A stretch of 33,912 nt of DNA from Patescibacteria group bacterium. Its GTDB lineage: Bacteria > Patescibacteriota > Minisyncoccia > Phycocordibacterales > DATDWN01. The notes under the pieces were generated by a model that made no database searches, had not been told where the DNA came from, and saw nothing but the letters and a program-made list of their open reading frames with translations. A program made the position numbers and the translations under genes. Location: positions 1 to 33,912 of the forward strand of contig JAZKJH010000007.1 in NCBI GenBank assembly GCA_040384485.1. The letters are read 5' to 3'. This document shows positions 1-33,912 of the stretch, piece after piece (the first letter of the stretch is position 1; every line of letters starts with the position of its first letter).

Positions 1-1
1 T

Positions 2-74
2 GCACCCATAACTCAGTTGGTAGAGTAGCTCCCTCTTAAGGAGAATGTCGTAGGTTCGATCCCTACTGGGTGCA
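2..74 (+). tRNA. tRNA-Lys (anticodon CTT)
   Basis: Acceptor stem GCACCCA(2-8)/TGGGTGC(67-73), D arm ACTCAGTTGGTAGAGT, anticodon loop CT-CTT-AA, T arm GTAGG-TTCGATC-CCTAC, discriminator A74; CCA not encoded. Confidence 0.95.
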
Positions 75-83
75 CTAGGCTAG

Positions 84-109
84 AAATCTCCCTGGGATGG
101 GAGATTTTT
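84..109 (+). terminator. Intrinsic terminator-like hairpin after tRNA-Lys
   Basis: AAATCTCCC-TGGGAT-GGGAGATTT followed by further T residues. Confidence 0.65.
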
Positions 110-110
110 C

Positions 111-265
111 GCACTAGTGCAAGCCGGAGCTACATTTTTTCAGTAGAAAAAATAAGCGAGGCAGGGTCGTGGAAATTTTTGAGCGTCGGCGAAAAAATTA
201 TCCCTGACCACAAGTGCACCTGAAAATAATGTACTGACCGAGTAGCGGTCGATACCCCTACTGGG
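111..265. repeat. tRNA-associated repeat element, copy 1
   Basis: CTAGTGCA (114-121) is the reverse complement of the tRNA-Lys end TGCACTAG (71-78). It contains AAGCC, internal hairpins, the core GTCGGCGAAAAAATTATCCCTGACC (185-209) shared with copy 2, and a degenerate direct copy of the tRNA T-arm/3' end (GGTCGATACCCCTACTGGG, 247-265). Confidence 0.7.
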
Positions 266-308
266 AAATGTCGCATTTTTTATTATTTATGATATATTGA
301 TATCCATC

Positions 309-390
309 GGGCAAGTGGCGGAATTGGTATACGCGCTAGTCTTAGGAACTAGTTCCTCACGGATTGGGAGTTCGAGTCTCCCCTTGCCCA
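309..390 (+). tRNA. tRNA-Leu (anticodon TAG)
   Basis: Acceptor GGGCAAG/CTTGCCC, anticodon arm CTAGT-CTTAGGA-ACTAG, long variable arm, T arm GGGAG-TTCGAGT-CTCCC, discriminator A390; CCA not encoded. Confidence 0.95.
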
Positions 391-397
391 CAAACAA

Positions 398-423
398 CAA
401 ACCGCGAAAGCGGTTTTTGTTTT
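398..423 (+). terminator. Intrinsic terminator after tRNA-Leu
   Basis: AAACCGC-GAAA-GCGGTTT hairpin followed by a T-rich tract. Confidence 0.8.
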
Positions 424-573
424 GGGACAAGGAGAAAGCTCTGGGGGAGCTTTCGTGGAGACTCGAAGCCTGTTTGAGATATTTTTTGGATTTCAAGAAC
501 AAAAATATCCAAACATGGGTACTGATCCTGTAAGGATCTAGTCGGCCTAAAAAATTATTCCTGACCGAGTCTC
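421..573. repeat. tRNA-associated repeat element, copy 2
   Basis: GGAGACTCGAA (457-467) is the exact reverse complement of tRNA-Leu TTCGAGTCTCC (371-381). It is followed by AAGCC, hairpins, the core GTCGGCCTAAAAAATTATTCCTGACC (541-566) and the direct T-arm copy CGAGTCTC (566-573). Confidence 0.7.
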
Positions 574-657
574 AGAATTTTCCCTCCTTACCCACTAACT
601 TTACATGTATATTTATATGTGTTATTATTTTCATGGACACTTTTAGAAAGGACAGCT

Positions 658-909
658 ATGAGACCTGGACCAGAAATCCTTGTGCAGCCAGTCGTCGAAC
701 ATGTCAGAAACGCCCCATCACGCTTGATGGGTATCGGTGCGACTCTCATGATTATTGGGCTATTCTTGATGATGGCCTTAGTTGCGGAAAATAGTTCCGT
801 ACTGAATTACATCGGCTTCATAGGGGTAGTTATGATGCTCATCGGAATCATCACAACTGGCATCGGCTACACAATTCTTGAACGCCGATGGAAAAAACAA
901 GGGCAATAA
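658..909 (+). CDS. Small two-TM hypothetical membrane protein (83 aa)
   Basis: In-frame ATG at 658 preceded by AAAGGA (647-652), preferred over the track start at 619; two hydrophobic helices and a basic C-tail. Confidence 0.7.
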   Translation: MRPGPEILVQPVVEHVRNAPSRLMGIGATLMIIGLFLMMALVAENSSVLNYIGFIGVVMMLIGIITTGIGYTILERRWKKQGQ

Positions 910-955
910 CGCCACGAGGAGTCATAGACCATTCGAACAAAGGAGATACAGCAAC

Positions 956-1165
956 ATGACCCAAGTTTGCGCAGCATGTGCCACCGACAAAAACAGTCAT
1001 CCACTTCCTGAAGCTGGAAGTGCAGTGAACAAAGTAATGCTCAATAGTTCACGCGAACAACTACTTCATATGTTTCAGGAACATGACCTTGGTTCCGGAG
1101 CATCCGATTGTGGATGTGTGGTGATGGATTATCAACTCTATCCCTGCAAAGAACACTCGAAGTAG
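956..1165 (+). CDS. Small Cys/His-rich hypothetical protein, possibly zinc-binding (69 aa)
   Basis: ATG at 956 preceded by AGGAG (941-945); CAAC, CGC and CKEH motifs; the stop is directly followed by a terminator hairpin. Confidence 0.65.
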   Translation: MTQVCAACATDKNSHPLPEAGSAVNKVMLNSSREQLLHMFQEHDLGSGASDCGCVVMDYQLYPCKEHSK

Positions 1166-1218
1166 TACCCCCGCCCGACAAACACAACCCGTGCTTCGTC
1201 CGGCGGGTTTTATTTTAT
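1166..1218 (+). repeat. Repeated bulged hairpin/terminator, copy A
   Basis: TACCCCCGCCCGACAAACACAACCCGTGCTTCGTCCGGCGGGTTTTATTTTAT; near-identical to 2089-2138. Confidence 0.85.
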
Positions 1219-1247
1219 TTGACAAAAGCACATAAATGTGCTAACAT
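1219..1247 (+). promoter_or_regulatory. Sigma70-type promoter with a palindrome in the spacer
   Basis: TTGACA (1219-1224), 17-nt spacer, TAACAT (1242-1247); AGCACAT-AA-ATGTGCT dyad at 1227-1242. Confidence 0.7.
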
Positions 1248-1264
1248 AAGTAGAGGAGATAACA

Positions 1265-1528
1265 ATGTTTGGAACACCGACTTTGAACAGACTGTTGTCT
1301 GGGAACCCGGTAGAGTTTGAAGGGATTAAAGTATTCCCTGTGAAAAACAGCGAAGGCAAGGTTACCACAGGGGAATCACTAAACCCTGGTGATGTGTACA
1401 TTGCTGAAAGAAACGGACCACCGCTACTGCTCACTGCCCAAAGAATCGACTTCTCGGCAGGAATAGTACTTCCTGATTGTAAGCAATATCCGTTCAACTT
1501 CGACGAGTGCGTCAAGGTTCGGTTCTAA
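1265..1528 (+). CDS. Hypothetical protein (87 aa)
   Basis: GAGGAG SD at 1253-1258, own promoter, beta-rich globular-looking sequence; no recognised family. Confidence 0.75.
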   Translation: MFGTPTLNRLLSGNPVEFEGIKVFPVKNSEGKVTTGESLNPGDVYIAERNGPPLLLTAQRIDFSAGIVLPDCKQYPFNFDECVKVRF

Positions 1529-1579
1529 AACAACTCGCAACTGAGCAGAGGACTGCTCACCTTCAACAGGAGTTTGCTT

Positions 1580-1798
1580 ATGGCACTGTTTACGTTCTTT
1601 TCCTGGACCTTTTACATCTCATGCATTGTGATCGCCCTGATTTCAGAAGACAGCTTCATAATCAGGGGTGCACCGGTAACGAGCCGATTCATTCGTGCAT
1701 TCGTAATCGCGACTCTGATACCGTGCATGGGTATCGTGTTCTACATCTTCGGCCTGGTGGGAAAATTCCTACTCTTGCCGATCACTTCTTTGTTTTAA
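1580..1798 (+). CDS. Small two-TM hypothetical membrane protein (72 aa)
   Basis: ATG at 1580 with AGGAG at 1568-1572; two hydrophobic segments. Confidence 0.65.
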   Translation: MALFTFFSWTFYISCIVIALISEDSFIIRGAPVTSRFIRAFVIATLIPCMGIVFYIFGLVGKFLLLPITSLF

Positions 1799-1810
1799 AG
1801 GGAGAAACCA

Positions 1811-2083
1811 ATGGAGTCACCGAGAGAAGTACTCGAGAAAATTGAGTTTGCGATTAAAACAAGAAATGCCGCTGTAGCCAATCTGAGCTACGAAGAGATC
1901 TGTTACCTTTTGAAATTCTATTGCGGTTTCAACCCAAAGACCGCAGAAGGCATCAAATCACGAATCGCGGACGGGCTACCCAGCCTGAAAGACGTTTCCG
2001 TTCAGATCACAGATGGCGGCCTCAATCCCACAGTCCGGTTTACAATGCCGGATGGGCAAAGAAAAACCTTCCGTTACTGCTAA
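1811..2083 (+). CDS. Hypothetical protein (90 aa)
   Basis: GGAGA SD at 1801-1805, 12 nt after the previous stop; followed by a terminator. Confidence 0.75.
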   Translation: MESPREVLEKIEFAIKTRNAAVANLSYEEICYLLKFYCGFNPKTAEGIKSRIADGLPSLKDVSVQITDGGLNPTVRFTMPDGQRKTFRYC

Positions 2084-2088
2084 CCACT

Positions 2089-2138
2089 TACCCCGCCGAC
2101 AACACAACCCGTGCTTTGTCAGGCGGGTTTTATTTTAT
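2089..2138 (+). repeat. Repeated bulged hairpin/terminator, copy B
   Basis: TACCCCGCCGACAACACAACCCGTGCTTTGTCAGGCGGGTTTTATTTTAT; differs from copy A by three single-base gaps and two substitutions. Confidence 0.85.
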
Positions 2139-2167
2139 GCCCAAATAACCTATATCTAAATTACAAA

Positions 2168-2196
2168 TTGACTTCCATTTTTAAATCACTTAATCT
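2168..2196 (+). promoter_or_regulatory. Sigma70-type promoter
   Basis: TTGACT (2168-2173), 17 nt, TAATCT (2191-2196). Confidence 0.65.
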
Positions 2197-2212
2197 TGGA
2201 TAGGAGGTCGCG

Positions 2213-2374
2213 ATGAGAAATATCGTTTTTGCTATTGAGGTCATTACTGGTTCGGCCGGGATTGTCCTTGGAATACTCGGACTAGTAGGATCGGCGGCGC
2301 CACTCATGCTTTATGGCGGAGCCTTGCAAGCCTTGGCTTTCGGACTAACACGAGAAAGACGAGGGCACTGGTGA
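2213..2374 (+). CDS. 53-aa hydrophobic microprotein not in the ORF track
   Basis: Hand translation MRNIVFAIEVITGSAGIVLGILGLVGSAAPLMLYGGALQALAFGLTRERRGHW*; AGGAGGT SD at 2202-2208, own promoter and terminator. Confidence 0.7.
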   Translation: MRNIVFAIEVITGSAGIVLGILGLVGSAAPLMLYGGALQALAFGLTRERRGHW

Positions 2375-2387
2375 CAATTCTTGAACC

Positions 2388-2412
2388 CTGCCGGCATATG
2401 TCGGCAGTTTTT
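2388..2412 (+). terminator. Intrinsic terminator
   Basis: CTGCCGGCA-TA-TGTCGGCAG followed by TTTTT. Confidence 0.75.
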
Positions 2413-2429
2413 ATTTATTAGAATAAACC

Positions 2430-2458
2430 TTGACAAATTAATTCTAATATGTTATCAA
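2430..2458 (+). promoter_or_regulatory. Sigma70-type promoter
   Basis: TTGACA (2430-2435), 17 nt, TG-n-TATCAA (imperfect -10). Confidence 0.5.
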
Positions 2459-2476
2459 TTGTTACAGGAGACCTAT

Positions 2477-2866
2477 ATGCCTTGCAGATCCGATTACCTC
2501 GAACCAACAACACGTGAACAGGAACTTCAGCGCGCTGCCAAACTTTTGGTGTATGTGCGCAGGAAGATGGGAATTGAACCTGAGGACTGGGCTTTGTCTC
2601 AGTCTGGGAACATCTACGCCAATGACGACCGAGCTGTTATTGAACTTTGCGCAGCGTTGACGTCGATGACGTCGGACGTCCTTGAGACGATCGTCTACAA
2701 CCCCCATGATGCCGAGTCTCGCGACTTGGCTGATTGGTGGGAGGTTCACCAGGCGGCAGATGCTGAGCGAGAGAAACGTGAAGCTGAGCAGGCGCAGGAC
2801 GAGGAAACCAAAAAGTCCGCGCTCGCGAAGCTCTCACCAGCAGAACGTAAAGCCTTGAAAGTGTAG
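2477..2866 (+). CDS. Hypothetical helical protein, possibly phage-related (129 aa)
   Basis: ATG at 2477 with AGGAG at 2466-2470 (the track start at 2381 overlaps a terminator and a promoter); begins MPCRSDY, contains LADWWEVHQ and a charged coiled-coil tail; GC-rich. Confidence 0.75.
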   Translation: MPCRSDYLEPTTREQELQRAAKLLVYVRRKMGIEPEDWALSQSGNIYANDDRAVIELCAALTSMTSDVLETIVYNPHDAESRDLADWWEVHQAADAEREKREAEQAQDEETKKSALAKLSPAERKALKV

Positions 2867-2880
2867 GCTCCGAACAAACG

Positions 2881-2917
2881 GCCACCACGTCAAATTGACG
2901 TGGTGGCTATTATTTTA
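2881..2917 (+). terminator. Perfect 13-bp inverted repeat, probable terminator
   Basis: GCCACCACGTCAA-A-TTGACGTGGTGGC then TATTATTTT. Confidence 0.7.
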
Positions 2918-2918
2918 C

Positions 2919-2947
2919 TTGACAAACTATTTCCATTATGATATCCT
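2919..2947 (+). promoter_or_regulatory. Sigma70-type promoter driving a non-coding region
   Basis: TTGACA (2919-2924), 17 nt, extended TG-n-TATCCT (2939-2947). Confidence 0.7.
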
Positions 2948-2953
2948 TAAAGG

Positions 2954-3150
2954 TAATAGTATTTCATCTTACTTTCGGGTCAGTTTGAGAATTCAAGGAA
3001 ATCAGTATCTCGTATCTATTCAGATCAATTAGACACTAGCTAACTTTCAGGCAATCACACAGATTACGCTTAAAGCACTATATATCAAAGAGGCCGTTCG
3101 AAACTTGGCTAGATATTGGTTTCCTTAAATTCTAAATCAGAAATACTACT
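2954..3150 (+). ncRNA. Candidate structured ncRNA of unknown family
   Basis: No ORF in the track. The ends pair (TAGTATTTC 2957-2965 / GAAATACTA 3140-3148); 23-position stem 2988-3010 / 3111-3133 with 20 Watson-Crick pairs, 2 G-U and 1 mismatch; flanked by a promoter and a terminator. Confidence 0.65.
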
Positions 3151-3156
3151 CAAAAC

Positions 3157-3182
3157 AAAGCCTGCATTTCGCAGGTTTTTGT
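3157..3182 (+). terminator. Intrinsic terminator
   Basis: AAAGCCTGC-ATTTC-GCAGGTTTTT. Confidence 0.75.
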
Positions 3183-3206
3183 CTATATAAATGATATAAT
3201 TTATCT

Positions 3207-3587
3207 ATGAAAAGGAAACTAGTTATTGAAATAATTCTTTCTATTGCATTTGTTTTTGTTGGGACTTATTTTATTTTTGGACACTTAGAACACATATCCC
3301 AATTCTGGAATTCACAGAACATCTGGAGCCTTATTCTTTCTCTAGGTTGGGTTGTTGTGGCTAGTGGATACTATCATCAAGGTTGGCTCATACATGAAAA
3401 ACACAATGCCAAAAATGTATCTCTACTCCTACCTGTATCTGTTTTCTTTATACAATGTATTTTGTTTATAAAAGGAATTTATTACGACGATTGGTCACTT
3501 ATTTGGGGTGCTCTTGTTGTAAACTCAGGTGTATCCTTTTCTATTTACCATATTATTAAATACCGATTTTTGATTAAAAAACCTTAG
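3207..3587 (+). CDS. Four-TM membrane protein, SemiSWEET/PQ-loop-like
   Basis: YYHQGWLIHEKHNAKNVS resembles the PQ-xx-K...A-x-D-x-S loop of the 3-helix PQ-loop unit, preceded by an extra N-terminal TM; AT-rich, with TATAAT 6 nt before the ATG. Confidence 0.5.
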   Translation: MKRKLVIEIILSIAFVFVGTYFIFGHLEHISQFWNSQNIWSLILSLGWVVVASGYYHQGWLIHEKHNAKNVSLLLPVSVFFIQCILFIKGIYYDDWSLIWGALVVNSGVSFSIYHIIKYRFLIKKP

Positions 3588-3617
3588 TTTAAGCCATAAA
3601 TATGGCAATATCTAACC

Positions 3618-3646
3618 TTGACTTTTGTATATTTATGGTATATAAT
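3618..3646 (+). promoter_or_regulatory. Near-consensus sigma70 promoter
   Basis: TTGACT (3618-3623), 17 nt, TATAAT (3641-3646). Confidence 0.8.
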
Positions 3647-3717
3647 ATGTACAGGATTTTGAGGGGTGTTATGTAACTCCCCCATTTGAGTTCGTTGACA
3701 CGAAAGAGGTGAACTAA

Positions 3718-4848
3718 ATGTTAGCAAAAATCATTAGTACGATAGTCGTCTTAATTGTCATAGCAGCCGTCGGGACCATCCCCGGATGGTGGTCTGGAAA
3801 TCCAATGCTTGGACTCCAGACAGTGGGTGTACTTGTGGGTTCTTTTCTGCTCACCTTTATCGCGGTGTGGGAAGGATCCCAACGAGGTATCGGACCCATC
3901 ATATCTATCGCAAGAAACCATATCGTTACTGTTGACAAGGGAAAAGGCAACCCGACGAAAATGTTGGCCAACCTTCCGCCCGGTTACGTAGTAAAGGGTA
4001 TGGAAATCGTAAAAGGAGATCCTTCTTGGAATCCATTCGCGAGTTTTTTACGATCGTTTGGTTTGTTCTACAAAGGTTGGCCTCCCCTGGAGGTCCATGA
4101 GTTTCCATTTCTTCATGAACGGATTAATCCGTCCTTGAACGAGGAAAAGCCTGAGGAGTGGATTGAGCGAGATAAAGCACCTGTGCCCACTCGCCACCTA
4201 CTCTGGGACAAGCAACATGACTTCATGATCCCAGGAGTGGAATTCAAGGGTGGCATGAGTGCGAATATAATGATCAACGCACGCTTTCTTTCTAAGAGAC
4301 CGTTGGTGTCGATCTATGACAGAGAAGGTAAGTTCTTTGATGTCATGAAGCCGATTATTCACGGCGCTGTAATTGGAATTGCATCATTGAAAGTCTACAA
4401 AGAAGAATTCAGTGAGGCAAATTCAAAAGAACGCGAGGCTTTTACTGAAAGCGTTCTTGAGTTCCTCAGGAAAAACGACCTGCTTGTTAGTCAAACTGGT
4501 CAGGAAATGATGAGTTTGGTTATTTCCAGACACAAGCCAGTGACCAAGGAGCAAGAAAAACTCCTGTTGCTGAAAGAGGAAGCCAAGATTCGAAGACAGG
4601 CCGCAATCATCGACGCTCAGGCTGATACTGCGGATGTAACTGAGATGATCAAAGCTGTTAAGCGTCAACTGAAAGACGCAAAAACGGAGCAGGTTATCGA
4701 ACTTGTTCGTGATCTTGCCGTTGCCACTCGCATGAAAGAAGCGGGTTCGCAAGCAATGAATGTGGGTGCCATGCTGGGCATGGGCCTAAGTAACAACAAA
4801 AACAGTCCTGGAGGAAAAGGTCCAGGTAGAGGAGGTCGTAGAAAATGA
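3718..4848 (+). CDS. Membrane-anchored protein, divergent SPFH/band-7-like
   Basis: Two N-terminal TMs; the segment IPGVEFKGGMSANIMINARFLSKRPLVSIY followed by helices and a G-x(4)-SLVI strand matches the SPFH pattern; Ala/Glu-rich coiled coil (EEAKIRRQAAIIDAQAD); GAGGTG SD. Confidence 0.55.
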   Translation: MLAKIISTIVVLIVIAAVGTIPGWWSGNPMLGLQTVGVLVGSFLLTFIAVWEGSQRGIGPIISIARNHIVTVDKGKGNPTKMLANLPPGYVVKGMEIVKGDPSWNPFASFLRSFGLFYKGWPPLEVHEFPFLHERINPSLNEEKPEEWIERDKAPVPTRHLLWDKQHDFMIPGVEFKGGMSANIMINARFLSKRPLVSIYDREGKFFDVMKPIIHGAVIGIASLKVYKEEFSEANSKEREAFTESVLEFLRKNDLLVSQTGQEMMSLVISRHKPVTKEQEKLLLLKEEAKIRRQAAIIDAQADTADVTEMIKAVKRQLKDAKTEQVIELVRDLAVATRMKEAGSQAMNVGAMLGMGLSNNKNSPGGKGPGRGGRRK

Positions 4849-5501
4849 TTAGTGGATTTTCGTTAATAATCCAATTCCTTCTGTCGGTGATTACCATTGC
4901 CTTGTTGGCATATGGTATTAACAAGGCAAAAGGTGAAGCTAAACTCACACCGCAACAATGGGCAGGGGTTTTCGTTCCTGTTCTGGTTGTGGTGGCAATC
5001 CACTTCGGGATTTACTGGGTACTGAGAGAGGAGTGGTGGTTGTGGGCCCAACAAAAAGGGTTCATGGTCTCACAGTTACTACTCGTTTTGGGGTTCTATG
5101 CTAGTGGCCTAACAGCTGGTGGCAAGGCTCCAAAAATGCTCGGTAACCTGGCGATAGTGATTGGTGCTGTAATATTTTTCAGCACTATCTACTCGACCGC
5201 CAGGATCACTATGGGGTACGAAAAGCCCAAGCTATCCGACCTTTGGGCAGAAAAAAAGGCCGACGAGGAGGAAGGAAACAAGGAGGTATTTCTGGTCTAC
5301 TCCAACAACTGGAGTAGCAGGAAATATCCTCGTGAGGGAGGAATCACAAAGGCCATGGGTCCGGTGAGAGTCCTCTACGATAACAACGAATACATCGACA
5401 TCGACGAGAAGTTCGATGGTGAGTGGCCAGAGATGAGCTGGTTCCGGATTAAGTCCAGGCGGACAGACGGAAAACCAGTTACAATCATCAGAACCTGGTA
5501 A
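4845..5501 (+). CDS. Hypothetical membrane protein (4 TM plus a soluble C-domain)
   Basis: ATGA overlap with the upstream gene, GGAGGT SD, four hydrophobic segments. Confidence 0.75.
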   Translation: MISGFSLIIQFLLSVITIALLAYGINKAKGEAKLTPQQWAGVFVPVLVVVAIHFGIYWVLREEWWLWAQQKGFMVSQLLLVLGFYASGLTAGGKAPKMLGNLAIVIGAVIFFSTIYSTARITMGYEKPKLSDLWAEKKADEEEGNKEVFLVYSNNWSSRKYPREGGITKAMGPVRVLYDNNEYIDIDEKFDGEWPEMSWFRIKSRRTDGKPVTIIRTW

Positions 5502-5509
5502 CAACATAT

Positions 5510-5548
5510 TCGCGCAAGCGCCCTACGGGGAGCTTGCGCGATTTTTTT
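5510..5548 (+). terminator. Intrinsic terminator
   Basis: TCGCGCAAGCGCCC-TAC-GGGGAGCTTGCGCGA followed by TTTTTTT. Confidence 0.75.
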
Positions 5549-5565
5549 ATAATTTTTTATAAAAG

Positions 5566-5585
5566 AAAACCCCGATTGCTCGGGG
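5566..5585 (-). terminator. Intrinsic terminator for the pilin array
   Basis: CCCCGA-TTGC-TCGGGG with an A tract on the left (U tract on the minus strand), 6 nt from the last pilin stop. Confidence 0.65.
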
Positions 5586-5591
5586 CTGTCT

Positions 5592-5891
5592 TTATCCTCT
5601 TAGATCCAATATATTCCCTGCCTCTCCTTCTATTTCGCTTGGGGCTATCCCAAAAGTTGCGAGTATAAAACGGATAATCCCGTATACTGAAAACATTATT
5701 ACCATACCGACTATCCCCCACAAAATAGAATTTCTAGCTTCTATACGCGTCTGACCTTTATCTCCTGGATCTGTTTTTAGAAACATAACTATACCGTAAA
5801 TAAAATATAGAAATGCCAGAGCAAAAACGAGAAGAATGAGCGGATTCAAAATCAAATTATTTACCTTGTATAGGAAAGGAACGATAGTCAT
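5592..5891 (-). CDS. VirB2/TrbC-like (T4SS-type) pilin family protein
   Basis: Two hydrophobic helices joined by a charged loop: FIYGIVMF...EARNSILWGIVGMVIM; no obvious signal peptide. Confidence 0.7.
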   Translation of the reverse strand: MTIVPFLYKVNNLILNPLILLVFALAFLYFIYGIVMFLKTDPGDKGQTRIEARNSILWGIVGMVIMFSVYGIIRFILATFGIAPSEIEGEAGNILDLRG

Positions 5892-5910
5892 AATTTGATT
5901 TTAGGTAGTT

Positions 5911-6261
5911 TTATTCAAGACCAGGAACAGTAGGGATAGTCACTGAGTTTCCTTCAATACCAAGTGTTGACTGCAACCATGCGATCAAACCGTAGATACT
6001 CACCATAACTGTAAGAGCAATAACACCGTAGATCATTATGCTCTTTCCTTCTGCAGCTGCCTTTGCATCTCCTGCAGCTCTGATGTATTTGATAAGACCC
6101 CAGAAGAAGTAAACTAGCGCTAATGCAAACAATATAGGCAACAAACTGTTTATAATGCCACCAATACTGTCTACAAGTCTCTCAATACCACCTAGATCTG
6201 CCTCTTGTGCCAAACCTATAGCTGGGGCGAAAGATAATACTGTATAAATAAATTTCTTCAT
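5911..6261 (-). CDS. VirB2/TrbC-like pilin family protein
   Basis: Signal peptide plus FFWGLIKYIRAAGD...EGKSIMIYGVIAL. Confidence 0.75.
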   Translation of the reverse strand: MKKFIYTVLSFAPAIGLAQEADLGGIERLVDSIGGIINSLLPILFALALVYFFWGLIKYIRAAGDAKAAAEGKSIMIYGVIALTVMVSIYGLIAWLQSTLGIEGNSVTIPTVPGLE

Positions 6262-6333
6262 AAATTATGCTTAATTAATTATTATGTGTAATGTTGTTAA
6301 TTATAGTACAAAAAACCGTAAATACAAGGGTTT

Positions 6334-6342
6334 TGTGGATAA
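6334..6342 (-). promoter_or_regulatory. Consensus DnaA box
   Basis: TGTGGATAA is the reverse complement of TTATCCACA; intergenic, just upstream of the putative promoter of the 5911-6261 pilin; single copy. Confidence 0.4.
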
Positions 6343-6365
6343 GTAAAGGGAACTTCCAGAACTAC

Positions 6366-6737
6366 TTACCAAGTTATAACCCCCACGTTTGGTATCTGAG
6401 AGTTAGGTGTCATAACATTAGGGTTTGGGTCTATACTAATCAAGTCACCCAAGAACAGCAGAATGCCCCACCATGAAGCCAGAACGAAAAGTGCAATAAC
6501 TCCCCACATCATCTTCTTTCGCCCTTCCTCTCGAGCTTTATCGTCGTTTGACTTCAAGATGGACTGTGCTACACCCCAAAAGAAGTACACAAGGGCTATG
6601 GCGAAGATAAGGTTATCCAAAAGCTGAAGAATCCCATAAAACTCCATCAAAAGATTTCTAAATCCCCCCAATGCACCGAAAGCCATAGCTGGGGTTAAAA
6701 CTAAAGCCAAACTTGCTAATATATATTTGTTTTTCAT
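6366..6737 (-). CDS. VirB2/TrbC-like pilin family protein
   Basis: Signal peptide plus FFWGVAQSILKS...EEGRKKMMWGVIAL. Confidence 0.75.
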   Translation of the reverse strand: MKNKYILASLALVLTPAMAFGALGGFRNLLMEFYGILQLLDNLIFAIALVYFFWGVAQSILKSNDDKAREEGRKKMMWGVIALFVLASWWGILLFLGDLISIDPNPNVMTPNSQIPNVGVITW

Positions 6738-6770
6738 AATTATAATTATATTGTAAATAAAAATAAAACT

Positions 6771-7142
6771 CTATCTTGGCCCTGTTGGCAACAGGATACT
6801 GTTCGGATTCGGGTTCTTGTCACCTATCTCCAAATCACTTGAAACAAGCCCGATGATGACTCTGAATGTGAACAGGACAAACAAAGCAAGTAAGCCCCAC
6901 AACATGTAGTTTCTGCCGTTTTTAATACCATCGGCACTGTCGGAATGTAAAATAAACTTGGACATCCCCCAAAAAAAGAAAACGATGGCAAGACTGACAA
7001 GTATGGGTATTAGTATGTTTATAATCTCAATCACCTCCATCACAATACCTTTAAAAGTGCTCCCACTAAGAGAAAAATCAGCTGCCAAAGCATAGGCTGG
7101 AACTAACAAAAACAAAAAACTCAAAAATATTTTATTCTTCAT
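6771..7142 (-). CDS. VirB2/TrbC-like pilin family protein
   Basis: Signal peptide (AYALA) plus FFWGMSKFILHS...NGRNYMLWGLLAL. Confidence 0.75.
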   Translation of the reverse strand: MKNKIFLSFLFLLVPAYALAADFSLSGSTFKGIVMEVIEIINILIPILVSLAIVFFFWGMSKFILHSDSADGIKNGRNYMLWGLLALFVLFTFRVIIGLVSSDLEIGDKNPNPNSILLPTGPR

Positions 7143-7144
7143 TT

Positions 7145-7561
7145 TTATTTTGTAAGTGATTCAACGGTCCTTTGGACAACTTCTGATATAGCAGTGGCGC
7201 CAAGCAAAATGCCCGCACCGACCAGTGACCATAGCAACCGTTGCTTAGCTTTTTCAATTTCCGCGGGTTTACCCTGTGCTGTGATGAAAGTGAAGCCCGC
7301 CCAGATAATCCAAAGCACTACTGCTACGGCTGCAATGGGCATAATAACGTTTTTAAGTATGAGTGTAATAAGGCTCATAATAGTACAGTTGTCGCCGCAA
7401 TCCACTGGGTTAGTAAGGTTAACTCCAATCGTTGTAGTTTTTGGGTTCTCTTGTCCTCCCCCCCCCTCTTGATTTGGAACATTCACGGCACCTGCAAAAA
7501 CTGGTAACAAAAATAGTCCGAACAAAAAAACTCCTAATAATTTATTTTTTAAATTAATCAT
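7145..7561 (-). CDS. VirB2/TrbC-like pilin family protein
   Basis: Signal peptide, LTNP motif, Cys pair, IIWAGFTFITAQGKPAEIEKAKQRLLWSLVG. Confidence 0.8.
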   Translation of the reverse strand: MINLKNKLLGVFLFGLFLLPVFAGAVNVPNQEGGGGQENPKTTTIGVNLTNPVDCGDNCTIMSLITLILKNVIMPIAAVAVVLWIIWAGFTFITAQGKPAEIEKAKQRLLWSLVGAGILLGATAISEVVQRTVESLTK

Positions 7562-7564
7562 ATT

Positions 7565-7987
7565 TTAAAATATATCTTTTAATTCATCCTTTAACAGACT
7601 GCTTGTTATTAAGTTTACAATAAGCCAAGCTCCCAGGATTACCGCTATACCTATTGCTACCTTTTTTAGCATTTCTTTAGCTTTTGTTCTTTCTCCAGGA
7701 CTGTCTGCATACACCATTATTTTAAAACCGGCATATGCTATCACCACCACAGAAAAAGATATAGCTAAAGTGGTGCCCCAATTTACGGCCTTCTGAATTG
7801 CTGCTATCAAATCATCAAAATCACATTCGCCTGGTTTACCGTCACATTCATAGACTAAACCACCTTTATTTTCCGTTGCAGCAGACTCATCAGCAAAAAC
7901 CAGAAATGGAAAGAAAAAAAGAAAAAATATAGATGCAAAAACAAAAATATTTGATACAACAGTCTTCAATGCTAGAGTTTTTGTCAT
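7565..7987 (-). CDS. VirB2/TrbC-like pilin family protein
   Basis: Signal peptide, GGLVYEC...CDFDDL, IAYAGFKIM...SPGERTKAKEML...GAWLIV. Confidence 0.8.
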   Translation of the reverse strand: MTKTLALKTVVSNIFVFASIFFLFFFPFLVFADESAATENKGGLVYECDGKPGECDFDDLIAAIQKAVNWGTTLAISFSVVVIAYAGFKIMVYADSPGERTKAKEMLKKVAIGIAVILGAWLIVNLITSSLLKDELKDIF

Positions 7988-8007
7988 TTTAATTATTATA
8001 TAACAAA

Positions 8008-9300
8008 CTATTTTAGTTGTATATTTAGCTCTTCACTCAACCTACCCAATGCTTCAGTGAGTCTAGCTCGCCCAGAAGTTACTGACTCTATCAGGTCTCT
8101 GAAGGAAATATTTGTTAGTGTTGGGTCTGGATCCATCCAAGACTTGGATATAACGGCTGAAGTATAGAATACCTCACGGAAGGCGTCTGTGGGTTTCTGA
8201 GCCAGCATATCTCTTCTAACTGGAGGAAGATTTGTAACTGGTTCAAGGGCTTTCATAGAAGCCGGCTCAGTCAAAGCAGCTAACAAAGTAAATGTTGCTG
8301 TAATTTGTTTTGACTGTTTTACTACCGCCAGAGCGTACATGTGACCGAAGACCACTTTCTTTGGAGCATTTCGGATTTGTGGAACAAGAGTCACATCGAA
8401 GTTAAGGTTTGAGTTTCTTTGCTGAATCCCTTGTATTTCACTCGCAAAACCTAAGTACATTGCAGAATTTCCTGCCAAAAACATATTCAAAGAGGTGGGA
8501 AGTGAACGGTTCCAAGAATAAGCGGGAGAAGTTGGGTTAGAGAATTGGGTATAAAAGTTTATAGCAGATTGACTTGGCATAACTGGATAGCCAAAACCTT
8601 CATTCAAGACAGATATAAGTCCACTACTAGATCTGCCAGTGATGGGTGTACCAGCTTGGAACAGAAGCATTGATATTATTTCTTTTGCGTTTGTAATATT
8701 TCTATATTCTCCTAGAGCTATCGTTGACTGGAGTATACTCCCACCAGCATCTTTTTTAGTAAGTTTTGTAACTAGTCCATTTAATTCGTCCCAATACAAA
8801 GGAGGCTGAACTATGGCGTTGTTACTGAACATATCTCTGTTCCAATACAAAACGAGAGGATCTACGATAAAAGGGAAAGCTGAGACACCTTCTGGAGTTA
8901 GGAACATTTCGCCTTGCTCAATAAAACGATCTTTGAAAGCTCTCTCGGTAAAGCTAGCATAGGGAATCGTGAAAAATCTATTTCGATGTTTATGAAGAAA
9001 GTCCTCTCTCAAAACAACCATATCCGGACCAACACCATCCGCCAGCGCCTCGATAAACTCTGTGTCGAAGGTTGAAACATTTTTCTCTACATATTTTACT
9101 GTTACATTTTTGTTAGATTTTATGGAAGATGCTTCATAAGCAGCTTTAAATGTGTCTGCTGGAACTGTACCCCACACTACCAAATTAGCTCTAAGCTCTG
9201 TGTCTGAACCTTTGGACAAAGCAAACATTGCAACGCCAAATACGATAGAAACCGCAAATACGGCTGTTACTGCTATTTTAAAAGTGCTCATTGAATTCAT
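8008..9300 (-). CDS. Extracellular solute-binding protein (family 1, sugar-binding-like), membrane anchored
   Basis: N-terminal TM; LVVWG, EALADGVGPDMV, LVLYWNRDMF, PPLYWDEL, FLAGNSAMY motifs. Confidence 0.85.
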   Translation of the reverse strand: MNSMSTFKIAVTAVFAVSIVFGVAMFALSKGSDTELRANLVVWGTVPADTFKAAYEASSIKSNKNVTVKYVEKNVSTFDTEFIEALADGVGPDMVVLREDFLHKHRNRFFTIPYASFTERAFKDRFIEQGEMFLTPEGVSAFPFIVDPLVLYWNRDMFSNNAIVQPPLYWDELNGLVTKLTKKDAGGSILQSTIALGEYRNITNAKEIISMLLFQAGTPITGRSSSGLISVLNEGFGYPVMPSQSAINFYTQFSNPTSPAYSWNRSLPTSLNMFLAGNSAMYLGFASEIQGIQQRNSNLNFDVTLVPQIRNAPKKVVFGHMYALAVVKQSKQITATFTLLAALTEPASMKALEPVTNLPPVRRDMLAQKPTDAFREVFYTSAVISKSWMDPDPTLTNISFRDLIESVTSGRARLTEALGRLSEELNIQLK

Positions 9301-9315
9301 AGAATTTTTCTTTAC

Positions 9316-9843
9316 CTACATTTTTTTAAATATAAAACCGTAATGATGACTCCCCGCCTGTATTTCTTTTTCATTGTGAAAACCTTGCTTCTGAAACAAC
9401 TCTTCTGCGTCAAGTTTTGAAAAAACATGTCCCACTGCTGGTCCTATGCCACCAAACGACTCTGCCCAATCTACCAAAACTACCTTACCACCAGGTTTTA
9501 AAACTCTTTTAGCTTCTTTTACTGTACCTTCTCTGTCTTCTGTTTGAAAAAGTGTGTTACAAAGAAATACAAAATCAATAGAACGGTCACGGAGTTTTGT
9601 GCCGCCCAGCTTTTCTATGTTTCCCCAAATAACTTCTATATTATACAAACCGTTTTTAACGGACTCATTTTTAAGTTTTGCTAGTAGGTCTTTCTGTACA
9701 TCTATCGCATACACTCTACCACTCGACATGAGCGCGCGAGATGCTTGCATACTATAAAGCCCGGAACCGGAACCGAACTCCGCAATTTCTTGGCCAGCTT
9801 GAATACCGCACTGCTCGACTATTTTTGTAGGATCAGAAAACAT
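9316..9843 (-). CDS. Class I SAM-dependent methyltransferase
   Basis: IAEFGSGSG motif I, VYAIDV motif II, RVLKPGG. Confidence 0.9.
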   Translation of the reverse strand: MFSDPTKIVEQCGIQAGQEIAEFGSGSGLYSMQASRALMSSGRVYAIDVQKDLLAKLKNESVKNGLYNIEVIWGNIEKLGGTKLRDRSIDFVFLCNTLFQTEDREGTVKEAKRVLKPGGKVVLVDWAESFGGIGPAVGHVFSKLDAEELFQKQGFHNEKEIQAGSHHYGFIFKKM

Positions 9844-9930
9844 ATATTTATTATAGTACTAAAAATAGCTTTATGTAAGGCGGTTATTAACAAAAAGAGG
9901 ACTTGTGATTCAGATTTCGTTTTTGGTAAT

Positions 9931-9960
9931 AAAAAACCACCAGACGAACGTGTCTGGTGG
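9931..9960 (-). terminator. Intrinsic terminator for the orphan at 9975-10340
   Basis: CCACCAGAC-GAACGT-GTCTGGTGG with AAAAAA on the left (U tract on the minus strand). Confidence 0.8.
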
Positions 9961-9974
9961 AAATTCTAAATGCT

Positions 9975-10340
9975 TTATTCCTGATCAAGGCGTTCTGCCT
10001 CTTCGTACGCAGCCGCGAGTTCTGGAAAGTATTGTTTTCTCAGAGCTTTAAGCCATCCAGTAATACCATCGGCCAATACCAACTCGTCGATAAACTCCCC
10101 GAACTCGGGACGATGCGACATCATCTCGATTCTCTTTGTGCTTACGGACTCCAAGGTGCTCAAGAAACTCTCAAGCAATTTGTTGACAATTCGCCGATCA
10201 TTCCTATCAAGAAAAGTGTGTAGGTTTTCCCAGTCTGGAAACTTTTCTTTCAGGGACTTAACGTAGTTCGCGTCATAACAAAAACCAGTTTCGCCGATGA
10301 AGCTAGGTTGGATTGAACTCGGATACGGAAAAAACTTCAT
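9975..10340 (-). CDS. Hypothetical protein (121 aa, helical)
   Basis: AGGAGGT SD (10344-10350, minus), own promoter and terminator. Confidence 0.7.
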   Translation of the reverse strand: MKFFPYPSSIQPSFIGETGFCYDANYVKSLKEKFPDWENLHTFLDRNDRRIVNKLLESFLSTLESVSTKRIEMMSHRPEFGEFIDELVLADGITGWLKALRKQYFPELAAAYEEAERLDQE

Positions 10341-10356
10341 GTAACCTCCTGGGAAT

Positions 10357-10385
10357 ACACTACCACAGATTAATCAAAATGTCTA
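10357..10385 (-). promoter_or_regulatory. Sigma70-type promoter overlapping the gyrA stop codon
   Basis: Minus-strand TAGACA (10380-10385; its TAG is the gyrA stop), 17 nt, TAGTGT (10357-10362). Confidence 0.55.
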
Positions 10386-12848
10386 CAGGCAAATAAGAGA
10401 GGCGATACTATCCCCGTCGCGTAACTTCATTACACGTACCCCTTGAGTTTGTCTTCCGAGAACTGGAATCTCTTTACTATCCACTCGGATAACCTGAGAT
10501 TTTTTTGAAATAGCTACCACTTCTGCTTCATCACTTGCAAAAACTTTTGCAGAAATAAGAGGGCCAGTCTTTGGAGTTACTTTGGCTGTTTTAATACCAC
10601 TTCCTCCTCTGTTTTGTATTTTATATTCGTCTATGTCTGTACATTTTCCGTAGCCGTTTTGAGAAATAACCATAAGCGTTGCATTGTTCACTGTATTTGG
10701 AACAGTCTCAGCAGAAATAACAAAGTCTCCTTTGCCAACTTTTATACCACGGACTCCCATAGCTGTTCGTCCCATTTCTCTTATATCAGCTTCTTTAAAG
10801 TGGATAGACTGACCTTTTGAAGTGACAGCAATAACTGTGTCCTTTTTGTGAACAAATGAAGCTGAGATAAGTGAGTCTCCTGCATCGAGCTTGATAGCGA
10901 TGATTCCTGATATTCTCACATCGTGGAAACTAGATGTTGCAACTTTTTTAGCAACACCGTTCTTTGTTACCATCATCAAACTAGATTCTGATTTCTTTAC
11001 CTCCTTTGGCATTGGCAAAATAGAAGTAATCTTCTCTCCTTCTGCTAGTGGTAAAAAGTTCATCACTGATTTTCCTCGAGTAGCACGTCGTCCCTCTGGT
11101 ATGTCATACATTTTCGTCTGATACGCCTTTCCTTTGTCAGTAAAGAATAGTAGGTCTGAATGAGTAGAAGTTATAAGAAGCATGGTCACAAAATCTTCTT
11201 CTTTTGTGTCCATATCTACTACTCCGACTCCCCCTCGTTTTTGTTTTCTAAATTCGTCAGGATTTGTTCGTTTTATGTATCCACCTGCTGTAAGCACGAG
11301 AGCGTTTTCCTCGTCAGCGATAAGGTCTTCCACAGATAGGATTTTAGCACCACCTTTTATAATTTTGGTTCTTCTGTCATCACCGTATTTTTCTTTGATT
11401 TCTTTACACTCATCTTTGATAATTCCAAGAATTTTCTTTGGACTTGCCAAAATAGCTTTCAAAGTCTCGATAAGTTCCTGCACTGCTTTCAACTCATCTT
11501 CTATTTTCTTTCTCTCAAGTCCTGCAAGTCGAGAAAGTTTCATTTCCAAAATAGCAGTGGCTTGAATAGCAGAAAACTTAAACTCCGCCATCAACTTTTT
11601 GTGCGCTTCTGGAGTATCTTTTGAACCTCGAATAAGCTTAATTATCTGGTCTATGTGGTCGAGAGCTTTTTTCAAACCAAGTAAAATATGCTCTCGCTCT
11701 AGAGCCTTCTTTAGGTCATACTCTGTTCGACGTTTTATCACAATAACTCGGTGAGCTACGAACTCTTCCAAAACACCTTTTAGAGACAATGTCTCTGGAA
11801 CTCCGTTTACTAGTGCCACCATGTTGTAGTGGAAAGTTTCCTCAAGTTGAGTGTGTTTGTATAGATAGTTAAGAGTTGTTTGTGGGTTTCCACTATTTTT
11901 TAGGTCGATAACAATACGGATGTCTTTTGCAGACTCGTCGCGCATACCTTTTATGTCTATTTTTTTGTCTCTATATAACTCTGCTATTTTTGCAATAAGA
12001 GTTGATTTGTTTACACGGAAAGGAATAGAGGTGATGATAATCTGGAACTGACCAGCTTTGTTTTCTACTATCTCAGCTTCACCACGAGTAACAACACCAC
12101 CTTTTCCAGTAGCGTATGCATGATTTATGTCTTTCTGATCAAAAGCCAATCCTCCTATCGGGAAATCAGGACCTTTTACAAACTGCAACAAGTCTTCTGT
12201 TGTGGCATCTTTGTTATCTACTAGGTGTGATACAGCATCCATAACCTCGTTTAGGTTGTGTGGAGGGATGTTGGTCGCCATACCAACAGCAATACCAAGT
12301 GTTCCGTTCAAAAGTAGGTTTGGTACACGTGTAGGCAAAACTTTTGGTTCTTTTTTGGTCCCGTCGTAGTTTGGAATAAAGTCGACAGTTTCTTTCTCTA
12401 TATCTTTTAGTAGCTCGGAAGAAAGTCGGGACATTTTTGCTTCGGTATATCTGTATGCCGCAGCGTTATCTCCGTCGATAGAACCGAAGTTTCCCTGTCC
12501 GATTATTAGCGGATAACGCATAGTAAAGTCCTGGGTCATTTTCACCATTGAGTCGTACACTGCCACGTCACCGTGTGGGTGGTAATCTCCAATAACTGCT
12601 CCCACCACCGTCGCTGATTTTCGAGTTTTTCCAGATACGGTCAAACCGTTTTCGTTCATAGCGAAAAGGATTCTGCGGTGCACAGGTTTCAAACCATCAC
12701 GAACATCAGGCAAAGCACGATCTGTAATAACAGACATGGCATAGTCGATAAAAGACGATTTCATTTCGTCTGTAATCTCTTGAGAAATTACGTTTATATG
12801 AGGAGGAATTATTGGATTTTCTTCTTTAACTGAATCTTTCTTTGCCAT
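10383..12848 (-). CDS. gyrA: DNA gyrase subunit A
   Basis: RALPDVRDGLKPVHRR, YHPHGD, catalytic AAAYRYTE, GyrA box QKRGGVG and C-terminal pinwheel repeats. Confidence 0.98.
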   Translation of the reverse strand: MAKKDSVKEENPIIPPHINVISQEITDEMKSSFIDYAMSVITDRALPDVRDGLKPVHRRILFAMNENGLTVSGKTRKSATVVGAVIGDYHPHGDVAVYDSMVKMTQDFTMRYPLIIGQGNFGSIDGDNAAAYRYTEAKMSRLSSELLKDIEKETVDFIPNYDGTKKEPKVLPTRVPNLLLNGTLGIAVGMATNIPPHNLNEVMDAVSHLVDNKDATTEDLLQFVKGPDFPIGGLAFDQKDINHAYATGKGGVVTRGEAEIVENKAGQFQIIITSIPFRVNKSTLIAKIAELYRDKKIDIKGMRDESAKDIRIVIDLKNSGNPQTTLNYLYKHTQLEETFHYNMVALVNGVPETLSLKGVLEEFVAHRVIVIKRRTEYDLKKALEREHILLGLKKALDHIDQIIKLIRGSKDTPEAHKKLMAEFKFSAIQATAILEMKLSRLAGLERKKIEDELKAVQELIETLKAILASPKKILGIIKDECKEIKEKYGDDRRTKIIKGGAKILSVEDLIADEENALVLTAGGYIKRTNPDEFRKQKRGGVGVVDMDTKEEDFVTMLLITSTHSDLLFFTDKGKAYQTKMYDIPEGRRATRGKSVMNFLPLAEGEKITSILPMPKEVKKSESSLMMVTKNGVAKKVATSSFHDVRISGIIAIKLDAGDSLISASFVHKKDTVIAVTSKGQSIHFKEADIREMGRTAMGVRGIKVGKGDFVISAETVPNTVNNATLMVISQNGYGKCTDIDEYKIQNRGGSGIKTAKVTPKTGPLISAKVFASDEAEVVAISKKSQVIRVDSKEIPVLGRQTQGVRVMKLRDGDSIASLICL

Positions 12849-12964
12849 AAATATATGTTCAATTATAGCATATGCTGAGCCAGTTTCAAACTCAAAACGG
12901 TTGCATTTTGGGTATTAGAACATATACTATCGGCAGAACCGTTTTCTGCACTTGGAGGTGCTTG

Positions 12965-13666
12965 GTGAGAGTTTCTACAGTACTTTTCATTGCTTGTGCT
13001 CTATTTGTTCCAACAGCTACTATCGCTCAAGTTGCTGAACTAAAAGGTCCGCTCAACTGCTCGTCATCCGAAACCGGGACTGGGAGCACAATGCTTCCAG
13101 GTGAAGCACGGTCGCTTGAATATCTAGTGGACCACGCTGACGAAATTGTTTATGGTAAATTTATGTCTGCGAACATGAAATGCCTCGCAAAAAAAACTCT
13201 GGAAGGGTACGAACTTGTACCTGTACGTGTTGTGAAAATCGATACGTCAGCCGGGTCAGTCTTTTTATCCAAGCAAACCCAATTTTTCGAGTTTGTCTTG
13301 AATTTTGGAAGACTGCCCCAGGGACTCGATGCTGGGGAGGAAATACTGGTCTTTCTCCGCAAAACAGATGTGGTTGAAGCCTACAACATGGTGGACAGTT
13401 CTTCTGGAGCATTCCTTGGTTCGCATGACCAAGTCAATAAAAAAGTCTGGCTCCTCAACGGCTATGGCAATGGTCTAATTTGGAAGGATAACCTGTGGAC
13501 CTTGGCTCCAAGAGAAGAAGTCAAAAAAGAACTCAGCATTATGAAAGTTTCAGAAACTGAGATTGAGAAACTGCTCGTTTTAGGTGACGAACCAGACACT
13601 AGACGAGCCTTCCCTGCTGAGCTTCTACTTTCCACAATCAAAGTTCTGGCGAGAAATAAGAAATAG
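12965..13666 (+). CDS. Secreted hypothetical protein
   Basis: In-frame GTG at 12965 after GGAGGTG gives a clean signal peptide (VLFIACALFVPTATIA); SLEYLVDHADEIVYG resembles the start of OB/TIMP-like extracellular domains (weak). Confidence 0.7.
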   Translation: MRVSTVLFIACALFVPTATIAQVAELKGPLNCSSSETGTGSTMLPGEARSLEYLVDHADEIVYGKFMSANMKCLAKKTLEGYELVPVRVVKIDTSAGSVFLSKQTQFFEFVLNFGRLPQGLDAGEEILVFLRKTDVVEAYNMVDSSSGAFLGSHDQVNKKVWLLNGYGNGLIWKDNLWTLAPREEVKKELSIMKVSETEIEKLLVLGDEPDTRRAFPAELLLSTIKVLARNKK

Positions 13667-13669
13667 CTT

Positions 13670-13698
13670 ATCGGAGTCGAAAGACTCCGATTTTTTTA
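13670..13698 (+). terminator. Intrinsic terminator
   Basis: ATCGGAGTC-GAAA-GACTCCGAT followed by a T run. Confidence 0.85.
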
Positions 13699-13717
13699 TT
13701 GTAAAAGTAGGAGCTAC

Positions 13718-14065
13718 TTATTGTGTAGCGGTTGTTGTGGCGGCAAAGTTACCTTCTACTGTAGTAGTGGACACATTACTTTGTTGTTCTAACTCTGAGA
13801 TAACACCGGTGAGAGAATCCTTGGCATCACTAAAAGTCTCTTGGAGCGAAGAAAACCCGTCCGCTATGTTATCTGTAAATGCTGACAGAGGACTAGGTGT
13901 TGCCGGACCTTTTTCTTCCACCACTGGTGGATTTTTTATTTGCGGAAAGACAACTGAAAGCCAGACCCCAAAAATACACAAAGAAAACAAAAGTGCACCT
14001 AAAAGCGCCACACGCTTTTTTGTTGCCTCAGGCTTGGACCTTAGTTTTTCTATAAGTTCAAACAT
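13718..14065 (-). CDS. Single-TM hypothetical protein
   Basis: Basic N-terminus (IEKLRSKPEATKKR), one TM, low-complexity tail; 13 nt downstream of the MBL-fold gene. Confidence 0.75.
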   Translation of the reverse strand: MFELIEKLRSKPEATKKRVALLGALLFSLCIFGVWLSVVFPQIKNPPVVEEKGPATPSPLSAFTDNIADGFSSLQETFSDAKDSLTGVISELEQQSNVSTTTVEGNFAATTTATQ

Positions 14066-14078
14066 AATTAAAATAGGT

Positions 14079-14711
14079 TTAGATAACTTCCAAAACTACA
14101 ACCTCGCCTTCTTTACCATCCAAATCTTTTTTCTTGAGTGTTAGTTTGTCTACTGGTTTTGAACTTTCTTCTCCTGATTCTTTTAGGAAAGTTTTTAGTG
14201 AGTTCTTGTCTCCAATATCATAGTGACTAGGAATAACAAGTTTTGCTCCGAATTGAACAGACAGTTTGTGGGCAATAGCCGGGTCTAAAACCTCTCCTGC
14301 CCCAATAGGTAGAAATAGCACATCAATGCCGTCCAAAGCCTCCTTGGCTTCAGGAGTAAGGGTGTTTTCAGAAAGTGCTCCCAGGAAGCCTAGGTTCATA
14401 TTTTCTAGCGCAACTGTATATATAGTGTTTATTTTCCCTTTTCCGCTGTAGTTAGAAGTAGATTCAAAACCTTTTATGAAAACTCCAGCTATTTCGTATT
14501 CACCAGGGCCTTTGATAACAAAAGATTCTTTTTCACCTCGAGAAGTTTGGTCTGCACCGTTGTGTTCAGGACTGTTTAAAGAAACTAGGGTTATGTCACT
14601 TCCAAACTTTGTTGATTTCAGTTTTGAATCCTTCGATATAGGATTAACTGCAATAGTTGTGTCTCCAAAAGAAACTTTGAAAAAATCCGCTCCATGGTAT
14701 GTGATTATCAT
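14079..14711 (-). CDS. MBL-fold (beta-lactamase superfamily) protein with degenerate metal motifs
   Basis: MIITYHG.., IKGPGEYEIAGV, IDVLFLPIG, LVIPSHY; the usual SHxHxDH reads SLNSPEH. Confidence 0.8.
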   Translation of the reverse strand: MIITYHGADFFKVSFGDTTIAVNPISKDSKLKSTKFGSDITLVSLNSPEHNGADQTSRGEKESFVIKGPGEYEIAGVFIKGFESTSNYSGKGKINTIYTVALENMNLGFLGALSENTLTPEAKEALDGIDVLFLPIGAGEVLDPAIAHKLSVQFGAKLVIPSHYDIGDKNSLKTFLKESGEESSKPVDKLTLKKKDLDGKEGEVVVLEVI

Positions 14712-14750
14712 ATGGATATTATATACAAATTTACTGATGATACAACTTAC

Positions 14751-14779
14751 TTGACTTTGATGTATCCATATTGTAATTT
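14751..14779 (+). promoter_or_regulatory. Sigma70-type promoter
   Basis: TTGACT (14751-14756), 17 nt, TAATTT (14774-14779). Confidence 0.55.
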
Positions 14780-14819
14780 GTCATATAGAAATTCAATGCG
14801 TATCTAAGGAGAAATCATC

Positions 14820-15521
14820 ATGAGAGAGATTGCAGGTGCTCTAATAGACGGTGTAGGAAGACTCATAACCGGACTAGCAATCCTAGCTTTGATTGCAGTA
14901 GTAGGATTAGTATCTGTGGGTACATACAGTTACTTTGAACTCAAAAATACCAAACAGGAGCTTCGGGAGCAACAACTCCTCAGATTGGTTGAGCCAGTCA
15001 TAATGCCTTTTGCATCTGACAATAAGCCTGGCCAATACATGTCGGACGTTAGTGATAAAATACTCTGGTTTTGTTACAACTTTGCCCACAGAACCCCCAC
15101 TGGATACTCAATTGTTAATTGCAAATTGGATCCTTCGATTGAATTATCCAGTCTGAATCAACATGTTGAGGAAACTGAGGATGACAGAGACATTTTTCAT
15201 GCACTCATCATGATCTTTCGAGGATACAATGAAAAATCCGTCAAAGGTGATGGTGGCTACAAAATTATCAACGAAATACTCAGTGGAAAAACCATCCACG
15301 TAACTGTGTATGGTTTTGAGTCAGGAGATGAAACTGTTCTGCCTTTACATCCCAATGAGCCTGGAAAAGGAGAAGGTATGGACAGCGAAAAATCTTACGA
15401 GAAAGCTGTGACCATGAGGTTTACCATCGAGATATCCTCAGAAACCTTGAAGTCAAGAGATGGCTCGGAAAGAATACCTCTTAGAAAATACAGCCAACCC
15501 ACTTTTGAATTTCATAAGTAA
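14820..15521 (+). CDS. Membrane-anchored hypothetical protein
   Basis: AAGGAG SD (14806-14811), N-terminal TM, short coiled coil, 233 aa. Confidence 0.75.
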   Translation: MREIAGALIDGVGRLITGLAILALIAVVGLVSVGTYSYFELKNTKQELREQQLLRLVEPVIMPFASDNKPGQYMSDVSDKILWFCYNFAHRTPTGYSIVNCKLDPSIELSSLNQHVEETEDDRDIFHALIMIFRGYNEKSVKGDGGYKIINEILSGKTIHVTVYGFESGDETVLPLHPNEPGKGEGMDSEKSYEKAVTMRFTIEISSETLKSRDGSERIPLRKYSQPTFEFHK

Positions 15522-15527
15522 ACAAAC

Positions 15528-15556
15528 GACCAGGGAGAAATCTCTGGTCATTTTTA
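15528..15556 (+). terminator. Intrinsic terminator
   Basis: GACCAGGGA-GAAA-TCTCTGGTC then ATTTTTA. Confidence 0.75.
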
Positions 15557-15675
15557 TTGCCAAAAAGGCTTTTTTATGTATACTTAGACCCAGTATTTAT
15601 TAACCCGTGAGGTGTCTAACCTTGCCCCGTCCGGATACTGTAGTTAGGGGTAAAAAATGTCTCACCATATACTAA
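15557..15675 (+). promoter_or_regulatory. rpsA promoter and structured 5' leader
   Basis: TTGCCA (15557-15562), 16 nt, TATACT (15579-15584); ~85-nt leader with several complementary segments. Confidence 0.55.
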
Positions 15676-16803
15676 ATGTCAACAGCAGTAATAGAAGAAG
15701 AAATAATCGACGAAGAAGTTAAGCCGAAAAAAGAAAGCTTGATGGATAAGGTTCTAGAAGCAACAACAACTCCTCCTGGGATTGATGATGTTATAGAAGG
15801 AAAGGTTTTAGGAATCGAGAAATCAGCTGTATATATAGATATACCTCCTTTTGGAACAGGTATCATATACGGTCGTGAGTACATCAACGCAAGAGACATC
15901 ATAAAGAAAATCAACATTGGAGACAGTGTTGCTGGAAAAGTCGTAAGTGTTGATAACAAAGACGGATATATCGAAATCTCTCTAAAAGAGGCTCGACAAG
16001 CTCTTATCTGGAGTGAAGCAGAGGACGCTATCCGAGACAAAAAAATATTTGAGTTGCCAGTTCAAGAAGCAAACAAAGGAGGACTTATTTTGGCATGGCA
16101 AGGCATCTCTGGATTCCTTCCAGCATCACAGTTGAAAACTGAACACTACCCAAGAGTTGCTGATGGCGACAAGGACAGAATTCTAGAAGAACTACGAAAA
16201 CTAGTTGGACAGAAAATCTCTGTTGCTATCATCGGTGTTTCTCCAAAAGAAGGTAAACTTATATTCTCTGAGAAAAATCCTGAGCAGAAAAACAAAGACT
16301 ACATAATAGACAAATACACTCTGAACGACGAAGTGACTGGTGAAGTTACAGGTATCGTGGACTTCGGTGTATTCGTAAAACTAGAAGACGGACTAGAAGG
16401 ACTTGTGCATATTTCTGAAATTGACTGGGCACTTGTTGAAAACCCTAAACTTTTGTTCCATGTCGGAGAAAAAGTTAAAGTAAAAATAATAGAAATCAAA
16501 GACGGTAAAATCTCTCTATCTATCAAGGCGTTGAAAGAAAACCCTTGGAAAGAAGCTGAGAAGAAATACAAGAAAGACGATGTTGTAGAGGGTGTTGTTA
16601 TTAAGTTCAACAAACACGGAGCTCTTGCAAGTATCGAGGAAGGTATTGCAGGACTTGTGCACATCTCTGAGTTCGGTAGTGACGAGAAACTACACAGTAC
16701 TCTAGAACTAGGTAAGAAATACAAGTTCAAGATAACTATGTTTGATGCAAAGGAACAGAAAATGACATTGTCATTCATGGATCCAAACAAAAAAGCAGAA
16801 TAA
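15676..16803 (+). CDS. rpsA: 30S ribosomal protein S1 (four S1 domains)
   Basis: Repeated S1 motifs: GFLPASQL, DFGVFV...EGLVHISEI, KISLSIK, AGLVHISEF. Confidence 0.93.
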   Translation: MSTAVIEEEIIDEEVKPKKESLMDKVLEATTTPPGIDDVIEGKVLGIEKSAVYIDIPPFGTGIIYGREYINARDIIKKINIGDSVAGKVVSVDNKDGYIEISLKEARQALIWSEAEDAIRDKKIFELPVQEANKGGLILAWQGISGFLPASQLKTEHYPRVADGDKDRILEELRKLVGQKISVAIIGVSPKEGKLIFSEKNPEQKNKDYIIDKYTLNDEVTGEVTGIVDFGVFVKLEDGLEGLVHISEIDWALVENPKLLFHVGEKVKVKIIEIKDGKISLSIKALKENPWKEAEKKYKKDDVVEGVVIKFNKHGALASIEEGIAGLVHISEFGSDEKLHSTLELGKKYKFKITMFDAKEQKMTLSFMDPNKKAE

Positions 16804-16805
16804 AA

Positions 16806-16837
16806 GAAAAAAGCGACTCCACACGGGGTCGCTTTTG
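16806..16837. terminator. Bidirectional terminator
   Basis: AAAAGCGACTCC-ACAC-GGGGTCGCTTTT between convergent genes. Confidence 0.85.
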
Positions 16838-17092
16838 TTATTGTCCTTCTGTTTTTGCAACTGGATCAAACGGCTGCCAAAAACGAAGTATCTCATCCAC
16901 CTTTGCTGCAGATGAATCCCAGCCAACACTACGAACTATGAGGCCGTTGTTCTCTAGGTATTTTATGGCCTCGAGAGTTTCTACCTCCGTCAGATTCAGC
17001 CTGACTGAAATCTTTACACCAGAAAGTGGTGTAGCAGCACTTTGCAAGCAATCGAGAACCTTGTTGGGATTGTCCGCTTTCACATCAGTCAT
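16838..17092 (-). CDS. Small winged-helix-like protein (84 aa)
   Basis: KVLDCLQ..PLS..ISVRLNL..TLEAIKYLENNGLIVR is a typical wHTH pattern; TAATG overlap with its upstream paralog. Confidence 0.7.
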   Translation of the reverse strand: MTDVKADNPNKVLDCLQSAATPLSGVKISVRLNLTEVETLEAIKYLENNGLIVRSVGWDSSAAKVDEILRFWQPFDPVAKTEGQ

Positions 17093-17325
17093 TATCTGTC
17101 ACCCTCTGGGACAACGTCCCAAACATGAAGAAGTTCGTTCTCCTCTACGTGTTTACCACGCCCAAACTCTTCTTCAACTGCACGACGAACAGCACCGACT
17201 GCATGAAGCATCCGTATCGCAGTCAGAAAATCTTTTTCACCCGTAAGAGTGTGGGCAATAATCTGACTACCATCAAGCGGACCGTTATGATACAGAACAT
17301 CTAGAATCCGGTTTTGAACACTCAT
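17092..17325 (-). CDS. Small winged-helix-like protein (77 aa)
   Basis: RILDVLYHNGPLDG...AIRMLHAVGAVRR; GAGGTG SD; alignable by eye with the downstream gene. Confidence 0.7.
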   Translation of the reverse strand: MSVQNRILDVLYHNGPLDGSQIIAHTLTGEKDFLTAIRMLHAVGAVRRAVEEEFGRGKHVEENELLHVWDVVPEGDR

Positions 17326-17344
17326 CTGAACACCTCTTGAAAGA

Positions 17345-17372
17345 ATACTACCGAATTATTTTAATTTGTCTA
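17345..17372 (-). promoter_or_regulatory. Sigma70-type promoter abutting the pth stop
   Basis: Minus-strand TAGACA (17367-17372) immediately after the pth TAA, 16 nt, TAGTAT (17345-17350). Confidence 0.55.
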
Positions 17373-17966
17373 TTATTTTGAGTTGAAAAAAGTAGTAGCC
17401 ATCGAGAGACCATCCGTGACAAAAACTTCCATAGTTTCAAGTAATGTTTTAGAAAGCTTCTTTAAGGCAAGGAGTTCCTCGTCTTTAAATTTACCTAGAA
17501 TAACTTTTGTAACCGCATCCTCCCCTTTTGGTTTTTTTATTTTTCCACTTGGAGTCTTTGGAGATATGCCCACACGTACCCGCGCAAACTTCTCTGTTTT
17601 AATAGCTTTTATTATAGACTCTACTCCTTTGTGTCCACCGGAAGACTTGTTGAAGGAAAGTTTGTTCGCACCAAAAGGTAGATCGAGTTCGTCGTATACA
17701 ACCATCATTTTCTCAGCAGATTTTAAACTGGTAATAAGTGGTTTAACACTTACGCCAGATTTGTTCATAAAAGTGTTTGGTAGAACAAAAACCACAGGAG
17801 ATTTACCTATTTTTAATTTTGCCACCTCAGCATTGAGTTTTTTGTCTTGTTTCCATTCAGCATCTAATGATTTTGCAATGTGAGTAAGCAAAATCCTCCC
17901 AGAGTTATGTCTTGTGTCCTTATATTCTTCACCTGGGTTACCCAAACCAACAAAAATATGTGCCAT
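17373..17966 (-). CDS. pth: Peptidyl-tRNA hydrolase
   Basis: VGLGNPG.EY..TRHN, PNTFMNKSG, VVYDELDLP, SGGHKG, RVRVGI. Confidence 0.96.
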   Translation of the reverse strand: MAHIFVGLGNPGEEYKDTRHNSGRILLTHIAKSLDAEWKQDKKLNAEVAKLKIGKSPVVFVLPNTFMNKSGVSVKPLITSLKSAEKMMVVYDELDLPFGANKLSFNKSSGGHKGVESIIKAIKTEKFARVRVGISPKTPSGKIKKPKGEDAVTKVILGKFKDEELLALKKLSKTLLETMEVFVTDGLSMATTFFNSK

Positions 17967-18073
17967 AAATACTAGTGTAGCAAAGTACAGCCCAAAACCA
18001 AATAATTAAAATAATATTAGAAATCCAGAAACCATTTTGTGTCAAGGGCTAGTCTAGTGTATAATGTGTCGAA

Positions 18074-18631
18074 ATGAATGAAGAAACCTCTCACAAAAGC
18101 TCTTTCAATCTAAAAGCTATATTTAAAGAAGTTCTTCTCTTTGCTGTGATAGCTGTGGGTATAGTACTACCATTTAGAGCTTATGTGGCTGAACCATATC
18201 TAGTGGATGGAAGATCAATGTTCCCTACTTTTAACACCGGAGACTACCTAATAGTAAAAAAATTTTGGAGTGAATCACACACTTTCGAGAGAAATTCAGT
18301 TATTGTATTCAAGTACCCTAACGACACATCAAAAAGCTTTATCAAGCGGGTAATAGGTCTTCCTGGTGAAAAAGTGTCTATAAGAAACGGGGTGGTTACT
18401 ATTATGAACTCAGAAAGTCCTGACGGAATAGTACTCGATGAACCTTTTGTAGAAAAATTTGCTAGCACTAATTATGAAGTAGAACTAAGTGGTGATGAAT
18501 ATTTTGTTATGGGAGACAACAGACTCGAAAGCTTTGATTCTAGATCTTGGGGACCTTTGAAAAAAAGTTACATTCTAGGAAAGCCGTTTGTTCAGCTATT
18601 GCCTATAAGTAAAATACAAATTCTAAAATAA
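18074..18631 (+). CDS. lepB: Signal peptidase I
   Basis: TM then GRSMFPT (catalytic Ser), FIKRVIGLPGE (Lys), GDNR..SFDSRSWG. Confidence 0.95.
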   Translation: MNEETSHKSSFNLKAIFKEVLLFAVIAVGIVLPFRAYVAEPYLVDGRSMFPTFNTGDYLIVKKFWSESHTFERNSVIVFKYPNDTSKSFIKRVIGLPGEKVSIRNGVVTIMNSESPDGIVLDEPFVEKFASTNYEVELSGDEYFVMGDNRLESFDSRSWGPLKKSYILGKPFVQLLPISKIQILK

Positions 18632-18633
18632 AT

Positions 18634-19869
18634 ATGAAAAACAAAACCACTCCAAAAAAGAAAAAACAAAAGGTAGAGCAAGTAGAAAGTCATATTGAGA
18701 CTATTACTGACGCTGTGGGTGAAATAGCAACTCACTATGGTTTTACCGTAATCAAACCCCCCCATATTAAAAACGATGACATCGCGAAAGCAAAACAGTG
18801 GAAGGACCACGACCATTACAACGACACAGAAGAAAAAATAGCTCTTACAAGATGGTTTATGGAGAGAGGAAAAGAAATGGACTCACTGCCAGCCGCCGTC
18901 CACTACAAAAAGAACCTGAAGGGTCTTAACAAAAAAGGTTCTTCTGAAATATACGGTTTCGAAATCCTGGGCTCACCTAGGGCTACCAGTGAAGCTCTTC
19001 TGTTGAAGTGTGCTTTGTCTGTACTTGATGAGTTGGGTTACAAAGATGTGTATGTTGATGTAAATAGTATTGGTGACAAAGAGTCTATGGGAAAATTTGA
19101 AAGAGAGCTTTCGGTTCACTTCAAAAAACACCATCATGCTTTGCCTGTAAAATGGAAGGAGGCATTTAGAAAGAACCACCACAGCGTGCTGTTGAAAAAC
19201 CACCCGGACATAAAAGAGTTCATGGTGAATGCCCCTCAATCCATAGGCTCTCTTTCTGAGACTGCCAGGCTTCACTTCAAAGAAGTTCTGGAGAGTGTAG
19301 AAGCTTTTGAGGCAGTATACAAAATTAAATCCAACATTTTCTCGAACAAACATTTTGCTTCATACACAGTTTTTGAGATACGACAAAACCCAGATAAAAA
19401 AAGTACAGAAACAGAAGGTGAACTTTTGGCATATGGTTACCGCTACAACAATCTAGCTAAAAAAATAGGAGGCAAAAAAGACCTGCCGACAGTAGGACTG
19501 ACTATCATAGTAAAAAAGAATAAGATAACCAACAAGAAAATCCCAGTTAACAAAATAAAGAAACCGAAATTCTACTTGGTCCAGCTTGGAAACTTTGCCA
19601 AACTAAAAGCTTTGAACGTGCTAGAGATGCTACGTCAGCACAAAATTCCGGTATATCACTCCATCACCAAGGACAAGATTGGTGGTCAGTTAAACGGTGC
19701 TGAGTACATGAAAGCGAGCCATGTGCTCATAATTGGACAAAAAGAAGCCATCGAAAACACTGTTGTTGTCCGGGACATAAACAACCGAGAGCAGGAAACG
19801 GTGGCAGTCAAAAACTTGTCAGAATTCCTTAAAAATATAGACAAAAACAAGAAGGACTTGAAAAAATAA
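18634..19869 (+). CDS. Histidyl-tRNA synthetase-like protein with degenerate catalytic motifs
   Basis: YGFTVIKPP (motif 1-like), GFEILGS, VNSIGD, GYRYNNL in place of GGRYDxL, and an intact-looking C-terminal anticodon-binding domain (LIIGQKE...VVRD...QETV); the motif 2 R-x-E-R-P-Q-x-G-R and RGLDYY are missing. Confidence 0.75.
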   Translation: MKNKTTPKKKKQKVEQVESHIETITDAVGEIATHYGFTVIKPPHIKNDDIAKAKQWKDHDHYNDTEEKIALTRWFMERGKEMDSLPAAVHYKKNLKGLNKKGSSEIYGFEILGSPRATSEALLLKCALSVLDELGYKDVYVDVNSIGDKESMGKFERELSVHFKKHHHALPVKWKEAFRKNHHSVLLKNHPDIKEFMVNAPQSIGSLSETARLHFKEVLESVEAFEAVYKIKSNIFSNKHFASYTVFEIRQNPDKKSTETEGELLAYGYRYNNLAKKIGGKKDLPTVGLTIIVKKNKITNKKIPVNKIKKPKFYLVQLGNFAKLKALNVLEMLRQHKIPVYHSITKDKIGGQLNGAEYMKASHVLIIGQKEAIENTVVVRDINNREQETVAVKNLSEFLKNIDKNKKDLKK

Positions 19870-19893
19870 GCCAAATATGTTAAGCTTTCCCTT

Positions 19894-20136
19894 ATGATAA
19901 ACGCAGAAGTAACAAAGACAGGTAACGAAAACAGCCTAAACCTTATCCGCCGATTTACAAAAAAAGTCCAAGGATCAGGTGTTTTGCCTCGTGTTAGAAG
20001 CCTTAGATACGCTACTCGAAAAGCCTCAGAATACGTAAAAAAGAAAAAAACTCTTAAGGTACTAAAAAGAAGAGAAGAAGTTGCAGATATGATTAAAATG
20101 GGAAAGATGAATGAGTACACAAGAGGTAAAAAATAA
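19894..20136 (+). CDS. rpsU: 30S ribosomal protein S21 (bS21-like)
   Basis: Highly basic 80 aa: EV....ENS.NLIRRFTKKVQGSGVL...R..RY..K.S; adjacent to ybeY. Confidence 0.75.
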   Translation: MINAEVTKTGNENSLNLIRRFTKKVQGSGVLPRVRSLRYATRKASEYVKKKKTLKVLKRREEVADMIKMGKMNEYTRGKK

Positions 20137-20139
20137 TCA

Positions 20140-20526
20140 ATGCATACAGAGAGTCTCAGTATCACCAACAAAACAAAAAGCACGCTACCACGCGTGCCTT
20201 TTGCTAAAATAAAAAACGCCATCTTAGGAGAAAAGTATGAACTCTCTCTTGTCTTCATCGGAGAAACAACTTCAAAAAAACTGAACAACAATTATCGAGA
20301 GAAAAATAAACCGACCAACATCCTTAGTTTTACAGTAGACAAAAACTCAGGGGAAATATTTATAACTCCGAGTGTGGCCAAAAAGCAATACAAATCTTTT
20401 GAAAAAAGGTATGATGAATTCATAGCATTTCTATTTATCCACGGATTACTACATTTGAAAGGAATGGAACATGGTAGTAAAATGGAAAGAGCTGAAGAAA
20501 AATGGTGTAAAGTTTTCAAGATATAG
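20140..20526 (+). CDS. ybeY: rRNA maturation endoribonuclease YbeY
   Basis: LNNNYREKNKPTNILSF, GEIFI, HGLLHLKGMEH zinc motif. Confidence 0.95.
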   Translation: MHTESLSITNKTKSTLPRVPFAKIKNAILGEKYELSLVFIGETTSKKLNNNYREKNKPTNILSFTVDKNSGEIFITPSVAKKQYKSFEKRYDEFIAFLFIHGLLHLKGMEHGSKMERAEEKWCKVFKI

Positions 20527-20555
20527 TCTTTTGTCGAGCAAAATGACAGACACCT

Positions 20556-20577
20556 CTCCTATTACAAATAGGAGTTT
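20556..20577 (+). terminator. Possible terminator after ybeY
   Basis: CTCCTATT-ACA-AATAGGAG then TTT. Confidence 0.45.
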
Positions 20578-20595
20578 AGCTATTTTTTATACATA

Positions 20596-21774
20596 ATGAT
20601 GCGCCATACTTCAGTTGGAATAGACATCGGAACACGCCAAATAAAAGTGGTAGTTTTGGAGTTTACCAAAACCAATACAAAAACTGTCCCGAAAATAATC
20701 GGTCTCGGACTTTCTGAAGCAAAGGGCCTAAAAAACGGATACATAATAAACAACGAAGAAGCTGTTGAAAGCATACGAAATGCAGTCAAAATGGCCGAGA
20801 AAAATTCAGGCATAAAAATCAACAAATGTTTTCTAGGAGTTGGTGGCATAGGAATATCCAGTGCAACAGGTACTGCAAGTATCATGACAAGCAGAGCTGA
20901 CTCTCAAATAACTGAGCTAGATATAGACAACCTAACAAAGTTATGCGAAGAAAGTCTCCCAGATAGTCTTTCCCAAAACTATAGAGTAATAAACACCGTC
21001 CCCTTGTCTTACAAAATTGACGGAAAAGTTCTTTTGGCCAAAAGTCCGATAGATATGAAAGGCACAAAACTAGAGGTAAAAATGCTATTTGTGGCATGCC
21101 TTGAACCTCATATAAACGACCTTATGGAGGCTGTGGATGGCGCTGGAGTGTATGTAACAGATGTTATGGCCTCTCCAATAGCAAGTTCTATTTCTACCCT
21201 AACAAAGGCCCATAAAACAGCTGGCTGTGCCTTAGTAAACATAGGTGCTGAGACTGTGTCACTGTGTGTATTCGAAAACAATATCCCAGTCTCGATGGAA
21301 GTATTTCCTATTGGTGGTGAAGACATCACTCGTGACATCGCTCTAGGTTTTAAAATATCTCTGGAGGAAGCAGAGGCTATAAAAACTGGAAAAACTGTAG
21401 GTGTTTCTTTCTCAAAAAAGAAACTGGAAGAAATAATTTCTGCTAGACTTTCAGATATTTTTGAACTCATTGAAGGTCACTTGAAAAAAATAGGAAGGAA
21501 CCACTTGTTACCAGCTGGAATTTTTATTACCGGTGGAACAGCTAGCATTCATTACATTGAAGAATTATCAAAAGATTTATTGAAACTTCCATCCCGTGTA
21601 GCCCTTATAAACATTGACGGACAAAACCCTGTAAAAGAGCCTTTGTGGACTGTGGCTTACGGACTAGCTATGATTGGTGGATTTAAAGACGTTTCTACTC
21701 AGTTGGGATTTAAACCTACAATAATCAAACTCAAAGGAACAATGAAAACTTGGCTTTCTCAGTTTCTGCCATAA
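20596..21774 (+). CDS. ftsA: Cell division protein FtsA
   Basis: GIDIGT, GLKNGYI, LVNIGAET, IGGEDITRDI, EAEAIK, LPAGIFITGG; directly upstream of ftsZ. Confidence 0.95.
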   Translation: MMRHTSVGIDIGTRQIKVVVLEFTKTNTKTVPKIIGLGLSEAKGLKNGYIINNEEAVESIRNAVKMAEKNSGIKINKCFLGVGGIGISSATGTASIMTSRADSQITELDIDNLTKLCEESLPDSLSQNYRVINTVPLSYKIDGKVLLAKSPIDMKGTKLEVKMLFVACLEPHINDLMEAVDGAGVYVTDVMASPIASSISTLTKAHKTAGCALVNIGAETVSLCVFENNIPVSMEVFPIGGEDITRDIALGFKISLEEAEAIKTGKTVGVSFSKKKLEEIISARLSDIFELIEGHLKKIGRNHLLPAGIFITGGTASIHYIEELSKDLLKLPSRVALINIDGQNPVKEPLWTVAYGLAMIGGFKDVSTQLGFKPTIIKLKGTMKTWLSQFLP

Positions 21775-21889
21775 GTTTCTCTTTTTGCAAAGAAAATTAG
21801 GCATATTATCCCCCCTTGGGTCAATATGTTTTCATTTGATTCCTTTGTGATATTATAGCCTTACTAGCAAGATTAACGGATACAACATT

Positions 21890-23035
21890 ATGCCTCAAAT
21901 TAAACCAGACGTAGAAGCTTTCGCAAGAATAAAAGTCCTTGGTGTTGGTGGTTCAGGAAAAAACGCCTTAAACCATATGATAAACTCGAAGGTAAAAGGA
22001 GTTGATTTTATCGCGGTTAACACAGACTCTCAGGACCTCCACCATTCTCTATCTAAAAAGAAAATCCACATTGGAAAAAACCTAACTCGAGGACTCGGTG
22101 CAGGTATGAATCCAGAACTAGGTAAACGAGCAGTTGAAGAAACAAAAGAGGAAATTCAAGAAGCTCTAAAAGGGGCTGACATGGTTTTTATCACATGTGG
22201 ACTTGGGGGTGGAACTGGAACAGGTGCTGCTCCTATTGTAGCTAGAATCGCCAAAGAAATGGGTGCTCTTACTGTTGGTGTAGTCACAAAACCATTTTTC
22301 TTTGAAGGTCAACAAAGAATGCGTTTGGCCGAAGGAGGACTAGATGATCTACGACAAGCAGTAGACGCTATTATTGTTATCCCGAACGACAGACTACTTT
22401 CTACTATCAGCAAAGAAACTACAGCAAAAAGCGCGTTCGCTATTTGTGACGATGTATTGAAATCAGCTGTAGAAGGAATTTCAGACCTTATTACAACTCC
22501 GGGTATCATCAACATCGACTTCGCAGATATCAAGGCAGTCATGGAAAATGCTGGTTCAGCACTTATGGGTATCGGTATTGCAACTGGTGAGAAGCGTGCA
22601 GAAGAAGCAGCAAAAATGGCCATCAACTCACCTCTTTTGGAAGTCTCAATAAACGGAGCAAAGGGTGTATTGTTCTCTATCGCTGGTGGGGACGACCTAG
22701 GAATGTTCGAAATACAAGACGCTGCGAAAATAATTACAGAATCAGTTGATCCAAATGCTAAAATTATTTTCGGAACAGTAAAAGACGAAAAACTAAAAAA
22801 AGGAGAAGTGAAAGTTACTGTTATTGCTTCAAACTTCCCAGAAAACTACAATAAAAAAACTCTTTTCCAAACTGTTAAACCAGAAACGACCCGAGAAGAA
22901 ACTACTGCTGCTCCAGAGAAGGCTATCTACAATGTAATGCCAGCTGAAGAGGCAAAACCTACAGAAGACCTTGGAGACGATGAGGATGATTGGGGTGCAG
23001 TGCCAGCATTTCTAAGACGTTCAAAACTAAAATAA
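21890..23035 (+). CDS. ftsZ: Cell division protein FtsZ
   Basis: [20 protein letters not shown] tubulin signature, INIDFAD, C-terminal VPAFLRR. Confidence 0.99.
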
Positions 23036-23041
23036 ACTTTC

Positions 23042-23070
23042 AAAAACCTCCTTATGGAGGTTTTTTGTTT
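23042..23070 (+). terminator. Intrinsic terminator after ftsZ
   Basis: AAAAACCTCC-TTAT-GGAGGTTTTT. Confidence 0.85.
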
Positions 23071-23102
23071 TGAGCCACGAATTCTGATATAATCTTTAAA
23101 CT

Positions 23103-24026
23103 ATGTTATATGATTTAATTATTGTAGGTGGTGGACCTGGAGGTGTATCCGCTGGAGTATACGCAGCAAGAAAGAAATTAAAAACACTATTAATAACTCC
23201 GGAATTTGGAGGACAGAGTATCGTAAGTGACGGTATAGAAAACTGGATAGGCACTGTAAAACTAAGTGGACAAGAACTTGCTCAAAACCTTAAAAACCAC
23301 TTGTTAGCATACGCTGGTGAATCTGTGGTGGTAAAAGAAGGAGAATATGTAAACAATATTACAAAATCAGAGGAAGTTTTCACTGTGACCACAAACGATG
23401 CCTCGTATCAGTCCAAAACTGTACTCATTGCAACTGGAAGCACTCGACGCAAACTAGAAGTTCCTGGAGCAGAAGAGTTCGACAACAAAGGGCTGACTTA
23501 TTGTGCCTCATGCGATGGCCCTCTTTTTGCAGACCAAGATGTTGTTGTTATTGGTGGAGGAAACGCCGCTTTCGAATCAGCCGCTCAACTTCTCGCATAC
23601 TGTAAAAGTGTTACCTTACTAAATAGAACAGATAAATTTAGAGCGGATGAAGTTACCGTAGAAAAACTAAAACAAAATCCTAAATTTAAAATTGTACTTA
23701 ATGCAGAACCGATTGAAATCAAGGGTGACAAATTTGCATCAGGTCTAGTATATAAAAATACACAGACTGCAGAAACTACAGAAATCTCAGCTCCCGGAAT
23801 ATTCGTAGAGATAGGGTTAATCCCAACAACTAGCTTCGCCAAGGATTTAGTTAAACTAAACACTATCGGACAAATACCAGTAAACCCTAGAAACCAGCAA
23901 ACTGAAATCCCTGGTTTATGGGCAGCTGGAGACTGTACAGACGGACTATACCATCAAAACAACATTGCCTCAGGAGACGCCGTAAAAGCCTTAGAGGACA
24001 TCTATGTAGAACTCCACACCAAGTAA
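23103..24026 (+). CDS. trxB: Thioredoxin reductase (TrxB/AhpF-core-like FAD oxidoreductase)
   Basis: GGGPGG FAD motif, YCASCDG redox CxxC, IGGGNAA NADPH motif, AAGDCT. Confidence 0.88.
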   Translation: MLYDLIIVGGGPGGVSAGVYAARKKLKTLLITPEFGGQSIVSDGIENWIGTVKLSGQELAQNLKNHLLAYAGESVVVKEGEYVNNITKSEEVFTVTTNDASYQSKTVLIATGSTRRKLEVPGAEEFDNKGLTYCASCDGPLFADQDVVVIGGGNAAFESAAQLLAYCKSVTLLNRTDKFRADEVTVEKLKQNPKFKIVLNAEPIEIKGDKFASGLVYKNTQTAETTEISAPGIFVEIGLIPTTSFAKDLVKLNTIGQIPVNPRNQQTEIPGLWAAGDCTDGLYHQNNIASGDAVKALEDIYVELHTK

Positions 24027-24049
24027 ATTGAATACCCGAACTCCATTTT

Positions 24050-25213
24050 TTACTTAATTTCTTTTATTTCTTTGTCTATAACTTCTTCTATATCCTCCAA
24101 CTGTTGTTTTAATTCATTTTTAGTTTTCAACTCTCTCTTTCTTATTCCTGATGCTGTCTTTGCACCAACCAAATAGCTAACATATTGTGAAAGGCCATCC
24201 TTCAGTGTATCAAATGATTTATGTAATACATGCTCAGCTTCAACTATTTCTTTGCCTCGAGCTTTTTTCATATGAGTATACTTCCACCAAATTATTGCGA
24301 AAACTAGAAGCACTAAAGCGAGCAGGGCTAGCAACGTAACTATAATAGAAGCGTAGTTCAAAACTACTCCCCCAAGTCTTATAAATTGATTTGAAACAAT
24401 CTCGACTGTTATAGGAATAGACAGTCCACTCTCTGCACCGGTATCAGTTATACTTTTTGCCCAAATTCTATAATATCCTGACTCCGCTTTTTTAGGATAA
24501 GTAAACTTAAACTTTCCATCAGGACCAGAAAAAGTATACTCGTAAATCAAATCTGAATTGCCTTTTTGCAAAACTATAGAAATTTTCGAAAGTGGGTGGC
24601 CCAAACCTTCGATAGTTATAGTATCCCCGGCCTCTAGTTTTTCTGGCCAGTTGGTTATAACTGGGGCTGACAAGGGTGCTGGAGTTGCCTCGCCCTCATC
24701 TGGAGCAACTACGGGTGTTTGAACTTTTGCAGGTGTAGTTGCAGGTGTAACAGTAAAAATAGATCCTCTCATTGAGTCCAGAATATTTGATCCTTGCCCA
24801 TCATTTGCCAAAACAGAACCTGACATAAAATTAACAGGAGCTTGTCCAGTTGCCTTGGCTCTAAAAGTAATCCTGAGTATCCCACCACTTGCTCCAGTAA
24901 ATCCTGGACTTGGAACTCCACCACCAAACTTTATGTTTCCCGCAATGTTGGAAAAACTTGGGTTCTCAGTCCATAGACTGAATATAGATTGGGAGTAACC
25001 CAGGCTAACCACCTCTAGTCGTGTGTTGTCGAAGTTAATTTGAGCCATCCCAGCGTTGATTGATTGACCACCGCTATTCAAATTAACAAGCGTAGAAAAA
25101 ATCTCACCGACTTCATATGTACCCACCGAAGGACTGACGGACATAGTCGCCTGAGCATTGGTGATAAGAGGCAAGAAAATAAAAACTAATATAGCTAGTA
25201 TTATTTTTTTCAT
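24050..25213 (-). CDS. Cohesin-domain surface protein with an Ig-like domain, TM and cytoplasmic coiled coil
   Basis: Signal peptide; cohesin-like beta sandwich (SPSVGTYEVGEIF..INA...INFD..LEV..SIFSLW..P..IKFGGGVP.PGF.G..G.I..ITFRAKATG); Pro/Thr linker; Ig-like domain; TM. Confidence 0.8.
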   Translation of the reverse strand: MKKIILAILVFIFLPLITNAQATMSVSPSVGTYEVGEIFSTLVNLNSGGQSINAGMAQINFDNTRLEVVSLGYSQSIFSLWTENPSFSNIAGNIKFGGGVPSPGFTGASGGILRITFRAKATGQAPVNFMSGSVLANDGQGSNILDSMRGSIFTVTPATTPAKVQTPVVAPDEGEATPAPLSAPVITNWPEKLEAGDTITIEGLGHPLSKISIVLQKGNSDLIYEYTFSGPDGKFKFTYPKKAESGYYRIWAKSITDTGAESGLSIPITVEIVSNQFIRLGGVVLNYASIIVTLLALLALVLLVFAIIWWKYTHMKKARGKEIVEAEHVLHKSFDTLKDGLSQYVSYLVGAKTASGIRKRELKTKNELKQQLEDIEEVIDKEIKEIK

Positions 25214-25214
25214 A

Positions 25215-26183
25215 TTAAGATTTTGAAACTCTTCTTTTTGGTTTTATAGAAAACCAAGTTCTTGTCACAACAAAAGTCGCCAGAATTGCACCTACAAATA
25301 AAGCTAGAACTACTGTGCCATCAAATGGTTTTGATGTTTTGGACACAACTACATTCCCAGCATTGTCATATGCTTTTATTTCCACTCGACTTCCCCATTT
25401 TTGATATTTTAAAATATACGGGCTCGTTGCCTCTTGCCACTCTGTCTGAAATTTACTACCGAGAATTCCTAGTCCTGACATAACTTCCTTTACTTCATAC
25501 TTTGAAATTCCTGAATCCTTATCTACTGCAAAAAACGATACGAAGTATTTATTTTCCTCCACTGACTCATGTCGAGTTACCATCGGCACAAATGACTCTG
25601 GTGCTACTGTGTCTGCAGGTAGCATTGGTTCGACTTCTATAGGTGTTTCTGTGGAGGTAGGTTTTGTTGGAACAACAACAGGTTTGGTAGGTTCAGTTTT
25701 GGGAACCACAGGTGCTTTTCCAACAGTCAAAACTAGAGTTGGAGTAGATACTTTTAATTCGCTTCCACTACCGTCGTTAAGTAAAACGCTTACATCCTGT
25801 AGTGAAATACTCATAGTACCTTCACTACTTGGACGAACCACAAAACTCATTATTGTTCCTATTCCGCCATTAAAACCCCCTGGAATGCCCCCAGTAAAGG
25901 CTATGCTGCGAGTACCACTGTTCCAGGTGGGTTTGTCTACCCATAGTGATATTATTGAGCTACCGTATCGTATATCTCCTGTGGTAGCTAGAGCTGGAAT
26001 ATTCACCTTTCCACCTATGGTGTTAATAGAGTTACCCTTTGTATCTATGTACAAGGTCACCAAAACACTTTCGTTTGTATACACGTTTGTCTTGCTCGTT
26101 CTCATGTACACTGATTGAGCAGAAGATAGTGTTGGTAGACACATCAAAACAAAAAACAAAAAGAAATAAAAAAACTTACTCAT
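25215..26183 (-). CDS. Cohesin-domain surface protein with a C-terminal TM anchor
   Basis: Signal peptide; paralogous cohesin-like domain (SINT..SIISLWVDKP..IAFTGGIPGGF.G..VLLNDG.G); PT linker; DTVAPESF..D.DSGI..YEV..AYDNAGN Ig/Fn3-like module; TM plus basic tail. Confidence 0.8.
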   Translation of the reverse strand: MSKFFYFFLFFVLMCLPTLSSAQSVYMRTSKTNVYTNESVLVTLYIDTKGNSINTIGGKVNIPALATTGDIRYGSSIISLWVDKPTWNSGTRSIAFTGGIPGGFNGGIGTIMSFVVRPSSEGTMSISLQDVSVLLNDGSGSELKVSTPTLVLTVGKAPVVPKTEPTKPVVVPTKPTSTETPIEVEPMLPADTVAPESFVPMVTRHESVEENKYFVSFFAVDKDSGISKYEVKEVMSGLGILGSKFQTEWQEATSPYILKYQKWGSRVEIKAYDNAGNVVVSKTSKPFDGTVVLALFVGAILATFVVTRTWFSIKPKRRVSKS

Positions 26184-26219
26184 ATTTATATAAATTATAA
26201 TACATTTTTATTTATTAAA

Positions 26220-27578
26220 CTATCCTGTCCACCAGAACAACATTATTGAAAAGTCAAAAATGTTTACTACTTTATCTTTGTTTATGTCAGCACATAGATT
26301 TTTTGGATTAGTTTGGTTCCAGAAGAAAAGTAAAATAGAGAAGTCTACGATGTTTACTTTTTTATCATTATTCAAATCCCCGTTTTTATTACAAGCTCCA
26401 GCTGGAATAGGTGTTCCTATGACCTGTCCAGCCGGTACATCCCTATCTCCAACTCTAAAGGCTAAACTCTCAGAGAATGGAGATATCACGCTATCTCTCG
26501 CTACAACCTGGCTTTTAGAGGTGTGGTTACCTATTTCAAGAGGGGTTGAGTTCAGAGTATATTTCCAAAAACCAACATTATCCGACGGTGTTTTATCTAT
26601 TATCTGGGTTTCAGAGTTAACCACAATATTCACATCAGAGTTGGGGTAACCGAAACCGAAAAACTGAATATTGTTTCCGGACTTAACTTCAGACTTATCG
26701 GAGCCAATAGTTGGTGCAACGACAATGTCGGAAATGGTTGTTGTTTGTCCCGATATTATGTTTGCTGTAAAACTTGTTGTGAGTGACCTTCTGTTATCTT
26801 TGTCTATCGCGTACACAGAGAAACTATATATTCCTCCCGCCACCAGGTTTTCAATTTGCCAGTTTCCTCCACTGTCTACGGTTGGAGTTCCTATTACCGT
26901 TCCATCTCGAAACATATTTACTGTAGCTCCAGGATATGCACGTCCTTTTATCAATACTTTTGTATCAGCTGGTCCTACTGGTGGTGGTGTGGCCCCGCCG
27001 CCTCCACCTCCTCCGCCGCCTCCACCCCCGGGAGTTGGGGTTGGTACAACCACTGGAGCTACCGGAATTGACGACACCTCTGTAGAAGTAGCTATAAAGT
27101 TTCCGAATGCATCTTGTACCCTAATTACAAAATAATAAGCCGTACTGTTGGTAAGACCTGTCCTAGTTGAAGTTGTTACATTTCCGACAGAAGTATAGCT
27201 ATATGGACCGCCTGACGCAGTAGCCTGCCCTACAGTGTAACCACTAGGTGTCCAACCCAAAAGACCAGTGGATGCAGTCCAGGAAAGTCCCACTTGCGCA
27301 TTACCCGCAGAAGCTGAAACAACAGGGCTACTTGCAAAAGGAAAGTATAGAAAACCTGAGTTCGTTCCAAAAGATGTAGCTGTGCTTGTGCCAATAGCCA
27401 CCTGAGATATCACACCAAACAGACTAAAATTAGTAGACGCTCCGTACCCTCCAGCATTCATAACTGAATCTAAAATTTTATAACTAGTAGAGTTAAACTC
27501 CTGTGCCCTAACTCCAAGTGAGAATAAAAAAACAAACAGCAGCACCGATATCCGTATTGTATTTTTTTGTTTGTTCAC
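26220..27578 (-). CDS. Secreted Fn3/Ig-like protein with a C-terminal dockerin domain
   Basis: Signal peptide; Fn3 (VGLSW..GY...GLTNSTAYYFVIRV); PTPTP-G12 linker; two Ig-like domains; duplicated Ca-binding motifs GDLNNDKKVNIVDFSILL and ADINKDKVVNIFDFSIML. Confidence 0.85.
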   Translation of the reverse strand: MNKQKNTIRISVLLFVFLFSLGVRAQEFNSTSYKILDSVMNAGGYGASTNFSLFGVISQVAIGTSTATSFGTNSGFLYFPFASSPVVSASAGNAQVGLSWTASTGLLGWTPSGYTVGQATASGGPYSYTSVGNVTTSTRTGLTNSTAYYFVIRVQDAFGNFIATSTEVSSIPVAPVVVPTPTPGGGGGGGGGGGGATPPPVGPADTKVLIKGRAYPGATVNMFRDGTVIGTPTVDSGGNWQIENLVAGGIYSFSVYAIDKDNRRSLTTSFTANIISGQTTTISDIVVAPTIGSDKSEVKSGNNIQFFGFGYPNSDVNIVVNSETQIIDKTPSDNVGFWKYTLNSTPLEIGNHTSKSQVVARDSVISPFSESLAFRVGDRDVPAGQVIGTPIPAGACNKNGDLNNDKKVNIVDFSILLFFWNQTNPKNLCADINKDKVVNIFDFSIMLFWWTG

Positions 27579-27604
27579 AGAGTTTATCTAATTTGAAATA
27601 TCGT

Positions 27605-27964
27605 TTACTCAGGTAAGTTATAAGGCGATACTTCTATTATTTTATTTTCACTTGGCCTAAACAAAATGACCTTCTGGCTTTTTTCATAAACAACAACTTT
27701 ATCCCCCACTTTGCTATTTACGAAAAAGACTTGGTCTTTTAGTTTTTCTGGATCTGTTACTGTCGCAACAGTAGGAGTTTCGCCTTGAGGTAATTCCATC
27801 AATTTTCCTAATTTATTAACAATAGATGCTATTTCTTTTTGTTCAGCAGCCTCTGGGTTCTTTAAAAGGTCCAGATCACTATAGAATTTGAAAGACATCC
27901 CGATAGAAACAACAAGCAATAGCGCGAGAGCAATTATTATTTTTTTATAATTTTTTTCAAGCAT
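27605..27964 (-). CDS. Single-TM conserved-looking hypothetical protein
   Basis: N-terminal TM; LPQGETPTVATVTD.EKL..Q.FF....GDKV..Y...ILFRP...KII; lies between the dockerin gene and the giant adhesin. Confidence 0.8.
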   Translation of the reverse strand: MLEKNYKKIIIALALLLVVSIGMSFKFYSDLDLLKNPEAAEQKEIASIVNKLGKLMELPQGETPTVATVTDPEKLKDQVFFVNSKVGDKVVVYEKSQKVILFRPSENKIIEVSPYNLPE

Positions 27965-28024
27965 ACAAATATAATCTACTTTTCTTTAAGTAGATTATAT
28001 AACAAACTCGACTAATTAGACAAA

Positions 28025-31000
28025 CTATCTTGTGCTAAATATTCTTGAAAAGATTTCGAAAATATTAAATACTGATGCAAGTAGATTTTTCTTATCGCCA
28101 ACACCAAGGTCACCTCCTCCACCGGAACCTCCACCAGAAGTTCTGTGATGTATTTTAACTTTTATGTCATCAATGCTGATAGTATTTCCAGAAGGCTGTC
28201 CTGTTATACGAAGTCGGAAGTTTCCGTTTGATAACTCCCCTGCAGTCCATGCCCTTCCCCACTTATCGCTTCCTCCACCTAGAGTGTAAACTGTGTCTGT
28301 GGTACTCAAGGTTGCGGTAGTCTTTACAGAAGTCACACCCTCACCTCCATTCCAAGAAAGTGCCACATCTATTGTTCCGGTGTTTTGGGAACCGTTTGCC
28401 TCTATTTTAACCTCAATGCCATCGATAATATTTCCATTTGGAACTAAGAAGGAGAAGTCTCCATAATCCTGGGAGTGACCAGCCGTAGTTTCTGTAGCGT
28501 ATGTCCCATCAGTTCCATCGTAAGCAAAACTAGGGTTTATCCAACTACTTTGAGCACCGCCGGTTGTAGTTGGTCGAAGAAGCAAGGCATCATCTCCTAT
28601 AACCTCTCCGCCACTGTTTCCGCCTCCAGACACAACTCCTACACCTGCAACAAACTCACCTAATGAATTACCTTGTGGTATTCGGATATGACTAGCGTGA
28701 TCAAATGTACCGATAGCTGATACCGAAACCAAAGAAGTAACTCCAGTTGAGTTAATGTCATTAACCTTCAAACTAACATTTAGTCCGTCAAATGGGTTTA
28801 TACCACTTACATCAGTTCTAAATATATAATTTCTGGTAGTTGTTGCACTGAAATCAGTAGCAAAAGTAACTGTTCCATAAGGAGAATTGACCAAAACAGT
28901 TCCTGTTCCTACTTCCAAGTCACTAGCTCCCACAGAACCATCAGCACCGTAGTCAACAAACAATTGGGAATTTGCGAAGTCGCCAGCATTCAAACCTCTG
29001 ACTCCAGTAAGTCGTAGAATTAAATTTGTTATAGAAACAACCTCTCCATTTGGAATCAATTGAAATGAATACAATTCGCCATTTGTTATACTGTTAGAAT
29101 TAAAGAATTTATTGTCTTCTTGTCCTACTGTATGACTCCCTAGAGTCAATCTTCCTTTTATGGCTATAGTCTTATCATCATCAGAATCTGATGTAATATC
29201 TCCTGCTCCGCCAGTATAAACATCTAGCCCAGAAACAGCCGCATTTGCTGTTCCAAATCCAGTGAATGATAGTCCAGAAATACTTAATGTTTCTCCTGCA
29301 GCAAAATCATTTCCTATTGAGATAACAAGAACACTTCCACCTCCTTCATAACTTACTGTTGCATTAGCCTTACCTGAAGCTGTTCCCCCGAGTACCGCTG
29401 TTGTGTCAGCTGTGTCCCACAACATACTCACAGAACTGGTTGCGATAGCTATACGCAAATCATTTGCAGAAGTAACTGCCCCCCCAGAACTATCGGTTAT
29501 TGTTATTGCAGATATAAGAGTAGAAACGTCACCGCTCACAAAAACTTGATTCTGCGCCGAAGAAATACTCGCAGAAGCTGCACAGGCTGCGGTAGTAAAT
29601 GATTCTATAGAACCAAAACTTATTCCGGTAGTATTTATTGCATATGGTCTAAAATAATATGTTGTATTACACACCAAACTACTAATATTCTCCGTAAATG
29701 CGCCAGTTGAAAATGTTCCATTTGAAGTGGTGGTTGAAACTCCAGATGACAAACTCGAGTTTATTGAATAAGCAAACCCTCTGGTTACTGAGTGTGGAGC
29801 ACCTCCTAAATCTGTGATGTTTCCATTAAGGGTTGCTTCAGTTTCTGTAATAGCTGAAGCAGCTTGAGTTGTGACTGTTGGATAGCAAGGAGAAGTAGTG
29901 AAGGATTCAATAGTACCTAAACCTGTTCCCCCGGGACTAGTTGAATATGCTCTAAAATAGTAAGTTGTGTTACAAACTAAATTTTCAATCGTAGATAAAT
30001 TTATTTTACCAAGATATGTAAGGGAGGTTCCTGCTGAGGTTCCTATTATTGAGTCTATGTCACCATCATTATCTAGGTCCGCTAAAGATGGAGCAGACAC
30101 ACTACCAACATCGAGCGAATTCCATTCTGAGTTCGCTGACCAAATTGGAGAAGAAACAGTTCCAGTATTCTCAAATCCAAAAGATACACCACCAGTACTT
30201 CCTACAAACAAATCGTAATCACCATCATAATCCATGTCGGCAAAGGTAGGTGTTGCGTTAGCACCAACATCTGTTAGGTTGTCATCCCATTCATTTTTTG
30301 CTGTCCAGACAGGACTAGACATGCTACCTGTGTTTTCGAAGGCAAGATACAAACCTGTATCACTCCCCACAAGCAAATCGTAATCACCGTCGTTATCGAG
30401 GTCGGCAAAAGCTGGTGAAGCGTTATTCCCTGCGTCTGTTATATTGTCATCCCAGCCAGTATCAGGAACCCATAATGGGCTTGAGACCGTGCCAATATTT
30501 TTAAACGCTGCATACAAACCAGTACTGTGTCCTACCAAAATATCATAATCTCCATCATTATCTAGGTCAGCTACAGCTGGCGAAGCGTTGGTTCCCACAT
30601 CTGTCAAAGTATCGTCCCAAGAAGTGTTTATAGTCCAAATAGGATTTGATATAGTACCTGTGTTTTGGAAAACTACATGGAAACCGGTGCTATGTCCAAC
30701 CAACACATCTTGGTCACCATCATTATCGATATCAGTAAACTCGGGAGAAGAGTTGGTCCCCACATCACTTAGATTTATAGTTGAAGATGCTATCCACACT
30801 CCGTTAAATGCACCTGTCGAAAATGACCCTGTTTCTGTAGTTGTGGAAGTATCCCCGGCCATATTACTATTTGTCCCCCATGCAAATCCTCTTACGCTAC
30901 TGGCGCTTCCCCCAAAATCTGTGATGTTTCCGTTTAAATTTACAGTTGTGTCTGTAATGGCCGACGCTGCTACAGTGGTGACGGTTGGGGCACAGGCACT

Positions 31001-33910
31001 TGTAGTAAACGAATCGCTCGACCCATAGGCAATCCCGGCAGCATTGATGGCATACGCTCGTGAGTAATAAAGTGTATTACAAGTTAAACCTGTAATATCT
31101 ACAGAAAATACACCTGTACTAAATGGTTGACCAACAGTATCAGTGGTAGTAGCAATTACTGTAGAAAAAAGGAAGGAGGTTCCATACTCAAAACCTCTCA
31201 CGGTAGCATTTGAACCGCCAGTAGAAGATATATTTCCGTTCAAAGCAACTGTTGTAGTAGACAGGTTGGACTCAGCTGTAGTAAGAACTGTGGCCACACA
31301 AGGTCTAGTCAAAAATGAATCGATGCTTCCCAAAGAAGTACCTGCGGGATTAATAGCGTATGCCCTAAAATAATATGTAGTGTTGCAATCTAATGTGTCG
31401 TCATATGTCCTAGAAATTATGACTGTGCTTGCTCCGTTACTGCCCCGCACATTTTCATCATCACCATCCCCATCTAAATCAGCAAAAGCAATATTGTCGT
31501 GTGAACTTGAAATATTCCACGAAGTATTTGCTAGCCAAACCGGCCCAAGCTCATTTCCTATGTTTTCATACCCACGAATAGGATTTCCACTTTGATACCC
31601 GACCATTAAGTCATAATCACCATCTAGATCATAATCAGTAAGTCCGGCTCTAGAATAAGTACCCGTATCTGCGTAATTCCAAGCAACTTTAGCTGTCCAA
31701 GTTGGAGAAGATACTGTTCCGGTGTTTTCGTAGGCTATTATAGTACCGTTAAAATTTCCCACAACAACATCATAGTCTCCGTCGTCATCTAGATCAGCTA
31801 CAGCAGGTGTCACATTACTAAGTCCTCCGGCCGCAATGTTCCATGCGGCTTTAGCTGTCCAAGTTGGAGAAGATACTGTTCCGGTGTTTTCGTAGGCATA
31901 CGTTGTTCCGTCATCATCACCGATCAAAAGGTCATAATCAGCATCATTATCTAGGTCAACAAATGCAGGATATCGAGTGGTAACTCCTAAGTTTGGAAAC
32001 CAATCAGTTCTATGTGTCCAAGCCGGGACAGTAGAGTTTCCAGTATTCTCAAAAGTCATCATCGTAGTGGAACTAAATAAACCTAAAAATACATCCAAGT
32101 CTCCATCATTATCTATATCGGAAAATGTTGGGGCAGGATAGTCATAACCTCCGGTCCACGGGACAGCAGCTAAGCCAGAACTAGTCCAATAATATGCTCC
32201 AGTTGCATCCTGTGCAAAGGTTCCTGTACCAAAACTACCGTGCGCAGTTGTCGTTGCATAAACGGTTGCAAGTGAGGAACTGATGCCATAAGCAAAACCT
32301 CTTTTGGTAGCATTCGATCCACCAGTGTTGGTTATTTCCCCGTTTATTACTGCAGTTGTAGTTGCAATCAAAGTGGCACTATTTGTTAAAATAGTTGGAG
32401 CACACGCAGATGTGGTAAACGAAGATGATATTACCCCGAAAGATGTCCCACCTGAGTTCGTTGCATAGGCACGAGAATAATAAGTTGTGTTACATACAAG
32501 TGTTAAAGATGAATCAGTAAATGCTCCGGTAGAAAATGTTCCATTTTCTGTAGTTGTGGCTGTGTCTCCTGCCATACTACTACTTGTTCCCCACGCAAAA
32601 CCTCTTACTGTTGCATCTGCTCCTCCAGTAGCAGTGATGTTACCGTTTAGTGTTGCACCGGTTGCTGTGACTGAAGATGCGGATTGAGTGGTGACTGTCG
32701 GAGCACAGGGAGAAGTTGTGAATGATTCTATTGTTCCGAATGAAGTTCCTCCAATATTTGTTGCATATGCCCTAGCATAGTATGTAGTGTTACAAGTCCC
32801 GCCAGATACCCCGTATGTAAAGGCCCCGGTAGAAAAAGTTCCATTTTCTGTACTAGTTGATACTCCTGTTGTCAGTCCAGCTGTCGTTCCATACGCAAAA
32901 CCTCGCACTGTCGCATCTACTCCACCTGTGGCTGTGATGTTTCCATTTAAGGTTGCAGTAGTTGTTGTGATTGATGATGCGGCTTGAGTGGTTACTGTTG
33001 GAGGTGATGCACAAGCTGAAGTTGTAAATGAAGAGGATATTGCACCAAAGGAGGTCCCCGCTGTATTGGTAGAATATGCTCTGGAATAATATGTTGTATT
33101 ACAAACTAAAGTTAATGATGAATTAGTGAATGCACCTGTCCCAAATGATCCATTCTCTGTTGTAGTAGCAGTGTCCCCCACCATACTACTACTTGTTCCC
33201 CAAGCAAATCCTCTCACTGTGGAATTTGTTCCCCCAGTAACTGTGATGTTACCGTTTAAAGTTGCTCCTGTTGCTGTTACTGCTGAAGCAGCTTGAGTGG
33301 TGACTGTTGGACGACAAGGTAATGTTGTAAATGAAACTATAGAACCCAATGATGTAGTGACTGAATTAGTTGCATAGGCTCTGTAATAATAAGTTGTGTT
33401 ACAAGTAAGAGTTATAGCTGAATTTTCGTGTCCATATGATATACCCGACGTTCCGGCATCTCCTATAAACAAATCTTGGTCGCCGTCGTTATCCAGATCA
33501 GCGAATGCGGGATCTATTGAACTCCCAACATCTGCTGAGTTCCATGATGTCCTGGCTGTCCAGGTTGGAGAAGATACAGTTCCAGTGTTTTCGTAGGCAA
33601 TAACTACACCAGTCGATTGTCCGATAAACAAATCGTAATCATTATCCAAATCTAGATCAACAAAGCTAGGTGATGAGTTGCTCCCATCATCTGATGAATT
33701 CCAACCTGCTCTAGCTGTCCAGGTTGGAGAAGATACTGTTCCGGTGTTTTCGTAGGCATATGAGATACCAAAGGCTTCACCTATCATCAAATCGTAGTCA
33801 CCATCATTGTCAAGATCTGCAAGTTCAGGACTAGCACTCGAACCAACGTCTGCCGAGTTCCAACCTGCCCTCGCTGTCCAGGTTGGAGATGATACTGTTC
33901 CAGTGTTTTC
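28025..33910 (-). CDS. Giant repetitive surface protein/adhesin (FG-GAP/VCBS-type and Fn3-like repeats), 5'-truncated
   Basis: The frame stays open past the track start (33790) to the window edge (ENTGTVSSPTW...ADLDNDGDYDLMIG); at least 13 DxDxDGDxD repeats and 8 CNT(T/L)YY Fn3-like repeats. Confidence 0.9.
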   Translation of the reverse strand, partial: ENTGTVSSPTWTARAGWNSADVGSSASPELADLDNDGDYDLMIGEAFGISYAYENTGTVSSPTWTARAGWNSSDDGSNSSPSFVDLDLDNDYDLFIGQSTGVVIAYENTGTVSSPTWTARTSWNSADVGSSIDPAFADLDNDGDQDLFIGDAGTSGISYGHENSAITLTCNTTYYYRAYATNSVTTSLGSIVSFTTLPCRPTVTTQAASAVTATGATLNGNITVTGGTNSTVRGFAWGTSSSMVGDTATTTENGSFGTGAFTNSSLTLVCNTTYYSRAYSTNTAGTSFGAISSSFTTSACASPPTVTTQAASSITTTTATLNGNITATGGVDATVRGFAYGTTAGLTTGVSTSTENGTFSTGAFTYGVSGGTCNTTYYARAYATNIGGTSFGTIESFTTSPCAPTVTTQSASSVTATGATLNGNITATGGADATVRGFAWGTSSSMAGDTATTTENGTFSTGAFTDSSLTLVCNTTYYSRAYATNSGGTSFGVISSSFTTSACAPTILTNSATLIATTTAVINGEITNTGGSNATKRGFAYGISSSLATVYATTTAHGSFGTGTFAQDATGAYYWTSSGLAAVPWTGGYDYPAPTFSDIDNDGDLDVFLGLFSSTTMMTFENTGNSTVPAWTHRTDWFPNLGVTTRYPAFVDLDNDADYDLLIGDDDGTTYAYENTGTVSSPTWTAKAAWNIAAGGLSNVTPAVADLDDDGDYDVVVGNFNGTIIAYENTGTVSSPTWTAKVAWNYADTGTYSRAGLTDYDLDGDYDLMVGYQSGNPIRGYENIGNELGPVWLANTSWNISSSHDNIAFADLDGDGDDENVRGSNGASTVIISRTYDDTLDCNTTYYFRAYAINPAGTSLGSIDSFLTRPCVATVLTTAESNLSTTTVALNGNISSTGGSNATVRGFEYGTSFLFSTVIATTTDTVGQPFSTGVFSVDITGLTCNTLYYSRAYAINAAGIAYGSSDSFTTSACAPTVTTVAASAITDTTVNLNGNITDFGGSASSVRGFAWGTNSNMAGDTSTTTETGSFSTGAFNGVWIASSTINLSDVGTNSSPEFTDIDNDGDQDVLVGHSTGFHVVFQNTGTISNPIWTINTSWDDTLTDVGTNASPAVADLDNDGDYDILVGHSTGLYAAFKNIGTVSSPLWVPDTGWDDNITDAGNNASPAFADLDNDGDYDLLVGSDTGLYLAFENTGSMSSPVWTAKNEWDDNLTDVGANATPTFADMDYDGDYDLFVGSTGGVSFGFENTGTVSSPIWSANSEWNSLDVGSVSAPSLADLDNDGDIDSIIGTSAGTSLTYLGKINLSTIENLVCNTTYYFRAYSTSPGGTGLGTIESFTTSPCYPTVTTQAASAITETEATLNGNITDLGGAPHSVTRGFAYSINSSLSSGVSTTTSNGTFSTGAFTENISSLVCNTTYYFRPYAINTTGISFGSIESFTTAACAASASISSAQNQVFVSGDVSTLISAITITDSSGGAVTSANDLRIAIATSSVSMLWDTADTTAVLGGTASGKANATVSYEGGGSVLVISIGNDFAAGETLSISGLSFTGFGTANAAVSGLDVYTGGAGDITSDSDDDKTIAIKGRLTLGSHTVGQEDNKFFNSNSITNGELYSFQLIPNGEVVSITNLILRLTGVRGLNAGDFANSQLFVDYGADGSVGASDLEVGTGTVLVNSPYGTVTFATDFSATTTRNYIFRTDVSGINPFDGLNVSLKVNDINSTGVTSLVSVSAIGTFDHASHIRIPQGNSLGEFVAGVGVVSGGGNSGGEVIGDDALLLRPTTTGGAQSSWINPSFAYDGTDGTYATETTAGHSQDYGDFSFLVPNGNIIDGIEVKIEANGSQNTGTIDVALSWNGGEGVTSVKTTATLSTTDTVYTLGGGSDKWGRAWTAGELSNGNFRLRITGQPSGNTISIDDIKVKIHHRTSGGGSGGGGDLGVGDKKNLLASVFNIFEIFSRIFSTR
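31687..31897. repeat. 49-bp exact intragenic direct repeat
   Basis: CTTTAGCTGTCCAAGTTGGAGAAGATACTGTTCCGGTGTTTTCGTAGGC at 31687-31735 and 31849-31897; near-identical copy at 33712-33757. Confidence 0.9.
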
Positions 33911-33912
33911 GT

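What the first reader, a model, noticed from the sequence alone, without database searches (positions are those of the whole stretch)
71..573. Both tRNA genes carry a related downstream element whose ends are copied from that specific tRNA
Seen: each tRNA is followed by the same order of parts: terminator hairpin, inverted copy of the tRNA's own 3' part, AAGCC (121-125; 466-470), AT-rich hairpins, a shared core GTCGGC-N1-2-AAAAAATTAT(C/T)CCTGACC (185-209; 541-566), and a direct copy of tRNA 3' sequence. For Leu, GAGACTCG (458-465) and CGAGTCTC (566-573) are T-arm-derived terminal inverted repeats. For Lys, GCACTAGTG (111-119) and CACAAGTGC (209-217) match 8/9, and a degenerate T-arm copy lies at 247-265. 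A second motif, GTACTGA plus a small hairpin, occurs in both but in a different order (231-250; 519-539). Inference: a modular, non-autonomous element family that targets tRNA 3' ends and templates its termini from the host tRNA. On read-through it would give anti-tRNA RNA able to pair with the T-arm. No enzyme is encoded here.
Basis: partly seen in the sequence, partly recalled or inferred. Interest (0 to 1): 0.75.

Follow-up and report, generated by a model that had tools for sequence, protein, structure and literature searches.

The report
Small folded inserts copying gene ends
Behind both tRNA genes sit copies of a widespread, apparently undescribed family of small gene-less folded DNA inserts that settle at the ends of conserved genes in ultra-small Patescibacteria, each carrying an inverted and a direct copy of that gene's last bases, with no known enzyme to move them.

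Summary
The shared 25-nt "core" is half of one hairpin of a module ("B"). The GTACTGA-plus-hairpin motif is the 3' cap of a second module ("A").

- **Anatomy.** Both tRNA spacers are composites of A and B units. A unit reads: host gene end, hairpin or terminator, inverted copy of that end, short linker, module, cap hairpin, direct copy of the end.
- **Own genome.** Of 23 module copies (A, B and a third module C), 18 lie 31-81 nt behind tRNA or tmRNA genes. The others lie behind 5S rRNA, rplL and rpsI, and on the 5' side of tRNA-Ile.
- **Arms and cores.** The arms track the host gene. The module cores do not.
- **Insertions.** Close relatives have empty and filled alleles at the same tRNA.
- **Fold.** Stems covary, and 27 of 31 units fold better on the host-gene strand.
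- **Not found.** No Rfam family and no paper describes them. No integrase, transposase, reverse transcriptase or Cas1 is linked. A RAYT link and a replication-strand bias were tested and not supported.

Best reading (about 0.5): a non-autonomous, homology- or guide-armed insertion cassette moved by host recombination. The mechanism is inferred.

This scan had already noted the same family in at least nine other genomes.

The parts
2..75 (+). tRNA-Lys(ctt), host gene 1. Its last ~20 nt are the copied end ('E1').
   Evidence: ARAGORN; Rfam tRNA, 66.3 bits.
82..109 (+). Hairpin plus T-run directly after tRNA-Lys ('L1').
   Evidence: Read. The same hairpin type recurs behind tRNA-Ile(tat) on contig C4.
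111..120 (+). Short inverted arm of the B-type unit. It pairs with 209-217.
   Evidence: Closing helix in the predicted fold. The motif recurs in relatives' Lys(ctt) units.
121..213 (+). Module B: linker, first hairpin, then a long AT-rich hairpin.
   Evidence: nhmmer hit at 119-212, E 6.8e-23. There are 9 copies in the genome, 7 of them behind tRNA or tmRNA.
209..219 (+). Partial direct copy of the tRNA-Lys acceptor end, closing the B unit.
231..250 (+). Cap of an A-type unit remnant: GTAC-type motif plus a small hairpin with a GTA loop.
   Evidence: The motif and hairpin covary in 66 aligned copies.
247..265 (+). Degenerate direct copy of the tRNA-Lys T-arm to 3' end ('E2').
   Evidence: Direct self-score 25. 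It is the best match that does not fall on a real tRNA gene.
309..391 (+). tRNA-Leu(tag), host gene 2.
   Evidence: ARAGORN; Rfam tRNA, 59.6 bits.
392..423 (+). Two-way intrinsic terminator hairpin ('L1'); stem at 399-416.
   Evidence: Terminator-like on both strands.
424..467 (+). Inverted arm. The acceptor-strand complement (424-432) is followed by an inserted hairpin (433-456), then a perfect 11-nt complement of the T-loop and T-stem (457-467).
   Evidence: Inverted self-score 22, rank 1 of 40, tied. The same three-part arm occurs behind many tRNAs.
466..539 (+). Module A: linker AAGCC, a long hairpin with a bulged A, the GTAC-type joiner and the cap hairpin.
   Evidence: nhmmer hit at 460-535, E 1.2e-21. 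Covariance model R1 gives 83.1 bits at 458-547. Covariation.
541..566 (+). Truncated module B, loop and 3' arm only.
   Evidence: Compared with full B copies.
566..595 (+). Decayed direct copy of the tRNA-Leu T-arm to 3' end ('E2'), interrupted by 8 nt.
   Evidence: Closes the predicted fold.
600..628 (+). Promoter-like site of the first orphan ORF (658-909). It marks the end of the unit.
   Evidence: Matches 10 of 12 consensus positions.

Best explanation
These are copies of a family of small (about 130-250 nt), gene-less, strongly folded insertion cassettes.

**Anatomy.** A unit sits immediately behind the last bases of a highly conserved gene. It consists of:
- a hairpin or terminator;
- an arm complementary to the gene end;
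- a short conserved linker;
- one of at least three unrelated structured modules (A, B or C);
- a small cap hairpin;
- a spare direct copy of the gene end.

**Proposed mechanism (inferred).**
- The cassette spreads as DNA, probably single-stranded.
- The conserved gene and the spare copy act as homology arms. When DNA from a relative is taken up, host recombination loops the folded cassette into the resident gene end.
- The complementary arm masks the first copy, and with the hairpins it keeps the insert compact.
- The old gene end is left behind as the direct repeat and then decays.
- Repeated events pile units up, as behind Lys and Leu here.

No step needs an element-encoded enzyme. A host or unknown trans-acting protein that reads the conserved unpaired bases is likely.
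For: **Shown: these are insertions.**
- The Lys-Leu spacer is 18 nt in G019 but 160-233 nt in four genus relatives.
- tRNA-Leu is bare in G022 and G001.
- tRNA-Trp is filled in G004 and bare in the own genome. The flanking gene is orthologous (62.5% identity over 128 aa) and shifted by 123 nt.
- Metatranscriptome or metagenome contigs join Lys directly to Leu.

**Shown: the arms follow the host.**
- The own tail is the top direct match in 11 of 40 downstream regions.
- Perfect 22-23-nt repeats occur at Glu(ttc) and Thr(ggt) in the own genome and in relatives.

**Shown: hosts are conserved translation genes on either side.**
- tRNAs, tmRNA, 5S rRNA, rplL and rpsI carry units.
- One unit lies on the 5' side of tRNA-Ile.
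- rplK and other gene ends carry units in other genomes.

**Shown: module cores are shuffled relative to targets.**
- The nearest neighbour sits at the same tRNA in another genome for 0 of 9 copies.
- It sits in the same genome at a different tRNA for 3 of 9.

**Shown: the fold is conserved.**
- 9 of 20 predicted pairs have double-sided changes in 66 copies.
- 27 of 31 units fold better on the host-gene strand, by a mean of 5.6 kcal/mol.

**Shown: no dedicated enzyme in the 94%-complete genome.**
- One tyrosine recombinase and one RAYT were found.
- No reverse transcriptase, IS110, TnpB, serine recombinase or Cas1 was found.

**Shown: distribution.**
- All 24 genus relatives have a match, plus 15 of 16 other families of the order.
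- Only 8 of 150 class genomes and 1 of 150 phylum genomes match the model.

**Also relevant.** Three unrelated modules share the same arm logic, which points to a general host process.
Against: - The mechanism rests on anatomy only. No uptake or recombination step was observed.
- The conserved unpaired bases, the bulged A and the GTA loops are more than a mere 'compact insert' needs. They argue for a specific protein partner that I did not find.
- A right homology arm of about 20 nt is short for RecA-type recombination.
- How arms are remade for a new host gene is unexplained. Three or four host-specific segments are interleaved with conserved scaffold.
- Module similarity within one genome could come from gene conversion and not from jumps.
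- The excess of G-U pairs on one strand could reflect inheritance within subfamilies or mutation bias.
- In the window's Leu unit the opposite strand folds slightly better.
- RNA-library contigs contain relatives' modules, so an RNA role is not excluded.
Confidence: 0.5

Rival explanations
1. Functional structured RNA. The units are transcribed with, or just after, the host gene. They act as RNA, for example as a processed small RNA closed by a tRNA-like acceptor/T helix, a 3'-end protecting or terminating module, or an antisense to the tRNA 3' half.
For: - 21 of 23 own-genome copies lie co-oriented behind gene 3' ends.
- Stems covary and junction bases are conserved.
- 27 of 31 units fold better on the host-gene strand, with more G-U pairs there.
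- Two metatranscriptome runs hold contigs with relatives' modules. One has depth 158.8 and joins a tRNA-type arm to module B.
Against: - A strong two-way terminator usually lies between the tRNA and the unit.
- The spare copy decays and the arm does not follow it. At positions where the two copies differ, the arm fits the live gene end in 25 of 26 cases by a biased count. An unbiased placement gives 4 of 6.
- One unit lies on the 5' side of tRNA-Ile, on the opposite strand.
- Presence and absence vary between close relatives.
- Contigs cannot show transcription or RNA ends.
- No Rfam family matches.
Confidence: 0.2
2. Scars or miniature derivatives (CIME-like) of tyrosine-integrase elements that cross over in the tRNA T-loop. 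The direct copy is the displaced gene fragment (attR) and the modules are arm-type binding sites.
For: - Direct repeats run from the T-loop to the tRNA end.
- tmRNA is also a host.
- This is the pattern that marks integrase islands, according to the abstract of PMC4383910 seen in the listing.
Against: - The same design occurs behind protein genes, 5S rRNA and a tRNA 5' end.
- No integrase lies nearby, and no far direct copy exists within 6 kb.
- No module was found in 80 viral loci, and the strict module A pattern has 0 hits in IMG/VR.
- More than a dozen targets share the same modules.
- An inverted copy of the target is not an att feature (recalled knowledge).
Confidence: 0.1
3. Non-autonomous IS200/IS605-type or REP-like elements, moved as single strands by the resident Y1 (RAYT-type) transposase.
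For: - Hairpin-rich ends and one-strand folding.
- A location at gene ends.
- A RAYT-like gene in the genome. Its family is multi-copy in many genomes of the class.
Against: - The RAYT's own flanking palindrome is unlike the modules.
- RAYT homologues occur in 5 of 8 module-A-positive genomes, against 81 of 150 overall. G035 has 4 module hits and no RAYT.
- There is no replication-strand bias: 11 of 23 units are on the G-rich strand, as are 23 of 40 tRNAs.
- A 17-25-nt copy of the target at the far end is not known for this family (recalled knowledge).
Confidence: 0.08
4. By-products of replication template switching at terminator palindromes (snap-back copying of the gene end). Modules would be exchanged between loci by gene conversion at T-loop microhomology, with no true mobility.
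For: - The gene end, terminator and inverted arm often form one long near-perfect palindrome, for example behind Arg(tct), Arg(gcg) and rpsI.
- The inverted arm ends, and the direct copy starts, at the palindromic T-loop.
Against: - A conserved hairpin is inserted inside the inverted arm.
- The same scaffold occurs behind protein genes that have no T-loop.
- Fresh, complete units with perfect repeats appear in single relatives.
- The identical multi-part order recurs across families.
Confidence: 0.07

Closest known systems
Genomic islands and prophages integrated by tyrosine integrases into tRNA/tmRNA genes, and their miniature cis-mobilisable derivatives
   Same: - They insert at tRNA and tmRNA 3' parts.
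- The gene stays intact.
- A displaced copy of the T-loop-to-3'-end marks the far border (PMC4383910, abstract seen).
   Different: - Units are only 130-250 nt, and no integrase lies in or near them.
- Dozens of different targets share the same modules.
- Protein genes, 5S rRNA and a tRNA 5' end are also used.
- An inverted copy of the target sits next to the gene.
REP/BIME/REPIN palindromes with RAYT, and IS200/IS605-derived palindrome-associated elements
   Same: - Small non-coding hairpin repeats at gene ends.
- Folding on one strand.
- A trans-acting enzyme is assumed. REP families are described in PMC3733652 (abstract seen).
   Different: - Arms are copied from the neighbouring gene.
- There is no association with the RAYT family.
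- There is no replication-strand bias.
- The RAYT's own palindromes differ from the modules.
Gene-end displacement by homology-facilitated or short-homology recombination after DNA uptake
   Same: - A conserved gene serves as the anchor.
- The old gene end is pushed downstream as a decaying direct repeat.
   Different: - Here the inserted DNA is a conserved folded scaffold and not an arbitrary gene.
- It carries a complementary arm and a cap hairpin that also match the target.
Hairpin-forming repetitive elements of organelle and reduced genomes, such as the sponge mitochondrial repetitive hairpin-forming elements and Neisseria Correia elements
   Same: Abundant small hairpin elements with no transposase of their own, often near tRNA genes (PMC2800124, abstract seen). 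The Correia elements are recalled from memory.
   Different: Those elements have fixed ends and short or no target duplications. None is reported to carry arms matching each host gene.
Guide-bearing mobile elements: IS110 bridge RNA, group II intron exon-binding sites, IS608 guide bases
   Same: Target-matching segments are interleaved with a conserved folded scaffold. This resemblance is recalled and was not tested by any search.
   Different: - No IS110, reverse transcriptase or TnpB was found in the genome.
- The matching segments are 15-25 nt long and come in both orientations.
- The units encode nothing.

Membership tests
tRNA/tmRNA-integrating tyrosine-integrase element, or its miniature derivative | Direct repeat of the target gene's 3' part at the far border, with the gene regenerated | tested here: met
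   Repeats reach 22-23 nt without a mismatch.
tRNA/tmRNA-integrating tyrosine-integrase element, or its miniature derivative | A cognate integrase in the element, or at least in the genome or its phages | tested here: not met
   - One PF00589 gene only, at C3:169188 and far from any unit.
- No far repeat within 6 kb.
- 0 of 80 viral loci carry a module.
tRNA/tmRNA-integrating tyrosine-integrase element, or its miniature derivative | One fixed target per element lineage, in tRNA or tmRNA genes | tested here: not met
   The same modules occur at more than 15 tRNAs, tmRNA, 5S rRNA, rplL, rpsI and a tRNA 5' end.
IS200/IS605-derived element or REP with RAYT | Co-occurrence with a Y1 transposase | tested here: not met
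   5 of 8 module-positive genomes have a RAYT homologue, against 81 of 150 overall. G035 has units but no RAYT.
IS200/IS605-derived element or REP with RAYT | Active strand on the lagging-strand template, seen as orientation bias with replication | tested here: not met
   11 of 23 units lie on the G-rich strand. The genome is in 7 contigs, so replichores were inferred from GC skew only.
Classical MITE (cut-down DDE transposon) | Fixed terminal inverted repeats shared by all copies, and a short target duplication of fixed length | tested here: not met
   The terminal arms differ with each host gene. Duplicated stretches span 10-38 nt.
Any Rfam 15 RNA family | Covariance-model match at the gathering score | tested here: not met
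   Only tRNA, tmRNA and 5S rRNA reach threshold in window 1-1000 and in 12 own-genome loci holding modules A, B and C.
IS110-type element with bridge RNA | DEDD recombinase gene next to the guide-bearing RNA | tested here: not met
   PF01548 has no match in the own genome, which is 94% complete.
Casposon or Cas1-type integration (long target duplication at tRNA ends) | Cas1-family integrase | tested here: not met
   PF01867 has no match in the own genome.
Retroelement using a tRNA primer-binding site | A reverse transcriptase, and an arm complementary to the mature tRNA end including CCA | tested here: not met
   - PF00078 has no match.
- The arms do not include the CCA complement.
- The same arms occur behind protein genes.

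The most novel reading that the evidence does not exclude
The units are a programmable class of selfish DNA. A conserved folded scaffold holds exchangeable segments that base-pair with, and duplicate, the end of whatever conserved gene it sits behind.

This would let a gene-less cassette home into the same gene in any genome. Either an undiscovered trans-acting, structure-reading recombinase does the work, or the cell's own uptake and recombination machinery does it alone. The arms would be re-templated from the live gene end by hairpin correction.

The piles of units would then also serve as docking points where orphan gene cassettes are exchanged.
Probability: 0.25. Interest if true: 0.9.

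Novelty: new variant of a known kind. Interest (0 to 1): 0.72.

Why it matters
- **Scale.** Patescibacteria have tiny genomes with almost no recognised mobile DNA. Yet about half of the tRNA genes here carry these inserts, and they turn over between close relatives.
- **If moved by host recombination alone.** They would be a clean natural example of DNA that spreads by carrying its own homology arms. They would also explain why variable orphan genes gather behind tRNA genes in these bacteria.
- **If a protein reads the scaffold.** A target-matching, easily re-armed insertion system would be of interest for genome engineering.
- **Practical point.** The family is an unannotated source of tRNA-fragment 'pseudogenes', long palindromes and assembly breaks in these genomes.

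Tried and rejected
- **Sequencing runs.** Only assembled contigs were available, with no raw reads. They cannot show RNA ends, strand or level. The parts without RNA cover say nothing.
- **Viral contigs.** The strict module A pattern gave 0 hits. The loose 14-base cap pattern gave 120 hits, which were chance matches: 0 of 80 fetched loci matched any module profile.
- **RAYT.** Its flanking palindrome is unlike the modules, and there is no co-occurrence.
- **Replication-strand bias.** None found.
- **LAGLIDADG homing endonuclease as driver.** There is a single copy in the genome, behind a tRNA without a unit. It is left as a side observation.
- **'The tRNA-His unit derives from a tRNA-Glu unit'.** On inspection the two deciding positions are the fixed scaffold motif and a G-T wobble, so I dropped it.
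- **Does the inverted arm track the live gene end or the spare copy?**
  - The first count (25 to 1) is biased by how the arm was aligned.
  - The unbiased version has only 6 usable sites, split 4:1:1.
  - A gapped global measure had no power: the shuffled control scored 15.0 of 19 against 16.5 observed.
- **Hammerhead-like core at the three-way junction.** Considered from the CUGA motif. The motif is incomplete and Rfam finds nothing.
- **Literature.** Searches found no paper on such elements. The one preprint opened (passages only) was irrelevant.
- **Phylum and class surveys.** They used Infernal's stricter filters and scored 29 candidates per genome, so weak copies may be missed.
Full report
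**What is in the window**

ARAGORN finds tRNA-Lys(ctt) at 2-75 and tRNA-Leu(tag) at 309-391. The 25-26-nt core occurs exactly twice, and none of 100 shuffles gave any match. Both spacers fold into closed multi-branch structures whose ends pair. The z-scores are -3.1 to -4.8 against dinucleotide shuffles, on either strand.

**It is a genome-wide family**

The window is contig C7 of an 809-kb, 7-contig genome with 39 tRNA genes and one tmRNA gene.
- A 17-mer from the core, with up to 2 mismatches, hits 11 places. The reversed control hits none.
- Reading the 330 nt behind every tRNA showed a common design: gene end (E1), hairpin or terminator (L1), inverted copy of the gene end (often split by an inserted hairpin), short linker, a structured module, a cap hairpin, and a direct copy of the gene end (E2).
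- There are three unrelated modules. Module A is a long hairpin with a bulged A, then a GTAC-type joiner and a hairpin with a GTA loop. Module C is G-rich.
- Iterated nhmmer profiles find 10 A, 9 B and 4 C copies. Of these 23, 18 lie 31-81 nt behind a co-oriented tRNA or tmRNA.
- The window's Lys spacer is a B unit followed by the cap and E2 of an A unit. The Leu spacer is an A unit followed by half a B hairpin and a decayed E2.

**The arms track the host gene**

I aligned each of the 40 gene tails to each of the 40 downstream regions.
- The gene's own tail is the best direct match, with score 20 or more, in 11 regions. Scores reach 44-46, against 21-31 for the best foreign tail.
- High foreign scores are almost all real neighbouring tRNA genes.
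- Inside the window the signal is only moderate. For Leu the inverted copy ranks 1 (tied) and the direct copy ranks 3. For Lys the direct copy is the best match outside real genes and the inverted copy ranks 7.

**The target is not tRNA as such**

The five own-genome copies that lie away from tRNA 3' ends have these hosts:
- the 3' end of 5S rRNA, with a direct repeat of about 38 nt;
- the stop codon of rplL;
- the stop codon of rpsI, where the gene end, terminator and inverted arm form one long palindrome;
- the 5' side of tRNA-Ile(gat) (two copies), in the opposite orientation to the tRNA, with a 25-nt repeat of the tRNA's 5' end.

In other genomes the same scaffold follows rplK and other protein genes. 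The common factor is the edge of a very conserved block, mostly of the translation apparatus.

**They are insertions**

In relatives the tRNA cluster reads Cys, Leu(taa), Lys(ctt), Leu(tag).
- The Lys-Leu spacer is 18 nt in G019, against 160, 179, 204 and 233 nt in G007, G024, G023 and the window.
- tRNA-Leu(tag) is followed by a plain terminator in G019, G022 and G001. It carries differing A/B combinations in the window, G007, G024, G023, G003 and G017, and also in G033, which belongs to another family.
- tRNA-Trp is bare in the own genome and filled in G004. The gene beyond it is orthologous (62.5% identity over 128 aa) and displaced by 123 nt. So E2 abuts the original flank.
- Contigs from other samples join Lys directly to Leu.

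**Distribution**

- A DNA search with window 76-640 matches 40 of 41 genomes, the own genome included: all 24 genus relatives and 15 of 16 other families of the order. The one miss, G035, has 4 hits to the covariance model.
  - Nearly all record titles are Patescibacteria lineages.
  - A few titles from other phyla lacked the cap and look like chance matches.
- Among the 81 pattern matches in the 80 fetched loci, 31 have a co-oriented tRNA ending within 200 nt upstream. 71 carry the GTAC-type cap.
- Covariance model R1 finds module A in 8 of 150 genomes drawn from the class and 1 of 150 from the phylum. Module A is therefore dense in this order and patchy elsewhere.

**Fold and strand**

- In 66 aligned A copies, 9 of 20 predicted pairs show double-sided changes. 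The other 11 pairs are invariant because the search pattern fixed them. Unpaired positions (AAG, AC.G, GTA) are nearly invariant.
- Over 31 units bounded by clear repeats, the host-gene strand folds better in 27, by a mean of 5.6 kcal/mol, and has more G-U pairs.
- This favours a single-stranded form of that strand, whether DNA or RNA. Inheritance within subfamilies or mutation bias could contribute.

**Cores against arms**

- Module cores do not group by target. Nine copies had both kinds of candidate neighbour. The nearest neighbour is at the same tRNA in another genome for none of them, in the same genome at a different tRNA for 3, and elsewhere for 6.
- Near-identical cores sit at Leu, Gln and Arg in the own genome; at Arg, Asp and Leu in G012; and at Leu and Lys in G023.
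- Either units move between targets within a genome and their arms are remade, or cores are homogenised by gene conversion. I cannot tell which.

**Search for an enzyme**

- The own genome (94% complete) has one tyrosine recombinase, far from any unit. It also has one RAYT-type Y1 transposase.
- It has no match to reverse transcriptase, IS110, TnpB, serine recombinase or Cas1.
- The RAYT's own palindromes differ from the modules.
- Its family is present in 81 of 150 class genomes, often in several copies. It occurs in only 5 of the 8 module-positive ones, and G035 has units but no RAYT.
- Units show no replication-strand preference: 11 of 23 lie on the G-rich strand.
- No module was found in viral contigs.

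**RNA evidence**

- Only assembled contigs were available. Two metatranscriptomes contain short contigs 80-90% like modules A and B. One contig of depth 158.8 joins a tRNA-type arm to module B. This is a hint of transcription in relatives, no more.
- A two-way terminator separates tRNA-Leu from its unit.
- Where E2 differs from E1, the inverted arm fits E1 in 25 of 26 positions by an alignment-biased count. With unbiased placement it fits E1 in 4 of 6. There is therefore no sign that the arm-E2 helix is maintained.

**Mechanism**

Shown:
- Insertion occurs directly behind a conserved gene end.
- The host flank follows E2.
- Arms match the host, while the scaffold is shared between hosts.
- Units pile up in series.
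- No element-encoded or associated enzyme was found.

Inferred: the conserved gene and E2 act as left and right homology for host recombination when DNA from a relative is taken up. The inverted arm masks E1 so that the folded cassette is looped in. The displaced end decays.

Support for this reading:
- It accounts for the restriction to the most conserved genes, on either side of them.
- Three unrelated modules share the same arm logic.

What it does not explain:
- the conserved unpaired bases, which suggest a protein partner;
- how several interleaved arm segments are renewed for a new target.

The rivals are a functional RNA, integrase scars, RAYT-driven elements and template-switch by-products. 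They are weighed in their own sections.

**Known kinds**

- The nearest described things are tRNA/tmRNA-integrating islands (PMC4383910, abstract only), REP/RAYT systems (PMC3733652, abstract only) and hairpin elements of organelle genomes (PMC2800124, abstract only).
- Defining features of each were tested and not met: integrase, Y1 association and strand bias, fixed ends.
- No Rfam 15 family matches.
- Four full-text searches found no description. Supplements were not consulted.
- Earlier notes of this scan describe the same family in at least nine other genomes and also call it undescribed. They are leads, not evidence.

**Verdict**

The family is real, apparently undescribed and mechanistically unexplained.

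Noticed in passing
G000:C2:318704-319279 (-), outside the window; also L011:822-1500 and L199:2612-3214: A free-standing LAGLIDADG_3 homing-endonuclease-like ORF (192 aa) with its own promoter lies directly behind tRNA-Leu(caa). It is single-copy in the genome. Similar ORFs lie directly behind tRNA-Lys(ctt) in G033 and behind a module A unit at tRNA-Leu(caa) in another Patescibacteria genome.
   Followed up: partly
window 658-5501 (+): Eight consecutive ORFs with no Pfam family follow the tRNA-Leu unit. The first has its own promoter-like site at 600-628. Relatives have different genes at this spot, so it looks like a variable orphan cassette.
   Followed up: partly
window 5911-7987 (-): Five tandem paralogous small genes match the type IV secretion pilin family (T4SS_pilin / TrbC).
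   Followed up: no
window 24050-33910 (-): Cohesin-domain and dockerin/Ig-domain ORFs lie next to a protein of more than 1900 aa with FG-GAP repeats, which runs off the window end.
   Followed up: no
G000:C3:24739-25398 (+) and class-wide: The RAYT-like Y1 transposase is single in this genome. Its family has up to about 9-11 matching places in other genomes of the class, so it is not a single-copy gene everywhere.
   Followed up: partly
G000:C2:331004-331198 and window 1-391: Contig C2 ends with tRNA-Cys and tRNA-Leu(taa), and the window starts with tRNA-Lys(ctt). Relatives have these four tRNAs in one cluster, so the two contig ends are probably adjacent. The assembly probably broke at a unit.
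   Followed up: no
L246:2410-2637; L213; L254: In some genomes a whole left part of a unit (gene end, hairpin, inverted arm) is repeated perfectly (69-96 nt) after the cap. This indicates very recent tandem addition of units.
   Followed up: no

Follow-up and report, generated by a model that had tools for sequence, protein, structure and literature searches.

The window, that is the whole stretch of DNA analysed (33,912 nucleotides), corresponds to contig C7 of G000, the genome carrying the RNA studied here (809 kb in 7 contigs, 94% complete). The RNA gene of this genome was preceded by tRNA-Lys, tRNA-Leu(tag) and 2.5 kb of DNA with raised G+C (0.43-0.50, most of the window being at about 0.39), whose final ORF was phage-like. 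The locus comprised the following features:

2381/2477-2866, plus strand: phage-like ORF upstream of the RNA gene (phrog_11759 match, 3.1e-25)
2880-2908, plus strand: intrinsic terminator of the upstream ORF (13-bp stem with 8 G-C pairs, then ATTATTTTAC)
2919-2947, plus strand: sigma-70-type extended -10 promoter (TTGACA 2919-2924, TG 2939-2940, TATCCT 2942-2947)
2953-3182, plus strand: predicted RNA, ~230 nt including the terminator (gene size given as about 210-230 nt)
3158-3182, plus strand: terminator hairpin (GCCUGC/GCAGG core), then UUUUUGU
3207-3587, plus strand: membrane-protein gene (126 aa), 25 nt past the RNA gene

Two full homologues of the G000 RNA were found, one in genome G007 (BLASTN E 2.7e-18, 76% identity over 159 nt; 161.7 bits with R1, a covariance model built from two sequences) and one on the metagenome contig L080 (124.2 bits with R1), which was retrieved by a pattern scan of metagenome contigs. 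In each of the three genomes, with their three different neighbourhoods, the homologous block opened with the -35 box and closed shortly ahead of the terminator.

The terminator at 2880-2908 shields the RNA gene against read-through from the phage-like ORF. The TTGACA-17-TATCCT promoter described in the earlier note was present further on, at 2919-2947 (17-nt spacer, TGnTATCCT), and scored 10/12 in the promoter scan. Promoter-like sites by themselves occurred at chance frequency (6 observed vs. 4.7 +/- 2.2 expected), but CTTGACA and TATGATA were invariant and had the same spacing in G000, L080 and G007. The -10 hexamers of the three full copies read TATCCT, TACACT and TAGTAT, each of them preceded by TGn. 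From the position of the -10 box, the RNA would start near 2953-2955. At the other end, the terminator noticed earlier was confirmed as a hairpin plus UUUUUGU in the plus-strand fold, but not by the terminator scan, which reported a hairpin (3161-3175) in the minus-strand reading only. Both G007 and L080 had hairpin-plus-U-run terminators that were stronger, unrelated in sequence and equivalent in position to that of G000. The conserved block was thus flanked by conserved -35/-10 boxes and an intrinsic terminator, the arrangement of an independent sigma-70 unit.

The ~230-nt RNA stretch is devoid of any credible ORF, as had been claimed, though a mechanical frame does exist: the only ORF across the region was a 45-aa TTG frame (2895-3032), whose start lay upstream of the promoter and within the preceding terminator. 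A 7-codon TTG frame was read by eye in the 3' arm of the long helix P2 (see below) in all three sequences; it probably reflects helix conservation (it lies within the 22-bp duplex, 9-12 nt from AGAGG).

Transcription of the region was hinted at by a freshwater metatranscriptome run (X2), the discrete transcript envisaged in the earlier note being represented there by a 215-nt contig (depth 9) covering 2953-3153 and thus hardly anything beyond the predicted RNA; it is a hint because contigs fix neither strand nor ends and DNA may contaminate RNA libraries. The contig belonged to a relative (90-95% identical). Its bases 4-204 aligned to the G000 sequence with 8 mismatches and 4 gaps and were followed by 11 unlike bases, presumably the relative's own terminator. 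It began no more than about 3 nt away from the start expected from the -10 box and lacked the promoter, a region which, being conserved in the homologues, would have aligned had it been present. Logan contigs from four public runs (freshwater, groundwater and soil) revealed further partial relatives; runs X3, X4 and X5 contained partial look-alikes only, and the parts of the window they left uncovered were uninformative. The structured small RNA gene is probably expressed.

Fold and strand of the RNA

The plus-strand fold of the G000 sequence reached -57.0 kcal/mol vs. -36.3 +/- 3.8 for shuffled sequences (z -5.43), none of 200 shuffles being as stable. The minus strand was about equally stable (-62.1 kcal/mol, z -4.81), so folding energy alone cannot choose the strand. 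Single-sequence folds of G000, G007 and L080 (z -5.43, -6.89 and -6.60 respectively) agreed in architecture with each other and with the consensus fold. In the model, the RNA is a long rod: above the terminal stem (P1) come a variable loop and the long helix P2, which leads to a three-way junction where a short side hairpin (P3) branches off; the apical arm (P4-P6) forms the top. The elements in G000 were:

2957-2965 with 3140-3148, plus strand: P1, terminal stem, 9 bp
2966-2987 (5' side) and 3134-3139 (3' side), plus strand: asymmetric internal loop, conserved in neither size nor sequence
2988-3010 with 3111-3133, plus strand: P2, long helix, 22 pairs in 23 positions
3012-3018 with 3030-3036, plus strand: P3, side hairpin branching at the three-way junction, loop of variable length (UUCG in L080)
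3037-3111, plus strand: apical arm, with P4, P5, P6, conserved loops and the tip hairpin
3037-3043 (UAGCUAA) with 3105-3111 (UUGGCUA), plus strand: P4, stacked on P2 to form the three-way junction
3045-3048 (UUUC) with 3100-3103 (GAAA), plus strand: P5
3049-3052 (AGGC) with 3093-3096 (GCCG), plus strand: P6 (AGGC with GCCU in the architecture described for the three copies)
3068-3069 with 3075-3076, plus strand: tip hairpin, 2 bp, loop GAAA in both homologues and UUAAA in G000

P1 and P2 had been anticipated. The 9-bp pairing of the two ends was 100% complementary, and the 23-position helix with two G-U pairs corresponded to P2, with G·U pairs at 3002·3119 and 3005·3116 and one C·A mismatch (2994·3127). 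The internal loop separating P1 from P2 differed widely in size and sequence between homologues. Conservation was concentrated in P2 and in the apical arm: the inner 12 bp of P2 (2999-3010 with 3111-3122) were invariant, the two G·U pairs included; 17 of the 22 pairs of this helix (helix 1 of the consensus) showed no variation at all, with 95.5% of cells paired; and inner P2 presented no differences in the covering contigs of runs X2-X5. In the apical arm, the purine-rich stretches CAAUCAMAC..AUUA and AAAGAG were unpaired and conserved in all three homologues. About 100 of the roughly 200 nt were bound up in helices.

For part of the head, comparison with the homologues favours another pairing. 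The four small hairpins proposed from the G000 sequence could all be located at the positions given for them, but three of the four did not hold as drawn; TTAG/CTAA and GCC/GGC were displaced by P3, P4 and P6 in the comparative model. The T-loop-like GTTCGAA was not conserved, the homologues reading CTTACAGAAAC and CTTAGAAAT.

In the consensus structure 95% of cells were paired, vs. 27-47% when partners were slid by 1-3 columns. The covariation test was not significant with three sequences: one of the 47 pairs had changed on both sides, and shuffles equalled the score in 293 of 500 cases. Most consensus pairs say nothing about structure, since they are invariant. P1 was formed by different sequences in each genome: 9 bp in G000 (UAGUAUUUC/GAAAUACUA), 10 bp in L080 (UUUCAUCUCU/AGAGAUGAAA) and 8 bp in G007 (UAUUUUCU/AGAAAAUA), lengths attained by 29, 31 and 41 of 2000 shuffles respectively.

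The strand was addressed by pairing quality. Across the three copies, the consensus pairs included 3, 4 and 6 G·U pairs and 2, 2 and 3 mismatches when read on the plus strand, vs. 1, 2 and 2 G·U pairs and 4, 4 and 7 mismatches on the minus strand. Three G·U pairs were invariant in the consensus; an invariant G·U would become C·A on the other strand, in line with the earlier observation that the two G-U pairs of the long helix work on the plus strand only. Four variants from public runs had both pairing partners covered: 2990 A>G (A-U to G·U), 2994 C>T (C·A to U-A), 3109 C>T (G-C to G·U) and 3041 T>C (U·G to C-G). None of the four broke a plus-strand pair, and two of them would disrupt the minus-strand helix. 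The RNA models also matched the reverse strand, at 31-39 bits. Taken as comparative evidence, the rebuilt P1, the better pairing on the plus strand and the pair-keeping variants support both the proposed fold and the plus strand.

Distribution, genomic contexts and known RNA families

BLASTN against 61 related genomes gave a match at E <= 1 in 49 of them; besides G000 itself, only that of G007 was real, the others (15-42 nt, E >= 0.0016) being at chance level. With R1, the RNA was found in 2 of 41 genomes of the genus and, in a sample of the order, in 1 of 151 (G000 itself). R2, the covariance model built from three sequences, gave two strong matches among 40 genomes of the genus (G000 and G007, as with R1) and three weak ones (19-22 bits, E 0.09-0.53) which were taken as noise; in the family, the RNA was present in 2 of 63 genomes. 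The first pattern used on metagenome contigs retrieved 0 loci, being too strict (L080 deviates at its 12th base), while the second retrieved 9, one of which (L080) was real according to the covariance model. A pattern scan of genome contigs produced 50 loci, L096 being the only real one; its score was identical to that of the G007 copy and it was counted as the same homologue. The scans of viral contigs (1, 3, 1 and 0 loci) yielded chance matches only: the single model match among the first four loci was a chance helix (18 bits), and L159 lay inside a 110-aa ORF and had no helix. The viral-contig scans thus gave no evidence that phages carry the RNA.

The three copies occupied different contexts. 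G007 had the RNA between a LigT-like gene, which adjoins tRNA-Leu(caa), and murA. In L080 it lay in a 666-bp gap between trxB and a gene for a 388-aa surface protein, together with a divergent 58-aa membrane ORF. The downstream gene was convergent in both (murA in G007, the 388-aa gene in L080). The corresponding sites in relatives were empty: at the junction between trxB and the 388-aa gene, the two genes were about 23 nt apart in G000 and nearly contiguous in G007, and the interval from murA to tRNA-Leu(caa) in G000 contained two other ORFs and no RNA. No neighbouring gene was found to be common to all three loci. The upstream phage-like ORF of G000 was not found in G007, and the 58-aa membrane ORF of L080 had no homologue in G000. 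LigT was rejected as a partner, since beyond G007 it occurred only in G062, where no RNA follows the LigT gene. Raised G+C was likewise rejected as a property of the L080 insertion (0.415 vs. 0.417 for trxB), and so was a type I antitoxin role with respect to the 58-aa ORF, which is present in L080 only and whose longest complementary run was 14 nt with G·U allowed (equalled by 15 of 100 shuffles).

GyrA identity to G000 was 82-89% across the genus and 88% for G007. Hence G007 does not stand out as an especially close sister; several species that lack the RNA are equally close. The presence in 2 of 41 genomes of the genus and 2 of 63 of the family, together with the empty sites in relatives, indicates an accessory, relocating gene; the parsimonious reading of these comparisons is that a small gene was gained, lost or relocated as a promoter-to-terminator unit. 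As far as can be judged from the genomes searched, the RNA is a narrowly distributed new family, accessory rather than housekeeping, belonging to a few species of one Patescibacteria genus. Accessory behaviour of this type is unusual for a structured RNA in a 0.8-Mb genome.

No known family matched the RNA, in agreement with the orphan status first attributed to it. At gathering thresholds Rfam recognized only two tRNAs in the whole window; at E <= 10, the region 2700-3400 gave 9 sub-threshold matches, none of the nine on the RNA body; the homologue loci gave one tRNA and noise. The two best of these, to ncr1015 (31.8 bits, cutoff 60) and to the greA leader (28.4 bits, cutoff 60), were discarded, as they fell on the minus strand at 2874-2974 and were driven by the upstream terminator. 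The statement that the RNA has no tmRNA, RNase P or SRP motifs was borne out: the tmRNA and the RNase P RNA of G000 were encoded elsewhere (C4:61251-61652, 101.8 bits, and C3:103587-103935, 122.4 bits, respectively), the SRP RNA models RF00169 and RF01854 had no match in G000, and the sub-threshold matches in 2700-3400 included no SRP family of Rfam.

A side observation concerned the SRP pathway, which was not detected in the genus by searches with RNA models and with Ffh and FtsY domains. The small SRP RNA (RF00169) was found in 0 of 41 genus genomes, as was PF00448, the SRP54-type GTPase domain common to Ffh and FtsY (E <= 1e-5; controls positive in 14 of 14); 26 of these 41 genomes had a completeness of 90% or more and a contamination of 5% or less. 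In G000, the Ffh M domain (PF02978) was not found, and a six-frame search for the DTAGR box revealed no SRP54-type GTPase. No SRP RNA is therefore expected in the genus, as neither Ffh nor FtsY was detected. The literature consulted contained no report of SRP loss in this group in titles or opening lines of abstracts.

Interpretation and comparison with known RNAs

The locus very likely harbours a real, independently transcribed, structured RNA gene. The fuller explanation, in which a free-standing, strongly promoted small RNA gene of ~210-230 nt behaves as an accessory element and acts by binding a protein, seems on balance the better account, leaning as it does on an inferred mechanism. Transcription would proceed along the plus strand from the extended -10 sigma-70 promoter and end at the intrinsic terminator. 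The paired ends would guard the RNA against exonucleases, and the recognition surface would consist of the invariant 12-bp duplex, with its two fixed G·U pairs, beside the three-way junction, plus the conserved apical loops. The strong constitutive signals, the paired ends, the invariant duplex and the conserved apical stretches look like selected features. A stable protein-binding RNA, scaffold or decoy, is accordingly put forward tentatively, from the conservation pattern: an invariant duplex combined with conserved loops is typical of a protein-recognition platform, and less so of a seed-pairing small RNA. No candidate partner protein was identified among the neighbourhoods of the three loci, which had no gene in common. 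The conservation pattern, together with complementarities that did not exceed chance, places a protein-binding scaffold or decoy ahead of a base-pairing RNA, and the latter ahead of a 6S-like RNA.

A trans-acting, base-pairing regulatory RNA, which would use the apical stretches CAAUCAMAC..AUUA and AAAGAG to bind one or several mRNAs, is unlikely, even though these single-stranded segments are conserved in all three homologues and a free-standing promoter-to-terminator unit is typical of trans-acting small RNAs. A short-word BLASTN search of the whole G000 genome gave chance-level matches only, a weak test of targets; the best antisense match (19/21 nt, E 2.2) fell on the already paired arm of P2; and about half of the molecule, as noted above, is tied up in helices.

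A more specific version of the protein-binding reading would be a promoter-to-terminator RNA cassette that moves between variable loci of Patescibacteria and encodes a decoy rich in double-stranded RNA, titrating a host or phage RNA-binding protein. One of the three copies (that of G000) adjoins a phage-like gene; we consider this version quite improbable.

The doubt expressed in the earlier note about 6S RNA proved justified. At E <= 10, RF00013 matched neither the region 2700-3400 nor anything else in the G000 genome (membership cutoff 46.4 bits), and a better 6S candidate was found on contig C4. This different RNA, of about 180 nt and with 6S architecture, was detected by BLASTN in 23 of 41 genomes of the genus. 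Its closing stem comprised 19 bp, it possessed a central bubble, and an alignment of five sequences showed 14 covarying pairs over the whole RNA; sub-threshold RF00013 matches (20.7-24 bits) covered the GGGAG...CACCCACC bubble flanks; the C4 copy of G000 had no Rfam match. This RNA is the probable 6S RNA of the genus, which makes it unlikely that the RNA studied here is 6S RNA. Bacillus carries a second 6S RNA, 6S-2, and the RNA studied here might by analogy be a second, divergent 6S-like RNA which would bind the RNA polymerase holoenzyme via the P1/P2 internal loop. There is an outline likeness in size, paired ends, large internal loop and strong expression, but this possibility is very unlikely: apart from the absence of RF00013 matches, the closing stem is merely 8-10 bp, the internal loop varies widely among homologues, conservation resides in the helix and the apical arm and not in a central bubble, and the RNA is present in 2 of the 41 genus genomes, vs. 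23 for the other one. Judged by titles, the literature on Patescibacteria and the candidate phyla radiation yielded nothing relevant on 6S, noncoding or small RNAs.

Still less probable is a palindrome of significance only as DNA (MITE, recombination or integration site, cruciform), its promoter and terminator look-alikes being incidental. A long inverted repeat that folds on both strands and, in G000 and G007, lies close to tRNA-Leu genes in variable regions prone to insertions would suit such an element. However, the sequence is single-copy in G000 (1 match), and homology sets in at the -35 box rather than at the ends of the inverted repeat, which starts 35 nt further in; both observations tell against the MITE ends contemplated in the earlier note. 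Moreover, the invariant G·U pairs amount to C·A mismatches on the other strand and would be meaningless in duplex DNA, and a contig from an RNA library matches the predicted transcript. Finally, a cis-acting leader or attenuator of the membrane-protein gene at 3207-3587 is scarcely credible, in spite of its position 25 nt downstream on the same strand, since the next gene is convergent in G007 and L080 and a terminator ends all three copies; the promoter-to-terminator homology in three neighbourhoods agrees with the free RNA, as opposed to a leader, that had been proposed.

To our knowledge, very few RNAs with a regulatory or structural role have been characterised in the Patescibacteria, which are ultra-small and uncultured. 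The present one is compact, and its transcription signals are clear-cut. A partner protein of the putative protein-binding RNA, if found, would provide a first entry point to the study of RNA-based regulation or conflict in these bacteria.

Among known systems, 6S RNA resembles the RNA studied here in its length (about 200 nt), its paired 5' and 3' ends, its rod shape with a large internal loop and its own strong promoter. It binds the sigma-70 holoenzyme and templates product RNA, its long closing stem, conserved central bubble and terminal stem mimic an open promoter, and it has a housekeeping distribution across the lineage. The RNA studied here differs from it by the 8-10-bp closing stem, the unconserved loop, the three-way junction, the conserved apical arm and the patchy distribution.

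Y RNA and YrlA, which associate with Ro (Rsr), share with it a long stem formed from both ends and a multi-hairpin module, and GTTCGAA had suggested tRNA mimicry; however, no TROVE/Ro gene was found in G000 (PF05731), and the homologues do not preserve the T-loop-like sequence. The orphan bacterial noncoding RNAs of the raiA motif, OLE and ROOL type, discovered through comparative genomics, are also free-standing structured noncoding genes of unassigned function and restricted phylogenetic range. Compared with OLE, ROOL and GOLLD, the present RNA is much smaller and simpler; it has no Rfam match and is represented by three full sequences.

Adenovirus VA RNA I (about 160-200 nt), a strongly expressed protein decoy encoded by a mobile genome, consists of terminal and apical stems joined by a central junction. 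Its likeness to the RNA studied here is an analogy at the level of function only, with no sequence or demonstrated structural homology and in another domain of life. If the decoy cassette considered above were true, it would represent a bacterial equivalent of the VA-type decoys of viruses, and hence an accessory or defence-related module made of RNA only.

Surroundings of the RNA gene

The sequence upstream of the structured RNA gene differed in base composition, and a group of small ORFs was read further downstream:

Window 392-2918: stretch of raised G+C content (0.43-0.50), from tRNA-Leu(tag) to the RNA gene
Window 5592-7987, minus strand: five tandem ORFs of 99-140 amino acids each

All the ORFs of the raised-G+C stretch were short, and the last of them (2477-2866) matched a phage family (phrog_11759, 3.1e-25). 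Two 38-nt terminator-like repeats, 95% identical, were also located there (1181-1218 and 2101-2138), and no integrase was seen between positions 392 and 2918. One possible reading of this stretch is a decayed prophage or island. By-eye reading gave each of the five tandem ORFs a hydrophobic N-terminal segment and a second membrane segment; these ORFs were followed by one of 430 amino acids.

In G062, a related genome lacking the RNA after its LigT-like gene, this gene was followed by a minus-strand ORF lying between two near-identical palindromes (TGTCAAGGAC.GTCCTTGACA). The whole arrangement (locus L046, approximately 2030-2690) resembles a small unit that is mobile or flanked by hairpins.

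A short frame was read by eye inside the RNA itself:

Window 3105-3128, plus strand, and the same place in loci L080 and L011: 7-codon frame with a TTG start and a TAA or TGA stop

The frame was present in all three full copies of the RNA and was preceded, 9-12 nt before its start, by AGAGG. It lay within the 22-bp P2 helix, and its retention is most simply accounted for by conservation of this helix.

Signal recognition particle pathway

Forty-one genomes of the genus were considered, 26 of them at least 90% complete and with no more than 5% contamination. Neither the SRP RNA model RF00169 nor the Ffh/FtsY GTPase domain (PF00448) was matched in any of the 41, the PF00448 controls being positive in 14 of 14 cases. 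Within G000, the genome carrying the window, there was no match to the SRP RNA model RF01854 or to the Ffh M domain (PF02978), and a six-frame search revealed no GTPase with a DTAGR box. Judged from these sequence searches, the pathway is not detectable across the genus; if real, this would mean that SRP is absent from an entire bacterial genus.

Candidate 6S RNA

A second RNA was located on C4, another contig of G000:

Locus L060 1374-1553, minus strand, corresponding approximately to positions 68753-68932 of C4: candidate 6S RNA, about 180 nt

This RNA had its own TATAAT promoter and terminator. Its closing stem spanned 19 bp, there was a central bubble, and 14 covarying pairs were observed in an alignment of five sequences. 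BLASTN detected it in 23 of the 41 genomes. Relatives gave sub-threshold matches to the Rfam 6S model RF00013 (20.7-24 bits). This RNA is probably the 6S RNA of the genus.
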